In this document: positions 1 through 64,000 of the stretch, one piece after another
Numbering within the stretch: the first letter of the stretch is position 1
How the letters are laid out: every line of letters starts with the position of its first letter
Source of the DNA: an uncultured virus (IMG/VR IMGVR_UViG_3300022555_000014)
Taxonomy: Duplodnaviria; Heunggongvirae; Uroviricota; Caudoviricetes
Length of the DNA stretch: 64,000 nucleotides
Strand: one strand, 5' to 3'
IMG/VR virus record: IMGVR_UViG_3300022555_000014
Position numbers and translations under genes: made by a program
Notes under the pieces: generated by a model
Database searches by the model: none
Seen by the model: the letters and a program-made list of their open reading frames with translations, nothing else
Told to the model about the DNA's origin: nothing

Positions 1-155
1 CTAAGACGTGAGCTTAGGTGAATATCTTCTAAGACGTGAGCTTAGGTGAATATCTTCTAAGACGTGAGCTTAGGTGAATATCTTCTAAGACGTGAGCTTA
101 GGTGAATATCTTCTAAGACGTGAGCTTAGGTGAATATCTTCTAAGACGTGAGCTT
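1..155. repeat. Perfect 28-bp tandem repeat (CTAAGACGTGAGCTTAGGTGAATATCTT), 5.5 copies visible, cut by the window start
   Basis: Identical units start at 1, 29, 57, 85, 113, with a partial unit at 141-155. Each has an internal inverted repeat CTAAG-N7-CTTAG. There are no spacers. Confidence 0.97.
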
Positions 156-208
156 CTGTTAAAAGAATCAATACAGTAGACATTAAAAGGATTTAAGGAG
201 TTTTCAAG

Positions 209-1699
209 ATGACTTTAGATGTGGTTACAGCTTCTGGGATAGCAGACGGATCGGTTACTAATTCTAAATTAGCAGACGGGGCTGTTAGCTTAGGTAATTT
301 AGGTAATGACGTTCTAGCTAATATCTCTAATACAGTTACTGCCTTTGCTGCCCCGCTCACCTCCCCTACTTTTTCAGGTACGCCTACTGCTCCTACCCCT
401 ACAGTTACCGATAACTCTACCAAGTTAGCAACTACTGCTTTCGTTCGTACTTATGTAGCAGCTAACGGTGGAGGCGGTTTAAGTGGCGGCGGTACAGCAC
501 CTCTTGATAGCCCGGCTTTCACTGGTAACCCAACGGCACCTACACCTTCTACCACTGATAATTCTACCTCTCTTGCTACTACGGCGTTCGTCCAAGCAGC
601 TATTGGTAACGGTACTTCAGGCCATCAGGTTTTAACATCGCCTACTTTAACCGGTACACCAACGGCACCTACACCAACAGCAACTGATAATTCTGACTTG
701 ATAGCAACTACTGCTTTCGTTGTTAACTACGTAACAGGGCACAGCGGTGGTGGGGGTGGAGGCGCTCCTCTCAATTCTCCTAATTTTACCGGGGTTCCAA
801 CAGCACCTACTCCTACAGTTACTAGCAATTCAACACAGTTAGCTACTACAGCTTTCGTCCAAGCTTTAGTAACTCCTGGTAGTGTAGTTGCCCCAACTAA
901 TTCACCTGCCTTGACTGGTACACCAACGGCCCCTACACCTACAGTTACTGATAGTTCAACTACAATTGCTACTACGGCGTTCGTGTCTAACTATGTTTCT
1001 ACCCACACAAGTGGCAATAGTGCTCCTCTCAATTCTCCTAATTTTACTGGCACACCAACAGCACCCACAGTAACTTCTACTGATAATAGCAACACCATTG
1101 CAACTACAGCATTTGTACACAGTGTTGCTTCTGGTGGTGGTGGCGGAGGTGGTACAAACTATGTTACTTACCTACGGTCGTTTAACAACGGTGCGGATTG
1201 GGGTACAGTTGACGGCAATGGTAACTACACCATCACTACCACAGCATCTACTCACGGTGTAGGTACAGACCCTATTGTTCAGGTTTACAACTATAATGGT
1301 TCCTATTATCAATTAGTGTTTACGGACGCTTTAGGTGTCTATTCCAACGGCGATGTGTTTATTGAAGTACCGTCCAATCCTGATAATAGGTTCAACGGGC
1401 GTATTTCAATTTCCGGTAGCGGTTCTAGTAATAGCACACCGTCATCTTATCTCCAGTCATTTAATAGTGGTTCAGACTGGGGTTCACTTAACGGTAACGG
1501 TAGTTATACTATTACTATTCCAGCAGGTACTCACGGTAAGGGTTCCTCACCTAAGGCTCAAGTGTTTAGCTATAATGGGTCATACTACTCTCTTACTCTA
1601 ACCGATACTCTAGGCGTTTATCCTAACGGTGATGTATTTATCACTGTTCCTGGTTCACCTAACGATGACCGCTTCGCTGGCCGTATCAGTATCTTCTAA
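209..1699 (+). CDS. Tail fibre protein (phage tail-fibre repeats plus duplicated C-terminal domain)
   Basis: AAGGAG RBS upstream. Six SPxFTGxPTAPTxxxTDNSTxxATTAFV repeats (P2 gpH-type fibre repeat) and two copies of a 'YLxSFNxGxDWG...THGxG...DxRFxGRISI' domain. Confidence 0.85.
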   Translation: MTLDVVTASGIADGSVTNSKLADGAVSLGNLGNDVLANISNTVTAFAAPLTSPTFSGTPTAPTPTVTDNSTKLATTAFVRTYVAANGGGGLSGGGTAPLDSPAFTGNPTAPTPSTTDNSTSLATTAFVQAAIGNGTSGHQVLTSPTLTGTPTAPTPTATDNSDLIATTAFVVNYVTGHSGGGGGGAPLNSPNFTGVPTAPTPTVTSNSTQLATTAFVQALVTPGSVVAPTNSPALTGTPTAPTPTVTDSSTTIATTAFVSNYVSTHTSGNSAPLNSPNFTGTPTAPTVTSTDNSNTIATTAFVHSVASGGGGGGGTNYVTYLRSFNNGADWGTVDGNGNYTITTTASTHGVGTDPIVQVYNYNGSYYQLVFTDALGVYSNGDVFIEVPSNPDNRFNGRISISGSGSSNSTPSSYLQSFNSGSDWGSLNGNGSYTITIPAGTHGKGSSPKAQVFSYNGSYYSLTLTDTLGVYPNGDVFITVPGSPNDDRFAGRISIF

Positions 1700-1781
1700 G
1701 ACGTGAGCTTAGCGAATATCTTCTAAGACGTGAGCTTAGCGAATATCTTCTAAGACGTGAGCTTAGCGAATATCTTCTAAG
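1690..1781. repeat. 27-bp tandem repeat (TATCTTCTAAGACGTGAGCTTAGCGAA), 3.4 copies, overlapping the stop codon of 209..1699
   Basis: Units at 1690, 1717, 1744 and a partial unit at 1771. Same core as the 1..155 array. Confidence 0.95.
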
Positions 1782-1839
1782 CCGTAGACTCTTCTAGAGT
1801 AACAACACTAAGGTCAATACAAGCAATAGGGGTAGTATT

Positions 1840-2571
1840 ATGTCTCAATTCGGTGACAGCTTTGATATTGGTACCTTCTATACTGATCATTTTACTGGTG
1901 ACGGTACAACTACGACGTTCAGGTTGACATATCCACCGGCAAGTCCTGACGGTATAGAAGTTTCGGTTGCTAGCGTAATTCAAGATCCTGGTCATTACGC
2001 TATAGACATTTATAATATAATTTTTAATCCTGCTCCAGCGTTTGGAACAGCTATTTGGGTTAAGCATCAAGGAATTCGTCTAGGTATTGGTGTTCCAGGT
2101 ACGGGTACTGTAGGAACCCCACAACTAGTTCCAGGTGCTGTTACTGCTGATATTTTGGCTGCTGACGCTGTTCCTCACGCTACCAATTCAATCCCTGGTC
2201 TGGTTAAGTTAGCAACTGTAGCTTCTATTTTAGCGGGGTCTGATAATACAGTTGCTATAACCCCTGCTGGATTATTGTCTGCAGCACCTTTTAACTATTC
2301 TAGCACTAGTGGTTACACCAAATTCGCTAACGGCCTAATTCTTCAGTGGGGTATTACTAATCCTATTAGTGCAGGTACCAGCCTTCCAATAATATTCCCT
2401 ATTTCCTTCCCTACTGTCTGTTACGGAATTATAGCTACGTTGAGCACTGATACCACCAATGTTAATGCTCAGGGTGCCAATGCTTATGTTAATAATGTAA
2501 GCCGAGGAACAATCAGCAATTTTGGTGCAGGTATTAGTACGCCTGCTTTTTGGATGGCTCTAGGCAGTTAA
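1840..2571 (+). CDS. Virion structural / short tail fibre protein
   Basis: N-terminal 'FTGDGTTTTF...VIQDP' structural motif, central 'GLVKLAT' fibre motif, C-terminal 'GYTKFANGLILQWG' fibre-tip domain. Confidence 0.75.
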   Translation: MSQFGDSFDIGTFYTDHFTGDGTTTTFRLTYPPASPDGIEVSVASVIQDPGHYAIDIYNIIFNPAPAFGTAIWVKHQGIRLGIGVPGTGTVGTPQLVPGAVTADILAADAVPHATNSIPGLVKLATVASILAGSDNTVAITPAGLLSAAPFNYSSTSGYTKFANGLILQWGITNPISAGTSLPIIFPISFPTVCYGIIATLSTDTTNVNAQGANAYVNNVSRGTISNFGAGISTPAFWMALGS

Positions 2572-2661
2572 CCGCCGATTACATTGGCTCTAGGTAGCTA
2601 AAGGTTAAAGTTGCTAAGAAGTTGGACTAGTTGTACTCTTGCTAAGAAGGCGGGTTACATC

Positions 2662-3039
2662 ATGACAGCCCGGTATAATTTTGTTGGGTCAGAGGCGTGC
2701 TATCAGAACGCTACATTCCAAGTTAATCTAGTTTGGAATAATGCAGAGGGAACGCCTTATGATCTAGCTAGATATTCAGCGTACATGCAGGTTAGACAAT
2801 TCCCTTCAAATACTGTAGCTCTGATTGATATTAACACAGATAATGCTAGAATTAAAGTAGATGGTTTAGGAAATATCGTAATCCTAGTCCCGAAAGAGGA
2901 AACCTCTACTTTAATAGCTGGAAAGTACACTTATGATCTAGTAATGGTGTCACTAGACGGCACCGCTACTAGATTATTAGAAGGGGATTTTGAAATACGT
3001 GCTGGGGTAACTAGGAATATACCCGTTACTATACAGTAA
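2662..3039 (+). CDS. Putative baseplate/fibre-associated beta-sandwich structural protein
   Basis: Start moved to ATG 2662 (MTARYNF). The pattern 'PYDLARYSAYMQVR...YTYDLVM...TRLLEG...GVTR' is typical of small phage structural proteins. Confidence 0.6.
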   Translation: MTARYNFVGSEACYQNATFQVNLVWNNAEGTPYDLARYSAYMQVRQFPSNTVALIDINTDNARIKVDGLGNIVILVPKEETSTLIAGKYTYDLVMVSLDGTATRLLEGDFEIRAGVTRNIPVTIQ

Positions 3040-3143
3040 AAATCTACCGTGTTATCTGTGCTTATTATCACACTATGTACAACGCAAGTTGCTATTTTGG
3101 ACCTTGTTTATACCAGCCTAAGTTTTTATGAATTTGGTAAAAT

Positions 3144-3152
3144 CTTAATTTT
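3144..3152 (+). promoter_or_regulatory. Recurrent CTTAATTTT motif, putative phage late promoter (first copy; see findings for the others)
   Basis: Exact copies at 3144, 3563, 11216, 23965, 24244, 28154, 34986, 43968, 51398 and 58626, on the + strand in or at the edge of intergenic regions. Confidence 0.65.
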
Positions 3153-3178
3153 GTTTGTAAGAGAGGGTTTAAATAGAA

Positions 3179-3520
3179 ATGACCCAACTTACAGTTAACT
3201 CAAATTATGACGTGATTAAGATAATCCGTGCAGATGTTGGTGGACTTGGTGTACTAAGTGTGTATCAACAATCTGGACGGGCGCTTGTTGAACAGCGGTC
3301 CTCTGATTTCGTTACAGTAACGAAAAATTCACATTACGTAACTCGTACAGGTAAGTGCTCACTAATTTTAACTGACACCAGTAGTGCTAATATAGTATAT
3401 CCTAGTGATCAGTTAACCTTAGTAGTTAGTGATAACCCCACCCCTACTGCTATGTTCAATTTACCTGTAAAAGTGACTAGTGTGACAAAAAAGAATACCA
3501 CATTGACTGTCTGCTCCTGA
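3179..3520 (+). CDS. Hypothetical protein
   Basis: 113-aa ORF with a GAGGG RBS and an upstream CTTAATTTT motif. No recognisable family. Confidence 0.55.
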   Translation: MTQLTVNSNYDVIKIIRADVGGLGVLSVYQQSGRALVEQRSSDFVTVTKNSHYVTRTGKCSLILTDTSSANIVYPSDQLTLVVSDNPTPTAMFNLPVKVTSVTKKNTTLTVCS

Positions 3521-3719
3521 GAAAATTTTTCTTCTAGCAAAGAGGAAAAATTTTAGTTAAATCTTAATTTTATTTGTAGGGGAAAATTTTTCCTCTCACA
3601 GATAAAAAGTTTGATAATAAGAACTACACTAAGCCTACTGCGTTTTGTTGGTAGCAGGTTACTGGTGTCAGTAGCCACCAACCGTCTTCGTTCAATCTCC
3701 TTGCAAGGAAACGAGAATT

Positions 3720-5162
3720 ATGGCTTATAAGCAGTTTTCATTAGACGGCGTGTCGTCTGCCGTTAAGTACGGTGTTGCTGGTCCGAAGGTCGTTGCAGAA
3801 ACCGCCACTAAGTTTGGCGTATGGAACGCTGCTCAGTCCGCTTATGTGGATTTCCAGTGCGCCAATATGTTTGGTAACAACCTGACCCTGTCAGGCAATT
3901 TACACGTTGAAGGCACCACCACAACCGTCGAATCAACGACTCTTACCGTTCAGGATAAGACCATTGAACTCGGCGTCATTCCTTCACCGGGCAGTGCTAC
4001 CGATAGTACAGCTGACCACGGAGGACTCTTACTCTACGGAACCACAAACAAGACCATTCTGTGGGACTCTGCAAATAACAACTGGACGTTGTCAACCAAC
4101 GTCAATATCCCCACTGGTAAGTCGTTCAAGATTAACAACGTTCCTGTAATCGATGCGACGAGCCTCGGTTCAACCGTTGTTGCTAGCTCGCTGACCTCGG
4201 TCGGTATTATCGGCACTGGTACCTGGAACGCTGATACCGTTCTCGTCGGCGTTGGTGGTACTGGTAAGACCAGCTTTAACCAGGGTGATATCGTTGTCGG
4301 CGCTGGCGCTGGCGCAACTGCTCTTAGCACCATTGCTACCGTTGCTTCTACCACTAAGCTCCTCGTTTCTGGTGGCACTTCAGCCGCTGCAAATTGGGCG
4401 TGGGTTGGTAACCTCTATGACGCACAGGGCAACCTCGTTCTTAAAGGCACGGATGCCGCTAACGCGACTTCGTTCCTCCAGGTCAACAACAACGTTGGTA
4501 ACACCGTTTCGGCTCCAGTCAGTATCGCCGCTAACGACGCCAATGTAAACGCTGACACTTGGCTTGCTATTAAGGCTCAGAATAACGGTACTATTCTGAT
4601 GCAGAGCAACGTTGACGTTTCTAACGTCAAGATCGTTGCCACTGGCGGCGGCACTGGTGCCAATATCTACCTGTCACCGAACGTTTCCAGCGGTGGCCTT
4701 ATTATGGTCCCGGCTGGTTATAATGCCAATATCGCTACGGACGGTTCGGACGCGAATGCCCTGGTAACTGCTGGTTTCGTAGCCAGTTTCGTAGCCGGGA
4801 ATTCCTCGACTAGCCGTCGAGCCGACGTAGTTGCGAGCGGTGCTGCTACCTCTAATATCAGCTCTGCTCTTCCGACTCCTGCGTCTGGTCAGGTTTATTG
4901 TGCCCGTGTAACCGTTTCAGTGCTAACTCCCTTCACTGGGGGGTCAATCGGTTCGCTCCTGATTTCTGACGGTGTCAATACGTTAATGCCTATTACTGAT
5001 ATCGATCCGAGCGTTGCTGATACTTACTTCACTGCACTTCCTTTCGCTGTTACTTCAACTGGAGCCCAGCTTAAGGTAGAGTATTATCAGGCAGACGGTA
5101 CCACTCCGGCATCCCCCACGGCGGGCGAACTTATCGCCACTATCGAATATATTATCGCCTAA
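3720..5162 (+). CDS. Virion structural / fibre protein
   Basis: The 'GNLHVEGTTTTVESTTLTVQDKTIELG...ADHGGLLLYGTTNKTILW' and 'SSLTSVG...GTWNAD...GGTG' motifs are typical of large-myovirus fibres. AAGGA RBS. Confidence 0.7.
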   Translation: MAYKQFSLDGVSSAVKYGVAGPKVVAETATKFGVWNAAQSAYVDFQCANMFGNNLTLSGNLHVEGTTTTVESTTLTVQDKTIELGVIPSPGSATDSTADHGGLLLYGTTNKTILWDSANNNWTLSTNVNIPTGKSFKINNVPVIDATSLGSTVVASSLTSVGIIGTGTWNADTVLVGVGGTGKTSFNQGDIVVGAGAGATALSTIATVASTTKLLVSGGTSAAANWAWVGNLYDAQGNLVLKGTDAANATSFLQVNNNVGNTVSAPVSIAANDANVNADTWLAIKAQNNGTILMQSNVDVSNVKIVATGGGTGANIYLSPNVSSGGLIMVPAGYNANIATDGSDANALVTAGFVASFVAGNSSTSRRADVVASGAATSNISSALPTPASGQVYCARVTVSVLTPFTGGSIGSLLISDGVNTLMPITDIDPSVADTYFTALPFAVTSTGAQLKVEYYQADGTTPASPTAGELIATIEYIIA

Positions 5163-5222
5163 TGGTTTAAACTGTGTTCAGAATTTCTGTAAAAAGTTGT
5201 ACTGAACACAGTTATCTGAGAT

Positions 5223-5265
5223 AAAAGGTGGAAGAGCTTTCAAACGAAAGCTCTTCCACCTTTTT
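5223..5265 (+). terminator. Intrinsic terminator
   Basis: AAAAGGTGGAAGAGCTTTC-AAAC-GAAAGCTCTTCCACCTTTT perfect stem followed by a T-run. Confidence 0.9.
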
Positions 5266-5305
5266 CTTTGATTCAAATTTTCTTTAGCACTAATAAAGAT
5301 TTTTC

Positions 5306-5334
5306 TTGACTTGGGTTATTGCTAATGTTACACT
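5306..5334 (+). promoter_or_regulatory. sigma70-type promoter for HNH gene 1
   Basis: TTGACT-17 nt-TACACT with an extended -10 TG, 35 nt upstream of ATG 5370. Confidence 0.7.
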
Positions 5335-6980
5335 AAGAAAGTTTAAAAATTTGGGTTAGGAGTTTTACTATGCCGTTTACTAAACCGATAATTAACAAAG
5401 AAGTTGATAACGTTAAGAAGTTAATTGAATCTCTTGAAGCTCCTGGAGGGGACAAGGTTATCCTTCACAAAGTTAAAAGTAACATCAAGAACTCGGCTAA
5501 GCGTAAAGCCAAAGGACGTAAGCTTGTTGTAACCAAGACTAAAAAGACCAAACCTGTTGTAACTGAATCCAAGCTTACTGGTTCTGAACTTTGTTTGGTG
5601 CATCCTGAATTGATGGATTCTAAGTATAATCAGGTGTTTCAGTTAGAGAAGGAAGGTAAAGTTGTAATCAGAGAGGATTTAGGTAAAGTTTTCAAGGTAC
5701 AATTCCCTAGCGGAGAATTAGTAGAACTCGGTTTAAGTGTTAATGGTAGTGGATACCGTCAATTTGAAATTGACGGAGTTCAACGTATTTTAGTTCATAG
5801 ACTACTTGCTCAAAAAGTTAATGGACCGTGCCCTAAAGGCTTAATAGTACATCATAAAACCATATTAAAACGGACAATCGCGGAGTTAATCTAGAATTTG
5901 CTACTACGTCTAAGAACGTTCAAGAATCTGCAGCTCGTCCAGAAGTTAGGGAAAATATAAGTAAGTCCAAGTTAGGATTTCGCCCACATCGCAGGTATTT
6001 AACTGACATTGAAGCCGACGAAGCTGAAGCAATGTATGCTACTGGAAAATTTACAATAAGAAGCGTTGCTGAACATTTTGGCGTTAGTGTTGATTCTATG
6101 GGTAATTTACTGAGAGGGAAAAGCTATAAAACACGCAGGTCTGATGAGAGTATTCCTACCCCTATTAAGTCTAAAACTAAAATAAAAGACTTACAAGGTA
6201 CCCCCGAACAGATAGAGATTTTTACGTTCTTTGTAAAATCTGTAAATCGTGGAGATTTAATTCTTACTGAAGACGGTCGTTGTTTTAGTAAGTCGGGTAA
6301 CTGGTTAGGTTCTCGAACTCCTACTGGCTATACTACGATTAGAGCAACCTATCAAGGTAGGACTTATAGGATATTACTACATAGGTTTATGCATTTAATT
6401 TTTATAGGAGCCATTCCTAAAGGCTGGGTAGTTGATCATAAAGACGGTAATAAATCCAACAATCACTACTTAAACCTAGAAGCCATTACTCATGGTGAAA
6501 ACACTAGACGTGCTAGGGGGTTAGGTCTTGTTGATTCAAGCAAAGATAGTTTTGCTAGAGTAGGTGAAAAGAATACTAGCAGTAAACTAACTGAGCGTGA
6601 AGTAATAGAAATAAAGATAATGTTAGCGCAAGGTTACTCTAATACAGAAATAGCCAAGAAGTTTAAAGTTGGTAGGTTTACGATTAACGCTATAGCTAAC
6701 GGTGAAACATGGTCTCATGTTGGGACTAAGCCTTCTAACTTGTGTTCCTCTTGTACTCATGTTAATGATCATGTTACAATTTACGATCAGACTTGGACTT
6801 GTTCTGACTGTGGTGAAACTCACGACTACGCTGAAAACAACAAGAAAAATACCGAGAGGTATCCAATCAAACGTATTGTGTTTGACAGGTCTATACCTGA
6901 ATACAACATTACTTTGGCTAAGTGGTTAAAAAAGGCTAAAGGTTACTCTAACCCTAAAATATCAAAAATTATCAAGTGTA

Positions 6981-7130
6981 GTCAAGCTACTCCGCGCTAA
7001 AGCGACGGAGCTTGCCCGCAGGGGGCTTTTGCCCAGGACGGCTGACACGCCCTGGTGGTTTCCTACCTAGGAGTTTGTTAACACGGTCGGGGTCTCCTGG
7101 GTTTAACCGCTTGCAGGTAGCCTTTTGCCT
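6981..7130 (-). ncRNA. Putative TnpB omegaRNA/reRNA scaffold (5' boundary uncertain)
   Basis: GC-rich right-end region overlapping the 3' end of tnpB and ending ...GCGCGGAGTAGCTTGAC, the established position of TnpB omegaRNAs. Confidence 0.6.
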
Positions 7131-8405
7131 CCAACGACCTAAATACAGGTCACGAATGTTAACCGCACCGTTAGTATCGGCGTGGGTTTCGTGACCACAC
7201 TTCTTACACTCGAAAGTCTCACCCTTACGGTTGTTCTTAGCCGTGTGACCGCACTTGGAACACCGTTGGGAAGTGTAGGCTGGGTTAACAAAGGCTAGAC
7301 GGATTCCTAACTCCTGAGCTTCCTCAGACAGAATCCTCCTAAACTTAGCGTAAGGCCAACCTGTTTTGGTGAAACTAGGGCTGTGTTTTAGGTCTTCTAA
7401 GACTAAGGTTCCAGTTGGCTTCGCTACTGATGAGAGGAGTTCATTGGCTACCTTGTAGCACAACTCTTCCCAATAACTGTCTATACGGTGGTCTAACCTC
7501 CGTAAGTGCCTTTCGAGCGAACGGGTACCCAACTGAACCTTGGTAGGCTGTTTACCTGCTTTAACTAGAATCTTATCAGTATCTTTTAGAACTAGATTGG
7601 TAGCTTCCCTTGCTTTTAGAGCGTCAGCTATTTCTTTACGACGCTTTTGAGCCTTGCGAATCAGTTTTAGTAACCTAACATCGGTATAAAGCATGCCGTT
7701 AGAATCGACGGCAAAGTTGGTACGGCCTAGATCGACTCCCAAAGCCTTCTGTTTGTTCAACTGTAGGTCTAGAATCGGTGGAATAGCTTTAACAAAAGTC
7801 AGGTGGAGGTAGAGTCTACCCTTCTTGTAGACTAGGTTAGCACCTCCGGGAGTCCAAACCATCTTAGTTTGAATCGGGTTGGTGGGATCAACCCTACCGT
7901 ACTGCTTCTTGTAAAGAGCCTGAGAATCCGAGAACTTCAGGTACTTCTTAACAGTAAACCGTTTACGGTAGTACTCGGGCATAGTGAAGCTAAACTCTTT
8001 ACGACCAGTGGTAGTTAGTAGTGAGACGGTGTTCTCTTTGAAGTCTAGAGTCATTGACCTAATGTCGTACCCTACTGGAATCAGGTCATCGAAGTGTGGC
8101 TCTTTGACTAATCTACGTTGCTCCTTGGGTAGATTGGAATCATTCTTGATCACAGCGTAAGCAGCTTTACCTGATTCGATGGCAGAGTGGTAGACACTGA
8201 CTGCTATCTGAGCAGGCAAGTTGAACTTGTCCCGTAGCTCGTAGTAGTTAGAGTCGTGGACCTGCTTCAGACCGAAGGTCTTACGCTTCCAAATCCTATG
8301 CATAGTCCAGTTACAAGCGTCCCGGTAGACTCCAAAGAAGTCTAGGATTGGGTCGTTAGTAGCCTTAACACTATAATCTAAGGCTATGATAGCAGTACGA
8401 GACAT
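6987..8405 (-). CDS. tnpB: RNA-guided endonuclease TnpB
   Basis: RuvC-I LGVDLG, RuvC-II LVLEDL, Zn ribbon TSQRCSKCGH...FECKKCGH, RuvC-III HADTNGAVNI. All three catalytic acidic residues are present. Start placed at ATG 8405 (MSRTAII); GTG 8447 is possible. Confidence 0.93.
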   Translation of the reverse strand: MSRTAIIALDYSVKATNDPILDFFGVYRDACNWTMHRIWKRKTFGLKQVHDSNYYELRDKFNLPAQIAVSVYHSAIESGKAAYAVIKNDSNLPKEQRRLVKEPHFDDLIPVGYDIRSMTLDFKENTVSLLTTTGRKEFSFTMPEYYRKRFTVKKYLKFSDSQALYKKQYGRVDPTNPIQTKMVWTPGGANLVYKKGRLYLHLTFVKAIPPILDLQLNKQKALGVDLGRTNFAVDSNGMLYTDVRLLKLIRKAQKRRKEIADALKAREATNLVLKDTDKILVKAGKQPTKVQLGTRSLERHLRRLDHRIDSYWEELCYKVANELLSSVAKPTGTLVLEDLKHSPSFTKTGWPYAKFRRILSEEAQELGIRLAFVNPAYTSQRCSKCGHTAKNNRKGETFECKKCGHETHADTNGAVNIRDLYLGRWRQKATCKRLNPGDPDRVNKLLGRKPPGRVSRPGQKPPAGKLRRFSAE

Positions 8406-9203
8406 TAGCTGTGATTTCTTAAGAGCCACGGGAAAGTTTCCTTTCACTTACCTGACTCTTAAAATTAGGTTCGAACCAAAAGTCGAAACAAGAAAAGTTT
8501 AGATTCTGGGTTTGGTTCGAATTAGTATGGAGTTGGTTAGGATTTGCTAGGAGTTTAAAGAACATGACTCTTTTGGGTTATTAGTGCCAAAGATTCTTTG
8601 GCGAGAATAGCCGAGTTGGGCAGAGGAATTCAGGGAGTCTATTTCAGAGCTTTCCTCTCCGCCCTAAAGGGCTGGAGCTTCCAGCTCGAATTTCAGTGAG
8701 AGTTCTGTTGATAAAATGCTAACGGGTGAGTGTAACTCTCATATTGGACATGTCACCTCTGATATTTGTAATGTATGTGGTACTAAGCACGAGTATTTGA
8801 TGCCCTATACCAAAGAGTTTCTATGCTCCGGTTGTGGGGCTCGTCATGTTATAACTGACAACAACGCCAAGAACGAAGTTTACTACACTATGTACAAAGA
8901 AAAGTATGGCAAACCTATCCATCCGGCCTACTATCCCAAACTCCGTCAGAAATCGTACTACACGAATCAACCTAAACTACGTCGCCAGTCTAGGTCTTCC
9001 ACCAAAAAGACGACAACTCCACTAGCCTAAATTTCTACCAATTAACTAAATAATCTAATTTTAGTTATGGTAAACTCTTTAACTAGAGTTTACCAACTTT
9101 TCTGTTTCTAATCTACCCAATAAAACTGGACGGGTTGTCATAACCCGAACTCTAGCTGCGTGCTGGAGACCTCACAAACAATTATCTAACGGGAACTTTA
9201 ACC

Positions 9204-10943
9204 ATGTCGTTTATCATTAACGCTAAAGGTAACAGCCCTCGTCAGTTTACATTTGGTAAAGCTGCGGGTGTTACAGGTCCAACTTTGTACACCGGGCCTG
9301 AGACTCCCGCTGGAACATTAGGTATCGAAGGTGACCTTTATGTACAAGGCGGTACCAATTTAAGCGGTACCTCTGTAGGTGCATTCTATCAGAAGATTAA
9401 CGGGGTTTGGAACGCCATTACCACGGAGTTCTTGCCACTAACTGGTGGAACTCTGTCTGGGCCTCTTTACCTATGGAATGACCCCGTAGGACCTATGGAA
9501 AGTTGCACTAAACAGTACACAGACAGTCTAAGGTATGCTTTACAGCTCAAAACAGCCTGCCGTTTGCTAGCAACAGCTAACATTAACCTATCGAATCCAG
9601 GCTCTATCACAATTGACGGTCGGACTCCTAATGTAAATGACCGTATTTTCTGCGTGAATCAGACCATTCAGCTACAGAATGGTCTGTATCAGTGGAACGG
9701 TACTTCTTCTCCAATGACCCGTACGGATGACGCTAATACGGACCAGAATGTTACGACTGGTATGTACAGTAGCATAACAGACGGTCAGAATTATGTTGGT
9801 CAAGCTTGGGCACTAATCACTGAAGAGCCTTTATCTTTAGACGTTACTCCTCTCCAGTTCACACGTATTTATTCACCCGGCCAGTTGAACCCACAAAACG
9901 GGTTTACCACCAACGGCAATACCTTCTCGATCAACTCTGCAAATACCTCCCATATCGTAGTCAATTCAAATTCAATTGACACTGGTGCGGATATTGCAAC
10001 TTTGTCAGACCGGCAGACTTTCACCGGCACTAAGACCTTCACCTCCTCCATTATCTCTACAGTATCAACCGGCACCTCTCCGCTATCCGTTAGCTCAACA
10101 ACTCAAGTTGACAATCTGAACGCTGCTCTATTAAACGGTTACGATGCTACAGCGTTTATTGCGTCTAACGGCACAGTCCCTAAAATTATCGCAGACTTAC
10201 ACATTCATATCCCTGACCCTACTACAACTCCTTCAGGAACTATTTTCATCGCCAAAAACAATGGTAACATTTTCCAAACTGACGGCTCGGCGTGGAATCA
10301 GATTGGTGGCGGTCTACCTAAAATCATTGAAGACGTTTACGCTAACCTACCAAGTGCTACAACAACTCCAGCGGGAACTTTGTTCATTGGTACCGACACA
10401 TTAGATTGGTACTACAACAACGGTACTACTTGGAGCCTGCTATCTGGTGGTGTTAGTGGTGGCCTTTACGCTCCTATTGATAGTCCGTCTTTCACCGGAT
10501 CACCTACAGCGCCAACCCCTACCATAACCGATAATTCTTCTTTGTTAGCTACCACTGCTTTCGTCCAAGGGCTACTTGCTAATCCTCCCGCAGCAGTAAC
10601 GTTGCCAGCTAACTCAACTGCTGTTACTCAATCAGCAACGGATAAGTCAACGAATGTAGCTACAACAGAGTTCGTGGCTCAATACGTTAGTACGAAGTAC
10701 TCTTTCTCGTTCAACAACACGACTGACTGGGGAACAAGTGACGGTACTGATTACACGATAAGCGTAGCTCATGCCACACACAACCGTGGTACTGATCCGT
10801 CAATTCAAGTCTTTAGCTTCAACGGTACTTCTTATTCTCTAGCCTCACCAGATTCGCTCCAAGTGTTCACTAACGGTGACGTTAGCTTCTCTGTTTCAGC
10901 TTCACCGGACGGACGGTTCACCGGTCGTATTCTAATTCTGTAG
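9204..10943 (+). CDS. Tail fibre / head-decoration-like structural protein
   Basis: 'FLPLTGGTLSGPL...DPVGPMESCTKQYTD' and 'ACRLLATANINL...IDG...DRI...NQT...QNGLY' motifs, a fibre repeat, and the shared C-terminal 'FNNTTDWG...THNRG' domain. Confidence 0.8.
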   Translation: MSFIINAKGNSPRQFTFGKAAGVTGPTLYTGPETPAGTLGIEGDLYVQGGTNLSGTSVGAFYQKINGVWNAITTEFLPLTGGTLSGPLYLWNDPVGPMESCTKQYTDSLRYALQLKTACRLLATANINLSNPGSITIDGRTPNVNDRIFCVNQTIQLQNGLYQWNGTSSPMTRTDDANTDQNVTTGMYSSITDGQNYVGQAWALITEEPLSLDVTPLQFTRIYSPGQLNPQNGFTTNGNTFSINSANTSHIVVNSNSIDTGADIATLSDRQTFTGTKTFTSSIISTVSTGTSPLSVSSTTQVDNLNAALLNGYDATAFIASNGTVPKIIADLHIHIPDPTTTPSGTIFIAKNNGNIFQTDGSAWNQIGGGLPKIIEDVYANLPSATTTPAGTLFIGTDTLDWYYNNGTTWSLLSGGVSGGLYAPIDSPSFTGSPTAPTPTITDNSSLLATTAFVQGLLANPPAAVTLPANSTAVTQSATDKSTNVATTEFVAQYVSTKYSFSFNNTTDWGTSDGTDYTISVAHATHNRGTDPSIQVFSFNGTSYSLASPDSLQVFTNGDVSFSVSASPDGRFTGRILIL

Positions 10944-11038
10944 TCCTGTAATTCTGTAAACTGGTAAACCTGTAGTCCTGTAAACTGGTAATTCTGCAAG
11001 CCGGTAAACTGGTAATTCTGTAAACTGGTAATTCTACG
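10935..11038. repeat. Degenerate 8-bp tandem repeat (ATTCTGTA/AACTGGTA/GTCCTGTA), about 13 units, starting in the last codons of 9204..10943
   Basis: 8-bp periodicity read directly from 10935. Confidence 0.85.
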
Positions 11039-11092
11039 AGTTAGCTCCTTCCTGTTGGGCTTTACATCAACAAAGACACTGGAATAGTACAA

Positions 11093-11134
11093 AAGAAAAA
11101 CGAGGGTAGGTTAATTCCTACCCTCGTTTTTCTT
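11093..11134 (+). terminator. Intrinsic terminator (possibly bidirectional)
   Basis: AAGAAAAACGAGGGTAGG-TTAATT-CCTACCCTCGTTTTTCTT. Confidence 0.9.
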
Positions 11135-11333
11135 GTTTTGACTTATACTTATCTCAAACCTCTAGCTTAAACCTTGTAATTGGAATGAATCTTTAATTCT
11201 TGATTTTGGCTTTAACTTAATTTTAAGCAATAGAGCTTCAAAAAAATAGAGTTCCTGAGCTTGTGATCTAAGAGAGTGTTTTGGTCATTTCGCAAGCTAC
11301 TACCAACCCAGCACCCATAAGGAATCAGGTCAA

Positions 11334-13259
11334 ATGTCTTACAGGTTTTTCGGCTCGCTTGATATTCACCGCGATTTAACTATCAATCAAGATGCAACGG
11401 TCACTGGTACCTTAACTGTTAACGGTACCTCCTTGGTACCTACAGTAACGGCTACGGATAGTTCAACCAATGCGGCTTCTACCGCTTTCGTTAACAACTA
11501 CGTAACTTCTAAAAGTTATATTACTGGTAACCAAAACATAACAATTTCTGGTGATGCTTCTGGTTCAGGTACTACCGCGATAACTGTTACGCTACCAAAT
11601 ATCAATTCTAACACATCAGCAGTAGGATCGTCAACTGTAATTCCTATTATTACAGCCAACGCTAAAGGCTTAGTCACTTCAATATCAAGTGCTACACTTT
11701 CTCACTCTGACGTTGGTGCTGCACCCTTAGACCCTCCTAATTTTACCGGTACTCCTACCGCTCCTACCCCGACTACTACAGACAATTCCACTTCTTTAGC
11801 TACCACAGCGTTCGTTAATTCTTTGGTTAACGGTATTGTATCTTCTACTTTCGTGTATAAAGGTACTGTTGATATTACTGCTGCCCCACCTTCGCCAAAA
11901 CAGTCTGGTTATACTTGGCGAGTTGCAACTGGAGGCACTCCTACTTCAGGTTGGGTATTCAACGTTACTGAATCTGTAGTAGATGTTGGTGATTTAGTTG
12001 TTTATGACGGAGCTAAGTGAAACAGATTACCCGCTACTTCACCAGCAGTTACCCAAGGCAGTAACATTGTTGTTACTCCTACCGGTGATAGCTCTTATGC
12101 AGTAGCCTTAACTACCTCTCCTGCTTTGACCGGTGCTCCAACTGCTCCTACACCTACTGTTACTGACAATTCTACTAGAATCGCAACAACCGCTTATGTT
12201 CAAGCTTTAGCAGGCTCAGCTTCGGTAACGTTAACAGGCGATGTAACAGGCTCAGGTATTGGTTCTTTTATTACAACTATTGCTCCTTCTTCGGTAACGT
12301 TAGCGAAGATTGCTAATATACCAGCTTACACTATTATCGGTAATAATACTGGATCGGCTAATAATCCTTCATCTTTGACTGTTTCTCATGCGTTAAATCT
12401 CTTAGGTAGTGGTAATGACGCTACCGGTTCTGGCGTAGTGGTTCTGGCGAACACCCCTACTTTGGTAACACCTAATTTAGGTGATGCTTCTGCCACCACT
12501 ATCAACAAGGTTACAATTACTCCTCCAAGCAGTGGTGCCACTTTAACTTTATCAAACGGTTCTTCTTTAATTGTGTCAGGTGGTTACAGTACCACGTTTG
12601 TATCTTCCGCTATTACAAGTGTCACCTTACCTACCTCTGGTACATTAGTTGCTAACACAGCAAACAATTGGAACGGTAACCAAGGTTCTGTTGCTACAAC
12701 GTTAGCTGACGCAATTACTATTTATCCAGACTTTTCGCTTTCTAATACCTATTCATTAGTTCTTACCGGTAATCACACGCTAGGTCTACCTACAGGGTTA
12801 TTAGTAAACAAACGGTCTTCTATTACTCTGGACATATGGCAAAACAGCACGGGTAATAACACTTTATCCTTTGCTTGGTGTTATCAATGGCCTTCTGGTG
12901 CTCAAGGGATTTTGTCTACAGGTGCTTTGGCGCGTGATAAGTTATTCGGTGATGTTTCTTATTATAATACAGCTAATGTTACTATTTCTATTGCTACTCC
13001 TGGTGTAATCACTTGGAATAATCACGGACTGCTAACTGGAATGCGCCTACAGTTAACCACCACAGGTGCGTTGCCAACTGGGTTAAGTACTGGGATTAGT
13101 TATTACGTAATTGTCGTAGACGCAAATACCTTCTCCTTAGCAACCAGCTTAGCTAACGCAGCCACACTTACTAAAATTGCTACTAGCGGTACTCAGTCAG
13201 GAACCCACACTGCTACTGCTTGCTGCATTGATTTGACCTTAGTCAAAGCCTTCTCGTAA
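11334..13259 (+). pseudogene. Tail fibre gene with one in-frame TGA (12018..12020) at a conserved Trp
   Basis: ORFs 11334..12020 and 12126..13259 are in the same frame. Read-through gives YDGAK*NRLPATSPAVTQGSNIVVTPTGD, matching paralogs YNGSKWDRLPNTNP and YNGTDWDRLAETNP. Confidence 0.85.
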
Positions 13260-13290
13260 AAACCATGGTCTATCTGGAGGCTTAAATCAA

Positions 13291-16200
13291 ATGTCTATTT
13301 TCGGCAGTACTCTTGGGTTCTGGGGGAGTCAAGCTTCTTCAGCAGCCTTTACTTCTAATTGTGCGTTATTCGCTGGTGGATCAACTTCTAATAGCTACAC
13401 TACTGTCACAAATCAGACTGATAAATACCTGTACGCCAGCAATACTGTTATTCCAGGTGCTGCGTTAGGCACTAATAATCAATTTATGACAGGTATAGGT
13501 AATATGACCTATGCTTTCTTTGCTGGTGGTCAAGGTGGAGACGGTGTCTCAGTAGCGTCTACTAATAAATATCTATATTCGGCTGATTTAGTGTCCTCTA
13601 CTACCTCACTAGGACAGTCTCGTTATGGTGCTGGTGGGGCGGGTAACGCTACAGTAGGTATTATTGCTGGTGGGTACAATTCTACTTCCAATTATGTTAC
13701 CTATTCTGACAAATATACGTATTACTTAGACGTTGTTGCTACAGGTACGGCACTAGGTACGGCACGAGACTACCTGAGCGGTATTAGCAGTGCTACATCA
13801 GCCGTATTTTCTGGTGGTACTACAGGTTCTGATTCTATGCTTTCAGAACGTTACATATTCATTGGTGATATTGTTTCTACTGGTACAGCATTAGGTGCAG
13901 CTCGTAATAGCTTATCGAGTACCTCTAATTCCGTAAACGGTATTTTTGCTGGTGGTATAGCTGCGGCTACCTTGTCCAACTACACAGACAAATATACTTT
14001 TGTTGGTGACTCTTTAGTGGCTGGTACGGTGTTAGGTACGGCTCGTTCTGGTCACGCTGGTGCTTCAGGTGCTACGTATGGACTTTTTGCAGGTGGTAAT
14101 ACAGCCTCTGGTCTTACTACCTCCAGTGAAAAGTACGCCTATTCAGGTGATACAGTTGCTAGTGGTGTTAATTTAGGAATACCACGTCAAGGACTAGCTG
14201 CTGTTAGTATGTTGCCAGGTAACTTCTGGGATGTGTTAAATCCAACTTGTATTGTTGCTGGTGGTTATGATAATGGCAGCAATATCTACGCTACTTCAGA
14301 AAAGTATTCCTACTACTCAAATACCTACGCTGCTGGCGGTAGTTTAAGCCAAGCCCGTATTTCACTAGCAGCAACTAGCAATTTTACAAAAGGTATTTTT
14401 GCTGGTGGACAAAACGGAGGTTTCTTTAGTCTAATTGATAAATACACCTATTCTACCGATACAGTAGTTTCTTCTTCAGCTACTATTTACAGTGGAGCCT
14501 CAGGTCTAGCTGGTGCCGGTAACGCTACAGTAGGCTTATTTGCTGGTGGTTGTACTGCTACAAATTATTATGCCCACACTACTAGATACACCTATGGTAC
14601 TGACACCTCCGTTACAGGTATTGACCTTACCTACGCGCCAGAAGGTGTAACAGGGGCAGCCAATGCTACTATGGCTGTTTTAGCAGGTGGTCATACGGGG
14701 CCAAGTACTTATGTGTCTACTGTTAACGTGTACAACTGGGCTTACAATACTGTATACGGGATCAGCTTACTAAATTCTGGTCGAGAATACGCAGCCGCTT
14801 CTGGTAATAGCCAACAAGCGTTGATATCTGGCGGCGACCAGCGCGGAGCAAATCAAATCAATTCTACTGATGTTATTACTTACGCTACAATGACTGATGT
14901 TGGTGGGACAGTACTAGGTCAAGCTAGGCAGAAAATAGCTTCAGCTAGTAACGCTACTTCTGGTATTTTTGCAGGTGGCTTGAATAATTCTAATGCTGTA
15001 ACCAGTTGGACTGATGTTTACAATTTTTCTACAGGAGCAGTAACAACAGGTGGTGTGCTTAGCACTCCACGTTTAGGTGCTGCAGGAGCTTCAACCTCAC
15101 CCGGTGGCTTCTGGGATTTTGCTACGGCTATTGGTGATTACGTTCTGTCAATGGGTGGGTATACTACTAATTCTAGTTATTTAAACTGGTCTAGTAAGTA
15201 TTATGTAGTTGGTGACTTAGTTGTTGCTGGTACCGCTTTAAGTACAGCGCGTAGAAACTTAGCTAGTTGTGGTAACGCTACATTAGGTGTTTTTGGTGGC
15301 GGAACAAACGGTAGCAATATAGCTACTACTGAAAAGTACACTTACTCTAACGATACTGTAGCAGCAGGTACTAGTCTAGGAACAGCTAGAAATAGTTTAG
15401 CGGCTGCTTCTAACTACATGCAAGGTATCTTTGGTGGCGGGTTCACCACTACCTACTCTAACTACACCGATCAGTACATTTTTGGTGGTAGTTCTTTAGC
15501 TGCGACTACTGTGCTAGGTACAGCACGATCCTTACTTGCTGCTACAGGTAATACCACTTTAGCCGTATTTGGTGGCGGCACTACAGGATCAGTTTCTCAA
15601 TATGTGGACAAGTACACGTACGCTGGTAACGCCGTTACTGCCGGAGCTACTCTTGGTGTCAGTAGGAGTACTTTAGGAGCTATTGGTAACAATACTGTGG
15701 CTGTTTTTGGTGGCGGTACGACTGGTACTGTGTCGGCTTACACTGACGTGTACACGTATTCAGCTAATACCGTTGCTGCTGGTACAGCGTTAGGTCAGGT
15801 GCGTCAAGGTTTAACTTCTGCCTCTACGTTGGCCTTAGGTATTTTTACTAGCGGTAGCACAAACGCCACAAATAGCGGTAATACTGTCTACACTGACAAA
15901 TACAATTTTACCAATGGTACTGTTACTCCAGGTGTTCTTCTAAACGTAGCTACTTGGGGAGCGTCTAGCACAAGCACAAGCCCTCCTGGAACTACTACGT
16001 CCGTTCCAATTACTTCTAACTACGCGTTATTTGCATTAGGTAGCATAAATAACGGGACAGCAGCCGGAAGTTTACTAATAACTAGTAAATATTCCTTTAC
16101 TAACGATACTACAGCAACTGGTACAAATTTAGGTACTTCGCGTATGAATGCTGGGGCTGCAGGCAACACAACATCTGGGGTTTTTGCCGGAGGTTATACT

Positions 16201-18657
16201 TATACCAGCGGTACTCCGTTAAGTGCTGTAGATGTCTATGCTTATGCAACGGACGTGGTCAGTGCCGGAACGGCTCTGAGTACCAATCGTGAAGCTCTAA
16301 CAGGTACGTCTACCGATGCTTTAGGTATTTTCGGAGGTGGCACAACAGGCTCTTATTCTGCTGTTACCGACCTTTATGTGTTTAGCGGTAATACTACTAC
16401 ACCCGGTACTGTACTAGGGACAGCTAGAGGTTGGTTAGCTTCTGCCGGAAATACGACTGTTGGTATCTTTGGCGGTGGTACTACTGGTTCTAATACCGCT
16501 GTTACTGACAAATACACCTACGCTCTAAATACTGTGGCTGCTGGAACAGTGTTAAGGTTAGCTCGCAATACTCTTACTGCTACAGGAAATACGACTGTTG
16601 GTATCTTTGGTGGTGGTACTACGGGAGCAAGCTCTCTTTACACTGATAAATACACCTACGCCGGAAACACTGTTGTAGCCGGAACAGCTTTGGGCTTAGC
16701 TCGTTACGGATTATCTGCGGCGGGTAATAGTACAGAAGCTATTTTTGCAGCAGGGTTGGCAGGTACCACATATACTACCTACACCGATAAGTATACTTAT
16801 TCAGGCGATACAGTTGTTTCAGCCACAGTCTTAGGGTTAGGTACTTACGGCTCTGTAGGCACCTCATCAGCCCCAGGTAACGCTACAGTTTTGGGAACGG
16901 TATCTTCTAATTATGCCTTGTTTGCTAGCGGTGCTTTAAATCCAAGTGGTTCTGCAGGGTTTGTAACCTTTGCTTCTAAGTATTGTTTTACTGACGACTC
17001 TCTAAACTCCGCTACCAATCTAGGAACAGGTAGACAAGGGTTAGCGGCAACGGGAAATACTGCAGTAGGTGTTTTTGGTGGAGGTAATACTGGCTCTGGA
17101 ACATCTGTTGCAGACAAATACACCTATTCAGGCGATACCGTAACGGCAGGGCATGTATTGGGAGCAGCCTCTTGGGCTCTAGGGGCAGTAAGCAACGAAA
17201 CAGTCGGTATTTTTGCAGCAGGTAAAACTCCAACCTATATTGCCACCACCAGCAGGTATACTTATGCTGGAGATGGGGTAGTTGCAGGTACTTCTGTTGG
17301 TACCGCTCGTTCAAATCTAGCCGGGGTAGGTACTTCGGCCATAGGTATTTTTGGCGGCGGTTATACTGGATCAGTTACTGCCTACGTTGATATGTACCTT
17401 TTCAATAGTGATGCTGTTGGTGCAGGTACGGTTTTAGGAACGGCTCGGCAGGTTACCGCAGCTTGTGGCAACACCACAGTAGGAATATTTGGAGGTGGCT
17501 ATACTTCTACCACTACTACCTACACCGACAAATATACCTTTGCCTCTAACTCAGTGGTGGCAGGGACAGTGCTAGGTGCTGCACGTTATGGATTGCCTGC
17601 TGCTTCTAATTCTACAGTGGGTATATTTGGTGGTGGTCAGAATTCCTCTAGTCTTAATGTGACCTACACTGATAAGTACACCTTTGCTTCTAACACAGTG
17701 GCAGCAGGGACATTGTTAGGTGTAGGTGTGTATGCAGGAGCTGCTTCTTCTACGTCTCCTGGTGGTTTTATTACGTACGCAACAATAACATCCAACTACG
17801 CGCTGTTTGCTTTAGGCTGTCTAAATGCTTCCTCTACCGTTGCTTCGGCAAATATCCTGGCTTCAGGTAAATACTGCTTTACTGACGACACCGTTGGGAC
17901 AGGCACAAATCTAGGAACAGCTAGAAACGGAGCCGGAGCAACAGGTAATTCTACTGCAGGTGTTTTTGCAGGAGGTTACACGTCCACCTATTCCAAGTAT
18001 ACTGATATCTACACCTACTCAGGTGACTCAGTAACGGCAGGAACAGTGCTAGGAAGCGCTCGGGCGTGGTTGGCGGCAGTTGGTAATTCTACTGTTGGTA
18101 TCTTTGGTGGTGGTACAACTGGTGCTAACACTACCTACACCGACAAATACACTTATTCTGGCAACTCGGTAGTTGCTGGTCACGTGTTAGGTTTAGCCCG
18201 TAATACTTTCAGCGCGACAGGCAATGCTACCGTTGGAATTTTTGGCGGTGGTTGGACTGGCTCTGGTTCGGCTTATACTGATAAGTACACATACTCTGGT
18301 GACACTGTGGCGGCGGGGCATGTGCTAGGAGTAGCACGAGGTTGGTTGAGTGCCTGTGGTACCGCTACTGTCGGCATTTTTGGTAGTGGTTACACGGGAG
18401 CAAACTCGGCTTACACAGATAAGTATACTTACTCTGGAGATACTATTGCAGCCACTACAGTTCTTGGTTCGGCTAGGCAATGCACCGCAGCGGCAGGCAA
18501 CACGACAGAGGGCATCTTTGGTGGGGGATTCACTACCACATTTACCGCCTATACTGATAAGTACACCTATTCGGGCGATACAGTGGCCCAAGGAACTTAC
18601 TTGACCTTTGGCTGCTATACAGGTTCTGCTACTTCATCTTCACCGGGTAGTTTCTAA
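13291..18657 (+). CDS. Giant Kelch-like beta-propeller repeat virion protein (six modules of about 297 aa)
   Basis: About 46-48-aa repeat 'LGTARxxLAAxGNxTxGIFGGGxTGxxxxxTDKYTYSGDTVxAGT'. Modules close with 'S(T/S)SPGxF'-like motifs six times. GGAGG RBS. Confidence 0.75.
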   Translation: MSIFGSTLGFWGSQASSAAFTSNCALFAGGSTSNSYTTVTNQTDKYLYASNTVIPGAALGTNNQFMTGIGNMTYAFFAGGQGGDGVSVASTNKYLYSADLVSSTTSLGQSRYGAGGAGNATVGIIAGGYNSTSNYVTYSDKYTYYLDVVATGTALGTARDYLSGISSATSAVFSGGTTGSDSMLSERYIFIGDIVSTGTALGAARNSLSSTSNSVNGIFAGGIAAATLSNYTDKYTFVGDSLVAGTVLGTARSGHAGASGATYGLFAGGNTASGLTTSSEKYAYSGDTVASGVNLGIPRQGLAAVSMLPGNFWDVLNPTCIVAGGYDNGSNIYATSEKYSYYSNTYAAGGSLSQARISLAATSNFTKGIFAGGQNGGFFSLIDKYTYSTDTVVSSSATIYSGASGLAGAGNATVGLFAGGCTATNYYAHTTRYTYGTDTSVTGIDLTYAPEGVTGAANATMAVLAGGHTGPSTYVSTVNVYNWAYNTVYGISLLNSGREYAAASGNSQQALISGGDQRGANQINSTDVITYATMTDVGGTVLGQARQKIASASNATSGIFAGGLNNSNAVTSWTDVYNFSTGAVTTGGVLSTPRLGAAGASTSPGGFWDFATAIGDYVLSMGGYTTNSSYLNWSSKYYVVGDLVVAGTALSTARRNLASCGNATLGVFGGGTNGSNIATTEKYTYSNDTVAAGTSLGTARNSLAAASNYMQGIFGGGFTTTYSNYTDQYIFGGSSLAATTVLGTARSLLAATGNTTLAVFGGGTTGSVSQYVDKYTYAGNAVTAGATLGVSRSTLGAIGNNTVAVFGGGTTGTVSAYTDVYTYSANTVAAGTALGQVRQGLTSASTLALGIFTSGSTNATNSGNTVYTDKYNFTNGTVTPGVLLNVATWGASSTSTSPPGTTTSVPITSNYALFALGSINNGTAAGSLLITSKYSFTNDTTATGTNLGTSRMNAGAAGNTTSGVFAGGYTYTSGTPLSAVDVYAYATDVVSAGTALSTNREALTGTSTDALGIFGGGTTGSYSAVTDLYVFSGNTTTPGTVLGTARGWLASAGNTTVGIFGGGTTGSNTAVTDKYTYALNTVAAGTVLRLARNTLTATGNTTVGIFGGGTTGASSLYTDKYTYAGNTVVAGTALGLARYGLSAAGNSTEAIFAAGLAGTTYTTYTDKYTYSGDTVVSATVLGLGTYGSVGTSSAPGNATVLGTVSSNYALFASGALNPSGSAGFVTFASKYCFTDDSLNSATNLGTGRQGLAATGNTAVGVFGGGNTGSGTSVADKYTYSGDTVTAGHVLGAASWALGAVSNETVGIFAAGKTPTYIATTSRYTYAGDGVVAGTSVGTARSNLAGVGTSAIGIFGGGYTGSVTAYVDMYLFNSDAVGAGTVLGTARQVTAACGNTTVGIFGGGYTSTTTTYTDKYTFASNSVVAGTVLGAARYGLPAASNSTVGIFGGGQNSSSLNVTYTDKYTFASNTVAAGTLLGVGVYAGAASSTSPGGFITYATITSNYALFALGCLNASSTVASANILASGKYCFTDDTVGTGTNLGTARNGAGATGNSTAGVFAGGYTSTYSKYTDIYTYSGDSVTAGTVLGSARAWLAAVGNSTVGIFGGGTTGANTTYTDKYTYSGNSVVAGHVLGLARNTFSATGNATVGIFGGGWTGSGSAYTDKYTYSGDTVAAGHVLGVARGWLSACGTATVGIFGSGYTGANSAYTDKYTYSGDTIAATTVLGSARQCTAAAGNTTEGIFGGGFTTTFTAYTDKYTYSGDTVAQGTYLTFGCYTGSATSSSPGSF

Positions 18658-18693
18658 TTTCAAAAATAACAACTTATGCGGAGCTTTTTAAAA

Positions 18694-19302
18694 ATGTCTA
18701 ACAACCGTCGTAATCACGACTTTCAAATTGCTTACTTCTTGGCAGGTAAGTGTTCTACTCCGGATGGAGCTTACGCTTTACTTTGTGACTTGGAAGAAGA
18801 GCGGGTGCTAGCCCTTTCTCACAGCCAAGTAGCAATCAAGCGTGAAAACGCTAAAGAACTACGTGCTCGTAAGTTGCTGGAAAGCGAAGACGCAGCCGAT
18901 AGGTTAGAGGCAGAAGCCGATCTAGAAGAGCTTGCTAACAACCGTCTTCACGCTGAGATTTTAGTCAAAGCTGCTAAGGATGAGTTGGACTTTATTAGGC
19001 AGTGTAAAGATAAACTAGAGCCTATACGTAAGTATGCTCACCTATCTTTACCTGAAGCTCACGAAGCTACTCAACAGGAAGAGTGGTGCCAAGAACTAAT
19101 TCGTCGGGCTGAGAACTACCTGTGTACTGGACCGTTACCTGCTGACCAATTGGATGTTATGCGTTGCCACCCTGACTTCGCTACTAAGATTCTACCCGCG
19201 TTGAATGAAATTCAAAACGCTGTTGCAGCCGGTAAACGTGACTTACTGTTAACTAGGCAAACATCCCAATGGTCTCCAGTAGCACTGTTAACTTCTCCCT
19301 AA
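18694..19302 (+). CDS. Hypothetical helical/coiled-coil protein, possible assembly partner of the propeller protein
   Basis: Charged helical ORF directly downstream of 13291..18657. Start placed at ATG 18694 behind GGAG. Confidence 0.6.
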   Translation: MSNNRRNHDFQIAYFLAGKCSTPDGAYALLCDLEEERVLALSHSQVAIKRENAKELRARKLLESEDAADRLEAEADLEELANNRLHAEILVKAAKDELDFIRQCKDKLEPIRKYAHLSLPEAHEATQQEEWCQELIRRAENYLCTGPLPADQLDVMRCHPDFATKILPALNEIQNAVAAGKRDLLLTRQTSQWSPVALLTSP

Positions 19303-19311
19303 ACTTCTAAC

Positions 19312-19358
19312 AAAAAACGGTGGGTTGGTTAAAACTCCAAACCCACCGTTTTTCTTTT
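19312..19358 (+). terminator. Intrinsic terminator
   Basis: AAAAAACGGTGGGTT...AACCCACCGTTTTTCTTTT. Confidence 0.85.
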
Positions 19359-19609
19359 AACTAAAAAGGCTAACGTTTAATAAAGTTTTATCAGTAAGAT
19401 GTTGACTAATCGTAAGAAAAGGATACGGTTAGGATAATTGTTAAATTTAGCCTTTTTGGTTTTAATTTAATTTTAAGTAATGGACTCATTAAGAAACCTA
19501 AAATAGTTTAAAATAACAATCTACACATTGACTAAGGCTTCCATCTAAGAGAGTGTTTTGGTCATTTGGAAGTCGCTACCAACCCAGTACTTATAAGGAA
19601 CCTTATCAA

Positions 19610-22600
19610 ATGTCTTATAGATTCTTCGGTAGTGTCTCTGTTCAGCGTAATTTGACTGTTGGTCAAGACGCAACTGTCACCGGTACTTTAACAGTTAACG
19701 GCACTGCTTTAGTACCAACGGTTACAGCTACTGATAGCTCAACTAACGCGGCTAGCACAGCTTTCGTTAACAACTACGTAACAGCTCAGAACTACGTTAC
19801 AGGTAACCAGAATATCACTATTTCTGGTGACGCTAGCGGTTCTGGTACCACTGCTATTACCATTACTTTACCTACTATCAATTCAAACACTACTGCTGTT
19901 GGCTCAGCAACTGTAGTTCCTGTGATTACAGCCAACGCTAAAGGTCAAGTTACTTCTATATCAACAGCAACTATTTCAATTCCGTCTACTGCGGTTTCTG
20001 GTCTAGGGACCATGGCCGCTCAGTCAGCTAACGGTGTTAATATTACTGGTGGTACCATTACCGGTATGTCAGTTGCCACTAATCCTACCGACGTGGTTAT
20101 TCTTTCTCAAGTCAATACTTTGCTAGCGACTGGTCCACACGACTATCGTCAAGCTACTGCAATTTTCTCTTCTAACGTGTCTATTACCTCCCCTGGAGCC
20201 ATGACCGACGGTTCTTACAGTGTAACTAACGGTAAGACTATTCTTTTGATTGGTCAGTTAACCGGATCACAGAATGGTCCTTGGGTTTACAACGGTGCTA
20301 GTTCAGCTTTAACTCGCCCAACTGATTATGCTGCCGCGTCTAGCCAAACCGACAAACTGGTTTATTCCATTGTTGGTTCTGGGTCCACCAAACAGAACTG
20401 GCAGTACATTTGTAACACTACTCCAGTAACCGTTGATACCACGGCTACCACTTGGGGTATTTTCCAACCTCAAATTTCGGCTTCTACTCCACTGTCAATT
20501 TCAGGCGGTGTTATTTCAATTCAAGATCCTATCCCTAACAGTTACGGTGGTACTGGTACCGACACAGTGTTCCCCGGCGGATCAATTGTTTTCGCTGCTA
20601 CTGACGGTTCCTACACCCAAGACAATGCTAACCTTTTCTGGGATGCTACTAACGCGCGGTTAGGCGTCGGCACCATTACTCCTGGTTACTCGTTTGATAC
20701 TACCGGATCAATTCGTGGTTCCACCCTTATTTCAACCGTTGCAACCGGTACCGCCCCGTTAACTGTAGCCTCTACTACTAAAGTCGTTAATCTAAACGCT
20801 GACCAGTTAGACGGCAACGATTCTACTTATTTTGCTCCTATCGCTTCCCCTAACTTCTCTGGGACCGTAACCGCTCCGACACCGACTGCTGGTGACAGTT
20901 CCACTAAAGTTGCTACCACAGCGTTTTTATCTGCTTACGCTTTGCTAAACTCTCCTACATTCACTGGTAGTCCTACTGCACCGACGGTAACTGCTACTGA
21001 TTCCAGTACTAAACTAGCAACTACTTCTTTCGTTAATAACTATGTAACTAGCCAGTCGTTTTTAACAGGAAATCAATCAATTTCTGTAACGGGTGACGCA
21101 AGCGGTTCAGGTACTACTAGTATTGCCGTAACCCTTAAGACCGTTAACAGCAACACTACGGCGGTTGGAAGTAGCTCAGTAGTTCCGGTTATTACAGCAA
21201 ACGCTAAGGGGTTAGTCACTTCTATTTCAAGTGCTACTATCACTCCTGTGGCTATTGGTGCTGCACCAATAAATAGTCCGGCGTTGACTGGAGTCCCTAC
21301 GGCTCCTACAGTAACAGCTACTGATAATTCTGATGCTATTGCCACCACAGCTTTCGTTGCTAACTTAGGCTTGCTTCCTTCGGCTACTGCCGCTACTACC
21401 TACGCTCCGATTAACAGTCCAAGTCTTACTGGGTCACCTACCGCTCCTACCCAGTCAACTGCTGACAGCTCTACAGCAATCGCTACCACTGCTTTCGTTG
21501 ATTCTTATACAACCTCTGCCTTGACTCCCTACGCCAAATTAGCGTCTCCAACGTTCACCGGAGTCGTACAGGCACCGACTGTTACCAGTACTGACAATTC
21601 AACGAGCGTGGCGACCAGTGCTTTCGTCAAGAGCTTGGGCTATCTTACAGGTAACCAGACTGTTTCTTTAACTGGAGACGCATCAGGTTCTGGTACCACC
21701 AGTATTGCTGTAACCTTACCTACTGTTAATTCCACTACTACTGCTGTTGGAAGTAGCTCAGTTGTTCCAGTTATTACTGCTAACGGTAAGGGATTAGTAA
21801 CCTCTATTACTACAGCTACTATCACCCCAGCTGCTATCGGGGCGGCACCTTTGAGTAGTCCTGGATTGACGGGAGTCCCTACAGCACCGACTGTTACTAG
21901 TACTGATTCTAGCACGAGCTTGGCTACCACAGCTTTCGTTCACGCTTACGGAACGGCTGGGTCAGGGTCAGGTTTGAACGCTGACTTGTTGGATGGTCAG
22001 CATGGGCCTTATTACGCTCCTGTAAACTCTCCTAATCTTACAGGTACTCCTACCGCACCAACAGTTACTGTAACTGACAACTCTACCTCAATTGCTACTA
22101 CAGCTTTCGTGCAAGGCTTTGTTAACAACGCTGTTACATCAGCCTTATCTTACAAAGGTACTCGTGACGTTACTACCTTAGCTCCTCCAGCTTCACCGGC
22201 TACTGGTGCTATGTACCGTGTAACTGTTACAGGTGCTCCTTACACTGGCTGGGTGTTTAGCACCACGGTTACTACAGTTGACGCTGGCGATTTCGTAGTT
22301 TACAACGGGACCGACTGGGATCGATTGGCAGAGACTAACCCCAACGTGGTTAGTGGGACAAATATTACCGTCAGTCCTACCGGGGATTACACTTACTCTG
22401 TGGCGTTAGCAAGCAGCCCAGCATTAGCGGGAACACCTACCGCTCCTACACCAACTGCTGGTGACTCATCTACTCAGATTGCCACCACGGCGTTTATTAC
22501 CACTAGTTTTGCTCCTCGGGTGTCTCCAACCTTTACTGGTAATCCTAAGGCTCCTACAGTAACAGTAACCGACAACTCTACTTCAATTGCCACCAGTGCT

Positions 22601-23956
22601 TATGTGCAGGCTGTTGTTGGCAGTTACGCACCCCTTAGCAGTCCTGCTTTGACAGGGTCTCCTACTGCTCCTACTGTTACAGCAACCGATAGTTCAACCA
22701 AATTAGCTACTACGGCTTTCGTTGGTAACTACGTTACCAGTCTATCTCTACTCTCTACAGGTACAGCAGCTTCTACTTACGCGCCTCTTGCTTCTCCGAC
22801 GTTCACCGGTACGGTTATTGCTCCCACAGTTACTAGCACTGACAACTCTACTAAGGTTGCCACAACAGCCTTTGTTAACGCTTACGTTAGTGGCAGTTAC
22901 GCTCCTATCGCTTCTCCGACGTTCACAGGGCTGCCTAAGGCACCAACAGTCACTAGTACTGATAACTCAACGTCGTTGGCAACTACCGCGTGGGTTAAAG
23001 GACTTAATCTAGCCCCTATAGCGTCCCCGGCGTTTACTGGTAATCCCACAGCTCCGACTGTTACCAGTACTGACAACTCAACTAATATTGCTACTACTGC
23101 CTTCATTGCTAGCTTAGGCTTGCTTCCTTCGGCTACTGCCACTACTACCTACGCTCCTATTGCGTCTCCGGCGCTGACTGGAGTTCCTACCGCTCCTACG
23201 CCGTCAACCACTGATAATTCTACTAAGATTGCCACAACTGCTTTCGTGGTTAATCAGGCTTATTTGACCGCATCAAGTGCTGCTAGTACCTACGCACCCC
23301 TAGTGTCTCCTTCATTTTCAGGTACACCTACTGCCCCTACCCCAACAAGCACGGATTCTAGCACTAAATTAGCCACAACAGCCTGGGTTTCTGGTAAGGG
23401 ATTCTTAACCGGTAACCAATCTATTAGTCTAACTGGTGACGCTACTGGCTCTGGTACCACTAGTATTGCTGTAACCTTACCAACAGTTAACAGTAACACT
23501 GCTACTTATGGCTCGACCTCAGTTGTTCCAGTTATTACCGCTAACGGTAAGGGATTAGTAACCTCTATTACTACAGCTACTATCACCCCGGCTGCTATCG
23601 GGGCAGCACCACTTAACAGCCCTAATCTTACAGGCACACCTACTTCTGTCACACCAACGGCTGGTGATTCGTCTACTAACATCGCTACCACTGCTTTCGT
23701 AGCTAGCTCGGTAAGTTCTAGGTATACTGCCACGTTCACTACTGGAAGTTGGGCGGGAACTGGTCCGTATACTCTTTCCTATACAGCAGCAACACACGGT
23801 CGTGGAGCCAATCCTATAATTTCTATTTACTCAGGCGCTTCTTCTCCGTTCTCTCTGGTACTACCCGATAGTACAACAATCGACAGCTCAGGTAACATTA
23901 CAATATCTGTTCCAACTGTAGGGTTAACGTTCGCAGGCAAGATTGTGGTTCTCTAA
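19610..23956 (+). CDS. Long modular tail fibre protein
   Basis: Start ATG 19610 (MSYRFFGS, paralogous to 11334) after AAGGAA. More than 15 fibre repeats, four 'GDASGSGTT...VPVITANxKG' modules, one 'YKGT...W' module and the shared C-terminal 'THGRG' domain. Confidence 0.88.
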   Translation: MSYRFFGSVSVQRNLTVGQDATVTGTLTVNGTALVPTVTATDSSTNAASTAFVNNYVTAQNYVTGNQNITISGDASGSGTTAITITLPTINSNTTAVGSATVVPVITANAKGQVTSISTATISIPSTAVSGLGTMAAQSANGVNITGGTITGMSVATNPTDVVILSQVNTLLATGPHDYRQATAIFSSNVSITSPGAMTDGSYSVTNGKTILLIGQLTGSQNGPWVYNGASSALTRPTDYAAASSQTDKLVYSIVGSGSTKQNWQYICNTTPVTVDTTATTWGIFQPQISASTPLSISGGVISIQDPIPNSYGGTGTDTVFPGGSIVFAATDGSYTQDNANLFWDATNARLGVGTITPGYSFDTTGSIRGSTLISTVATGTAPLTVASTTKVVNLNADQLDGNDSTYFAPIASPNFSGTVTAPTPTAGDSSTKVATTAFLSAYALLNSPTFTGSPTAPTVTATDSSTKLATTSFVNNYVTSQSFLTGNQSISVTGDASGSGTTSIAVTLKTVNSNTTAVGSSSVVPVITANAKGLVTSISSATITPVAIGAAPINSPALTGVPTAPTVTATDNSDAIATTAFVANLGLLPSATAATTYAPINSPSLTGSPTAPTQSTADSSTAIATTAFVDSYTTSALTPYAKLASPTFTGVVQAPTVTSTDNSTSVATSAFVKSLGYLTGNQTVSLTGDASGSGTTSIAVTLPTVNSTTTAVGSSSVVPVITANGKGLVTSITTATITPAAIGAAPLSSPGLTGVPTAPTVTSTDSSTSLATTAFVHAYGTAGSGSGLNADLLDGQHGPYYAPVNSPNLTGTPTAPTVTVTDNSTSIATTAFVQGFVNNAVTSALSYKGTRDVTTLAPPASPATGAMYRVTVTGAPYTGWVFSTTVTTVDAGDFVVYNGTDWDRLAETNPNVVSGTNITVSPTGDYTYSVALASSPALAGTPTAPTPTAGDSSTQIATTAFITTSFAPRVSPTFTGNPKAPTVTVTDNSTSIATSAYVQAVVGSYAPLSSPALTGSPTAPTVTATDSSTKLATTAFVGNYVTSLSLLSTGTAASTYAPLASPTFTGTVIAPTVTSTDNSTKVATTAFVNAYVSGSYAPIASPTFTGLPKAPTVTSTDNSTSLATTAWVKGLNLAPIASPAFTGNPTAPTVTSTDNSTNIATTAFIASLGLLPSATATTTYAPIASPALTGVPTAPTPSTTDNSTKIATTAFVVNQAYLTASSAASTYAPLVSPSFSGTPTAPTPTSTDSSTKLATTAWVSGKGFLTGNQSISLTGDATGSGTTSIAVTLPTVNSNTATYGSTSVVPVITANGKGLVTSITTATITPAAIGAAPLNSPNLTGTPTSVTPTAGDSSTNIATTAFVASSVSSRYTATFTTGSWAGTGPYTLSYTAATHGRGANPIISIYSGASSPFSLVLPDSTTIDSSGNITISVPTVGLTFAGKIVVL

Positions 23957-24325
23957 TCCTAAAACTTAATTTTAAGGGAACCTTGGGAATCAAAAAGCCC
24001 AGGGTTCCCATCCTTCTTAAAAATAAAAATGTTAACCTAATGCCTATAGATAATAAGCTCAGCTACTCTAGCCGTCGTTTCTAATCCAGCCACTATCTCC
24101 AATACTTTGAAATTTATCTTGAAGTAGCCACCAATGGCTGGCCTTCAGATTCTAACTGCCTAATAACTAGGTTACTTCGGTTAATTTGCCGGTAAAGACG
24201 ACTGTGTAGTTCACATTTCTGCACAGCAGTCTTTTTAACAATTCTTAATTTTGATTGTAGACAAACTAGCCTGACATATTTTGAAATTTAATTAGACTTT
24301 AAGTTTAGAAAGAAGGATTTAAACT

Positions 24326-27300
24326 ACGCCTTATTCTATTGCCGGAGACTTCACAGTAGGTAGAAACCTATCTACGTCAGGTACCATAACAGCCACCACT
24401 GTTACCAGTACTGACAACTCAACTAACGTTGCTACTACTGCCTTTGTCACCAACGCCGTTTCTGGATTGGGTTCAGGTACCACCTTTACCGCTTCTGGTT
24501 CTATTACTGCTGGTGCTCCCGTTGCTTTGAACAATGACGGTACTGTTAGTCAAGTCACACAGGTCACCTACACCACTACGCCTGGTAACCCAGTAATATT
24601 TAACTGTGCTGTAACTATGAATTATTTTTCATCCTCTTGTTATATAGGGAATAGTCAGGTATTAGTAGCTTACAGTGATAGAAATTATGTAGGTTGCTTA
24701 ATTTTAGGTACAGTGTCAGGCTCTTCTGTTATCTGGGGAAAACCAGTAGTCTTCAACTCTCTTGGAATCAAGTCTGTATCCTTAATTTGGACAGGTTCTC
24801 AATTTGTTGTAACGTATGTTGATTCAGGTAATTCTAGCTACGGTACATCTATTGTCGGTTCTGTGTCAGGTACAACTCTTATTCTAGGTTCTCCAGTGGT
24901 ATTCAATTCAAATACCACTGGTTTTACAGCCTCTTGCTGGGACTCCGCTGATTCTAAAATCATAGTAGCTTACACAAATTCTAGTAATTTTGGTTATTCT
25001 TCAGTAGGGACAATTTCTGGTACAGGCGCTTCCTCCACTATTTCTTTTGGTACACCTGTCTCATTTTACTCGTCTTCAGCTATAAATAATGGAGTAGCTA
25101 TTTGCTGGGACTCCTCTGACAGTAAGGTTGTTATAGCTTACTCTGGCTCTGGCAACTACGGGTTCGCCATTGTAGGGTCTGTATCAGGAACCAACCTTAG
25201 TTTTGGTAGTGCAGCTTATTTTTATAGTACAAATACTGCTAATTTGTTTAGTATTTGCTACACTACTGGTAGTAAAGTAGTAGTAGCCTCCTGTTCTTAC
25301 AGTGCTGGTCAAACTATAGTAGTAGTTGGTACAGTATCTGGTACTAGTATATCTTTTGGTTCAATAAATGCACCAACTAATGGCGTAATCTCTTTAGGAT
25401 TAGCTTGGGATTCAACCGATTCGAGGGTAATATTCTCTTATTTACCTACAGGCAGTACTTACGGTTATACTGTAGTAATCTTCATATCGGGTACTTCTAT
25501 TAGCGTTGGTGGAGCTTCTCAATACAACGGTAATGCAGCTTCTTCAGGCGTGGTGTCCCTGTGCTGGGATTCCACGGATTCTAAACTTATCACGGTATAC
25601 AATTACGATTCAAGTGCTTTTATTGGATACTCAATAATAGGAACTTATTCTAGCGACTCTATAACTTATGGCACTGGTACGGCTATCCTATCCTCGGGGG
25701 TTAGTTCTTACTTTTCATCTTGTTTTGACTCAGCCGACGGTAAAGTTATCATCGCTTATAAAGACGCTGGTAACAATAACTACGGTACTGTTATAGTAGG
25801 TACGGTATCTGGTACCTCTATCTCTTTTGGTAATCCAGTAGTTTTCAACAGCGCAGTTACTAACTATATAACATCTTGCTATACAACCGGTAGCACTATT
25901 GCAATAGCTTATCAGAATATGGGTAACAGTCAATACGGTACAGCTGTTATCGGTACAGTGTCTGGTACATCAATAAGTTTTGGTACTCCTGTTGTCTTTA
26001 ATTCTGCTAATACTATATGGACCTCTATGGTCTGGGATGCTGCAGATTCTAAAATAATACTAGCTTATCAAAATGCGTCTAATACCTACGGTTATTCCAA
26101 AGTAGGTACAGTATCTGGTAATTCTATTAGCTTTGGCGCTCCTAATTCTTTTAGCTCTAATCATTATAGCGATAATATTTCTGTGATTTGGGACTCTATC
26201 AATTCTAAAGTAGTGATAACTTATCAGGACAGTACCAATAGCGGTATAATTGTTATTGGTACTGTATCCGGTACTAGCATTTCTTTCGGTACTCCAGTAA
26301 CTTTTACGCCAAATTCCGTTGTTTATATAGCTTCTTGCTATGACTCCACTGACGGTAAAGTAATCATAGCGTACAGTGATTCAAATAACGGTAGTTATGG
26401 AACTATTATAGTTGGTACTGTTTCTGGAACTTCTATAACATTAGGTACAGCAGTAATATTTAACTCAGCGGTTACACACTATATTTCAATCGCTTATGAC
26501 TCTTATGACAACCAAGTCTGTATCTGCTATCAGAACGCAGGTAACAGCAACTACGGTACTGCTGTAATCGGTTCGGTTTCTGGCACAGGCTCATCAGCCA
26601 CTGTTACTCTCACTGACTCCTTACTAGTTGCTGGTAACACAGTCGTTACTTACACCTCTGTCTGCTACGACTCAACGGACAAACAGTTCGTGTTATCCTA
26701 CAATGATACTACTAATGCGCGTGGGGCTACAACAGTAGCACCTAATTTATCAGTTTACGGTCTACCTGTACGGTTTAATAATACATCCTCTAACGCCACA
26801 CCTAATGTTTGTTACTTAGGTAACAGTAAGATTGCTGTTACTTTTGGTAATAGTACTACTAGTGGTCAAGTGGTGATAGGTACCGTATCCGGTAGTTCAA
26901 TAACTTTTGGAACCCCTGTAACCTTTTACAGCTCTAGAGTATTGTTTACATCAATTTGCTACGCTACAAATAATACCATTGTGATTGCCTGTAACGCTTA
27001 CAGTAACAACTACGGTTACGCTGTTGTGGGAACTGTGTCAGGCAACACTATTACATTAGGTAGCCCTGTAAACTTTGGTGCTAGTGTTGCTATTTACGCT
27101 GTTAACGTTAACTACGATCCAGTTAATAATAAAGTAGCGTTATTCTATACGCTACAGTCCGATGGCAGTGTTAAAGGGGTAGTTGGTACTGTATCAGGAA
27201 CTACTATAAGTTTTGGTACTGCAGCAGGTTCAGGCCAGACATCAGTAGGCTCTATTAGCGTATGTTATCATTCTGGCGTCGGTAAATTTGTATTGAGCTA

Positions 27301-28057
27301 CCCTGTAATAGGTAATCCTCAATACGGTATATTGACCGTAGCTAGTATATCAGGTACTACTATGACACTAACCGGGTCTACTAGTTTTTCATTGAGTAGT
27401 GATCTGCAAACTTACGATCAAGTCTCCGTATGTTATGACCCTATTGATAACTTTATCATTGTTATCTACGGTGATGATAGTTCAAATATGTATGGCTATT
27501 ATATGATAGTTACTTTATCAGGAACTACTCTAACTCTAGGTACTCCACAGTTATTTAATTCTAATTACACAAGTTCTATATCTGTAGTTTATAATTCTGT
27601 AGATAGAAAAGTAGTGGTTAGTTATATGGATAATGTTAATAACTACGGCAATGTAAAGTACGGTACCGTCTCAGGTTCAGGAATAACTGCTACTATATCG
27701 TTCACTAACAGTTTTACAGTAGTGTCTTATGCAGGTAAAATCTACCCATGCTATGATCCAGACGACGATAAGTTGGTTTACGTATTTAATAACCCTACCA
27801 CTTACGGTAACGCTATAGTTATAGGAAGCGTAACTTCCAACGTCTCAAACTTACTAGGACTCTCCACCCAGACGGTCAGTAACGGTGCTTCAGTACCAGT
27901 AACCCTGTTTGACGGTGTCAACACAAACCAATCAGGGTTGACTACTGGTGCTATTTACTACGTGTCTAATGCCGGTACAATATCTACGACTACTTCTAAT
28001 TACCTGTTAGGTAAGGCGGTTTCTGCCACCTCCCTACTAGTAAAGTGTGGTTTCTAG
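24326..28057 (+). CDS. Large beta-propeller repeat virion protein with a non-canonical ACG at the start position
   Basis: The frame is open from 24323, after in-frame TAA 24320-22. AAGGA at 24313-17, then ACG 24326 giving (M)PYSIAGDFTVGRNL. About 50-aa repeats 'GTVSGTSISFGTPVVFNS...(W/Y)DSxDxKVIIAY'. Confidence 0.75.
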   Translation, partial: TPYSIAGDFTVGRNLSTSGTITATTVTSTDNSTNVATTAFVTNAVSGLGSGTTFTASGSITAGAPVALNNDGTVSQVTQVTYTTTPGNPVIFNCAVTMNYFSSSCYIGNSQVLVAYSDRNYVGCLILGTVSGSSVIWGKPVVFNSLGIKSVSLIWTGSQFVVTYVDSGNSSYGTSIVGSVSGTTLILGSPVVFNSNTTGFTASCWDSADSKIIVAYTNSSNFGYSSVGTISGTGASSTISFGTPVSFYSSSAINNGVAICWDSSDSKVVIAYSGSGNYGFAIVGSVSGTNLSFGSAAYFYSTNTANLFSICYTTGSKVVVASCSYSAGQTIVVVGTVSGTSISFGSINAPTNGVISLGLAWDSTDSRVIFSYLPTGSTYGYTVVIFISGTSISVGGASQYNGNAASSGVVSLCWDSTDSKLITVYNYDSSAFIGYSIIGTYSSDSITYGTGTAILSSGVSSYFSSCFDSADGKVIIAYKDAGNNNYGTVIVGTVSGTSISFGNPVVFNSAVTNYITSCYTTGSTIAIAYQNMGNSQYGTAVIGTVSGTSISFGTPVVFNSANTIWTSMVWDAADSKIILAYQNASNTYGYSKVGTVSGNSISFGAPNSFSSNHYSDNISVIWDSINSKVVITYQDSTNSGIIVIGTVSGTSISFGTPVTFTPNSVVYIASCYDSTDGKVIIAYSDSNNGSYGTIIVGTVSGTSITLGTAVIFNSAVTHYISIAYDSYDNQVCICYQNAGNSNYGTAVIGSVSGTGSSATVTLTDSLLVAGNTVVTYTSVCYDSTDKQFVLSYNDTTNARGATTVAPNLSVYGLPVRFNNTSSNATPNVCYLGNSKIAVTFGNSTTSGQVVIGTVSGSSITFGTPVTFYSSRVLFTSICYATNNTIVIACNAYSNNYGYAVVGTVSGNTITLGSPVNFGASVAIYAVNVNYDPVNNKVALFYTLQSDGSVKGVVGTVSGTTISFGTAAGSGQTSVGSISVCYHSGVGKFVLSYPVIGNPQYGILTVASISGTTMTLTGSTSFSLSSDLQTYDQVSVCYDPIDNFIIVIYGDDSSNMYGYYMIVTLSGTTLTLGTPQLFNSNYTSSISVVYNSVDRKVVVSYMDNVNNYGNVKYGTVSGSGITATISFTNSFTVVSYAGKIYPCYDPDDDKLVYVFNNPTTYGNAIVIGSVTSNVSNLLGLSTQTVSNGASVPVTLFDGVNTNQSGLTTGAIYYVSNAGTISTTTSNYLLGKAVSATSLLVKCGF

Positions 28058-28203
28058 AGTATTGAATACCTTTACTCAGATTCTTACAAGAACATTAAGC
28101 TTCTTGTAAGAATCTTTCTAGAATCTTTTTCTAATTCTGACTCGAGTTAGAATCTTAATTTTGGTTGTAAACTCCCTGACTCTTTTTAAATTGGACTCAC
28201 AAG

Positions 28204-28548
28204 ATGTTAGAAACTAGGGTTCAAAAACAGTTTGTAGGCCCAAAACACCCTTGGTACAGGAGTATTGACCGTACTTGCTTTTTATCTTCCAAACTCTATC
28301 ATGTAGGTCTACATCTTCTACTAGAAATCTGGAACTACAATCAAGCTAATTACAACAAACCAGGCTTCCAACGGCGTAGGATTCCTAGTCTAGGTGAACT
28401 AACTAAGCTCCTGAAACAGACTCTAGAATACCAAAAGCTTCCAGCCAAAGTAGCTAATGCTACTGTTAAGATGCTCCATGATGACTGGAAGTCCTTCGAA
28501 GCCTCTTGGTTTGACTTTTGGGAGTGGGCTAAAAGCAAGGACTTATAA
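28204..28548 (+). pseudogene. Stand-alone TnpB N-terminal fragment (no RuvC or Zn ribbon)
   Basis: 'HPWYRSIDRTCFLSSKLYHVGL...ELTKLLKQTLEYQKLPAKVANATVKMLHDDWKSF' matches the TnpB N-terminal pattern (ID..CF.SKNLYN...Y..LPAKV.Q.....L...WKSF). No IS ends seen. Confidence 0.7.
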
Positions 28549-28664
28549 TAGCTTAACAAACTTACATAAGACCTGCGACTACCTCCTAAAGTAATTAACG
28601 GGTTGGTTCTAAACAAACCAACCCTGTAATCCATAGTTAATCCTCCAAATAAGGACTCTCTCAA

Positions 28665-29327
28665 ACGCAAATCGTTCGTAACATCGCCACAAAGGTTGTT
28701 GTCTACACCTTCTCTGACTCTATTCCGTTAGCCTTCACACGGTTTGGACTCCAGACTCCTGAGTTCAATGCTCTGGACATTAATCCGTCCACCTTTGAAA
28801 TAGTTCAAGGTGTTCCTGCCTTACCGTCTAACATCCAGTTCGTAGGTAACGCGTTAACCTTTGACGGTACCTCCTGGGCTATCTCAGATCAAACAGCTTA
28901 CAACACGTTTATTGCTAACCAAACAGCACTAGACAAAACTGCTACTCTAGCTAAGCTTGACTCCTTAAGGGACTCCAAGTTAACTTCAACCTTCACGTTC
29001 CAGGGTTCGACTAACCCGGCTATCTCTTCGTTCCCGATGGGTAGTTCAGCTACGTCACAAGCTTCTTGGCAGTCACTTGGTATTATTTGTCTCAACTTGA
29101 TCGCTGCCGGTCAAGGCTCTACCGTTGTTTCCTTGTATCCGGACGACGGTGTTCCTGGTAGTGTTGTTTCTCTACCAGCTACTTCCATGTTGATTGTACT
29201 CAATGCGTACGCTGCCCGTCAACAGACTATTTGGACTTACTACAACAGCCTTGCCTCTACTCTTAACGCTGCTACCACTGAAGCCGCCCTAATTGCTGTT
29301 AACCTAACCGACGGTTGGCCTGCTTAA
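28665..29327 (+). CDS. DUF4376-like tail-fibre-associated protein with ACG at the start position
   Basis: The frame is open from 28653, after TAA 28650-52. AAGGA at 28651-55, then ACG 28665 giving (M)QIVRNIATKVVVY. The C-terminus 'LNAATTEAALIAVNLTDGWPA' resembles 49021..49719. Confidence 0.7.
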   Translation, partial: TQIVRNIATKVVVYTFSDSIPLAFTRFGLQTPEFNALDINPSTFEIVQGVPALPSNIQFVGNALTFDGTSWAISDQTAYNTFIANQTALDKTATLAKLDSLRDSKLTSTFTFQGSTNPAISSFPMGSSATSQASWQSLGIICLNLIAAGQGSTVVSLYPDDGVPGSVVSLPATSMLIVLNAYAARQQTIWTYYNSLASTLNAATTEAALIAVNLTDGWPA

Positions 29328-29350
29328 TACCGTACAACGCTACAAAGGTT

Positions 29351-29398
29351 AAAAACAAAAAAAGACAGAGGTTTAACTACTTCTGTCTTTTTTGTTTT
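29351..29398 (+). terminator. Intrinsic terminator
   Basis: AAAAACAAAAAAAGACAGAGG...CTTCTGTCTTTTTTGTTTT. Confidence 0.85.
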
Positions 29399-29421
29399 AG
29401 AGAGAAAGAGGTAATGTAGTC

Positions 29422-31719
29422 ATGACCGACACTGGTTATTTTATTAACGCGTTGGGTACATTAGAATTTAGTTTTCAGATAGGCGATACGCACGGAATTG
29501 TTCTTGGTCCAACTATTTACGCTGATTTGAATTTACCTGTTTACGTCCCACCTCCTCCACCCCCACCGTCACCCCCACCATCCGGTACACCTCACCCTAG
29601 GTTCTCACGTAGTGGTGATATACACATTCAATACGGAGTTAATCCGGCGTTTTACCAACTTAACGGTACAACCTGGACTCAACTAGCTTCAACTAATTCT
29701 CCTGTTTTCACAGGCACACCTACTGTACCAACCCCTACATTAACCGACAGTTCTAGCACCATTGCTTCTACTTCTTTCGTACAGGGGTACGTTCAAGCTC
29801 AAGGTTACGTAGTTAACTCCGACCTAGATTTGTACGCTCGTTTAGACTCTCCGGTTTTCACAGGTGCGCCACAAGCTCCTACGCCAACACTTACCGATAG
29901 CTCTACGTCACTAGCTACTACAGCTTTCGTGTCTGATTACGTTCAAACGAACTTAGCTTTAGCCAAACTGTCTGATGTGTCTATTACACCTAACCCACCA
30001 ACAACTAACACTCCGTTAGTCTTTGATACAGCGATTAACAAGTGGTCGTCTACCGCAGCGTCCGTTAATTTTTCTGTACCTGCGTCCTTCACCGCTCCTG
30101 TTGTGTTCACAGATGTAACTACGTTTACAGTTCCAGCGCAGTTTACGGCTGGTCTTACTGTTACTACTGGTAACGGTTTACTTGAGACTCTACCTGGAAA
30201 TTTCAACTTTGTTTTCACGGGTGTAGACTCTAGCAACAATCCTACCACTATTGGTCAGATGCTTTTTGGTGTTGATGCTGGAGGTACAGCTAACACTACA
30301 TCGTTTAGTCTTAACCAAACAGCTATCGGTTTCAATAGCTCATCGTCTATGTTTACCTTAGACACCTTTGGCACCTCGGGCATTGCCTTAGAAACATCTA
30401 AGCAGTTAACAGCTACGGTCACAGGAATTGATACTTTAGGTAATTCTGTATACCTCACAGCTTCTGGCAACATGGCTTTTAATACACCTAATCTGGTTGT
30501 AAGTTACAACGTTACAGCTAACACTTTTACTGACACTATCGGTGTTTTACCAACAACTATCCAAACCCAACGTGACACTAAATTTACTAACCTAGCTGAA
30601 GGCGACATTGTTTATTGGAACGCTACCGATAACTTCTTTGAAAACAAGACTAGTAACAATTGGGCTCCTTTGGATTCTCCTGTTTTAACTGGGTTACCAC
30701 AGGCACCTACAGTAACTGTTACAGACAACAGTAGTTCAATTGCTACTACATCTTTCGTTCAAACCTTACTGACCTCTGATTTATCTACTTACGCACCGCT
30801 AGAATCTCCGGTTTTATCAGGAACCCCTACCGTACCAACCCCTGCTTTGACTGATAACTCTGAAACGATTGTTAATAGCGGTTGGATTGTAAGTCAAGGT
30901 TACGCCACAGTCAACCAACTTTTTGGTTTTGCACCTTTAATTTCTCCTGCCTTCCTTGGCAACCCCACCGCTCCTACTGTAACTAGTACAGATAATTCCA
31001 CTTCTATTGCTACTACTGAGTTTGTCCAGACAGCTTTAACTAGTTACGCGCTTTTAGACTCCCCTATTTTTGTCGGAAGCCCTACGGCACCAACAGTAAC
31101 TTCTACTGATAACAGTAATACTCTTGCAACAACTTCATTCATTCACGGTCAGGGCTTTATTACCTCTTCGGCACTGGTACCATACGCTCCGCTTAACTCA
31201 CCTGAGTTTTCAGGCTCTCCAACCTCCCCTACTCCTACTTTAACTGACAACAGTAGTTCAATTGCTACTACAGCTTTCGTTCAAACGTTAGTTCAACCCT
31301 TGGCTACTGTAGACTCCCCTAACTTCACTGGTACACCTACCGCCCCCACTCCTGCTTTAACTGACAACTCTACTACTTTAGCTACTACTGCCTATGTCAC
31401 TCAGCTAGTCAACAGTTCAACTAGCACTAATACCAACATCAAAGCCATCACCGCTCCTGGTAACTATACCGTCCTACCTACTGACTATATAGTAATTTTT
31501 AATAAGACTATTGGTGAAACCACTAACGTTAACTTGCCTGCTGGTCAGTTTGGTAAGCAGTTGATTTTGAAGGACGGTCGTGGTGACGCCGATTCTAATA
31601 ACATCATAATCCAGTCATCTGTTGGCGATTTGATTGACGGCCAATCTGTTATTGCTATCAATGAGAAGTGGGAATCCACCACTATCGTCTTCAACGGTAC
31701 TATGTGGAACGTTATCTGA
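29422..31719 (+). CDS. Modular tail fibre protein
   Basis: The N-terminus resembles 9204 (FINA.G...F..G...GPT.Y). Poly-Pro linker, eight fibre repeats, C-terminal 'YTVLPTDYIV...VNLPAG...LILKDGRGDA...NI.I...IDG...NGTMW' domain. Confidence 0.85.
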   Translation: MTDTGYFINALGTLEFSFQIGDTHGIVLGPTIYADLNLPVYVPPPPPPPSPPPSGTPHPRFSRSGDIHIQYGVNPAFYQLNGTTWTQLASTNSPVFTGTPTVPTPTLTDSSSTIASTSFVQGYVQAQGYVVNSDLDLYARLDSPVFTGAPQAPTPTLTDSSTSLATTAFVSDYVQTNLALAKLSDVSITPNPPTTNTPLVFDTAINKWSSTAASVNFSVPASFTAPVVFTDVTTFTVPAQFTAGLTVTTGNGLLETLPGNFNFVFTGVDSSNNPTTIGQMLFGVDAGGTANTTSFSLNQTAIGFNSSSSMFTLDTFGTSGIALETSKQLTATVTGIDTLGNSVYLTASGNMAFNTPNLVVSYNVTANTFTDTIGVLPTTIQTQRDTKFTNLAEGDIVYWNATDNFFENKTSNNWAPLDSPVLTGLPQAPTVTVTDNSSSIATTSFVQTLLTSDLSTYAPLESPVLSGTPTVPTPALTDNSETIVNSGWIVSQGYATVNQLFGFAPLISPAFLGNPTAPTVTSTDNSTSIATTEFVQTALTSYALLDSPIFVGSPTAPTVTSTDNSNTLATTSFIHGQGFITSSALVPYAPLNSPEFSGSPTSPTPTLTDNSSSIATTAFVQTLVQPLATVDSPNFTGTPTAPTPALTDNSTTLATTAYVTQLVNSSTSTNTNIKAITAPGNYTVLPTDYIVIFNKTIGETTNVNLPAGQFGKQLILKDGRGDADSNNIIIQSSVGDLIDGQSVIAINEKWESTTIVFNGTMWNVI

Positions 31720-31798
31720 CCTTACGGTCGGGACTAACATTCAATCTTTGTCTCTCCCTCACTTTAGCCATTCACCCTAATTGGAAAAGGTCTATACC

Positions 31799-32938
31799 AT
31801 GTCGTTTCGGACGAATATTCCTGCGGTTGATTCGGAAATTGGCGTTCAATTAGCCAACCGGATCGGTGTTTCAATTCAGGCTTACAATTCAACTTTGCAA
31901 GCCTTAGCAACGACTTCTATTAGCACAGCGTCAACTAACGCTAACGGAGTCTTTGGTTCTACTGACGGCTCTACGGTAACGTTTATCACGTCTCCTTCAT
32001 TTAGTACGTTGAAGGTCGGATCACTGTCAGGCGTGGTTAAGGCTACATCTGGTAACCTGTCTGGTGGTGCTTCGGCTTCTGATCTTTCTAACGGTGTTTC
32101 TGGATCCGGTGCGGTTGTTTTAGCAGCAAGTCCCGCACTAACTGGAATCCCTACAGCGCCGACCGCTTCTAGCACCGATAGTTCTACTCAGATTGCTACT
32201 ACTGCATTTTGCCAATCAATTGTAGGTACTGCTGTTACATCAGCAATGGTTTATAAAGGTACTGTTGATATTACTGCTGCCCCACCTTCTCCAGAGCAGA
32301 CTGGGTGGTGTTGGAGGGTTGCTACAGGCGGTACTCCTAACGCCGGATATTCATTTACATCAACTGTAACCACGTGTAATATTGGTGATTTAGTAGTATA
32401 CAATGGTACTACCTGGGATCATTTAACATCTGGTCTTTCGGCCGTCAATTCCGGGGACAATATCGTCGTTACGCCGACTGGTAACTTATCTTACTCAGTC
32501 GCTTTAACAAGTTCACCTGCTCTGTCTGGTAACCCTACTGCACCGACTCCTTCTAGCACCGATAATTCTACACGAATTGCTACTACCGCGTTTGTTCATG
32601 GTTTGAACCTAGTTGCTAATACTTTAAGCCTACAAGCGGTTACTCTGGTTACAGCTTCCGGTTCTTATACAGCTACTAGCTCCGACTACCTCATCATTGT
32701 TAATAAGACTGCCAGTGAAGCAACTACTATCAACCTGCCAGCGGGTACTGATAACCGAGTTTTCTTGATCAAAGACGGTAAGGGAGACGCTTCTACACAT
32801 AACATAACCATCACTGTGAATAGTACCGATAAGATTATGGACACTGCTTTGTCTGGTCTCGGTGGCTCTACTGTTATCCAGTACAATGGTGAGTCTGTCA
32901 CGCTAGTTTACAAGTCTGGAGTCTGGTATCTAATCTAG
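31799..32938 (+). CDS. Tail fibre protein
   Basis: Start ATG 31799 (MSFRT). Two fibre repeats, a 'VYKGTVDITAAPP' module and the same C-terminal domain as 29422..31719. Confidence 0.82.
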   Translation: MSFRTNIPAVDSEIGVQLANRIGVSIQAYNSTLQALATTSISTASTNANGVFGSTDGSTVTFITSPSFSTLKVGSLSGVVKATSGNLSGGASASDLSNGVSGSGAVVLAASPALTGIPTAPTASSTDSSTQIATTAFCQSIVGTAVTSAMVYKGTVDITAAPPSPEQTGWCWRVATGGTPNAGYSFTSTVTTCNIGDLVVYNGTTWDHLTSGLSAVNSGDNIVVTPTGNLSYSVALTSSPALSGNPTAPTPSSTDNSTRIATTAFVHGLNLVANTLSLQAVTLVTASGSYTATSSDYLIIVNKTASEATTINLPAGTDNRVFLIKDGKGDASTHNITITVNSTDKIMDTALSGLGGSTVIQYNGESVTLVYKSGVWYLI

Positions 32939-33019
32939 CCAATAATTCAATAATTCAATACAGTGGGTGGTGGTTAAAATAGACTACCACCCACCTACTT
33001 CTCGGAAAGGGTTTCTAAT

Positions 33020-34744
33020 ATGTCATTCAAAACAGATACTGTAGCAGTTGATTCTGAGATTACCAGCAAGATAGGCGTTTCAGTTCAAGGGTACAATGCT
33101 AAACTCAATTCAATATCCAATATCTCATTATCTGGTGCTTCTGGGACTACTAACGGACTAATCGGTTCTACTGACGGTACTTCTTTAGGTTTGATTTTGA
33201 ATCCTGTTTTGACCAACGTTACTTTGAACGGTACCTCTACTTCTACCACACCAACAGTAACCGATAGTTCTACCTCTATTGCAACTACTGCCTTTACAGT
33301 TAATTATGTCTCAGGGGCTTTATCTAGCTATGCCCTACTTAATAGTCCAGTTTTTACTGGTAACCCTAAAGCTCCAACTGTTACCTCTACTGACAATTCA
33401 ACTAACTTAGCTACTACGTCGTTTGTTCAAACTCAAGGTTTCATTACCTCGTCTGCACTAAGTCCGTATGCACCGTTAAGTTCTCCTACTTTTACAGGAT
33501 TACCAAAGGCACCGACTGTTACTAGTACTGATAATTCAACTAGTTTAGCGACCACCGCTTGGGTCACTAGCTGGGTTAATGGAAAAGGTTATTCAACTAC
33601 GCCTACATATCTCTATGTTGGATCAAACACAGGTTCGCCAACTACGCCAACTGTTGGTACTGTCCAAGGACAAGTGGCAATAGGCGACAGTGCGATTGTA
33701 AGTAGTTCTGGTACAGGATCAATAGCAATTGGTACGGCTGCTAAGGTTGGCGGTAGTGCTAGTAATGCGGTGGCTCTTGGCGGTAATGCTTATTCGGCAG
33801 GTAATCTTTCTTTTTCAGCGTGTACAGGCAATTCTACGGGAAATTTTACTTACGGGGCGTTTGCTAATAATAGCGTGGCGCTAGGGTATCAAGTTACTGT
33901 TAACGGTCAATACGGTAACGTTGCTGGTGGTTTTAGCAACAATATTACAACTAACGGTACAGGTGGAGCTATTAGCGGCGGTCAGCTTAACACCGTCGAT
34001 GCCAGCAACGCCAATATATCTGGTGGCTACGGGCATAACGTTCACGCCGGTCATAGTTCGATTTCTGGAGGGACCAACTGTTCAATTAGTGCTGGACCAA
34101 CTTACTCTACTATTTGTGGTGGGTATTTTAACACAATAACCGGTGGTGTTGGTAACGCAGCTATTCTAGGTGGGTCTAACAATACACTTAGTGGAGGTAA
34201 CGCTGTTGTTTTAGGTGGTGCTAATAATACAGCGTCTAACACCTACACTGTAGCAATGGGATTCCATTCAGTTGCTAGCAATTACGGTCAGGTAGCTTAT
34301 TCAACTGGGTACACTTGTAATAACGGGCTAGGGAACAGCCCGACCAATTCTCAAACGTCACAGTATTTGTTACGTACGGCTACTACTGACGCCAGTGCTC
34401 ACGAAGCTTTTTTAGATAATGGTTCAGCACGAATTGCAGTGGGGACAGGGCAAGCTCTTACTTTTGAAGTAACAGTTTTAGTCCATGATTACACTACTCC
34501 TGCCAACAACGCTGTAATAACTACTTTACAACCAGGATTAGTTTACAACAACGCTGGTACTTTAAGTTTGGCCTCACCTACTTGGAACAGTGCAGTAGTT
34601 TTAAACTCCTGGAGTGTTAGCGGTCTAGCAGTTACTGTTGGAACTAACAGCAATAATTTGACGTTTAGCGTACAGGGTCCTACCTCTGGTTCTGACACCC
34701 TGTATTGGAACTTACGTGTTAGAACTGTTGAGACTACCCAATAA
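33020..34744 (+). CDS. Tail fibre protein with Gly-rich YadA-head-like beta-roll repeats
   Basis: N-terminus paralogous to 31799. Fibre repeats plus 'SIAIG/AVALG' and 'ISGGxxN' repeats. Confidence 0.8.
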   Translation: MSFKTDTVAVDSEITSKIGVSVQGYNAKLNSISNISLSGASGTTNGLIGSTDGTSLGLILNPVLTNVTLNGTSTSTTPTVTDSSTSIATTAFTVNYVSGALSSYALLNSPVFTGNPKAPTVTSTDNSTNLATTSFVQTQGFITSSALSPYAPLSSPTFTGLPKAPTVTSTDNSTSLATTAWVTSWVNGKGYSTTPTYLYVGSNTGSPTTPTVGTVQGQVAIGDSAIVSSSGTGSIAIGTAAKVGGSASNAVALGGNAYSAGNLSFSACTGNSTGNFTYGAFANNSVALGYQVTVNGQYGNVAGGFSNNITTNGTGGAISGGQLNTVDASNANISGGYGHNVHAGHSSISGGTNCSISAGPTYSTICGGYFNTITGGVGNAAILGGSNNTLSGGNAVVLGGANNTASNTYTVAMGFHSVASNYGQVAYSTGYTCNNGLGNSPTNSQTSQYLLRTATTDASAHEAFLDNGSARIAVGTGQALTFEVTVLVHDYTTPANNAVITTLQPGLVYNNAGTLSLASPTWNSAVVLNSWSVSGLAVTVGTNSNNLTFSVQGPTSGSDTLYWNLRVRTVETTQ

Positions 34745-35053
34745 TGTTACACCTGTTACTGGCGTTTGTCAAGGGTATTGTTAGGTGCGCGTGTTTGGGT
34801 TGAACTGTTAAGGCCAACCCTCAGGGTGAAAGTAGTCAACAGAATACAAGTTTAGCTAGTTTCTAATACCATAAAACGGACAAACTAGGCAAGTTAATAG
34901 GGCTGATTTCTAAAACAGTTGTTAGTAATGCAGTGTAAAATAACGGTGGGTTGGTGGGTTGGATTATTCGGTATTTTAGATAATTCTTAATTTTTATTTG
35001 TAAGCGTAGAAGAGTGCCGAGAAGTTGAGTCGGCAGAATAGGTAGTTAATAAC

Positions 35054-35702
35054 ATGACGGAAAACGGCATTATACTAAGGCAAATTGGTACGTCGTTAAA
35101 CTCATTCAAGATTCGACATCGGACAATTTATTCGGGGACTGGTGCCACGGTGCCGGACCCTAACATGGGTGTGTACGGTGATTTGTATTTTAATGATGTT
35201 AATGTGTACCAGAATATTAACGCGGTTTGGGTACCGTTCGTTTCTACCAATTCGATTGGTGACATTATTACTGCCGCTATTAACGCACAGGTACCCGGAC
35301 TGTTGACTAGCACAGTCAGTCACAACATTACTAACTTAGTCATCGCTGATATTATTCAACAAGTACCGGGTATGGTCAATAGCGTAGTTAGCCAGAACAT
35401 CTCTAATTTGGTCAGTGCTGAGATAGGACAAATAGTACCGAAGTATCAAATTGATGCTGCCTACGCGGTACCGTACTCGATGGTGTTGATTCAACTAAGC
35501 CACCTCCCGATAAACCCTAGCCAGATAGAAGTTTTGTACAACGGTAACGCTTTAATCTATAACGTTGACTTCGTCATTGCTAATAATGTTAACGTTATAG
35601 CCAGTTCCAGCTTGAATCAAACCTTCAACGGTGTGGGCCAGGACGGAGCGGGGGTTTAGTAGCACAGATTTTGTGCAGGCTGCGTATCAGTATCACGGTT
35701 AA
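35054..35702 (+). pseudogene. Fibre-associated structural protein with a +1 frameshift near the 3' end
   Basis: The ORF stops at 35659 (DGAGV*). Removing one G from the G-run 35650-35654 gives DGAGFSSTDFVQAAYQYHG*, matching the paralogous end DGLGFSNSDNISAYYEY* of 37565..39757. Confidence 0.75.
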
Positions 35703-35777
35703 TTGTGGTAAGCTAGGTGATAATTTTTATCTAGCTTATTTAATTTTAATAAGGTGTTAATAAGAAAGGTAAAAAGT

Positions 35778-37568
35778 ATGCACACCTCTACAGCTCTCCA
35801 AAAAATTCGGCGCACTAATGTTAAAGATAGTAAGAAGCTCCGCACCGCTGACGTTACTGATGAATCTCTACCAGGATTACAAAAGTGTCTGGATAATCCT
35901 GACTTGATACCTAACAAGAATGAACTTGAGATTTTTAAACTATTTGCTCTTAAAATTCTAGAATGTAATGTGGTACTTGGAAAAATATACAGAAACTACC
36001 CTACAGGTAAAACTCTAGAAATAGGTACAGCAGTATCCGGCGGTTACTACCAGTTAAAGCTATCTTATAATGGTAAAACTTTATTTGCTAGAGTTAACAG
36101 AATAATTGCTCAATTATGTTTCGGTCCTTGCCCTGAAGGGTTCGTAGTTCATCATAGGGATCACAACAAACTAAACAACTCTATTGATAACCTAGCTTTT
36201 GCTACAGATTCTGAAAATAGTAAAGAATCTTCCTCTAGAGAACATATTAAAGATATAATGCGCGTAAAAAGGAGTGGTGTAAACTCTCCTACTAGTAAGT
36301 TGACTACGGCTACTAAGAATAAAGCTTTTAAGTTAAAAGAAACTGGAACCTATACTAATAGAAAAATAGCTAACATACTTAACGTGTCTGACGCTGCCAT
36401 AAGTATGTTATTTAGTGGTAAGACACACAAACATGACGTTAAAAAGGTTCAGAACTCTGCTGCGATTATCCCTAAACCTATCATCCCAGTAGCTGATTTA
36501 GATAAACTTGAAGGCGAAGCTATAGAACGAGATCGTTGGCTTCTTTCTCTAGTAATATCAGGAGAGCTGCGGGTTACTAGAACAGGTAAAATATACCGTG
36601 TTAGTTCCGGTAACTGGTTAGGTTCTGTTGGTAGGACAGGTTATGTCCAAATTAGTTTACGCGATAAAGACTCTGGTAAGCCCTATACCTTTAAAGCGCA
36701 TCGTTTAATTTACCTGTGCTTTAAAGGTATAATACCAGAGGGTAAGGTTATAGACCATATTGATGACAATAAGTCTAATAACCACATTGATAATTTACAA
36801 TTACTAACGTCTAAAGAAAATACGCAAAAAGCTCACGATACTGGTTGCTTCGACAAAGCAAAAGCTTCAATGCGAAATATGGGAGAGAATAACAGTAGGT
36901 CTGTATTGACCGATGCTATTCTTGATGAAGCTAGACTTATGATAGCTTCTGGCACATCAGTTTCAGCCACAGGTAGGATATTAGGCGTTAACAGAGCTAC
37001 TTTACAAGACGCTATTTGTGGTAAGTCTTGGAGACATAGGGAAAAAGACCCGTCGATAGTGTTTAAACGCCCTAAAGTTGTACACGAAGAAGATAAAGTT
37101 ATTCTAATTCGGTACGAGTATAGGACCCAAAAGGTAAGCTACTCCGAATTAGGTAGGCGTCATGATATGCATCCTGTAACTATACGTAGAATATGTATTA
37201 GAGAGATACATAAATGCGTACTAGAGGTTGCGGCTAATGTTTGTTCTAAGTGTGGTACTCGTAAAGAAAACCTCAGCTACTATGATAAAGAATGGACTTG
37301 CGACTGCTGTAAGACTCTTCATAACCGTCAAGAGAACATTGACAAGAATGAAGCTTATTTTGAAGGTTATAGGAAAGCTTTAAAGCGGCTACCTTCTCCT
37401 GATGAATATTTACGTCTTCGTAAGAAAGACTACGCCTCTAATCGTAGGGTGTATAAGAATAATAAATTACAGCCTATGTGTGGTAAGATTAAAGGTTTAC
37501 GTAGGTTCGTACCCTCCTCTCTATTGGTGAAATATAACCATCTCAAAACAAGGACTAAATCGTCATGA
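35778..37568 (+). CDS. Double-HNH endonuclease with HTH domains and a Zn ribbon
   Basis: HNH motifs VHHRDHNKLNNSIDNL and IDHIDDNKSNNHIDNL, three HTH-like segments, and CSKCG...WTCDCC. Start at ATG 35778 behind GAAAGG. Confidence 0.85.
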   Translation: MHTSTALQKIRRTNVKDSKKLRTADVTDESLPGLQKCLDNPDLIPNKNELEIFKLFALKILECNVVLGKIYRNYPTGKTLEIGTAVSGGYYQLKLSYNGKTLFARVNRIIAQLCFGPCPEGFVVHHRDHNKLNNSIDNLAFATDSENSKESSSREHIKDIMRVKRSGVNSPTSKLTTATKNKAFKLKETGTYTNRKIANILNVSDAAISMLFSGKTHKHDVKKVQNSAAIIPKPIIPVADLDKLEGEAIERDRWLLSLVISGELRVTRTGKIYRVSSGNWLGSVGRTGYVQISLRDKDSGKPYTFKAHRLIYLCFKGIIPEGKVIDHIDDNKSNNHIDNLQLLTSKENTQKAHDTGCFDKAKASMRNMGENNSRSVLTDAILDEARLMIASGTSVSATGRILGVNRATLQDAICGKSWRHREKDPSIVFKRPKVVHEEDKVILIRYEYRTQKVSYSELGRRHDMHPVTIRRICIREIHKCVLEVAANVCSKCGTRKENLSYYDKEWTCDCCKTLHNRQENIDKNEAYFEGYRKALKRLPSPDEYLRLRKKDYASNRRVYKNNKLQPMCGKIKGLRRFVPSSLLVKYNHLKTRTKSS

Positions 37569-39757
37569 GTCAGCTTCAAATCAAACAGATTGCTAATTTG
37601 CAGTCTAGTTTAAATCTTAAAGCACCACTCGCTTCTCCGGCCCTCACTGGTAACCCTACAGCACCCACTACCTCAGCCGCTGATAATTCTACTACTTTGG
37701 CAACCACAGCTTATGTTAAAAGTTTGGCTGGTGCAGCGAATCCTTTGATGGACGCTTCTGTAGCAGCGGTTGGTACGTCATATCTGTACAGTAGGCAGGA
37801 TCACCAACATCCGTCCGATTCTAGCCGGGCTCCTCTAAATTCTCCGAATCTAACAGGTTCGCCAACAGCACCTACTCCTACCGTTACCGACAATTCAACA
37901 GCGTTAGCAACGACCGCGTTTGTCCGTTCTTTGGGCTATTTAACTGGTAACCAAACCATCACTTTGACTGGTGACGCCACTGGTTCCGGTACTACTAGTA
38001 TTGCTGTCACACTGTCAACCGTTAACGCTTCAACTGGCACCTTTGGTTCTAGCTCAGTGGTTCCGGTTATCACTACGAATAATAAGGGCTTAATCACCAG
38101 CGTCGCTTCTGCCGCCATTACCCCCGCTTCTATCGGAGCCGCCCCACTAAATAGTCCGGCATTAACTGGAACGCCAACAGCACCGACTCCTACCGTCACT
38201 GATAATTCTACGAATATAGCTACCACTGCTTATGTAGTTTCGAAGAACTACATCACAGCAGCTGCTTTAACGACCTATGCACCTCTAAATTCTCCTGCAC
38301 TGACGGGGTCGCCAACAGCACCAACCGTCACCTCAACCGATAGCTCAACAGCCATTGCTACTACTGCTTTCGTTGCTAATGCTGTAATTGCTGAAGATGC
38401 TAAGGTTCTGCATACGACAGGAAATGAAAGCGCCTCTGGTACCAAAACATTTACCACTTCTGTGGTCATTCCTACTCTGACTGCTACTGATAACTCCACT
38501 TTTGCGGCGAGTACTGCTTTTGTTCGTAGTTTGGCTTCAAGCACTTTGCCACTTATGGACGCTTCGGCAGCGATTGGCTCCTCAATCTACTACGCCAGGG
38601 CTGATCATTGTCATGCAACCGACACGAGTAGAGCACCACTAGCGTCTCCCGCATTAACAGGATCGCCTACTGCACCTACACCTTCTACGGGAGATTCTTC
38701 TACACTACTCGCCACAACCGCGTTTATTAAAAACCAGGGATACGCTACATTAGCCTCCCCGACTTTCACAGGCACGGTTCAAGCACCTACCGTTACCTCA
38801 ACTGATAATTCTACTAATGTGGCTACAACCGCATGGGTTCGCAGCTTAGGGTTGTCCACTCTAAATTCTCCTAATTTCACTGGTACACCAACTGCGCCTA
38901 CACCAACTGCTGGCGATAATTCTACTGATATTGCTACTACTGCTTTCGTGACCAATGCTCTTAGCACGGCCTTAACGGCGGCTATGATTTACAAGGGTAC
39001 AATTGACGTTACTACAGCGTCACCACCAGCATCTCCAGCTACTGGTTGGATGTACAGGAATACGGGTACCGGGGCTCCGAAAAGCGGATGGTCGTTCAGT
39101 ACCACTGTTACAGTGATCGATGCAGGCGATTTCGTCACTTTCAATGGTACGACTTATGATAGGACAGCTAACGTAGAACCGAGCGTTTCGGCCGGTAATG
39201 GCATAGTCGTTACCCCTACTGGAGACACTTCCTACCAAGTAGCCATTTCTGCTAGTTACACTGGTGGGACGAGCATTACTACACTAGGTACAATCACAAC
39301 GGGTACATGGTCGGGAAGCACTATCGGGGTAGGTGTAGGCGGTACTGGCCTCACGTCTATTGCTAGTAATTCTGTGCTAGCCACTGGTTCCACAGCTAAC
39401 ACTATTGTTCCTGTTGCTCTAGCTTCTGGAACCATTCTTGGTAATAATGGTTCTGGTCCGGCTGCTCTAACTGCTGCTCAGATGCGTACACTTATGAACG
39501 TACGTACTGCTACTGACAGTGCTGCCGCTACATCAGGAAGCATGACGCTACTGACCTTGACGAATACTCCGTTGACCCCTTCTTCAGTAGAAGTCACCTT
39601 CAACGGTCTAGTCCTTCAGTACACCACTGACTACACAATTTCTGGAACTACTGTTACTGCCACTTCAAGCCTCAACACTGCGTATGGTGGCTTAACTGGT
39701 AGTGACGGACTTGGATTCAGCAATTCTGACAACATCAGTGCGTACTACGAATATTAA
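37565..39757 (+). CDS. Modular tail fibre protein
   Basis: Seven full fibre repeats, 'YSRQDHQHP/YARADHCHA' motifs and a 'YKGT' module. ATGA overlap with the HNH gene. Confidence 0.87.
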   Translation: MSQLQIKQIANLQSSLNLKAPLASPALTGNPTAPTTSAADNSTTLATTAYVKSLAGAANPLMDASVAAVGTSYLYSRQDHQHPSDSSRAPLNSPNLTGSPTAPTPTVTDNSTALATTAFVRSLGYLTGNQTITLTGDATGSGTTSIAVTLSTVNASTGTFGSSSVVPVITTNNKGLITSVASAAITPASIGAAPLNSPALTGTPTAPTPTVTDNSTNIATTAYVVSKNYITAAALTTYAPLNSPALTGSPTAPTVTSTDSSTAIATTAFVANAVIAEDAKVLHTTGNESASGTKTFTTSVVIPTLTATDNSTFAASTAFVRSLASSTLPLMDASAAIGSSIYYARADHCHATDTSRAPLASPALTGSPTAPTPSTGDSSTLLATTAFIKNQGYATLASPTFTGTVQAPTVTSTDNSTNVATTAWVRSLGLSTLNSPNFTGTPTAPTPTAGDNSTDIATTAFVTNALSTALTAAMIYKGTIDVTTASPPASPATGWMYRNTGTGAPKSGWSFSTTVTVIDAGDFVTFNGTTYDRTANVEPSVSAGNGIVVTPTGDTSYQVAISASYTGGTSITTLGTITTGTWSGSTIGVGVGGTGLTSIASNSVLATGSTANTIVPVALASGTILGNNGSGPAALTAAQMRTLMNVRTATDSAAATSGSMTLLTLTNTPLTPSSVEVTFNGLVLQYTTDYTISGTTVTATSSLNTAYGGLTGSDGLGFSNSDNISAYYEY

Positions 39758-39809
39758 GCCTTAACACGTATGTTTAGCAGCCCTAAACTATCACAATAAG
39801 CCTAAAAAT

Positions 39810-39847
39810 AGACCCACTGTTCAATTTTTGATTGAACAGTGGGTCTT
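39810..39847 (+). terminator. Hairpin / probable terminator
   Basis: AGACCCACTGTTCAAT-TTTTG-ATTGAACAGTGGGTCT. Confidence 0.8.
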
Positions 39848-39889
39848 CCTATAGTTGCAAAATAAATTTTCAGATTCTGAACTTTTCCC

Positions 39890-39918
39890 TTGACTCACCC
39901 AGAAAATTTCTATATACT
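39890..39918 (+). promoter_or_regulatory. sigma70-type promoter for HNH gene 3
   Basis: TTGACT-17 nt-TATACT, about 40 nt upstream of ATG 39958. Confidence 0.75.
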
Positions 39919-39957
39919 GACTCATAGTTAGTAGCTCTTAATAAGAAAGGTAAAATT

Positions 39958-42054
39958 ATGCGTACAATTGCACGTTTAAAGTCGGTTAAACGTAAAGCTT
40001 CAGGTTTGAAGAACCGCAAGGTCAAAGTTAATTCGGTAAAAGAAGATAAGTCACTGTTAGCTGGTAGTAACTTCAAAGTTTCAGTATGTGATGAAACATT
40101 TGTCGAGCCTTCTCTTGAAGAAATTCTCCAAAGCGGATTAAAGGGTACACTTTTAGTAGAAGAGTTGCAAAAGTACAATAAGTCTGGGTTTCTTGGTGTT
40201 TCAAAATGCCTTGCTATTCCAGATTCTGTAGTACCTAAAGAGTACGACGCTATAAAGTTAGTGTTTACTGGAGTTATTGAAGTTTTCCCTGAAGTAGGGT
40301 TAATGTTTAAAAATTTCGTACATGGAAAACGTCAGGAAATAGGGCGCTCTATAAACAGGGGAGGTTATAAAACTTTTGCTAATGTTGGCAGAGACGGAAA
40401 GAAGACTATTGTGGTAAGTAGGATCATTAAACAAGTTGTGGACGGACCAGTTCCTGAGATAATGATAGTTCACCATAAGGATCATATTAAAACTAATAAT
40501 TCTATTGATAATTTAGCATTTTCTACTCAGTCAGCACACATACAAGAATCCTCTGATCGTCCAGAAGTAAAGGACGCTCTTTCAAAAGGTAGAAAGGGTA
40601 TTAAGCACAGTAATAGGGCGTTCACCGACACAGAGGCTGATGAAATTAGGCGAATGCATTACGAAGGTGGTTTTACTGGTGCTGATATAGCAATTATTAA
40701 AAATGTCCATTCTTCCACTATATGTAATATTATTAGGAACGATGATCATTACATTACACCAAAGGATTCTAGAAAACCGCCTAAACGGACACCTTCTCCA
40801 GTAACCAAGATAGCAGACTTAAAAGGAACTCCTGAGCAAGTAGCTAGAGATTCTTGGTGGTTACAGCAGGTAAGGGCTGATAACGCAAGGGTACCTAAAG
40901 AAGGTGGTGGTATTTATAATGTAAAAACAAAAAATTGGTTACAAGGAGGAGTATCTAAAGGTTATAGGTACATATCTTTAATTAACGATAAAGGTGAGTT
41001 TATAGCTATAGCTGAACATAGACTAGTTCATCTAGTATGGATTGGCCCTATAGGTGAAAAAGAGGTGATAGACCATAAAGATTTAAACACCTTAAATAAC
41101 CACATAGATAACATACGAGCGGTTACCCGTTCTGATAATACACAACTAGCCTATGATACAGGTTGTTATGATAAGGAACAGAAAGCCTTCTCTGGTAGGG
41201 GAGAAAAGTGCTATGCTAGTAAGTTAACTGAAGAGAAGGTAATTGAAATAAAAGTACTACTAGCTCAAGGAGAAACTCATAGGAAAATTGCTAAACAGTA
41301 CGGAGTTAGCATCTCAACCATTGGCTACATAGCTTCTGGTAAGCTTTGGCCTGACGTAGGAACTAAACCTTCTAATCTATGTTCTAATTGTGATCATGTC
41401 AACGAACATGTAACTATTCAAGACAGGTTCTGGACGTGTACTAGTTGTGGAATAAATCACGAGCGCGCTGAAAACAATCGTAAAAACACTGCCCGTTTTC
41501 CTATTATTATGTCTAAACCGTACTGCAAGTTAACCGAAGATAAAGTTATTTTAATGCGGTTTTTATACGCAACAACTAATCCAAATTATTCTTCTCTAGG
41601 TAGGCAGTTTAATGTTAAATGCATGACAGCAAAACGTGCTATTGATGGAGTCACTTGGTCAGAAGTTGGCAAAGTATCATCGGACGTTTGTTCAGTCTGT
41701 GGTACCAAGAACAACCTGTGCCACTATGCTAACAAAGTTGAGTTCATGTGTTCTTGCTGTCACACCCACCACATCAAAACTGACAATAACGCTAAAAACT
41801 ACCAGCAGTACGATGAGTACAAAGCTGCTAAGGGTAGACTAATAGCTCCTGATGAGTATCTACTACTGATCCAAACTGACTACACCGCTAAGCAACAACC
41901 TGCCCTTCCCAAACCCACCCAAGCCAAACAGTACCGTCAACCAAAAGGCGGAAAGGTCAAAGGGATTAAACGTCCAACATCCCAAACCTTGACTCAACTG
42001 TTCCAGTTGTCTAAAAAGTCTAAGTCACCCCAGGACGAAGTATCTAACACATAA
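39958..42054 (+). CDS. Double-HNH endonuclease with three HTH domains and two Zn ribbons
   Basis: VHHKDHIKTNNSIDNL and IDHKDLNTLNNHIDNI HNH motifs, 'KLTEEKVIEIK...IAKQYGVS' HTH, and CSNCDH...WTCTSCG and CSVCG...CSCC ribbons. Confidence 0.87.
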   Translation: MRTIARLKSVKRKASGLKNRKVKVNSVKEDKSLLAGSNFKVSVCDETFVEPSLEEILQSGLKGTLLVEELQKYNKSGFLGVSKCLAIPDSVVPKEYDAIKLVFTGVIEVFPEVGLMFKNFVHGKRQEIGRSINRGGYKTFANVGRDGKKTIVVSRIIKQVVDGPVPEIMIVHHKDHIKTNNSIDNLAFSTQSAHIQESSDRPEVKDALSKGRKGIKHSNRAFTDTEADEIRRMHYEGGFTGADIAIIKNVHSSTICNIIRNDDHYITPKDSRKPPKRTPSPVTKIADLKGTPEQVARDSWWLQQVRADNARVPKEGGGIYNVKTKNWLQGGVSKGYRYISLINDKGEFIAIAEHRLVHLVWIGPIGEKEVIDHKDLNTLNNHIDNIRAVTRSDNTQLAYDTGCYDKEQKAFSGRGEKCYASKLTEEKVIEIKVLLAQGETHRKIAKQYGVSISTIGYIASGKLWPDVGTKPSNLCSNCDHVNEHVTIQDRFWTCTSCGINHERAENNRKNTARFPIIMSKPYCKLTEDKVILMRFLYATTNPNYSSLGRQFNVKCMTAKRAIDGVTWSEVGKVSSDVCSVCGTKNNLCHYANKVEFMCSCCHTHHIKTDNNAKNYQQYDEYKAAKGRLIAPDEYLLLIQTDYTAKQQPALPKPTQAKQYRQPKGGKVKGIKRPTSQTLTQLFQLSKKSKSPQDEVSNT

Positions 42055-42109
42055 CCACCTCGCCCACTAGTCCACTAGTCCAGAAGTCCTTGGACTAACC
42101 TGCCCTATA

Positions 42110-42149
42110 AGAAAATCCTTGGTGCTGTTATTTAGCACCAAGGATTTTT
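42110..42149 (+). terminator. Intrinsic terminator
   Basis: GAAAATCCTTGGTGCT-GTTATTT-AGCACCAAGGATTTTT. Confidence 0.88.
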
Positions 42150-42208
42150 CTGGTAAATTTCGTAACTGTACAAACTCCACAACTACCTTGGACTAAAAGG
42201 AATCAACT

Positions 42209-43099
42209 GTGAACCGTAAAGAAACTGAGAACCAAAGCAAACTTATCCATGCTCAATCTAAGGAGTTAACTGGGACTCCCAAGAAAGCTAGAGAGTTTTT
42301 CGTTAAAGACGGCGGCGTACACCCAAATTACGTTGAAGCTGATAGACTACAAGAGGGACGTAATAAACTTCCGTTCTATACCTACGCAGCACAGCAACCG
42401 GCTGAACAAACCGCTTATTTTGAATCTATAGAACCTGAAAAATTAGCAGAAACGGATCAACAACCTAAAGAGACTAAACCGCCAATTGAGTACACAACTA
42501 CTAAATTATTCAAGCAGATAAAGTACCACCGACACCAAAAGTCTAAAGTACAAAGGTTCCACCTCTCTACTTTCACAGGTTCTATCTTCACTGTTGTCTT
42601 CTTACCAACGTTACCAGTAACCAAAGCCTTTTACGATTCTCGGAGTAAAACTCTTTTTATCTCAGGTAACCCCACCTTACTCGCTAGCAAGACTTACCTT
42701 GAAACACACTTTATAGATTTCCTGTTCTTTGAATTACAACATACTGACTTCCTATCCGTATCTAAGTCAATCCACCAACTGGAATCCAAGTACCTTGTGG
42801 AAACCTCTAGGTTAAGTCACTATAAGTTCTCTTACGAACAAATTACTAGTCTTCTACCTACCACTAGATTTACAGATTCTGTGTTAACCGAACTACTTTT
42901 AACTCATTATCCAGTTGAAGGTCCTTACCTATTAGACTTCAATAGTGTTTTACACAACGTACTTAGCAATACAGACCTAACCGTATCTCCTACTTGGCAA
43001 ACAGTTAAAGGTAAATTTCCTAATATTGATGAAGTAGCAACCTTACTGATCTACGCTATTCACAAAATTATAGATTCTATTTTATCTCCTGACTATTAA
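42209..43099 (+). CDS. Hypothetical protein, apparent degenerate paralog of 43127..43972
   Basis: AAGGA RBS plus GTG. Colinear motifs YDSRSKTLFI / FFELQH / EQIT / SPTWQ. Confidence 0.6.
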   Translation: MNRKETENQSKLIHAQSKELTGTPKKAREFFVKDGGVHPNYVEADRLQEGRNKLPFYTYAAQQPAEQTAYFESIEPEKLAETDQQPKETKPPIEYTTTKLFKQIKYHRHQKSKVQRFHLSTFTGSIFTVVFLPTLPVTKAFYDSRSKTLFISGNPTLLASKTYLETHFIDFLFFELQHTDFLSVSKSIHQLESKYLVETSRLSHYKFSYEQITSLLPTTRFTDSVLTELLLTHYPVEGPYLLDFNSVLHNVLSNTDLTVSPTWQTVKGKFPNIDEVATLLIYAIHKIIDSILSPDY

Positions 43100-43126
43100 C
43101 AAACAGTTTAAAAGGTAAAATTAACA

Positions 43127-43972
43127 ATGACAAACCTATCCGAAGTCCTATCTAACATTGACGCTTACTTAAAAACATACGCAGTCACAGCAATAAAAGT
43201 TAACACTGACGACTTGTTATTTGTTAACATTACTTTTGCTGAAATCGAACATGACTGGCCTCATGCTAACTACACAGACAACAATCCTAGAGTCTATCCT
43301 AAAGACGAGAACCAGGCGTTACAAGTAGCTTTAGTAGCAAATATTCATTCTAAAGAGATTGCTAGTGGTGTGTACAACAGTAAGAATAAGGCGATTTTAA
43401 TAACTTACCTTCCTAGCAAGTCGTGGGTTGATATAAAAGACCGCTTGTACGGTGTCTTATGTCACGAATACATGCATTATCTTCAAGACCTTTCCAATTC
43501 TAACATAGCCAAGGCTAGAGAAGCCTTAACTGCTGTAGACGAGAGGCTTGATAACTTTGAAGAATCTGAACGACTCAAAGCTACAAACGTTAAAGAGCTT
43601 CGTAAGCGTAAACGTCTAGCCAAGTCTGAATTGTGGCGAATATACTACTTCAACACTCTAGAGAAGTGTGCTCATGCTGGTCAAATAACGTTTGAGTTAG
43701 TTTATAAAGCGTTAAACACGGATGAGATGTTTCGTCCTCGTTCAATCAAAGAAGCTTGTCGTAGACTCCTACTACCTACTACCGATTTCAATAAAATGGT
43801 GGAAAAGTCTGATGTCTGGCAAATGATTGCCGAACGAATCCCACCGTCTTTAAAAACGGCTTACCTGTCCTTGATAATTAAAGAGAGTCGGCACCTACTT
43901 TCGTTTGTAATTAGCACTGAATCTAACGATCCTGCCAAAGTACCTGTTTCGGAAATTACACCTAAAACTTAA
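43127..43972 (+). CDS. Putative zincin-like metallopeptidase (HExxH)
   Basis: 'GVYNSKNKAILI...LCHEYMHYLQ...YYFNTLEKCAH' gives HExxH plus a downstream Glu. Confidence 0.6.
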   Translation: MTNLSEVLSNIDAYLKTYAVTAIKVNTDDLLFVNITFAEIEHDWPHANYTDNNPRVYPKDENQALQVALVANIHSKEIASGVYNSKNKAILITYLPSKSWVDIKDRLYGVLCHEYMHYLQDLSNSNIAKAREALTAVDERLDNFEESERLKATNVKELRKRKRLAKSELWRIYYFNTLEKCAHAGQITFELVYKALNTDEMFRPRSIKEACRRLLLPTTDFNKMVEKSDVWQMIAERIPPSLKTAYLSLIIKESRHLLSFVISTESNDPAKVPVSEITPKT

Positions 43973-44112
43973 TTTTAACTAAGGGGTCCAGCCTGTCACC
44001 TCGCTACCAAGTACAGGCCAAATATTCCAAAACGTGTGCTTAGCGCACCAACAAGCCGTTGATTCCGTTGTATTAGGACTCGAACGGGCTTTTCAAAAAG
44101 GATAACAAAACT

Positions 44113-45591
44113 ATGCTACAGATTAAGCAAATTAGTGGGTTGACTGGACAATTAGCCTCTAAAGCTCCCCTAGCTTCGCCAAGTTTTTCAGGGGTACCAC
44201 AAGCTCCGACTCCAACTAGCACGGATAGCTCTAACACAATCTGTACTACAGCTTTCGTACATAATTTAAATTACGCCACTGATTCATCGGTTGTCCACCT
44301 TGCCGGGTCAGAAACGATTTCGGGTGCCAAAGTTTTTTCTGTGAGTCCTAGCGTCCCAACCCTCACAGCTACCGACAATTCAACTTCGGCGGCTTCAACG
44401 GCTTTTGTCCATGCCTTAGCCAGTTCCTCTAACCCAGTAATGAACGGTACAGCAAGTCCCGGTTCCTCTGTATATTTCTCAAGGGGGGATCACGTTCACG
44501 GCTATGACACGAGTCGTGCTCCAATTGTTTCTCCATCCTTCACAGGAAACCCCACAGCACCGACTGTGACTTATACAGATAACTCAATGTCATTGGCAAC
44601 AACTGCCTTCGTGCAAAGCCAGTACCAGTTGGTTGCTAGTGTTTACGCTCCTATAAATAGTCCGAATTTCACCGGTACTCCTACCGCACCAACACCAACT
44701 TCCACTGACAATTCAACTAAGCTGGCTACGACTCAGTTTATTAAAAATTTAGGCTACTTAACAGGTAACCAAAATATTACATTAACAGGTGACGCTTCAG
44801 GTTCAGGTACTACTAGTATTGCCGTTACCTTACCCACTGTTAACGCTACAACCACGGAGGTTGGCTCCAGTTCGGTTGTTCCGATTATCACTGCTAACGC
44901 TAAAGGTTTAGTTACCTCTATCTCCAGTGCTACAATTACCCCGGCTGCCATAGGCGCCGCTCCGCTTAATAGCCCTAATTTAACAGGTAACCCAACAGCA
45001 CCTACTGACGCAGCAACCGACAACTCAACATCAATTGCTACAACGGCGTGGGTTCGTTTAGCGATACAAGGCACCCAAACCCTCTGGGTGCCGTCAGCAG
45101 CTATGATACCTCGAAAGGGCAACGGTTGCTCGTCTTTGATCAAAACTGAAATATCGGCTGCACAGCCTAACATCAATTCTTTAAACTTTGACCCAACGAC
45201 TCAACAATACTGTCAGTTTAGTGTTGCTTTCCCTAAGTCTTGGGACAACGGGACTATCCAGTACGAGATTTTTTGGTGCCACCCGGCTACAACTACTAAT
45301 TTTGGTGTGGTTTTTGGTCTTTCAGGGGTAGCTATATCTCCAGCACAGTTAATTGGTACAGCGTTTGGTACTGAAGTTGATACTACCTCTACTGGTGGGA
45401 CCACATACCAGATGTACACAACTGGTGTTTCAGCCGCTCTTACTATAGGCAGCAGTCCTGCCAACGGTGATGTCTGTTGGTTCCAACTTACGAGGGTTTC
45501 GGCTAACGCATCTGACACTCTGGCTGTTAACGCCATGCTGCTAGGATGTAAGCTATATTACAAAACTAATGCTTTGAACGACGGGAGTTAA
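44113..45591 (+). CDS. Tail fibre protein
   Basis: The N-terminus 'MLQIKQI' is paralogous to 37565. Fibre repeats and a distinct C-terminal domain 'TLWVPSAAM...FDPTTQQYCQFSVAFPKSWDNGTI'. Confidence 0.85.
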   Translation: MLQIKQISGLTGQLASKAPLASPSFSGVPQAPTPTSTDSSNTICTTAFVHNLNYATDSSVVHLAGSETISGAKVFSVSPSVPTLTATDNSTSAASTAFVHALASSSNPVMNGTASPGSSVYFSRGDHVHGYDTSRAPIVSPSFTGNPTAPTVTYTDNSMSLATTAFVQSQYQLVASVYAPINSPNFTGTPTAPTPTSTDNSTKLATTQFIKNLGYLTGNQNITLTGDASGSGTTSIAVTLPTVNATTTEVGSSSVVPIITANAKGLVTSISSATITPAAIGAAPLNSPNLTGNPTAPTDAATDNSTSIATTAWVRLAIQGTQTLWVPSAAMIPRKGNGCSSLIKTEISAAQPNINSLNFDPTTQQYCQFSVAFPKSWDNGTIQYEIFWCHPATTTNFGVVFGLSGVAISPAQLIGTAFGTEVDTTSTGGTTYQMYTTGVSAALTIGSSPANGDVCWFQLTRVSANASDTLAVNAMLLGCKLYYKTNALNDGS

Positions 45592-45689
45592 TAGCAGTTA
45601 AGTCATTTTGACGGGTGACTTGTATTAAAAATCACCAGTTTAACCTAACAAGAAAATAGCCTTTCTAAGAAACACAAAAGGAGGCTACA

Positions 45690-46808
45690 GTGCTGTCGGT
45701 CAGTCAATTCAGTGGGTTCAACGCTTTCTCTAATAGTAGTCCACAAGGTAACAGTAGTCCAGGAACACTTTGGGGTTGGGGCGCAAATAACGGTACGTTA
45801 GGTATGGGTAACAAAACCGCTATTATAAGCTCCCCAACCCAAATCGGCACTTCCAGTAGCTGGGTAGGTGCAGCGTGTGGATCGACTCACCTTCTTGCCT
45901 GGGATATATCTGGTAATCTATACGCCAGTGGTACTAACAACGGGTGCTTTGGTAACGGTACAACAACTTCAGTTTCTAGTTTAACTCAAGTTACAAGTAA
46001 CGTGGTTATGGCTGCGGCGGGTGACGGTTTCAGCGTCATCCTGAAGACAAACGGCACTATAATGGTAACCGGCGCTAATTCGTCATATCAGATGGGTAAC
46101 GGGGCAAATAACACCTTATCCGTGTGGACTCAGCTAGGTTCAGCGTCCAATTGGAACTTTATTTCCGCCGGGTCACAACACATACTAGCAATTAACAACC
46201 TTTCACAACTTTGGGTAGTTGGCGGTGGAACTCACGGGCAAAGTTCTTTAGGAACAACAACAAATCAATCTGTTATTACCCAAGTGGATGGTGGTACTTC
46301 GTGGCTTACAGGTGACGCAAATGCTGATGTTAACTTCTTCCTAAGAAATGACGGTGTAGGGTTTGCTTGTGGCGACAACGCTAATTATGAATTAGCCACT
46401 GGTAATAATACTAATCAGTCATCTATGGTTCAAATAGCTTTTTCAAACCCTGTTGCTCAGTTAGAAGCGGGTTACAATTTTAACTCCTACATGTTAGACC
46501 GTGCAGGTTTCATATATTCTTGTGGTAATGCTCAATACGGGGCTACAGGTCAAGGAAATACTGCAAACTTGTCCGTTTTCACGCAAATTGGCTCAAATAG
46601 TAATTGGGTTCAGATAGACGCTGGTAATGGTGCTGGTTACTTCCTAAGAAACGACGGACTTCTATTTTGTGTAGGTAACAACTCAACGCAAATGCTAGGA
46701 CTAGCTTCTGCTACTGCTAGCTTCTCCACGGTACAACAAGTTCCAGGTTCTAATTTTATACAGATAAATTCTTACAATAACTTCTGTGCTGCCATAAAAT
46801 CTACTTAA
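45690..46808 (+). CDS. RCC1-repeat beta-propeller protein
   Basis: Repeats 'LWGWGANNGTLGMG...SSPTQIG...W...AG..H.LA...G.L...G.N...LG.G'. Confidence 0.88.
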   Translation: MLSVSQFSGFNAFSNSSPQGNSSPGTLWGWGANNGTLGMGNKTAIISSPTQIGTSSSWVGAACGSTHLLAWDISGNLYASGTNNGCFGNGTTTSVSSLTQVTSNVVMAAAGDGFSVILKTNGTIMVTGANSSYQMGNGANNTLSVWTQLGSASNWNFISAGSQHILAINNLSQLWVVGGGTHGQSSLGTTTNQSVITQVDGGTSWLTGDANADVNFFLRNDGVGFACGDNANYELATGNNTNQSSMVQIAFSNPVAQLEAGYNFNSYMLDRAGFIYSCGNAQYGATGQGNTANLSVFTQIGSNSNWVQIDAGNGAGYFLRNDGLLFCVGNNSTQMLGLASATASFSTVQQVPGSNFIQINSYNNFCAAIKST

Positions 46809-46822
46809 AGGTAATAACAAAA

Positions 46823-47956
46823 ATGTCTACTACACTCCCAACCCCACCGACTATTACCAAAATACCAACAGCCCCTTTATACAAAATGCTCCCTAACCAA
46901 GAGGATTCTTGTACCTACCTTAAATTTGATCCAAAGGCACCTGTTCAGTCTCTAACACAAGAAGAGTATACTACTCTTCACCCATTAGACAAATCTCTGT
47001 ATTCTGCTCTAAACGGAGACTTTGATATGTCTTTTGAGATTCTAAAGTCTATGCCTGATAACGACTTACGTGTTACCTTTAACCTAGGGCTTCACTATCT
47101 TCAGCGTAATCAGTTCCAAAAAGGTTTTGAACACTTGGACGCTGGACGTTACTTAGGTGTTTTCGGCTCACCGACACCCTTACAAAACGGAATTCATATT
47201 TGGCAACCTTCTGATCCACTACAAGGTAAAACTTTATTATTCAAGTGTGAGTGTGGCTTTGGTGACCAAATTATAAACGTTAGGTTTGCTAAGTTCTTTA
47301 AAGACCAAGGGGCCGACGTAATCATTGCTTGTGACAAAGCTTTGTTCAACTTGTTTAAAAAGTCTTTTCCCTGGGTGTCAGCCTTAGTTGCTGAAGAAGG
47401 GGCTCAATACGTCTTTGCTGACTACTGGCTTCCTGCTATGTCAGCGCCTAGACTATGTTGTAAAGATTTCTCTGACCTACCTGGACAACCCTACATTAAC
47501 CTTTATACTAGTAAACCTAAAAAGTCCAGAACCTTGAAGGTAGGTCTCCGGTGGTTAGGGAATCAACTATACGAACATTCTCAACATCGCCTCTTTCCCT
47601 CTGACCTAATGCTCTCACTCCAAGATATAGACAACTGTGACTTTTACTCACTCCAAAAAGACAATGACACCTCTGACTTACCACGTCTGTCCATGGACAC
47701 CTGGGAAGAAACTGCCAAATCTATTTCCAAACTGGATTTAGTTATCTCATCTTGTACCTCAATTCTACACCTATCCGCTGCCATGGGAATTGAGACTTGG
47801 GGTGTAATCCCGGTATTGCCGTATTACTGTTGGGCTCTACCTGGCCCTAAATCACCCTGGTACGACTCTCTAACCCTGTACCGTCAAGTTAAATACGGTG
47901 ACTGGTCTGCACCGTTTGACCAAGTTCGCCGTGACCTACTGGCTAAAACGAGCTAA
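46823..47956 (+). CDS. TPR-associated GT-B glycosyltransferase (GT9-like)
   Basis: 'GKTLLFKCECGFGDQIINVRF', 'KVGLRWLGN', 'FYSLQK', 'LDLVISSCTSILHLSAAMG', 'SPWYDSLTLYRQ...GDW'. Confidence 0.82.
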   Translation: MSTTLPTPPTITKIPTAPLYKMLPNQEDSCTYLKFDPKAPVQSLTQEEYTTLHPLDKSLYSALNGDFDMSFEILKSMPDNDLRVTFNLGLHYLQRNQFQKGFEHLDAGRYLGVFGSPTPLQNGIHIWQPSDPLQGKTLLFKCECGFGDQIINVRFAKFFKDQGADVIIACDKALFNLFKKSFPWVSALVAEEGAQYVFADYWLPAMSAPRLCCKDFSDLPGQPYINLYTSKPKKSRTLKVGLRWLGNQLYEHSQHRLFPSDLMLSLQDIDNCDFYSLQKDNDTSDLPRLSMDTWEETAKSISKLDLVISSCTSILHLSAAMGIETWGVIPVLPYYCWALPGPKSPWYDSLTLYRQVKYGDWSAPFDQVRRDLLAKTS

Positions 47957-48031
47957 CACCCCACGTCAACAGCTCAACCTTAATAACAAAAAAGGAGTAA
48001 CCTTCTCAAACCGCGAAAGGTTAAAATTGCC

Positions 48032-48442
48032 ATGACCAAAGTGTATTTGTACAATTTGGGAATGTCTGAGGTGGATTCTCAGCACCATCAGCTAGAGGAT
48101 AAGGTTGCTGATCTTGAAATTCTTTTAGAAAATGATTCAGATAATCTAATTTTAAGAGAAGCTTGGGATAAACTTGCTGACTTAACTATAAACCATTTTT
48201 CCTACGAAGAGCAACTAATGGCTCAGTTTGACTACCCGGCCCAAGAACAAGAGGCTCATATCAAAGAGCACAATGACCTACTCTCTAACCTAAATGTCTT
48301 GCTGAAACAGTGGCAGCATCTTGATAATCACAATAAGCACTCTAAAATTTACAGTAACATCCTAAACTTGTGGCTTCACAACCACATTCTAAAACAAGAC
48401 ACCGCGCTAGTCGTACACCTTAACCGTAAAGGTCAATACTAA
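48032..48442 (+). CDS. Bacteriohemerythrin
   Basis: G..EVDSQH, HFSYEEQLM...YP, H...H, WLHNHILKQD: the full di-iron ligand set. Confidence 0.92.
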   Translation: MTKVYLYNLGMSEVDSQHHQLEDKVADLEILLENDSDNLILREAWDKLADLTINHFSYEEQLMAQFDYPAQEQEAHIKEHNDLLSNLNVLLKQWQHLDNHNKHSKIYSNILNLWLHNHILKQDTALVVHLNRKGQY

Positions 48443-48541
48443 CGCCTTTTGCTTCACAAAAATTAACATCTTTTGCTTCCCAAGAGATCAACACTCAACA
48501 AAAAAGAAAGGTGGTTTTAACCCATAGCAAGGATCGTACCC

Positions 48542-48967
48542 ATGCTGACAATGTATGACGCCATAACGACATTACCGTTATTAGGACAATCAGAGATTGA
48601 TATTCAACATCAACAACTAGAAGCACAAATTCTGTTTTTAGAAGAATTGTTAGTAACCACTAGAACTATTGATCACGATTGTGTTAGGGATTCCTGGCGC
48701 TTACTATCAGAACTAACACGTACACACTTTAAGTTTGAAGAAGCTTTAATGGTTAAGCACAACTACCCTGGCTACGCAATTCATGTAAATCAGCACGCAG
48801 GGTTACGACAAGACTTGGCAATCTTCATGACTAGCTGGTTTTACTCCTTGCGGGATTTAGACTTTGACTTATCTAAAATACACGTGTCTATATTAAAACA
48901 TTGGTTGTATGACCACATTGATAAATCTGATCGCCTATTAACTACCTTTCTGACTAGCCTACCTTAA
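48542..48967 (+). CDS. Bacteriohemerythrin
   Basis: GQSEIDIQH, HFKFEEALM...YP, HVNQH, WLYDHIDKSD. Confidence 0.92.
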   Translation: MLTMYDAITTLPLLGQSEIDIQHQQLEAQILFLEELLVTTRTIDHDCVRDSWRLLSELTRTHFKFEEALMVKHNYPGYAIHVNQHAGLRQDLAIFMTSWFYSLRDLDFDLSKIHVSILKHWLYDHIDKSDRLLTTFLTSLP

Positions 48968-49020
48968 CACCAGCTAAACAAACACTACAAGCCCTACAAA
49001 CAATATAGGAGTAAATAACA

Positions 49021-49719
49021 GTGGTTAGATTCTGTGGCAGAGTAGATCAGGGGAGGATAGTAGAACAGAAATTATTCTACGGTGTTCTCCCAACCCCTAA
49101 CGACGGCTCAGTGTGGTTACCTCAGTGTGGTTGTGAACCTAATTACAACCCAGAATACCAAAAACTAGTAGGACCGCGCTACCAAATAACTGATACAGCA
49201 ATAAATCTGTTCTGGGATGTAGTAGACCTGCCTCTACCTACAGTACAATCTAATCACAAATCTAAACTGGCAGCTATTCGTTACGCTTACGCTACAGCTG
49301 GGACCTTCTGGACTGACCCCAACGGCGTAACACAAGAAGTTGACACCACCGACGATGTTGTTATTAAGTTAGTTGGAGCTTGTTTAATGTCTTTATTAGC
49401 ACAGATGCAAGGTCATCCTTTCTCCTTACAGTGGAAGTTTGGCTCACAAGCAGACGCTGGCTTTTTCATTACACTTACTTCCGAAGTGCTGATTACAGTC
49501 TTCCTTGCTGCTTCAAATCATGTGCAAATGTGCTATCAGAACGAATCTGACCTAACCTATAGAATAAACGCTGCTCATACTCCTGAAGAGGTAATGGCGG
49601 TTGACATTACAAAAGGTTGGCCGGTTGAATGTTGTGCTAACCCTCCAGATATCTCTGCTATTATGGCACCTTCAGTACCTATTGATACCTCTGTCCCGTT
49701 AAGCCTGCTGAGCCGCTAG
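49021..49719 (+). CDS. DUF4376-like tail-fibre-associated protein
   Basis: 'KLAAIRYAYATAG...VDTTDD...QWK...HVQMCYQNE...AVDITKGWP'. Confidence 0.72.
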   Translation: MVRFCGRVDQGRIVEQKLFYGVLPTPNDGSVWLPQCGCEPNYNPEYQKLVGPRYQITDTAINLFWDVVDLPLPTVQSNHKSKLAAIRYAYATAGTFWTDPNGVTQEVDTTDDVVIKLVGACLMSLLAQMQGHPFSLQWKFGSQADAGFFITLTSEVLITVFLAASNHVQMCYQNESDLTYRINAAHTPEEVMAVDITKGWPVECCANPPDISAIMAPSVPIDTSVPLSLLSR

Positions 49720-49767
49720 TTAACCCATAGTTTGCCAATAGTTAACCGCTAGTTAACCAATAGTTTG
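49713..49767. repeat. Degenerate 11-bp tandem repeat (CCnnTAGTTnn), 5 units, starting in the last codons of 49021..49719
   Basis: CCGCTAGTTAA/CCCATAGTTTG/CCAATAGTTAA/CCGCTAGTTAA/CCAATAGTTTG. Confidence 0.85.
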
Positions 49768-49795
49768 AAATTAAAAGAATAAAGGACTTTTTAAA

Positions 49796-50809
49796 ATGCC
49801 GAAATTTGCTCTAGTTCAGACTTTAGGTTCTAAAAAGCAAGTAATTGACACGGTAGAGTGTGATAACTTGCCACCCGTCAGTAACAAAGGGAAGTGGCTT
49901 CCTGTCATTACCGCTGCTCCTACCTTTGACGCAGCTACCCAGAAGCTAGAAGGTCCGGTTGTCTCTGTAGCCAACAACCGTGTTACAGAGACTTGGGTTG
50001 TTAAGCCGTTAGTAGCGGCGGTTAGACAACTAGTTACTGCTGCTCCTAAGCCCACACCTTCTCCTAAACCTACTGAAAAACTTAAAACCTGGAACGAGCC
50101 CGAGTTCCCCCTTAAAACTCTTAAACCTGAACCTACCTCTACACTGTTACCCGAAAACAGGACTCAAAATCCTATTTTCACACGGGCTTCCTTACCAACC
50201 TCTGCTCCAGTGGTTAGAAAATCAGTTGAACCTACTCAAATACCCACTACTACACCTGCTATTACTCAGACTTCCGCGCCGGTAGTTTTCACGAAGGTAT
50301 CCCCTACACCTAAAATAGTAGTTGCGTCTATTGAGACACCCTTACCTGTAGAGACTCCCTCGCCTACCCCTACTGTAACACCTACACCTACTCCTACAGT
50401 AACACCTAGTCCTACACCGACCGTGACGACCGCCCCTGTTCTCGATCCGCTATTGTTATCTAAGAATGAAGCGTTCGCTAAGTTGCTAGTAGCTAAGGCT
50501 GCAGCATTGTCTATAAAGATGACGTGGCCGCTACTTAGCCATAAGAACCTAGTGATAACGTTAACCGAAACTATTATGCACGACATCACCAGTGCAATAA
50601 CTAAAGCTAACAACGTTTCAAATAAATCTACTAATTGGGGTAAAGAGTCTGTTTGTCTTAATGACTTATTCCACTTACTGTCTACTGTTAGCTCTCACAT
50701 TAGTGCTTGTGAAGAACACTACAAATCTTTACACACTGCAATTACTATAGCAGCTTCAGTTTCAGAAGTCAAGGAAATTCAACTCAACAAAAACTGGCCT
50801 AACTGCTAA
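49796..50809 (+). CDS. DUF4376-like protein with a long Pro/Thr linker
   Basis: The N-terminal 'WLPV...PTFDAATQKLEGP...ETWVV' resembles 49021. TPTP linker and C-terminal 'HISACEE...AASVSEVKEIQLNKNWP'. Confidence 0.65.
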   Translation: MPKFALVQTLGSKKQVIDTVECDNLPPVSNKGKWLPVITAAPTFDAATQKLEGPVVSVANNRVTETWVVKPLVAAVRQLVTAAPKPTPSPKPTEKLKTWNEPEFPLKTLKPEPTSTLLPENRTQNPIFTRASLPTSAPVVRKSVEPTQIPTTTPAITQTSAPVVFTKVSPTPKIVVASIETPLPVETPSPTPTVTPTPTPTVTPSPTPTVTTAPVLDPLLLSKNEAFAKLLVAKAAALSIKMTWPLLSHKNLVITLTETIMHDITSAITKANNVSNKSTNWGKESVCLNDLFHLLSTVSSHISACEEHYKSLHTAITIAASVSEVKEIQLNKNWPNC

Positions 50810-50851
50810 GGTGCCCGTAACCTTTTTCCAATTTAGGAGCTTAGTAACATC

Positions 50852-51334
50852 ATGCCCACTACTGAACCGACACTTACAGAGACTCCCTCACACACGCCAG
50901 CCCCGACTCCTACACCGACTCACGCCCCGGCCTTAACTTTAGCTACTGCTAAGCAGTTGTTTATCACTAAGGTAAACGACTTGACGAATAAGCACATTGC
51001 AAACGGGGTTAGTTGGCATACAGCACGACGGGTTTTCATTGTTAACGTTACATCGCAAACAGTACATCAAATTGCTAATGATATCTCTGCGGCTAACGCG
51101 TCAGTTAACAAGAAGACCATGTATAACGGTGTAACTGTTACTTTAGCGGAGCTACAGAACTTACAGGCGTTGGTTAATAACCACATTGCTTCCTGTAACG
51201 CTGAGAAAGCTGCGCTAATAGCTAAAATCAATGCTTGTACTACAATTGACCAAGTGGAAGCTGTTGACATTATTGACGGTGTTCCTGTTAGTGGTACTGC
51301 TACTGTAGTAGTGGCAGAAGGTTGGTCTAATTAA
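50852..51334 (+). CDS. DUF4376-like protein
   Basis: 'HIASCNAEKAALIAKINACTTIDQVEAVDI...GWSN', paralogous to the upstream genes. Confidence 0.65.
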   Translation: MPTTEPTLTETPSHTPAPTPTPTHAPALTLATAKQLFITKVNDLTNKHIANGVSWHTARRVFIVNVTSQTVHQIANDISAANASVNKKTMYNGVTVTLAELQNLQALVNNHIASCNAEKAALIAKINACTTIDQVEAVDIIDGVPVSGTATVVVAEGWSN

Positions 51335-51347
51335 CCTAAATCTTTTT

Positions 51348-51388
51348 GAAAAGAGGGTCGGTCTCAAAAAGGCTAACCCTCTTTTTCT
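51348..51388 (+). terminator. Intrinsic terminator
   Basis: GAAAAGAGGG...CCCTCTTTTTC. Confidence 0.75.
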
Positions 51389-51464
51389 TTAGGAAAACTT
51401 AATTTTATTTGTTACCCGAATTGTTCTTCTACGAAGAAGGTGTCTGTCAAAAGGTGTTTGCCAA

Positions 51465-54400
51465 ATGTCACAAACAGTTATTACTAAAAACGGAATATTG
51501 TCAGTTTTCAATGCAGGAGCTAATGGACCACAGATAAATATTACGAATTTTCAAATAGGTTCTGACTTAATAACCCCAGATTCGAGTATGCCCGGAGTAA
51601 TTTCCTCCGGTTCATCAGGTGTGCCTGTTTACACGGGTGTACCCTCTCAATTATCTTATCAAATAGTAGACGGTAACAATGTTTTATTCAAAATAGTTTT
51701 GGATGAAACTATTGGTGATTTTAACATCGGTAACATTGGACTCTTCTTGTCTGACGGTACCATGTTTTCTATTACAGCTTTATCAGGTGTTACCTTAAAA
51801 TACAAAACTAATTATCCAACGATAATTGGTAATCAAAAGACGTATAATGTAATAACCCAACTTGGTAGCTTATCTACCGCTATAGACTTAACGTTAATAA
51901 CACAAGATGAGGCTGCTATTCCAGTCGTAGCTACTGAACTAGTGTTACCTCCTCCTGATTTAGCGCCTTTTCCTGTTTATGTCGTCAACGAACATACTAT
52001 TTACGGTCTCCCCGCCCTAGCCTTACGTGTAAACAACACTTGGACCTACGTTTCAACCGATCCTGTTGACAACTACGGTACCTACGTCTCTTCAAACTAC
52101 ATTGATCAAACAGTTTTAATAGGCAGTACGGTAGCTTGGTCAGTTCCTAGAAATCGCTTTATTCCGGGTAACGGTAACAACCCTACCATTGGCGTAATAG
52201 GTATTCGCGGTTTAGGTAACAAAATTTTAACACTTGGTAGTATTTATGAAGACGATAGTGGGCCGTTTACTCCAGGAGCTATTTATTACGGCGGGGATCA
52301 CGGTAGCTTAATAACCACACCTACTCAATACCCAGTGGGTTATGCCTTAAACGCCAATGCTTTATTTGTTACTATTGGCGGCGGTAATAACTCAGATATA
52401 CTAATAGGACAGGGTAGCATTTTTGATACACCTGTAACAATAGCGTCCAATACCGCTACGTCTAACACTAACTTTTTGTCCTTAGTACCTACAGATTTTG
52501 GTCCTAACAATCCAGGATTGTATATACATAAGGACGCCGTTGCTAATAACTGGGATATAAAAATCTCAGACGGTACTATACCTGGGTCTCTTAACTTAGA
52601 TGTTTTCAACGTAACTGCTCCTACTCCAGACTACAATGACATTAGTAATTCAGTAGCAACTACCGAATTTGTTAACGCCAGAGTTTTAAGCTTAGGTTCA
52701 AACATTCTAGCTGGTACTTTTGAAGTAAGTTTAAGCGGTGACGCTTCTGGCATAGGTGTACTATCAGCTTCTGACCCTATAGCTAACGTTGATGTAGTTC
52801 TTAAAACTGTAAATTCTAACCCCACTACAGTAGGTTCGTCTACAAGTATCCCTATTGTCACTGTTAACGAAAAAGGGCTAGTTACTTCTTTATCTTCTGT
52901 AACAGTAGCTGCACCTATAACTAGTAACTCCCCAGTATTCACTGGTAACCCTAGAGCACCTACACCCACAGTTACTGACAATTCTATGTCAATTGCTACC
53001 ACCGCCTTTGTTCAAAACTTTTTTGCGAGTATTGACTTGAACCTTTCTGGCTATGCATTGTTGGCCTCTCCTGCGTTTACAGGCGCCCCAACAGCCCCAA
53101 CCCCAACAATAACTGACAATTCTACAACCTTAGCCACAACAGCATTTGTTCGTAATTACGTTTTAAACAGCGGTTTAAGCAATTCTTTGTATGCACCTCT
53201 AAATAGTCCGGCCTTCACCGGTAACCCTACCGCACCGACGACTGCTAGCACAGACAACAGTGACTCAATTGCCACCACGTCTTTCGTTAATAGTGTTGGG
53301 TTTATTACTTCGTCTGCGTTAAGTCCTTACGCCTTACTTAGCTCTCCAAATTTCAGTGGTACTCCTACAGCACCCACAGTAACAGCAACTGACAATAGTG
53401 ACACTATCGCTACAACAAAGTTTATCAAAAGCTTAGGCTACACTACCACTACACCAGTAGATTTATCTCCTTACGCTTTGTTGAACTCACCTAATTTTAC
53501 AGGTAACCCTACTGCACCTACCCCAACTGTAACTGACAATTCCACCTCGGTGGCAACTACCCAGTTTATCCAAAGTCAGGGTTATATTACAGTAGCATCT
53601 CTTGCACCTTATGCTCTTACCAATTCTCCCGTGTTTACCGGTAACCCACAAGCTCCTACTGTAACTTCAACGGACAATTCTACAACCATTGCTACAACTC
53701 AGTTTGTCCAGAGCTTGGGATTTCTTACAGTAGCATCTCTTGCACCTTATTCTTTAATAAACTCTCCTGTATTTACAGGTAACCCACAGGCTCCGACTCC
53801 GACGTTAACAGACAATTCTACCTCGTTAGCTACGACTCAGTTTATCCAAGGTCAAGGGTACATTACTTCTGCAGCCTTAAGCCCTTACGCCTTGTTGATT
53901 TCTCCTAACTTCACTGGTATTCCAACAGCACCTACGCCTACAGTAACTGATAGTTCAACTGCTTTAGCAACTACTCAATTTATCCGTAATCAAGGCTTCA
54001 TTACAGGCAATCAAACTACTGTAATCTCAGGTGACGTTACGGGTTTTGGTACTACTGCAATAGTAGTCACACTTAATTCAGTAAACAATAACACTGCTAC
54101 TTACGGTTCGTCGTCAACCGTTCCTATTATTACTGCTAACGATAAAGGTTTAGTGACTAGTATTGACACGGCTATTATTACTCCTGCTGCTATTGGTGCT
54201 GCTCCTATTAGTTCTCCTAATCTAACCGGTAACCCTACAGCACCAACATTAACCTCCACTGACAACAGTAACTCAATAGCTACTACGTCGTTTGTCCAGA
54301 GCATGGGTTTCTTGACAGGAAATGAGACTGTCTCATTGACCGGAGACGCCTCTGGTACAGGTACCGTAAGTGTAGTTGTTACTCTTAAAACTGTTAATAG

Positions 54401-56717
54401 TGATACTGCTACCTACGGCTCTAGCTCAGTGGTTCCTGTTATTACCGCCAATGAGAAAGGCTTAGTTACAAGTATTGGTTCGGCTACAATTACCCCTAGT
54501 GCCATTGGTGCTGCACCTTTAAGTTCTCCTAATTTAACTGGTAACCCTACCGCACCTACTCCTACAGTTACTGACAACTCTACCTCACTAGCAACGACTC
54601 AGTTCGTTCGTAACCAAAACTTTATAACAGGAGCAGCGTTATCTCCTTACGCGCTTACTGCTTCTCCGGTATTAACTGGTAACCCTACCGCACCTACTCC
54701 TACTTCTGGTGATATTAGCAATTCAATAGCTACTACAGCTTTTGTGGTTAATGAGGTAACTAGTAACCTATTGTCTGCAGTAGTTTACAAAGGTACAGTG
54801 GACATTACGGCTACGCCTCCTAGTACCCCAGCAACAGGGAATACTTGGCGGGTAGTAACAGGCGGTATTCCCAACAGCAACTACTCGTTTAGTACTACGG
54901 TAACTGTTGTTGATGTTGGTGACTATGTTGTTTACAACGGTAGTAAATGGGATCGTTTGCCTAATACTAACCCTGTAATTTCAAACGGGGCTAATATTGT
55001 TGTTGTTCCAACCGGAGATACCTCGTATTCCGTAGCGTTAGCAGCAAGCCCCTCGTTCACGGGTAATCCCACAGCACCTACACCAACTGTAACTGATAAC
55101 TCAACGTCACTGGCTACTACGGCGTTCATTCATAATCAAGGTTTCCTTACAGGAAATCAGGTTATTACCCTTTCCGGTGACGCTTCTGGCTCCGGTACTA
55201 CCAGTATTGCCGTTACTCTCAATACAGTTAATAGCAATACAGCTACGTACGGTTCTAGCTCAGTGGTTCCAGTACTTACTGCTAATGAAAAAGGTCTAGT
55301 TACTAGTATTGGAACGGCTACTATCACCCCGGCAGCCATTGGTGCGGCTCCTATTAGTTCTCCTAACCTAACAGGAAACCCAACTGCTCCTACTCCTACG
55401 GTTACTGATAATTCAACTTCATTAGCAACGACTCAGTTCGTTCGTAATCAAGGCTTCCTTACAGGAAATCAGGTTATTACGGTTTCTGGTGATGCTAGTG
55501 GATCAGGTACCACCAGTATTGCTGTTACTTTACCAACAGTCAATAATAACACAGCTACTTATGGCTCTAGCTCAGTAGTTCCTGTTATTACCGCCAACGG
55601 TAAAGGTTTAGTTACTAACATTGGTACTGTTACGATTACACCAGCCGCTATCGGTGCCGCTCCTCTTAATAGCCCAGCATTACTTGGAGTCCCTACAGCC
55701 CCAACACCTACAGTTACTGATAACTCTACTACTTTAGCTACTACAGCCTTTGTCAATACTTTGGTGAATGCTGCTATAACTTCGGGAGTAATGTACAAAG
55801 GTACACGTAACGTTACTGCGGTAGCTCCTCCAACGTCTCCTAATACTGGTGACATGTACCGTGTAACTTCTACTGGAGCGCCTTACACAGGTTGGTCCTT
55901 CAGTACGACTGTTACCGTGGTAGATATTGGTGACTTTGTTGTCTACAACGGAACAAATTGGGATCGTATAGCTAATACTAACCCTAACATTTCTAGCGGG
56001 ACTAACATTGTTGTCGTTCCAACTGGTGATACTTCATATTCGATAGCATTAGCCAGCAGTCCGGTATTAACTGGTAATCCTACGGCACCTACCGTTACGA
56101 GCACCGATAATTCCACCAGTATTGCCACCAGTGCTTTCGTAAAAAGCTTGGGTTACATTACTGGAAATCAGAGTATATCTTTGACTGGTGATGCATCTGG
56201 TTCAGGTACTACTAGCATTGCTGTAACCTTACCCACTGTTAATTCTACGACTACAGCAGTTGGTAGTAGCTCAGTAGTTCCTGTACTTACGGCTAATGGA
56301 AAAGGCTTAGTCACAAGTATTGGTTCGGCTACAATTACTCCGGTAGCTATCGGTGCAGCGCCTTTAAATAACGCCAATTTAACTGGCAATCCTACAGCAC
56401 CTACTGTTACAAGCACTGATAACTCAACTAGTATTGCCACCACTCAGTTTGTTAATACAGCAACGGCTAAGTACGTTCAGACGTTCAATGCTACTACTGA
56501 CTGGGGTGCCGTTAACGGCAGTGGATATTATACTATTTCAATAGCTGCTACTACTCACAATCGCGGTACCTACGTCATCGTTCAGGTATTCAACGGTAGC
56601 ACTAACTTTGTGGTGACGTTACCTGATAGTACCTCCGTCGATTCTTCCGGTAACGTTAGCGTTCAAGTCCCAGGAACACCTGACAACAGGTTCTCTGGTT
56701 ACCTTGTTATCTATTAA
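51465..56717 (+). CDS. Main baseplate-anchored long tail fibre (DUF3751-like N-terminus)
   Basis: N-terminal 'VITKNG...INITNFQIG...IGDFNIGNIGLFLSDGTMFSI' baseplate-attachment pattern, about 17 fibre repeats and the shared C-terminal 'FNATTDWG...THNRG...PDNRFSG' domain. Confidence 0.9.
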   Translation: MSQTVITKNGILSVFNAGANGPQINITNFQIGSDLITPDSSMPGVISSGSSGVPVYTGVPSQLSYQIVDGNNVLFKIVLDETIGDFNIGNIGLFLSDGTMFSITALSGVTLKYKTNYPTIIGNQKTYNVITQLGSLSTAIDLTLITQDEAAIPVVATELVLPPPDLAPFPVYVVNEHTIYGLPALALRVNNTWTYVSTDPVDNYGTYVSSNYIDQTVLIGSTVAWSVPRNRFIPGNGNNPTIGVIGIRGLGNKILTLGSIYEDDSGPFTPGAIYYGGDHGSLITTPTQYPVGYALNANALFVTIGGGNNSDILIGQGSIFDTPVTIASNTATSNTNFLSLVPTDFGPNNPGLYIHKDAVANNWDIKISDGTIPGSLNLDVFNVTAPTPDYNDISNSVATTEFVNARVLSLGSNILAGTFEVSLSGDASGIGVLSASDPIANVDVVLKTVNSNPTTVGSSTSIPIVTVNEKGLVTSLSSVTVAAPITSNSPVFTGNPRAPTPTVTDNSMSIATTAFVQNFFASIDLNLSGYALLASPAFTGAPTAPTPTITDNSTTLATTAFVRNYVLNSGLSNSLYAPLNSPAFTGNPTAPTTASTDNSDSIATTSFVNSVGFITSSALSPYALLSSPNFSGTPTAPTVTATDNSDTIATTKFIKSLGYTTTTPVDLSPYALLNSPNFTGNPTAPTPTVTDNSTSVATTQFIQSQGYITVASLAPYALTNSPVFTGNPQAPTVTSTDNSTTIATTQFVQSLGFLTVASLAPYSLINSPVFTGNPQAPTPTLTDNSTSLATTQFIQGQGYITSAALSPYALLISPNFTGIPTAPTPTVTDSSTALATTQFIRNQGFITGNQTTVISGDVTGFGTTAIVVTLNSVNNNTATYGSSSTVPIITANDKGLVTSIDTAIITPAAIGAAPISSPNLTGNPTAPTLTSTDNSNSIATTSFVQSMGFLTGNETVSLTGDASGTGTVSVVVTLKTVNSDTATYGSSSVVPVITANEKGLVTSIGSATITPSAIGAAPLSSPNLTGNPTAPTPTVTDNSTSLATTQFVRNQNFITGAALSPYALTASPVLTGNPTAPTPTSGDISNSIATTAFVVNEVTSNLLSAVVYKGTVDITATPPSTPATGNTWRVVTGGIPNSNYSFSTTVTVVDVGDYVVYNGSKWDRLPNTNPVISNGANIVVVPTGDTSYSVALAASPSFTGNPTAPTPTVTDNSTSLATTAFIHNQGFLTGNQVITLSGDASGSGTTSIAVTLNTVNSNTATYGSSSVVPVLTANEKGLVTSIGTATITPAAIGAAPISSPNLTGNPTAPTPTVTDNSTSLATTQFVRNQGFLTGNQVITVSGDASGSGTTSIAVTLPTVNNNTATYGSSSVVPVITANGKGLVTNIGTVTITPAAIGAAPLNSPALLGVPTAPTPTVTDNSTTLATTAFVNTLVNAAITSGVMYKGTRNVTAVAPPTSPNTGDMYRVTSTGAPYTGWSFSTTVTVVDIGDFVVYNGTNWDRIANTNPNISSGTNIVVVPTGDTSYSIALASSPVLTGNPTAPTVTSTDNSTSIATSAFVKSLGYITGNQSISLTGDASGSGTTSIAVTLPTVNSTTTAVGSSSVVPVLTANGKGLVTSIGSATITPVAIGAAPLNNANLTGNPTAPTVTSTDNSTSIATTQFVNTATAKYVQTFNATTDWGAVNGSGYYTISIAATTHNRGTYVIVQVFNGSTNFVVTLPDSTSVDSSGNVSVQVPGTPDNRFSGYLVIY

Positions 56718-56725
56718 CACTTTTA

Positions 56726-56769
56726 AGGCTAGTGTAGTCAAGTTAACCGCAGCCAACTACACTAGCCTT
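56726..56769 (+). terminator. Hairpin between fibre and endolysin genes
   Basis: AGGCTAGTGTAGT...ACTACACTAGCCT with a weak U-tail. Confidence 0.55.
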
Positions 56770-56796
56770 CATTATAACAAGAAGGAGTAAACACTA

Positions 56797-57804
56797 ATGA
56801 CTCTACAACTTACGGATGTTCAGAAAGCTACAGTTAAAGCAATTACGAGCATTCACGAAACCGACCAAATTTCTAGTCCAAAAGGTTACGCCAATGTTAC
56901 CCTTTTGGCTGGAGATAGTGGACATTTGACCTTCGGATTGTGTCAAACGACGTTATCTTCCGGGAACCTCTATTTGCTTATAAAAGCCTACTCTTCTGCG
57001 TCAGGTAAGTACTCTGATCAAATGGTTCCATACCTCTCTAGGTTGAAATCTTGTGACTTGTCTCTAGATGATGACTCTGATTTTAAAAGTTTACTACATC
57101 AAGCAGGGCTAACTGACCCAATAATGCAGGAGACTCAACGAATTTTTTTTGATAAGATATATTATCAGCCTGCTTATACAGCAGCCAATCGTCAAAATGT
57201 TACTACAGCGTTAGGCATGGCAATTGTGTTTGACGGGTTCATTCAAGGTTCTTTCAAGCGTATCAAGGACTTAACTGACGCTGACTATTCTGGCGCTGAC
57301 GAGAAAACGTGGTTTACGCAGTACGTTAACAAGCGTAAGACTTGGTTGACAAATAAGTCTGTTTTGCTCTCCTATACCGTATATCGTATGGATACGTTTA
57401 TCGCTCTGATCAAGAATAATAACTGGGATTTAAACCTTCCCTTAGTTGCTCATGGCGTAACTATTACTGAAGCAAAGCTTAATCTACCTTCAGCTACTAC
57501 TACAACACCTACACAAAATACAGATACTTCATCAACTCCTCCAGTAGAAGATACCCCTTCAAACACTGGTAAAATAACAGTTGCCACTAAAACTGGCGAA
57601 GATGACGCTTTAATGTTCGGAGCTGCCGGTGGCGCGGTTAGAGCTTTACAAATAGCATTAGTCAATCTTGGTTACTCTATCACGGTTAACGGTAATTTTG
57701 ATGATGATACCCTGTCAGCCGTAGAGACTTATCAGAACGCCAAAGGCTTAACGGCTGACGGCATTGTAGGTAACGTCACTAAGTCTTCTCTTGGACTCAT
57801 TTAA
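56797..57804 (+). CDS. Endolysin: chitosanase/lysozyme-fold catalytic domain plus C-terminal peptidoglycan-binding domain
   Basis: 'IHET...YANVTLLAGDSGHLTFGLCQTT..SGNL' and PG_binding_1-like 'VRALQIALVNLGY...GNFDDDT..AV..YQ..KGLTADGIVG..T'. Confidence 0.85.
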   Translation: MTLQLTDVQKATVKAITSIHETDQISSPKGYANVTLLAGDSGHLTFGLCQTTLSSGNLYLLIKAYSSASGKYSDQMVPYLSRLKSCDLSLDDDSDFKSLLHQAGLTDPIMQETQRIFFDKIYYQPAYTAANRQNVTTALGMAIVFDGFIQGSFKRIKDLTDADYSGADEKTWFTQYVNKRKTWLTNKSVLLSYTVYRMDTFIALIKNNNWDLNLPLVAHGVTITEAKLNLPSATTTTPTQNTDTSSTPPVEDTPSNTGKITVATKTGEDDALMFGAAGGAVRALQIALVNLGYSITVNGNFDDDTLSAVETYQNAKGLTADGIVGNVTKSSLGLI

Positions 57805-57820
57805 AGAGGAACTTAGGAAA

Positions 57821-58426
57821 ATGACCTCACCCGTATGTTCAGAAACCACGTACTCTTTGTTTGATATTGTTAAATGGACTTATATGCACTGGGACTATGT
57901 ACTATTTCTTATATCGATTCCTATATCCATAGCTGCTGTATTCTGTCGATTCGTAGCTCCTCCTAAAAACCCGAATAGTACCTTTGCTAAATTTAGACTT
58001 TTGCTAGAGTGGTTGGCTCAAAATTCACATTGGGCTGAATCCTCTTGGGTGTCTAAGGCTAAAGCTGATGGTTTACTAGACGGACCAGCCCCGCCTGTGT
58101 TGTTTACTTCGCCTGACAAGCCTGTAACTTCACCAGAGAAAGTGGTACCGACTCCGGCAACTGTTACACCACCAATAGTATCTCCTCCGTCTATACCGCC
58201 AATAGTGTCTCCTCCGTCTATACCTATTCCTCCACCTCACGTAACGCCGGTAGAACCTGCACCTGCTAAGCCCTCTACTGCTACGGATGTTACCTTGACT
58301 ATTCAGCCGCTAGGTAAAGGTGCAAAGGCCGTTGTCATTAGTAATCCTGCTAATATTACCATAAACCTTCTAAACGATGCTACTTTATCGGTAGATGACG
58401 CTATCAACGTAAAGTTAACTAAGTGA
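57821..58426 (+). CDS. Membrane protein, holin candidate
   Basis: One hydrophobic helix (YVLFLISIPISIAAVFC) and a Pro-rich tail. Lies between the endolysin and the spanins. Confidence 0.5.
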   Translation: MTSPVCSETTYSLFDIVKWTYMHWDYVLFLISIPISIAAVFCRFVAPPKNPNSTFAKFRLLLEWLAQNSHWAESSWVSKAKADGLLDGPAPPVLFTSPDKPVTSPEKVVPTPATVTPPIVSPPSIPPIVSPPSIPIPPPHVTPVEPAPAKPSTATDVTLTIQPLGKGAKAVVISNPANITINLLNDATLSVDDAINVKLTK

Positions 58427-58435
58427 GATGCGGTA

Positions 58436-58561
58436 ATGAGAATCCTCCTTTTAACACTAGCTCTGCTATTATTGTCAACTTGCACGCTTTCTGTTAGGCA
58501 TTTATCCGAAGATAATTGGTCGCCTTCTTCAGGAGAAGCTGTTGTTAAGTTGAGGTTTTAA
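58436..58561 (+). CDS. Small putative lipoprotein (41 aa; below the ORF-track cut-off)
   Basis: MRILLLTLALLLLSTCTLSVRHLSEDNWSPSSGEAVVKLRF: signal-peptide-like N-terminus with an atypical lipobox LSTC. Confidence 0.5.
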   Translation: MRILLLTLALLLLSTCTLSVRHLSEDNWSPSSGEAVVKLRF

Positions 58562-58667
58562 CTACAAACTGGCTGAGAACCTTGCCCAGTAGACCTTGCT
58601 TTTCAGCCAGTTTTCTAATTTAATTCTTAATTTTAATCATGGAACAACTAACAAAAGGACTCACGTC

Positions 58668-59165
58668 ATGTTCTCAAGCATCGCCTCTTTCTTTACCGGG
58701 GGTAGTGGTACATTACTGTCTGTTTTAGGACTTCTAGTAGTAGTCTCTGGTCTGGTAGGTTACCATTTCTACACCGTAGAGCACCTAGACGCTCAGCTAC
58801 TTCAAGCTGAAGCCAAAGCTACAGCCTTAGCTGCTGATAACGCTAAACTTTCCGTATCCAACACTAGCCTAGAGGCGGCTATAGCTCAAAAAGATCAAAT
58901 CCAAAAGGACATGCTCAAGGAGCTTAGTAACATTCGTAATAAAGACGCTGTTCTACAGAAGCAACTAGCTGAACAGCAGAAGAACCTTGAGTCAGTTGCT
59001 CACAACGCTAAGTTAGACAAAATTCGCAGCAATGACAAGGGTGCTAAGCATCTATTAGATGTTATCAACAATAACGTAGCTTGTCAGACTGCTCACTTTG
59101 GTGAAGACGGAGTTTGTAGCGACGGTACTTGGAAACCTTCCGCAGCGCCTGCTACTACTAAATAA
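58668..59165 (+). CDS. Inner-membrane spanin (Rz-like)
   Basis: ATG 58668 behind AAGGA. N-terminal TM helix, long coiled coil and C-terminal Cys pair, upstream of a lipoprotein. Confidence 0.75.
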   Translation: MFSSIASFFTGGSGTLLSVLGLLVVVSGLVGYHFYTVEHLDAQLLQAEAKATALAADNAKLSVSNTSLEAAIAQKDQIQKDMLKELSNIRNKDAVLQKQLAEQQKNLESVAHNAKLDKIRSNDKGAKHLLDVINNNVACQTAHFGEDGVCSDGTWKPSAAPATTK

Positions 59166-59201
59166 CTAGCACTAAGAAGAATAAGTTGGAAGGAGACTAC
59201 T

Positions 59202-59573
59202 ATGCGTGTACTAACTGTACTAACTGTCACGCTATCGTTAGCCGCTTGTTACAACCTAGATACTCCTAAGTCAACAGTTCGCCTTGTTACGTCCATGACC
59301 TATCCAGAGTTACCGCCGTTAGAACCTCTACCTCCACTAAACTTAGAACCTTTTAAATACGATTATCCGCGCGACTCTTCTGGTAACCTTATTCCTAATA
59401 GTAATATATTCATAGGGTTTACTCGTGAGAACTGGCAAATTTTCTTACTCAACCAAGACAAGCTAGCAATGAACAACAAAGCTTGTGTATATCGCATTGA
59501 GGAAGTGAACCGTCAACGTAGCGAGTGGCAAAAATTGGCGCAAACTGAGGCCAGTAAAGCCCGTACTAATTAA
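59202..59573 (+). CDS. Outer-membrane spanin lipoprotein (Rz1-like)
   Basis: Lipobox LAAC, a Pro-rich segment, and position directly after the i-spanin. Confidence 0.75.
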   Translation: MRVLTVLTVTLSLAACYNLDTPKSTVRLVTSMTYPELPPLEPLPPLNLEPFKYDYPRDSSGNLIPNSNIFIGFTRENWQIFLLNQDKLAMNNKACVYRIEEVNRQRSEWQKLAQTEASKARTN

Positions 59574-59606
59574 AGAGGTTCACCTTTAACAGGTGTTATA
59601 AAGATC

Positions 59607-61706
59607 ATGGCTGACGTTATTACGCCCGAAGACAATGATGACAATGACTGTTTAATTTTTGAAGAGGAGGTTCCAGAATCTACAGAGGTTCTGGAACCTT
59701 GGTATGTACTAGTCGTAGATGATGACCAAAACATCTTGGAAACTACTAAACTGTTACTAAAAGATATAAAATTTAAAGACCGTGGAGTAAAACTCCTACT
59801 GTGTCTATCTAGTGCTGAAGCTAAAACTATTTTAAATGAACAACACGCGTCTATTGCTGCTATTCTGCTAGATGTTATCATGGAAACTGAAGATTCTGGT
59901 CTTCGTTTAGTAAAATACATACGGAATGACTTAAACAACACTAGTACTCGTATTGTTTTACGGACGGGTCAGCCCGGACTTAAGTTACGACAAGATGTAA
60001 TATTTAACTACGACATCAATGGTTATAAAGACAAGGCTACGACATCCTCTCAAGACCTTGTGGACTCTGTTATCGTGGCGCTCCGAGGTTATAATGACCT
60101 AAGAACCATTGAAAAGTATAAAGATGAGCTAACTGAACTTAATAGAAGCTTAGAGAATAAGGTGCTAGCTCGTACTGAAGAAGCTAGAAAGGCTACTAAA
60201 ATAGCTGAAGACGCTAACAACTCTAAATCTATGTTCTTGGCGGCAGTCGGTCATGAAGTTCGTACTCCTATGTCAGGTATTATTTCTATAGTAGAACTAC
60301 TGGATATGACTAGTTTGACTCTTGAACAAAAAGAAATGGTACAGATAATAAAAGAGTCTACTGGTAATCTTCTAGTTATCATTAACGACTTACTTGACTT
60401 CTCAAAAATAGAAGCTAACCGGATGGACCTTGAGAAAGCTCCGGTCCTATTGTCTGATGTAGTAAGCGGTGTGTATAACACGTTACTGTCTGTGGCAAAC
60501 AAGAAAAACATAGCGTTAATTGTAGACCTTGCAAAGGATGTTAACCAGCCTATACTTGCTGACTCTGTTCGTCTTAAACAGATACTATTTAACTTAGTAG
60601 GAAACGCTATAAAGTTTACCAGTAGAGGTAAGGTTACAATAAAGCTTGAACGTTTGAGATACTCTGACACTTCTATCAAGATTAAAGTTTCTGTTACTGA
60701 CACTGGGATAGGTATATCTGAAGAGAATCAAAGAAAATTGTTCAAACCGTTTAGTCAGGCAGATTCTTCAACTGCTAGGTTGTACGGAGGTACTGGACTA
60801 GGTTTGTCTATCTGTCAAAAACTCATTACGTTAATGGACGGTGAACTGGGCTTAGACAGTACAGTGGACGTAGGTTCGACTTTTTGGTTCACTTGCACTT
60901 TTGATTTCTCAGATAATGTTACTTTCGAACGTAACTGTACTGTAGCTACTCCTCCAGTACAAAAGGCTGACAAATCTTACAGAATTCTGATTGCAGACGA
61001 CCATCCAGTTAACGCTAAGATTATAAAGGCACAGTTAGCATTACTGGGTTACAACTTAGATATCGCTACGGATGGTCTACAGGCGTTCGGTCTATGGAAA
61101 ACTGGCAATTACTCTATTTTACTTACTGACTGTCATATGCCTGTACTCAACGGCTTTGAGCTAACTGAGAGAATACGAAAAGCTGAAGGTTCAGGTAAGC
61201 GCACACCTATAATTGCAGTAACTGCTAGCTTAGACTTAGTTAAAGAGTGTTTAGCTGCTGGAATGGACTCTTACTTAGTTAAGCCGATTACTGTAGAATC
61301 TTTAAAAACCGAGTTGGATAGGTTTCTAAACATCATCACAGTAGAAACTTCAACTACTAATAGTAGTAGTATCGTTGATTTAGATAGTGTTAAGGAAGTG
61401 TTCGGTGATGACCTTGACATGTTTAATGACTTAATAGAAGAATACATCGAATGCAACCAGCGCATTCGACAAGACTTCATTGACGCACTTAACACTAATA
61501 ACGTACAGGGTCTTAAACTCCTAGGCCACAAAATCTCAGGTTCTGCCTCTACTTTAGGTATCACTAACTTGGCTGACCAAGGTACTGCTATTGAAAAACT
61601 CATCAAAGCTAATGACATTAGCACTATAACTAACCGAGTTTTTCAAATAATATCTGAGATTGATAAAGTGGAAGAGTACCTTTTAGCATACAAAAACCCT
61701 GCGTAG
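59607..61706 (+). CDS. Cytoplasmic hybrid histidine kinase REC-HisKA-HATPase_c-REC-HPt
   Basis: REC1 VDDD...LLDVIME, H-box GHEVRTPM, N-box NLVGNAIKFT, G1 DTGIG, F-box LFKPFSQAD, G2 GGTGLGL, REC2 ADD...TDCHMP...KP, HPt HKISGSASTLG. Confidence 0.95.
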   Translation: MADVITPEDNDDNDCLIFEEEVPESTEVLEPWYVLVVDDDQNILETTKLLLKDIKFKDRGVKLLLCLSSAEAKTILNEQHASIAAILLDVIMETEDSGLRLVKYIRNDLNNTSTRIVLRTGQPGLKLRQDVIFNYDINGYKDKATTSSQDLVDSVIVALRGYNDLRTIEKYKDELTELNRSLENKVLARTEEARKATKIAEDANNSKSMFLAAVGHEVRTPMSGIISIVELLDMTSLTLEQKEMVQIIKESTGNLLVIINDLLDFSKIEANRMDLEKAPVLLSDVVSGVYNTLLSVANKKNIALIVDLAKDVNQPILADSVRLKQILFNLVGNAIKFTSRGKVTIKLERLRYSDTSIKIKVSVTDTGIGISEENQRKLFKPFSQADSSTARLYGGTGLGLSICQKLITLMDGELGLDSTVDVGSTFWFTCTFDFSDNVTFERNCTVATPPVQKADKSYRILIADDHPVNAKIIKAQLALLGYNLDIATDGLQAFGLWKTGNYSILLTDCHMPVLNGFELTERIRKAEGSGKRTPIIAVTASLDLVKECLAAGMDSYLVKPITVESLKTELDRFLNIITVETSTTNSSSIVDLDSVKEVFGDDLDMFNDLIEEYIECNQRIRQDFIDALNTNNVQGLKLLGHKISGSASTLGITNLADQGTAIEKLIKANDISTITNRVFQIISEIDKVEEYLLAYKNPA

Positions 61707-61730
61707 GCTTAGTTAGCCTACACAGGGTTT
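61696..61730. terminator. Hairpin overlapping the kinase stop codon, between convergent genes
   Basis: AACCCTGCGTAGGC-TTAGTTA-GCCTACACAGGGTT. Confidence 0.7.
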
Positions 61731-61734
61731 GGGA

Positions 61735-61929
61735 TCAAAGGTCTTTCCGAATAGCACTAGGAAGGATTGATATCTTCTCGTTATTAAGAAAACCCATCCT
61801 ATTAAGCCGTTGTAGCATGCTAGTTTGCCCTAAAACAAAATAAGCGTCCATTAGCTGGTGCTGCTGACTAATCAATTTGTTCTTGTTAACAACTGTAAAC
61901 CTCACTAAATTCCATAGCTTCTCTAACAT
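61735..61929 (-). CDS. Hypothetical protein
   Basis: 64-aa ORF with an AAGGGTG RBS-like sequence upstream. Confidence 0.5.
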   Translation of the reverse strand: MLEKLWNLVRFTVVNKNKLISQQHQLMDAYFVLGQTSMLQRLNRMGFLNNEKISILPSAIRKDL

Positions 61930-61946
61930 CAGTATACACCCTTGTT

Positions 61947-61986
61947 AAAAATAGCCGGTTGGATTCGAATCCAACCGGCTATTTTT
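61947..61986. terminator. Perfect 40-bp palindrome, probable bidirectional terminator
   Basis: AAAAATAGCCGGTTGGATTC|GAATCCAACCGGCTATTTTT, right after the stop of 61991..62584(-). Confidence 0.85.
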
Positions 61987-61990
61987 CTAT

Positions 61991-62584
61991 TTAAACCGTG
62001 GGAATTGGACGATCTTTTTGAATACCAGGGAATACAGAGTTAAAGTCCCTGTAGTAGTCCTTGTACCGATCTGGGTACCTATAGGTTTTCTTTACATAGT
62101 TGGGAGGCAACTCGTTTAAAAACTCAACGGAATCCCAATTACGTGCTGTTGGGTAGGCGTAATAAGGATACTGCTGCTTAACCCCGCGCACTACAACAAC
62201 ATTTATAGACTTGTTGTTGGTCTTAGCGTAGGTTACCCTATGTAAGCCGTCGTTGATTAGTAGTACTGTCTTACCGCCCGCCTCAAAGGACTCCTCTACT
62301 ATAGGAGGTAGGACTGGAATACTTTCTCCGTTCCAGTCTACGTAGTGGTCTTTAGTTAGGCGTGTAACATCAATGCCTTTCTCTAAAAGGGATTCCCACA
62401 AGGATTTCTGAGCTTCTAGAATAGGCTTGAGCACATAGTTCTGACAAACAGTTAGATCGTTAGGATTCAACCGCTCCAGGCTGAAATCACAATTTTCGTA
62501 AACTAAGTGACGGTCAAAACCCTTCAAGGGAACTTGACGTAACTTTGTAAACAGACCTAAAGTTTCTACGCGAGTAATAAACAT
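61991..62584 (-). CDS. ParB/Srx-fold-like protein of unknown function
   Basis: 'LPPIVE...LLINDGLHRV' resembles the ParB/Srx DGxHR motif. AAAAGGA RBS. Confidence 0.55.
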   Translation of the reverse strand: MFITRVETLGLFTKLRQVPLKGFDRHLVYENCDFSLERLNPNDLTVCQNYVLKPILEAQKSLWESLLEKGIDVTRLTKDHYVDWNGESIPVLPPIVEESFEAGGKTVLLINDGLHRVTYAKTNNKSINVVVVRGVKQQYPYYAYPTARNWDSVEFLNELPPNYVKKTYRYPDRYKDYYRDFNSVFPGIQKDRPIPTV

Positions 62585-62596
62585 AGTTTTTCCTTT

Positions 62597-63343
62597 TTAA
62601 GAATCTAAACAGGTAAGTAGTTGGTATAGGCTGTTAAGCCTGCAGTGCATCCTACTAGACTGCACAAAGTTATTGAACTCGTCGTTGTCATACAGTAAAC
62701 CGTCACTAGCCATATTAGCCATATGAGCCATAACACTTTGTTTGTCCAAGCTAGTACCGGCTCTTGGAATCCAAATAGCTTTGATTCCCGCGTCATTAGC
62801 TGCTTGTATATCACTGTCTAATGAGTCACCGATCATTAAGCAGTCTTCAGACTTAGCTTGAAGTTTATTAAGTACTACATCGTAGTAGCATTTAGACTTA
62901 ACAAAACCTAGCTTATAACTGAAAAAGTCTAAAGAAGCGTCACGGTCACCGAAGAATAGATCAAATGCTTCTACAAACGGTCGCCAATTGTCACTAACAA
63001 AAGCTACTGTATAGCCTGCTTTCTTGGCGGCTTCTACAGTTTCAATAGCGTTGAGGATAGGCTTAGACAAAAATAGCTGGTTAGTCCATACCTTCTCTAA
63101 CGCCGCCGTAGGAAACTGGTACGGGTAGTTAGGATTACTGTTAATTATGTCAATTAGCGGCCTAACTAGCGCAACAGTACTGTAAGCTTCAGTAGTCATC
63201 AATAGATGTTTTAGTTTAGGCTCTACCTCGGAAGGTAAACCTAGAAGCTTGGCTAAATACTTAGCAGGAGGAGCGTTAAGCCCCTCCATTAAAGTACTGC
63301 CGATGTCAAACAGCAGAAACTTAGGCATTACACTACCTTTCAA
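62597..63343 (-). CDS. HAD-superfamily hydrolase
   Basis: Motif I FDIGSTL, motif II VSDN, motif III K, motif IV MIGDSLDSDIQAANDAG. Confidence 0.85.
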   Translation of the reverse strand: MKGSVMPKFLLFDIGSTLMEGLNAPPAKYLAKLLGLPSEVEPKLKHLLMTTEAYSTVALVRPLIDIINSNPNYPYQFPTAALEKVWTNQLFLSKPILNAIETVEAAKKAGYTVAFVSDNWRPFVEAFDLFFGDRDASLDFFSYKLGFVKSKCYYDVVLNKLQAKSEDCLMIGDSLDSDIQAANDAGIKAIWIPRAGTSLDKQSVMAHMANMASDGLLYDNDEFNNFVQSSRMHCRLNSLYQLLTCLDS

Positions 63344-63626
63344 AGGTATCAGGCAAACAAGAATTTACGGGTAAAGCTTCAATATCCTTAGCTAGACGCA
63401 CACCTATGGCCCAACCATGATATTGTTTGCTTTTCTGATGAACCTCAGAGATAGCTTTATCCCTAAAGTTAATCTGACCTTGTTGATAGAAAAACACCCG
63501 GTCGTCATCTAAACAAGTAGTTAGCGTCTCAAACTTGAGATTTTGATTTCTCAGAAAAGCTAGCTCTGGTTTAGTTACTGTCGTGTAGTTTAGCAAACCT
63601 AACAAATAGTTTAACACTGTTAGCAT
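63333..63626 (-). CDS. Hypothetical protein
   Basis: 97-aa ORF in a translationally coupled minus-strand run, with a GAGGAGG RBS. Confidence 0.6.
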   Translation of the reverse strand: MLTVLNYLLGLLNYTTVTKPELAFLRNQNLKFETLTTCLDDDRVFFYQQGQINFRDKAISEVHQKSKQYHGWAIGVRLAKDIEALPVNSCLPDTFER

Positions 63627-63913
63627 TAGGTACCTCCTCTCACTCGTATCAAGTTACTCAAATGGGTGTTCTTCCTTACAGCTATGATCAGCCAATCCCA
63701 AAGTGTTAAACTGTTATTAGCCTCGTATACCTGACGTGCCCATTCAGCGTTAGTGGCAGCTTCTGTTAGATACTGAGTTAAGTTTGGTGCTGCAACTAAC
63801 TTAGCTAACTTAATCAGTTCGCCAAGGAAATAATCACCGTTGCAGATTCCGTAAGTAGCAGCCCTATCATCCATCGGATGCAACGTCGTGGAAGCCTTTA
63901 GATAGTTCTTCAT
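63626..63913 (-). CDS. Hypothetical protein
   Basis: 95-aa ORF with a GAAGG RBS. Its stop overlaps the next start (TAATG). Confidence 0.6.
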   Translation of the reverse strand: MKNYLKASTTLHPMDDRAATYGICNGDYFLGELIKLAKLVAAPNLTQYLTEAATNAEWARQVYEANNSLTLWDWLIIAVRKNTHLSNLIRVRGGT

Positions 63914-64000
63914 GGTTTTTAACCTTCTTGTTCGCGTTGAAAATCTACTACTATCGGTGCTACCGCCAGAATGTACCGAATGAATTTATCTGACGGTTTA

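Follow-up and report, generated by a model that had tools for sequence, protein, structure and literature searches.

In HNH endonucleases a catalytic histidine serves as the general base and an asparagine or histidine as metal ligand within a beta-beta-alpha-metal motif, as in I-HmuI and colicin. Phage enzymes of the I-HmuI type carry a single HNH domain and nick one strand (PMC3428280), and zinc-ribbon HNH enzymes encoded beside phage terminase genes are site- and strand-specific nickases (PMC3592412). In the RNA-guided nuclease ISDra2 TnpB, the TNB zinc-finger domain comprises residues 327-359, with C331, C334, C351 and C354, and the catalytic RuvC-III aspartate is D361 (PMC10097598); according to a large survey, the TnpB zinc finger has an unclear role (PMC10691335). 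Here we describe a large freshwater phage in which three homing-type endonuclease paralogs (A, B, and C), all on one strand within the fibre operon, are interspersed among the tail-fibre genes of a 64,000-nucleotide stretch (the window). In the reading that we favour and judge moderately probable, both intact paralogs and the decayed C are free-standing I-HmuI/HNH_3 homing-type phage endonuclease genes that reuse a fragment of TnpB as a DNA-binding module.

Double-HNH paralogs in the fibre operon

Paralogs B and C align to A with 33-36% identity, and the alignment of the three together with an AlphaFold2 model of B gives the module order HNH-HTH-HNH-HTH-(ZnR1)-HTH-ZnR2, where HTH is a helix-turn-helix unit and ZnR a zinc ribbon with four cysteines (C4). 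A has one such ribbon and B and C have two each, five overall. The genes and their parts are as follows.

Paralog A: 35778..37568, + strand, intact double-HNH_3 endonuclease gene, 596 aa from ATG
Paralog A, HNH core 1: 36072..36230, + strand, ..VVHHRDHNKLNNSIDNL..SEN..
Paralog A, HNH core 2: 36675..36839, + strand, ..VIDHIDDNKSNNHIDNL..KEN..
Paralog A, C-terminal TnpB-type ribbon ZnR2: 37230..37349, + strand, Gln at the RuvC-III Asp position
Paralog B: 39958..42054, + strand, intact double-HNH_3 endonuclease gene, 698 aa
Paralog B, HNH core 1: 40402..40551, + strand, ..IVHHKDHIKTNNSIDNL..SAH..
Paralog B, HNH core 2: 40993..41157, + strand, ..VIDHKDLNTLNNHIDNI..SDN.., alignable to I-HmuI residues 18-105
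Paralog B, internal TnpB-type ribbon ZnR1: 41368..41487 (aa 471-510), + strand, Ala at the RuvC-III Asp position
Paralog B, C-terminal TnpB-type ribbon ZnR2: 41677..41799 (aa 574-614), + strand, Thr at the Asp position
Paralog C: 5370..9030, + strand, pseudogene with the family architecture, split into 5370-5894, 6032-7000, and 8716-9030
Paralog C, ribbon ZnR1: 6731..6850, + strand, Ala at the Asp position
Paralog C, ribbon ZnR2: 8755..8874, + strand, Thr at the Asp position

An earlier note on this DNA had placed three paralogs, the third broken, at these coordinates, where the open reading frames are indeed found, and had given them this architecture, which Pfam, the paralog alignment, and the model of B uphold; the three ribbon peptides it quoted are in the sequence letter for letter, and B and C each have an additional C-terminal ribbon. 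B has the full order HNH1-HTH1-HNH2-HTH2-ZnR1-HTH3-ZnR2, with both ends basic and disordered, and A, which has an alternative GTG start at 35754 (604 aa), runs HNH1-HTH-HNH2-HTH-HTH-ZnR2, without ZnR1.

The nuclease part of the proteins belongs to the HNH_3 family. Pfam HNH_3 (PF13392; curated cut-off 24.8 bits) matches A at 112.1 bits and B at 65.4 bits, in two stretches apiece, and the pieces of C at 26.3 and 48.0 bits, and A and B show the motif HH/DH ... NN ... N/H in each of their two cores. Matches to Pfam HTH_7, HTH_23, and HTH_38 occur in the family, and the AlphaFold2 model of B contains three HTH units. PHROG HNH families are matched at E 6e-56 and 8e-38 and PADLOC homing-endonuclease models at E 3e-29 and 5e-16. 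In a structure search, the sole significant match to the full model of B was I-HmuI (1u3e_M; E 7e-5, 29% identity over 107 columns), which is also found by sequence (E 6e-4), with the D-H pair and the later Asn retained in HNH2 of B. Each protein has two complete modules of beta-sheet, HNH_3, and HTH in tandem, and the two nickase-type sites, apparently intact in A and B, could each cut one strand and together make a double-strand break. The model of B (pTM 0.43) has unreliable inter-domain geometry and is uninformative as to whether the HNH sites face two strands.

Derivation of the ribbons from TnpB

When 177,635 PDB sequences were searched with a profile built from the five ribbons, ISDra2 TnpB was matched at E 8e-9; the best eight matches are all TnpB/Cas12-type chains, and the first unrelated zinc finger follows at E 0.011. 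The match spans the entire TNB domain and runs on into the following RuvC helix: the ribbons align to ISDra2 TnpB residues 327-368/374 and retain the four cysteines, H358, R360, E362, N363, and N367, while the column of the RuvC-III Asp361 reads A/A/T/T/Q. Eight positions do not vary among the five ribbons (four Cys, two Asn, one His, and one Lys), the zinc ligands and the helix-capping Asn residues among them, in sequences that share just 25-64% identity. All five match Pfam PF07282 at 13-21 bits, under the curated cut-off of 26.3, and the runner-up Pfam ribbon family is matched by three of the five. The NCBIfam IS200_TnpB model (E 3e-9, two stretches), the PADLOC Cas12u4 (5e-9) and Cas12f (1.5e-8) models, and PHROG TnpB transposase families (5e-6 and 7e-6) also match the ribbons. 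In a search of 5.8 billion proteins, the sole match outside the phage's own genome was a TnpB (P0154; E 3e-6). A model of the ribbon (pLDDT 79.8) and ISDra2 TnpB (8h1j_A) superpose at 1.0 A across 43 columns, 42% of them identical. Foldseek gave the model no match at E 0.001 or better, and the best 20 matches listed, at E ~0.01, are all TnpB/Cas12/Fanzor chains; a structure search of the ESM Atlas with the ribbon led to TnpB clusters (TM 0.75).

These could in principle be ordinary C4 zinc ribbons that have come to share TnpB spacing by chance or convergence, and the shortness of the segment (~41 aa), the PF07282 scores under the cut-off, and the modest Foldseek E of only ~0.01 are what one would expect of them. 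We regard this explanation as close to refuted and its probability as minimal: the profile separates TnpB from the nearest unrelated zinc finger by the margin given above, the value of 3e-6 stands even after correction for 5.8 billion sequences, identity to TnpB reaches 42-45%, four more libraries (PHROGs, ESM Atlas, PADLOC, and NCBIfam) concur, and the match continues past the fourth cysteine through H358, R360, E362, N363, and N367, which lie outside any generic ribbon. The ribbons are homologous to TnpB. The earlier claims that they follow the TnpB pattern, with the RuvC-III catalytic Asp replaced, are borne out, the first by far better scores against TnpB than against generic C4 fingers in profile, Pfam, and Foldseek comparisons, the second by the A, A, T, T, and Q of the aligned column. 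So is the proposed chimera of I-HmuI-type HNH_3 modules and a TnpB-derived zinc ribbon, since the only relatives of B among PDB sequences are I-HmuI and TnpB-type chains.

In TnpB, the guide RNA is held by the WED, REC, and RuvC parts of the protein. The TnpB material kept here amounts to ~48 residues, and the WED, REC, RuvC-I, and RuvC-II parts are absent: Pfam OrfB_IS605 (PF01385) has no match in A or B, and the NCBIfam TnpB models match the A/B family at profile positions 315-355 alone, at 36.5 bits against a cut-off of 425. With the RuvC-III Asp lost and the rest of RuvC, WED, and REC absent, the fragment is unable to act as a nuclease or to hold a guide RNA in the manner of TnpB, and A, B, and C are not members of the TnpB family and cannot work like TnpB. 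This bears on whether the ribbon might have retained a TnpB-like role, binding RNA or single-stranded or unwound DNA, so that the HNH enzymes would be RNA-assisted or structure-specific instead of being guided by protein alone. In favour are the genuine TnpB origin of the module, the presence in the same gene cluster of a TnpB element that has a putative guide-RNA region, and the finding that the TNB of Cas12 contacts the PAM-distal heteroduplex and aids DNA loading into the active site (PMC10097598). However, the ~48 captured residues leave out the guide-RNA-holding parts, no Rfam family is found anywhere in the window, and the ribbons are placed after ordinary HTH DNA-binding modules. We consider such a role very improbable, and RNA binding by the family, which the earlier note had raised, finds no support when only the TNB ribbon and the next RuvC helix have been captured.

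Under the favoured reading of HNH enzymes with a captured DNA-binding module, the C-terminal DNA-binding array would have been lengthened by a tnpB fragment encoding the CCCC TNB zinc ribbon and the next RuvC helix, approximately ISDra2 TnpB 327-374. Directly behind an HTH, the ribbon may be a sequence-independent or low-specificity module for gripping DNA or for spacing, and it would lengthen and stiffen the footprint of the protein on its target, by analogy with the zinc fingers and NUMOD modules of modular homing endonucleases. Transfer from TnpB to the HNH gene, rather than the reverse, is suggested by the RuvC helix, which has a rationale solely within the RuvC fold, and by the universality of the ribbon among TnpBs as against a fusion confined to one phage. 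More speculatively, the TNB ribbon might be an autonomous, portable DNA-handling module, excised from an IS200/IS605 tnpB within a homing-endonuclease gene and then duplicated, that places one HNH nickase site on each strand and lets a single chain produce a double-strand break; we hold this fuller proposal to be doubtful. The TNB of the donor protein is remote from the heteroduplex in the structure of ISDra2 TnpB (PMC10097598), which counts against assuming that this domain binds DNA autonomously.

Insertion, decay, and possible domestication

Paralog C is broken twice. In HNH1 the frame is shifted by an A run that is one base short (AAAA at 5856-5859), and HTH3 is interrupted by an insertion element.

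TnpB-only IS200/IS605-type insertion element: ~6981..8701, - strand, ~1.7 kb, splits paralog C
Resident tnpB: 6987..8447, - strand, full-length, 486 aa

Because both junctions carry the trinucleotide agt, the ends of the element can be placed only approximately. A subterminal hairpin at 6990-7010 is matched in the same orientation by one at 8657-8677, and the window has no further match (0.02 expected by chance). Inside the element the depth is 2-2.7x that on either side, and joints at 6979 and 6981 lead to two further flanks. The resident TnpB scores 124.1 bits with NF040570 (cut-off 100) and 80 bits with PF07282, and the element showed no tnpA. The full-length TnpB, the similar, like-oriented end hairpins, and the presence of more than one copy identify an IS200/IS605 element. 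It lies on the strand opposite to paralog C. The resident TnpB was considered as the donor of the ribbons and rejected (3-7 bits, versus 17-32 bits for single ribbons against P0154). Among contigs over 3500-11000, no joint skips paralog C or its insertion element, and database searches found no related phage or HNH-free allele. Capture of the fragment probably began with an IS200/IS605 element inserting in a gene of this type and ended with a deletion. Paralog C shows that these elements land in these genes; its element illustrates the capture route and does not demonstrate the capture.

Alternatively, the genes may no longer be selfish, having been domesticated, for example to start recombination between the numerous fibre genes that share repeats, to degrade the DNA of the host or of competitor phages, or to process DNA, with the ribbon as an extra DNA-binding part. 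The co-orientation of three copies inside the fibre operon would fit such a role, as would the overlap between the stop of A and the following fibre gene, which begins at 37565, the homologous 70-aa terminal domain shared by the genes immediately upstream of A and B (40% identity, E 7e-8), the at least 48 copies of a 95-111-nt repeat in the cluster, which could be a recombination substrate, and the fact that the paralogs are old (~35% identity) and yet A and B are intact. We nevertheless think domestication rather unlikely: PHROG and PADLOC assign the family to homing endonuclease models, one copy in three is in decay, a common fate of selfish endonuclease genes, and the gene upstream of C is without the 70-aa domain.

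Relation to described systems

Tandem HNH_3 domains are present in 33 of 147 database relatives and a C4 ribbon in none (0/147), and in the sequence databases searched no protein outside this phage had the ribbon fusion. The suggestion that the architecture is not already a common annotated family therefore stands for the fusion and falls for the double HNH, which is fairly common, if unnamed, and is not the special part of this family. The unnamed metagenomic tandem-HNH_3 proteins (for example P0006, P0007, P0008, P0009, and P0010) are the top non-self matches (E 1e-34 to 1e-26) and share the same doubled HNH_3-HTH unit and a similar inter-module linker with the phage paralogs; they differ in being shorter (~290-420 aa) and in having no ribbon. 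All are nameless bar one labelled 'HNH endonuclease/NUMOD4 motif'. They form a sizeable class that may comprise single-chain double-strand cutters.

TnpB reuse described so far concerns the whole RNA-guided protein, whereas here a small zinc-ribbon piece alone has been kept under selection in an unrelated protein-guided nuclease, which suggests that the TnpB zinc ribbon can fold and work alone. The fusion is in this respect a natural experiment on the job of the TnpB/Cas12 zinc finger, called unclear in PMC10691335, and it would give modular homing endonucleases a DNA-binding module of a new kind. The setting is a single fibre cluster in which an insertion element and homing-type genes collide. 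Were the ribbon a portable module in a one-chain double-strand cutter, no earlier natural example would be known in which a sub-domain of an RNA-guided nuclease was built into a protein-guided one, and the fusion would bear directly on the job of the zinc finger.

The homing endonucleases I-HmuI, I-HmuII, I-BasI, and I-PfoP3I have the same HNH_3 beta-beta-alpha-metal core, with a small beta-sheet before it and HTH modules after it, and HNH_3 relatives from Bacillus phages can be aligned over HNH2-HTH-HTH of the phage paralogs. Riley gp222 and Chotacabras gp217 are without a zinc ribbon, whereas the paralogs combine a pair of HNH modules with one TnpB-type ribbon or two. The zinc-ribbon HNH nicking endonucleases beside terminase genes (Xu and Gupta 2013, PMC3592412) likewise combine a phage HNH domain with a terminal ribbon, but they belong to another HNH subfamily with its own [CxxC]2 site, have a different genomic role, beside cos/terminase, and carry other ribbon types, for which the abstract of that paper describes no TnpB origin. 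Exapted TnpBs, such as Cas12 effectors and nuclease-dead TnpB regulators (PMC10691335), are also reused beyond transposition, sometimes with loss of RuvC catalytic residues; in those cases, set out in an article whose main text contains no occurrence of 'HNH', the whole RNA-guided protein is reused, in contrast to one small sub-domain inside a protein-guided nuclease. With ISDra2 TnpB itself (PDB 8H1J/8EXA), the ribbons have in common the TNB zinc finger and RuvC helix alpha4, in a fold that superposes at 1.0 A, but ISDra2 TnpB is a whole RuvC/WED/REC protein with D361, and the phage ribbons are a ~48-residue piece with A, A, T, T, or Q in its place.

Three paralogs with two HNH domains among the tail-fibre genes

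A tail-fibre gene cluster takes up most of the window, and among its genes lie three paralogous double-HNH genes on the same strand, here called A, B and C, the last of them a pseudogene. The window belongs to a large phage, the same proteins being recorded in the database on contigs of up to 254 kb, and the sequencing runs that match it come from three studies of lake or freshwater metagenomes.

Double-HNH paralogs in the window, all between fibre genes
35778-37568, plus strand: paralog A, ORF of 596 aa
39958-42054, plus strand: paralog B, ORF of 698 aa
5370-5894, 6032-7000 and 8716-9030, plus strand: paralog C, ORF pieces

The other paralogs are 33-36% identical to A by alignment, and in an exhaustive phmmer search B is 36% identical to A and 41% to the middle piece of C. 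All three are free-standing genes. Their intergenic gaps measure 118-207 nt, the one exception being a 4-nt overlap between A and the following fibre gene. The genes directly upstream of A (35054-35659) and B (39500-39757) have a 70-aa C-terminal domain in common (40% identity, E = 7e-8), which is absent from the gene upstream of C; the shared domain would fit either duplication of a cassette consisting of a fibre end plus an HNH gene or insertion at a preferred site. A gene-call artefact was rejected, since A and B are each a long uninterrupted ORF in which the catalytic and zinc residues are conserved.

HNH_3 of Pfam matches two stretches in each of A (112 bits) and B (65 bits; cut-off 24.8), and HTH_7, HTH_23 and HTH_38 were also matched in the paralogs. 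HNH families of PHROG match at E = 6e-56 and 8e-38, and homing-endonuclease models of PADLOC at 3e-29 and 5e-16. An AlphaFold2 model of B (54-row alignment, mean pLDDT 73.4, pTM 0.43, with unreliable inter-domain geometry) places the modules along the chain as follows.

Predicted modules of paralog B in the AlphaFold2 model
residues about 100-211: HNH module 1
residues 224-259: HTH1
residues 292-402: HNH module 2
residues 425-460: HTH2
residues 474-513: ribbon 1, internal (ZnR1)
residues 527-563: HTH3
residues 578-625: ribbon 2, C-terminal (ZnR2)

The Pfam stretches and this model together bear out the layout of two HNH domains with HTH units and a ribbon that the earlier note had read from the sequence alone. 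Among known structures, only I-HmuI matches the whole B model significantly (1u3e_M; E = 7e-5, 107 columns, 29% identity). The HH/DH, NN and N/H positions, which we take to be the catalytic-motif residues, are kept in both HNH cores of A and B. Both termini of B are basic and of low confidence in the model; a Lys/Arg-rich N-terminus is found in all three paralogs (in B, aa 1-76, encoded at 39958-40185) with pLDDT under 50, together with a basic tail at the end. By alignment, ZnR1 is absent from A, whereas B and C have both ZnR1 and ZnR2. Where ZnR1 begins with KPS in B and C, A reads KDPS, which hints that ZnR1 may have been lost from A rather than gained in B and C, although the ribbon of A is about equally distant from the ZnR1 and ZnR2 types in pairwise scores.

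In the fibre cluster itself (209-56717), a repeat of 95-111 nt occurs at least 48 times, in at least a dozen genes; the repeat encodes the motif APL.SP.FTG.PTAPT...DNST..ATTAFV, and the proteins include two of 1467 and 1750 aa. At its very start (1-190), before the first fibre gene, the window has five or more copies of a 28-nt unit (CTAAGACGTGAGCTTAGGTGAATATCTT) repeated perfectly in tandem. Directly after the fibre gene at 9204-10943 lies an array of 8-nt periodicity (10933-11036; units such as TAATTCTG, TAAACTGG and TAGTCCTG), which has an extra 11 letters at a back-joint in contigs of two runs, suggesting copy-number variation. A 1788-aa protein with internal repeats of about 138 nt (13291-18657) matches only PHROGs of unknown function, a 1196-aa protein with internal repeats of about 153 nt (24467-28057) has no PHROG match, and 45690-46808, also in the fibre cluster, matches the PHROG 'regulator of chromosome condensation' (RCC1-like repeats) at E = 2e-33.

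TnpB likeness of the zinc ribbons

The five ribbons are of the TnpB type. When a profile of all five was searched against 177,635 distinct PDB sequences, the first eight rows were all TnpB/Cas12-type chains.

Matches of the five-ribbon profile among PDB sequences (E-values)
AI-designed RNA-guided nuclease: 1.3e-9
ISDra2 TnpB: 8.3e-9 and 8.4e-9
LaTranC: 2.8e-7 and 3.6e-7
Cas12m: 2.9e-5 and 3.6e-3
mimivirus TnpB-like protein: 9.3e-4

The best unrelated protein in this search follows at E = 0.011, and the ribbons fit TnpB far better than generic C4 fingers. With the whole of B as query, I-HmuI and three chains of TnpB type are the only four PDB sequences that pass E = 0.01. PF07282 matches all five ribbons, each below the cut-off (best 20.7 bits against 26.3), and the next ribbon family matches three of the five. 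IS200_TnpB (NCBIfam) matches B in two stretches at 3.1e-9, the PADLOC models Cas12u4 and Cas12f match at 5e-9 and 1.5e-8, and TnpB transposase families of PHROG at 5e-6 and 7e-6. A word-seeded search of 5.8 billion proteins, which gave 324 candidates, has a single match beyond this genome, the TnpB P0154 (E = 3.2e-6), against which single ribbons score 17-32 bits each; the ribbon of A is identical to it at 19 of 42 positions, the same number as with its own paralogs.

Structure searches agree: the ribbon model (pLDDT 79.8) superposes on ISDra2 TnpB (8h1j_A) at 1.0 A over 43 columns (42% identity, TM 0.70; Foldseek), and every one of the top 20 matches shown (ranks 1-22) is a chain of a TnpB, Cas12 or Fanzor protein; their E-values all stay above 0.001, as expected for 55 residues. 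The ESM Atlas yields TnpB clusters at TM 0.75 by structure; by features its best value is 0.82, below the meaningful level. The TnpB/OrfB pattern first noticed in the ribbons from the sequence alone is thus upheld by the PDB profile, PF07282, NCBIfam, PADLOC, PHROG and structure searches, and the idea of a convergent ribbon was rejected.

The zinc-ribbon domain (TNB) of ISDra2 TnpB spans 327-359 with zinc ligands C331, C334, C351 and C354, RuvC resumes at 360-375, and the catalytic residues are D191, E278 and D361 (PMC10097598). Our ribbon alignments to this protein span 327-368 (profile) and 327-374 (whole B query), so that the captured segment takes in all of the TNB domain together with the RuvC helix that follows. 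The ribbons have residues corresponding to H358, R360, E362, N363 and N367; the D361 column reads A, A, T, T and Q, so the RuvC-III Asp is indeed replaced, as had been claimed. Pfam and NCBIfam detect no further TnpB part in A or B. We infer that capture ran from TnpB to an HNH gene, because a stub of the RuvC helix has been kept and because the ribbon is universal in TnpB while the fusion here is confined to one phage.

Lesions of paralog C and the resident TnpB element

Paralog C has two lesions. Its HNH1 reads ...IVHHK up to a frame shift at AAAA 5856-5859, where there are four A's and the frame needs five, after which the homologous reading (NHIKTDN...) is found in a different frame. Runs of two studies contain one and the same 5,286-base contig, which shows no differences over 3500-7037; one of these runs may be the window's own source. 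In addition, an insertion element of about 1.7 kb (about 6981-8701, minus strand) interrupts HTH3. It encodes a TnpB of 486 aa (6987-8447, minus strand; NF040570 of NCBIfam, 124 bits against a cut-off of 100; PF07282 of Pfam, 80 bits), tnpA was not seen in it, and it is of the TnpB-only IS200/IS605 type. Near-identical subterminal hairpins at 6990-7010 and 8657-8677 are the only two such matches in the window. In metagenome contigs, depth inside the element is 2-2.7 times that of the flanks, there are variant copies, and two other flanks join at 6979 and 6981; further copies of the element are therefore present in the same freshwater/lake communities. Contigs of four freshwater or lake runs over 3500-11000 contain no joint that skips the element, and so its ends and target motif are approximate. 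RNA folding of 200 nt at the 3' end of tnpB gave a z-score of -0.94, on which we base no claim of a structured RNA, and Rfam at gathering thresholds gives 0 matches in the window.

The ribbon of this resident TnpB is only weakly like those of the paralogs, scoring 3-7 bits (pairwise E = 0.007) against the 17-32 bits of the unrelated P0154, and we rejected this TnpB as the donor of the ribbons.

Relatives and proposed mechanism

No match to 35754-42054 was found by megablast among 50,697 phage records, and tblastn of B against the same records gave 229, none with at least 80% of B covered (best 38%). Pattern scans found no locus for B or the resident TnpB in viral_contigs and none for the resident TnpB in genome_contigs; for the fibre gene, metagenome_contigs held one locus, 100% identical to window 31565-45754 over 14,190 bases and apparently the window's own record, and no independent allele. 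By word matching, B found only itself among 5.8 billion proteins. Neither a related phage nor an allele lacking the HNH genes turned up in these searches. An exhaustive phmmer search of 1.84 billion cluster representatives gave 24,449 matches at E <= 0.001 and 7 at E <= 1e-30, three of the latter being the window's own proteins; the next matches (E = 1.6e-34 and weaker) cover HNH2-HTH only. Two HNH_3 stretches were found in 13 of 20 matches chosen for scanning (the 11 best-scoring, plus 9 for length or extent), the database entry of paralog A, P0004, included. A local domain count covered the 150 matches listed and two Bacillus phage proteins: among the 147 listed matches that are not the window's own, 33 have two HNH cores, 92 have one and 22 none, and a CxxC...CxxC ribbon occurs, among all 150 and the two phage proteins, in the window's three proteins only. 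The Bacillus phage relatives, which align over HNH2-HTH-HTH, have no ribbon.

Cluster members show the tandem-HNH relatives to be without names, with one exception. Since such relatives are common among the matches listed and the ribbon is seen only in the window's proteins, tandem HNH_3 is a real, unnamed class and the ribbon fusion the singular feature. The earlier note's question of whether the architecture is already a common annotated family thus receives a divided answer: the tandem HNH_3 part is fairly common, though unnamed, and the ribbon fusion was found nowhere else in these searches. We found no description of a TnpB-ribbon/HNH fusion or of tandem-HNH_3 enzymes in open-access papers or bioRxiv; in the main text of a TnpB survey, 'HNH' does not occur and the function of the zinc finger is called unclear (PMC10691335).

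Single HNH endonucleases of this type are usually nickases, a statement of the earlier note that PMC3428280 supports for I-HmuI, I-HmuII, I-BasI and I-PfoP3I. Because these single-domain relatives are nickases, a chain with two intact HNH modules could make cuts in both strands. In the alignment every ribbon comes directly after an HTH unit, at its conserved W..VG end, and the most economical reading may be that it serves as an added DNA-contact or spacing module in a C-terminal recognition array. Since the paralogs lack those parts of TnpB that hold the RNA, an RNA-guided role seems unlikely for them. Zinc ribbons added to an HNH enzyme have a precedent in other nickases of this kind from phages (PMC3592412).

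Follow-up and report, generated by a model that had tools for sequence, protein, structure and literature searches.

The open reading frame at 59607–61706 on the + strand of the window, by which we mean the whole 64,000-nucleotide stretch of viral DNA that was analyzed, is genuinely phage-borne and belongs to an uncultured jumbo phage from freshwater. Judged by its predicted motifs, its product is a soluble and catalytically competent hybrid histidine kinase that is gated by a receiver and carries an HPt domain of its own. We consider it fairly probable that this is an accessory phage gene derived from a trimmed Azospirillaceae-type kinase, expressed late through read-through from the spanin genes, with a relay that is gated by its first receiver (REC1) and likely leads to a host regulator, and that its adjacency to the lysis genes reflects insertion at a module boundary.

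The protein has 699 residues, an ATG start and the layout REC-HisKA-HATPase-REC-HPt. Pfam recognizes two Response_reg stretches, HisKA (residues 207–270, 4.5e-18), HATPase_c (319–430, 2.5e-28) and Hpt (609–688). Scored alone, REC1 reaches 32.1 bits against a Pfam cutoff of 30.2, and the Hpt domain reaches 34.7 bits (2.1e-8) against a cutoff of 24.6. REC1 (59700–60047, + strand, residues 32–147) is of the DUF3369-associated receiver subtype, whose profile it matches with 178.5 bits. Its active-site residues D38/D39, D89, T120 and K143 match those of CheY-type chains through the profile of alignment A1 and are invariant in alignment A3; phmmer with REC1 alone found no match in the PDB, and a seven-sequence profile was required for the alignment. 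The residues typical of the subtype (M92, E93, G98, L99, R119, T120, G121, Q122, I137, Y140 and K143) are invariant or nearly so in A1 and A3. REC1 is followed on the + strand (60048–60413) by a continuous helix into the DHp domain, comprising residues 148–233 and including H216-E217, and then by DHp helix 2 (239–269). The H-box H216-E217-V-R-T-P aligns to solved kinases and is invariant in 46/46 rows of A3. The catalytic ATP-binding (CA) domain (60438–60908, + strand, residues 278–434) contains the N-box (N333), G1 (D365-G367-G369), F-box (F379) and G2 (G395-G397-G399), likewise placed by alignment to solved kinases. The second receiver, REC2 (60981–61349, + strand, residues 459–581), has D464/D465, D508, T539 and K559, and in the HPt helical bundle (61380–61694, + strand, residues 592–696) H641 falls in the histidine column of an alignment with Ypd1-type and BarA HPt chains. 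All five domains and every phospho-acceptor and ATP-box residue are thus intact, with 0 frameshifts and 0 motifs lost.

The highest 19-residue Kyte-Doolittle mean of the kinase is 1.45, within a strand of REC2, compared to 2.07–2.37 in the adjacent membrane proteins, which implies that the kinase has no TM segment. Pfam detects no sensor domain, and Pfam and hydropathy together reveal signaling domains only, with no membrane- or peptidoglycan-acting domain. The AF2 model (mean pLDDT 84) predicts that helix 148–233 runs from REC1 into the H216 helix, that the HPt domain is a helical bundle and that residues 435–458 form a short low-confidence linker. PADLOC returned a single weak ATPase-domain match (PDC-M43B, 1.2e-7), which we take as generic GHKL similarity. 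Pfam, alignments and hydropathy therefore bear out the original prediction of a REC-HisKA-HATPase-REC-HPt protein with all motifs and without a TM segment or sensor. Its suggestion that input enters through the N-terminal REC gains support from the intact REC1 active site and from the modeled helix into the H216 helix.

Phage genes flank the kinase, with tail-fibre and lysis genes upstream and, downstream on the – strand, genes for ParB-CE, HAD and thymidylate-synthase-like proteins as well as Pfam-less genes. The first gene of this convergent – strand module encodes a ParB-CE domain protein (61991–62584; Pfam PF24392, 1e-30). A perfect palindrome flanked by A/T runs at 61947–61986 is predicted to act as a bidirectional terminator (z = –7.0 for the + strand, –5.7 for the – strand). 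Public contigs end at this palindrome, ~240 nt past the kinase, a break that could point to an assembly artefact, a chimera with host DNA or a decaying passenger gene. We regard this as extremely improbable, as the break coincides with a perfect palindrome, read depth is equal on its two sides (26.5 vs 28.4 and 54.7 vs 48.8) and overlapping pieces agree. Across the upstream junction between spanin and kinase (59573/59607), runs from three studies are continuous and show 0 differences, which removes the possibility, raised earlier, of a chimera at ~59.6 kb, and one metagenome contig (L001) spans both junctions. The identical kinase protein is found on 23 contigs, the longest of 254,081 bp, and the figures for the endolysin are the same. 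None of the 8 runs listed as containing the sequence is an RNA run. Composition is phage-like as well. Among the 22 genes encoding 300 aa or more, the kinase has the fourth-smallest distance in codon usage to the remainder of the window, in line with the phage-like codon style noted originally; its GC content (38.3%) and GC3 (32.9%) are inside the range of the window, and its tetranucleotide correlation is 0.79 (window range 0.66–0.90). The absence of frameshifts and the presence of all motifs also argue against decay. A near-identical host chromosomal gene was also looked for and was not found, the closest cellular or viral sequence being at most ~45% identical to the kinase.

The genes upstream of the kinase, all on the + strand, are consistent with a lysis cassette. 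The endolysin candidate (56797–57804) matches Pfam Glyco_hydro_46 (8.9e-15) and PG_binding_1 (5e-14) and PHROG endolysin families at ~1e-12. Its 3' end is overlapped by the gene of a holin candidate (57791–58426), a proline-rich protein of 211 aa with a single putative TM segment (maximum 19-residue mean 2.37, residues 37–55) and zero family matches in Pfam, PHROG and NCBIfam. A 41-aa ORF (58436–58561) with a signal-peptide/lipobox-like start, MRILLLTLALLLLSTC, may encode a small lipoprotein. The i-spanin candidate (58668–59165, 165 aa, ATG at 58668) has a predicted N-terminal TM segment (2.07, residues 16–34) and a coiled-coil body, and matches Rz-like spanins weakly (phrog_89, 2e-4; phrog_739, 7e-4). 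The lipoprotein-like o-spanin candidate (59202–59573, 123 aa) has a signal/lipobox-like start, MRVLTVLTVTLSLAAC, and a strong GGAG-type ribosome-binding site; it has zero family matches in Pfam, PHROG and NCBIfam.

The endolysin unit has a terminator-like end at 58566–58613 (+ strand), where a hairpin with a 14-bp stem precedes a U-rich run; the fold of 58540–58640 has z = –2.52 and was equaled by 1/200 shuffles. It is followed by a promoter-like motif (58621–58645, + strand) with the strict core TTAATTTTA at 58627–58635, 41 nt upstream of the i-spanin ATG. This motif has 13 strict matches in the window where 2.6 are expected, a count that none of 100 shuffles reaches, and 12 of the 13 are on the + strand. 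The original prediction had pointed to a motif at 58626; it is real, and belongs to a motif family that is strand-specific and lies mostly between genes, its other members being mainly upstream of tail-fibre genes. Between the 58627 copy and the kinase we found neither a further copy nor a terminator. The 33-nt spacer between o-spanin and kinase (59574–59606, + strand) has no stable fold (z = +1.08) and no promoter-like motif, and the ribosome-binding site of the kinase is weak (AGGTG only, 11 nt before the ATG). A strong hairpin spans the kinase stop codon (61694–61730, + strand) and is followed by UUU only; the 61-nt stretch that was folded has –27.6 kcal/mol and z = –5.3, and 0/200 shuffles were equally good. 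Folding thus agrees with the earlier description of a kinase that starts 33 nt past the o-spanin stop, with no terminator in between and a hairpin after it. A generic sigma-70/terminator scan performed at chance level (15 sites vs 15.8 expected, and 2 vs 5.7) and missed the hairpins found by folding; Rfam gave no match in 56–64 kb. Because the stretch from 58627 to the kinase lacks a further motif or terminator, late co-transcription of the kinase with the spanins is plausible. Since the same motif precedes tail-fibre genes, the most likely course is late production of the kinase through transcription that reads on from the spanins. The kinase would then be the final gene in a short unit consisting of promoter-like motif, i-spanin, o-spanin, kinase and hairpin.

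Direct adjacency to the spanins and probable co-transcription with them could suggest a lysis-timing device, in which the relay senses the state of the host and sets when holin, endolysin and spanins act. This was also proposed originally, but we found no link to lysis timing: the kinase has no membrane, peptidoglycan-related or DNA-binding output domain, a protein produced alongside the spanins arrives late for transcriptional control of them, and the gene lies where two convergent modules meet, beside the bidirectional terminator, a position typical for acquired genes. We therefore consider lysis timing very unlikely. The junction of two convergent modules would be the usual place for acquired genes, and since the kinase sits at such a boundary, its adjacency to the lysis genes is probably positional, a matter of insertion rather than of a role in lysis. 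In other respects as well it resembles an accessory (moron-like) gene, as those of its relatives with a visible name or context are cellular, it is followed by its own hairpin and then the bidirectional terminator, and its function is non-core.

No representative with at least 50% identity to the kinase exists among 1.84 billion proteins, and every relative with a visible name or context is cellular. When ~669 shared columns are compared, the nine rows with the highest identity (43–44.5%) are all DUF3369 kinases of ~1000 aa, compared to 34–36% for compact proteins of the same layout. For the tree, loci were required to have ORFs with both a receiver signature and an H-box, and eight rows shorter than 500 aa were excluded (L026, L030, L033, L036, L037, L039, L040 and L041). 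P0122 is the sister of the kinase (SH-aLRT 98), and the kinase is nested in a set of 10 rows (99) and a set of 18 rows (96) whose named members are all Azospirillaceae, a placement to be read with the long kinase branch (1.75), its deviant composition, the quick search and the seeding of rows by a word-based search that possibly favors some lineages. These nearest relatives, which include P0122, P0003, L042 from Azospirillum picis and L054, are uncharacterized kinases of ~1000 aa with the layout REC-DUF3369-HisKA-HATPase-(degenerate REC)-REC-HPt. They share with the phage kinase the REC1 subtype, recognizable by LLDV.ME..D.GL, RTGQPG and YDIN.YK, and an N-terminal tail that is acidic and in which F18 and W32 are conserved. 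Identity to the phage kinase is 48% across the DHp-CA core and 37% across REC2-HPt.

Two regions of these relatives are missing from the phage protein. The BLASTP alignment with P0122 consists of three colinear blocks, with DUF3369 and the middle stretch passed over. The GAF-like DUF3369 occupies residues 166–334 of P0122; the phage kinase has no PF11849 match, the BLASTP blocks skip P0122 residues 193–331, and the model predicts one helix instead. A degenerate receiver between CA and REC2, detected at residues 612–716 of P0026 (i-E 2.8e-6) and, with weaker signal, in P0122 and P0003, is also missing. Amino-acid composition is very different from that of the Azospirillaceae-type kinases (GARP 17.5% and FYMINK 28.5%, compared to 35–38% and 13–16% in the relatives). 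From these comparisons we infer that the kinase descended from an Azospirillaceae-type REC-DUF3369 kinase through the loss of two accessory regulatory domains. Since it appears recoded to the AT-rich composition of the phage and has lost these domains, it is probably an old resident rather than a recent pick-up. Compact metagenomic and MAG proteins (P0195 from Thiotrichaceae L024, P0200, and P0190 from Rhodospira L027) have the same five-domain layout at near-identical coordinates with invariant key residues, but are only 34–36% identical to the phage kinase and fall elsewhere in the tree, and those with names are cellular. The shared layout looks convergent, through domain loss. A single clade of the kinase and the compact proteins was rejected by the AU test (p = 3e-7), for a group that was picked after the tree had been seen and is itself not a clade, so that the result carries little weight.

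BarA/GacS, TorS, ArcB, EvgS and RcsC are membrane sensors without an N-terminal receiver. The phage kinase has the same HisKA-HATPase-REC-HPt relay chemistry, but lacks the membrane-anchored sensor region of these unorthodox kinases. It scores below the cutoff of all the corresponding NCBIfam families (BarA, TorS, ArcB, EvgS, RcsC and LuxQ), with BarA the best at 378 vs 890 and TorS at 359.5 vs 676.5. The best solved match is PDB 6qrj, annotated "Hybrid kinase" (E 5e-59), which we take to be Caulobacter ShkA, a soluble c-di-GMP-activated kinase. This soluble protein has in common with the phage kinase the DHp-CA core followed by receivers, but its chain has a receiver-like stretch in the middle ahead of the true receiver, and neither an N-terminal receiver nor an HPt domain. 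A kinase of the 735-kb phage LR756501 is also soluble, with the layout PAS-PAS-HisKA-HATPase-REC; it has no input receiver and no HPt domain, and its 32% identity is confined to the core. Support for c-di-GMP, part of the original prediction, is associative only: both the REC1 subtype and DUF3369 occur commonly in HD-GYP/GGDEF proteins (10.1101/2021.11.05.467447).

The statement that such kinases are uncommon in phages holds in part. Several PHROG histidine-kinase families match the kinase (e.g. phrog_20458), and phage histidine kinases have been reported: in the text available, histidine kinases are described in pelagiphage curli clusters (PMC9599517), and two-component proteins, including regulators, are called "well represented" in some phage genomes, in work on phages of ammonia oxidisers (10.64898/2026.05.02.722434). 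Neither text, as far as available, describes a REC-gated, HPt-bearing kinase, and a jumbo-phage survey mentions histidine kinases once, in passing (PMC7824862). The literature search found no phage-encoded multi-step phosphorelay node with input and output ports, nor the phrase "phage-encoded histidine kinase". What stands is that the REC-HisKA-HATPase-REC-HPt architecture was not found in the phage collections searched. In GenBank phages, tblastn with the kinase gave 191 records, none with 80% or more query coverage and all below 60% identity, many of them bacterial contigs filed as phage. IMG/VR yielded no usable relative of the kinase or of the ParB-CE protein, and a search with alignment A2 returned only a REC-LytTR regulator in a P2-like contig (L022).

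In the mechanism that we propose, D89 of REC1 would take a phosphoryl group from a host kinase, a host HPt or acetyl phosphate. Phosphorylated REC1 would then switch autophosphorylation of H216 through the long helix that continues into DHp, and the phosphoryl group would pass from H216 to D508, then to H641 and from there to a response regulator whose gene is not in the vicinity and which most likely belongs to the host. Since the kinase is intact and reduced to its phosphate-passing parts, the phage is probably able to tap host signaling. As a specific form of this mechanism we considered a late-infection checkpoint, in which the kinase, released from its ancestor's ligand-binding domains, senses the phosphorylation state of the host through REC1, with a stress or envelope kinase of the host as input or acetyl phosphate serving as energy gauge, and the HPt domain drives a host regulator to restrain defence, dormancy or motility or to tune lysis; this we find decidedly doubtful. 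The search for a cognate REC that had been called for gave no partner receiver, HPt or kinase gene in any frame of 71.7 kb, less than one third of a genome that spans at least 254 kb.

This result bears on two alternatives. The protein could be a phosphate sink or decoy, in which REC1, REC2 and HPt drain a host phosphorelay, or DHp pairs with a host kinase, silencing a stress, defence or motility response. Three phospho-acceptor modules without a sensor, the loss of two accessory regulatory domains and the lack of an output regulator in the 71.7 kb would be consistent with this, and the available part of PMC10714779 describes a phage protein acting on host two-component systems. A pure sink would not need the kinase boxes and H216-E217, however, and these are fully conserved (46/46 rows of A3), so we hold it to be unlikely. 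The other alternative is a circuit internal to the phage, with a partner kinase and/or regulator elsewhere in the genome and a relay that controls phage genes. The size of the remaining genome leaves room for this, two-component regulators do occur in some phages according to the accessible text of 10.64898/2026.05.02.722434, and the REC of L022, fused to LytTR, is of the REC1 subtype. But there is no adjacent partner, and nothing else points to one, which makes an internal circuit quite improbable. Cognate two-component pairs are usually neighbours. A REC1-gated relay into the host remains our preferred reading.

Phages carry host-derived metabolic genes and, occasionally, signaling genes. 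A receiver-gated kinase that brings its own HPt domain would equip a phage with two ports into bacterial two-component networks, one for input and one for output. The protein also illustrates remodeling after capture: two accessory regulatory domains are cleanly gone and the phosphotransfer chain is retained, and it is therefore a natural minimal version of the unstudied REC-DUF3369 kinase family. For work on the manipulation of host signaling by large phages it is a concrete candidate. If late co-expression with the spanins is true, the question arises whether signaling at the end of infection matters for lysis, for neighbouring cells or for the next infection.

Megablast with 56700–63400 found no match in GenBank phages, and searches of GenBank phages and IMG/VR with the kinase, the endolysin and the ParB-CE protein revealed no related phage. 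The endolysin matches nine GenBank phage records via the PG-binding domain alone, with at most 23% coverage, and has one tblastn relative in IMG/VR; its relatives are scattered across many phyla. No tRNA genes were found. The TnpB transposase of the phage has one close relative, at 91%, and its named relatives are below 30%.

The plus-strand ORF at 59607..61706 exists as predicted and encodes 699 aa, in which Pfam detects two receivers, HisKA (residues 207-270), HATPase_c (319-430) and Hpt (609-688). Scored alone, the N-terminal receiver (REC1) passes narrowly (32.1 bits, cutoff 30.2) and the HPt clearly (34.7 bits, cutoff 24.6). REC1 has no match among solved structures by phmmer; a profile of seven N-terminal segments matches CheY-type chains (1.4e-8), and in this alignment the acidic pair, acceptor Asp, Thr and Lys of REC1 (D38/D39, D89, T120 and K143) all coincide. 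The kinase core carries the H-box (H216-E217), N-box (N333), G1 box (D365-G367-G369), F-box (F379) and G2 box (G395-G397-G399), and the second receiver (REC2) has D464/D465, D508, T539 and K559. Solved hybrid kinases align with the core and REC2. The HPt acceptor H641 aligns with the His column of Ypd1-type and BarA HPt chains and is invariant in a five-row alignment. Most of the key residues, E217 included, are invariant in a 46-row alignment; D464 and T539 are nearly so, position 464 being Glu in most rows. All sequence features of a hybrid phosphorelay kinase are thus present, and domains, residues and alignments agree with the predicted REC-HisKA-HATPase-REC-HPt layout with intact acceptor and ATP-box motifs.

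The proposed lack of a transmembrane or sensor domain also holds. The 19-residue Kyte-Doolittle maximum is only 1.45, compared to 2.07-2.37 in the adjoining membrane proteins; no hydrophobic segment is seen on this scale, and no sensor domain was found. The AlphaFold2 model (mean pLDDT 84, pTM 0.51) is confident for REC1, the His-bearing helices (DHp), the ATP-binding domain (CA), REC2 and HPt. In the model, the last helix of REC1 extends unbroken into the helix of H216, forming one 86-residue helix (148-233). The N-terminal tail is acidic and disordered, with pLDDT <50 at residues 1-25, and its residues F18 and W32 are at least 90% conserved in the 46-row family alignment. Together, our results show that this phage DNA encodes an intact, soluble, REC-gated hybrid kinase with an HPt domain.

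The lysis genes are preceded, on the kinase strand, by a long series of tail-fibre genes with HNH endonuclease genes in between. An endolysin (GH46-like/PG_binding_1, 56797-57804) is followed by a single-TM proline-rich protein (57791-58426), the holin candidate. The endolysin unit closes with a U-run hairpin (58566-58613, z = -2.5). Between this hairpin and the holin candidate is a lipoprotein-like 41-aa ORF (58436-58561), whose start (MRILLLTLALLLLSTC) resembles a signal peptide with a lipobox. All of these are on the plus strand, as are an i-spanin-like gene, whose likely true start is the ATG at 58668, and an o-spanin-like lipoprotein gene (59202-59573). The kinase start codon follows the latter after a 33-nt spacer that does not fold stably (z = +1.08), as expected from the claim that no terminator intervenes. 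The hairpin proposed to follow directly is a strong plus-strand one over the kinase stop codon (61694-61730, z = -5.3), with only three U after it. About 240 nt further on, a perfect 40-nt palindrome flanked by A and T runs (61947-61986, z = -7.0 and -5.7 on the two strands) is a candidate bidirectional terminator. The genes beyond it are on the opposite strand, so the kinase is the last gene of the plus-strand structural/lysis block, at a convergent module boundary. This minus-strand module (window 61991-63343, continued at 14737-16275 of L001, the metagenome contig matching the window, contig 64343-65881) holds ParB-CE, a HAD hydrolase, small ORFs, a thymidylate-synthase-like protein fused to a pterin-binding DUF4346 domain, and six genes without a Pfam match. 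ParB-CE, the hydrolase and the fusion protein look like a nucleotide or DNA-modification cluster.

A recurrent intergenic element, roughly a-(a/t)-(t/c)-C-TTAATTTT-R-nTTGTA, has the approximate family form aAtCTTAATTTTRnTTGTA. Its strict core, TTAATTTTR, occurs 13 times compared to 2.6 expected, a count reached in 0 of 100 shuffles. Twelve of the 13 copies are on the plus strand and 11 are intergenic, where intergenic DNA makes up ~6.3 of 64 kb (a hand sum of lengths). Most intergenic copies lie 14-222 nt 5' of a plus-strand gene, in many cases one for a tail fibre, and a hairpin with a T-run often directly precedes them. On the coding strand the family is found at 3145, 3564, 11217, 19467, 23966, 24245, 28155, 34987, 35740, 51399 and 58627, and it appears to be phage-specific and promoter-like. 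A generic sigma-70 scan gave sites at chance level, and the ribosome-binding site of the kinase is weak. The motif at 58626, from which spanins and kinase had been proposed to be co-transcribed, is real: the strict copy at 58627-58635 lies 41 nt before the i-spanin ATG, and no further strict copy occurs between it and the kinase end. This supports a unit running from the motif through i-spanin, o-spanin and kinase to the hairpin, which we infer would be expressed with the structural genes.

Among 1.84 billion representatives no protein at least 50% identical to the kinase was found beyond itself, which speaks against a near-identical host chromosomal gene. In species genomes nothing exceeds 37-39% full-length identity, and individual segments are up to 53% identical in Azospirillum. 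The nearest relatives in the metagenome scan matching the N-terminal receiver through REC2 are five REC-HK-REC genes (34-37%); the one whose locus was Pfam-scanned lies in a plain bacterial chromosome beside DnaX, RecR, RNase D, Lon and MiaE. Three compact proteins (P0195, P0200 and P0190) have exactly the same five-domain layout, two of them near-identical to Thiotrichaceae and Rhodospira MAG genes, and are only 34-36% identical to the phage kinase. The top nine rows by identity (43-44.5% over ~669 shared columns) all belong to Azospirillaceae-type kinases of ~1000 aa. In a 47-row maximum-likelihood tree (quick search, row set seeded by a word-based search), the phage kinase is on a long branch (1.75), sister to the unnamed ~1000-aa kinase P0122 (SH-aLRT 98) and nested in sets of 10 (99) and 18 rows (96) whose named members are all from Azospirillaceae. 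An AU test of the kinase and compact proteins as one clade, a group named only after the tree was seen, gives p = 3e-7. BLASTP aligns the kinase with P0122 in three colinear blocks (REC1 43%, DHp-CA 48%, REC2-HPt 37%), skipping the DUF3369 domain (Pfam 166-334 in P0122) and a stretch between CA and REC2 that our receiver profile scores as a degenerate receiver (residues 612-716 of the related kinase P0026, i-E 2.8e-6; weaker in P0122 and P0003). DUF3369 is described as a GAF-like cytoplasmic domain, mostly in REC-DUF3369-HD-GYP proteins and also in diguanylate cyclases and histidine kinases, in sections of a study that name Azospirillum as possessing such kinases (10.1101/2021.11.05.467447). 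The phage kinase shares their receiver subtype but lacks DUF3369 itself. Its amino-acid composition is far toward AT-rich codons (GARP 17.5%, FYMINK 28.5%, compared to 35-38% and 13-16% in relatives). In our reading, it is probably an old capture from a bacterium with REC-DUF3369-type kinases, followed by long amelioration, on a quick tree with a long, compositionally deviant branch. DUF3369 and the degenerate receiver would have been cleanly lost after capture.

An artefact would be one rival to a genuine phage gene, and public contigs do break within this region. The only break point is the palindrome at 61947-61986, where the pieces overlap and depth is alike on either side (26.5 and 28.4; 54.7 and 48.8). 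Short-read assemblers break at perfect inverted repeats, which accounts for the breaks. The window matches the first 64 kb of the 89,242-bp L001, with identical coordinates, and eight public runs from three lake/freshwater studies contain the stretch, all of them DNA runs and none RNA. Contigs of two runs from two studies, both possible window sources, span 55000-61976 unbroken and without a difference. The third study adds an independent low-coverage run, one contig of which crosses the spanin-kinase junction (59050-59672), again with 0 differences. The exact kinase is on 23 contigs, the longest 254,081 bp, and the endolysin gives identical figures, as expected if one genotype of a jumbo phage had been sampled. 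As had been noted, codon usage resembles that of neighbouring phage genes (of the 22 genes with 300 aa or more, only three are closer to the window average), and the tetranucleotide correlation (0.79) is inside the window's range. We therefore reject a chimera at about 59.6 kb and regard the kinase as a true phage gene.

From family chemistry, D89 of REC1 would be phosphorylated by a host kinase, a host HPt or acetyl phosphate, the signal would pass along the continuous helix to DHp, and phosphate would move from H216 to D508, H641 and on to a regulator. With the GAF-like domain and middle receiver lost, the kinase would be uncoupled from its ancestor's control, and REC1 phosphorylation would be its sole remaining input. 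The circuit might instead be internal to the phage, with partners elsewhere in the genome. Profiles of REC1, DHp-CA, REC2 and HPt from homologues, searched against six frames of the window and L001 (1051 segments), match only the kinase itself, so that the proposed scan for cognate REC genes yields no partner REC, HPt or kinase in 71.7 kb, less than a third of the genome. The kinase could also act as a phosphate sink or decoy. A true role in lysis timing would suit its place behind the spanins, but the link to lysis is probably positional. Made late, the kinase might even be packaged and become active in the next infection. The original prediction thus stands as an observation (domains, residues and context), and its interpretation is supported in part.

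The kinase is below every NCBIfam equivalog cutoff (BarA 378 compared to 890) and, unlike the named unorthodox kinases, has no membrane sensor. The view that such kinases are uncommon in phages needs qualifying. Histidine kinases as such have been seen in phages before: the gene product matches several PHROG families (best phrog_20458, 2.9e-122, residues 187-576), and the 735-kb phage LR756501 encodes a soluble 737-aa PAS-PAS-HisKA-HATPase-REC hybrid kinase (4924-7137 of its locus L103). In the accessible portions of the respective papers, histidine kinases precede pelagiphage curli clusters (PMC9599517), phages of ammonia oxidisers are said to have two-component proteins well represented among them (10.64898/2026.05.02.722434), and a survey of 224 jumbo-phage genomes mentions histidine kinases once and never finds divergent cREC with them (PMC7824862). 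In our literature search, receiver-gated kinases bearing an HPt were not described from any phage, and none was described in a spanin operon. We regard the gene as a phage accessory signalling gene encoding a trimmed but complete relay kinase that is clean, intact and testable.

The LR756501 kinase gene adjoins one for a GH16 protein, in a huge-phage genome that is unannotated. A P2-like viral contig (L022) with portal, terminase, GPO scaffold and P2 capsid genes encodes, beside the portal gene (3783-4916), a response regulator in which a receiver of the DUF3369-associated subtype (34% identical to REC1) is fused to a LytTR DNA-binding domain. The tail-fibre-like run in the window (209-56717) is unusually long, with at least 10 genes with repeated fibre motifs, proteins of 1788, 1467 and 1750 aa, and a gene for an RCC1-repeat protein (45690-46808). 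Three HNH genes (6032-7000, 35754-37568 and 39958-42054) and one of IS605 OrfB/TnpB type (6987-8447, minus strand) are interspersed. All three HNH endonucleases carry HTH domains, and in two of them the HNH domain is doubled. An unnamed protein recorded on 24 contigs is 91% identical to the TnpB. Tandem repeats of ~27 nt (CTAAGACGTGAGCTTAGGTGAATATCTT and a close variant) fill positions 1-208, at the contig start, and 1700-1839, the spacer 3' of the first tail-fibre gene.
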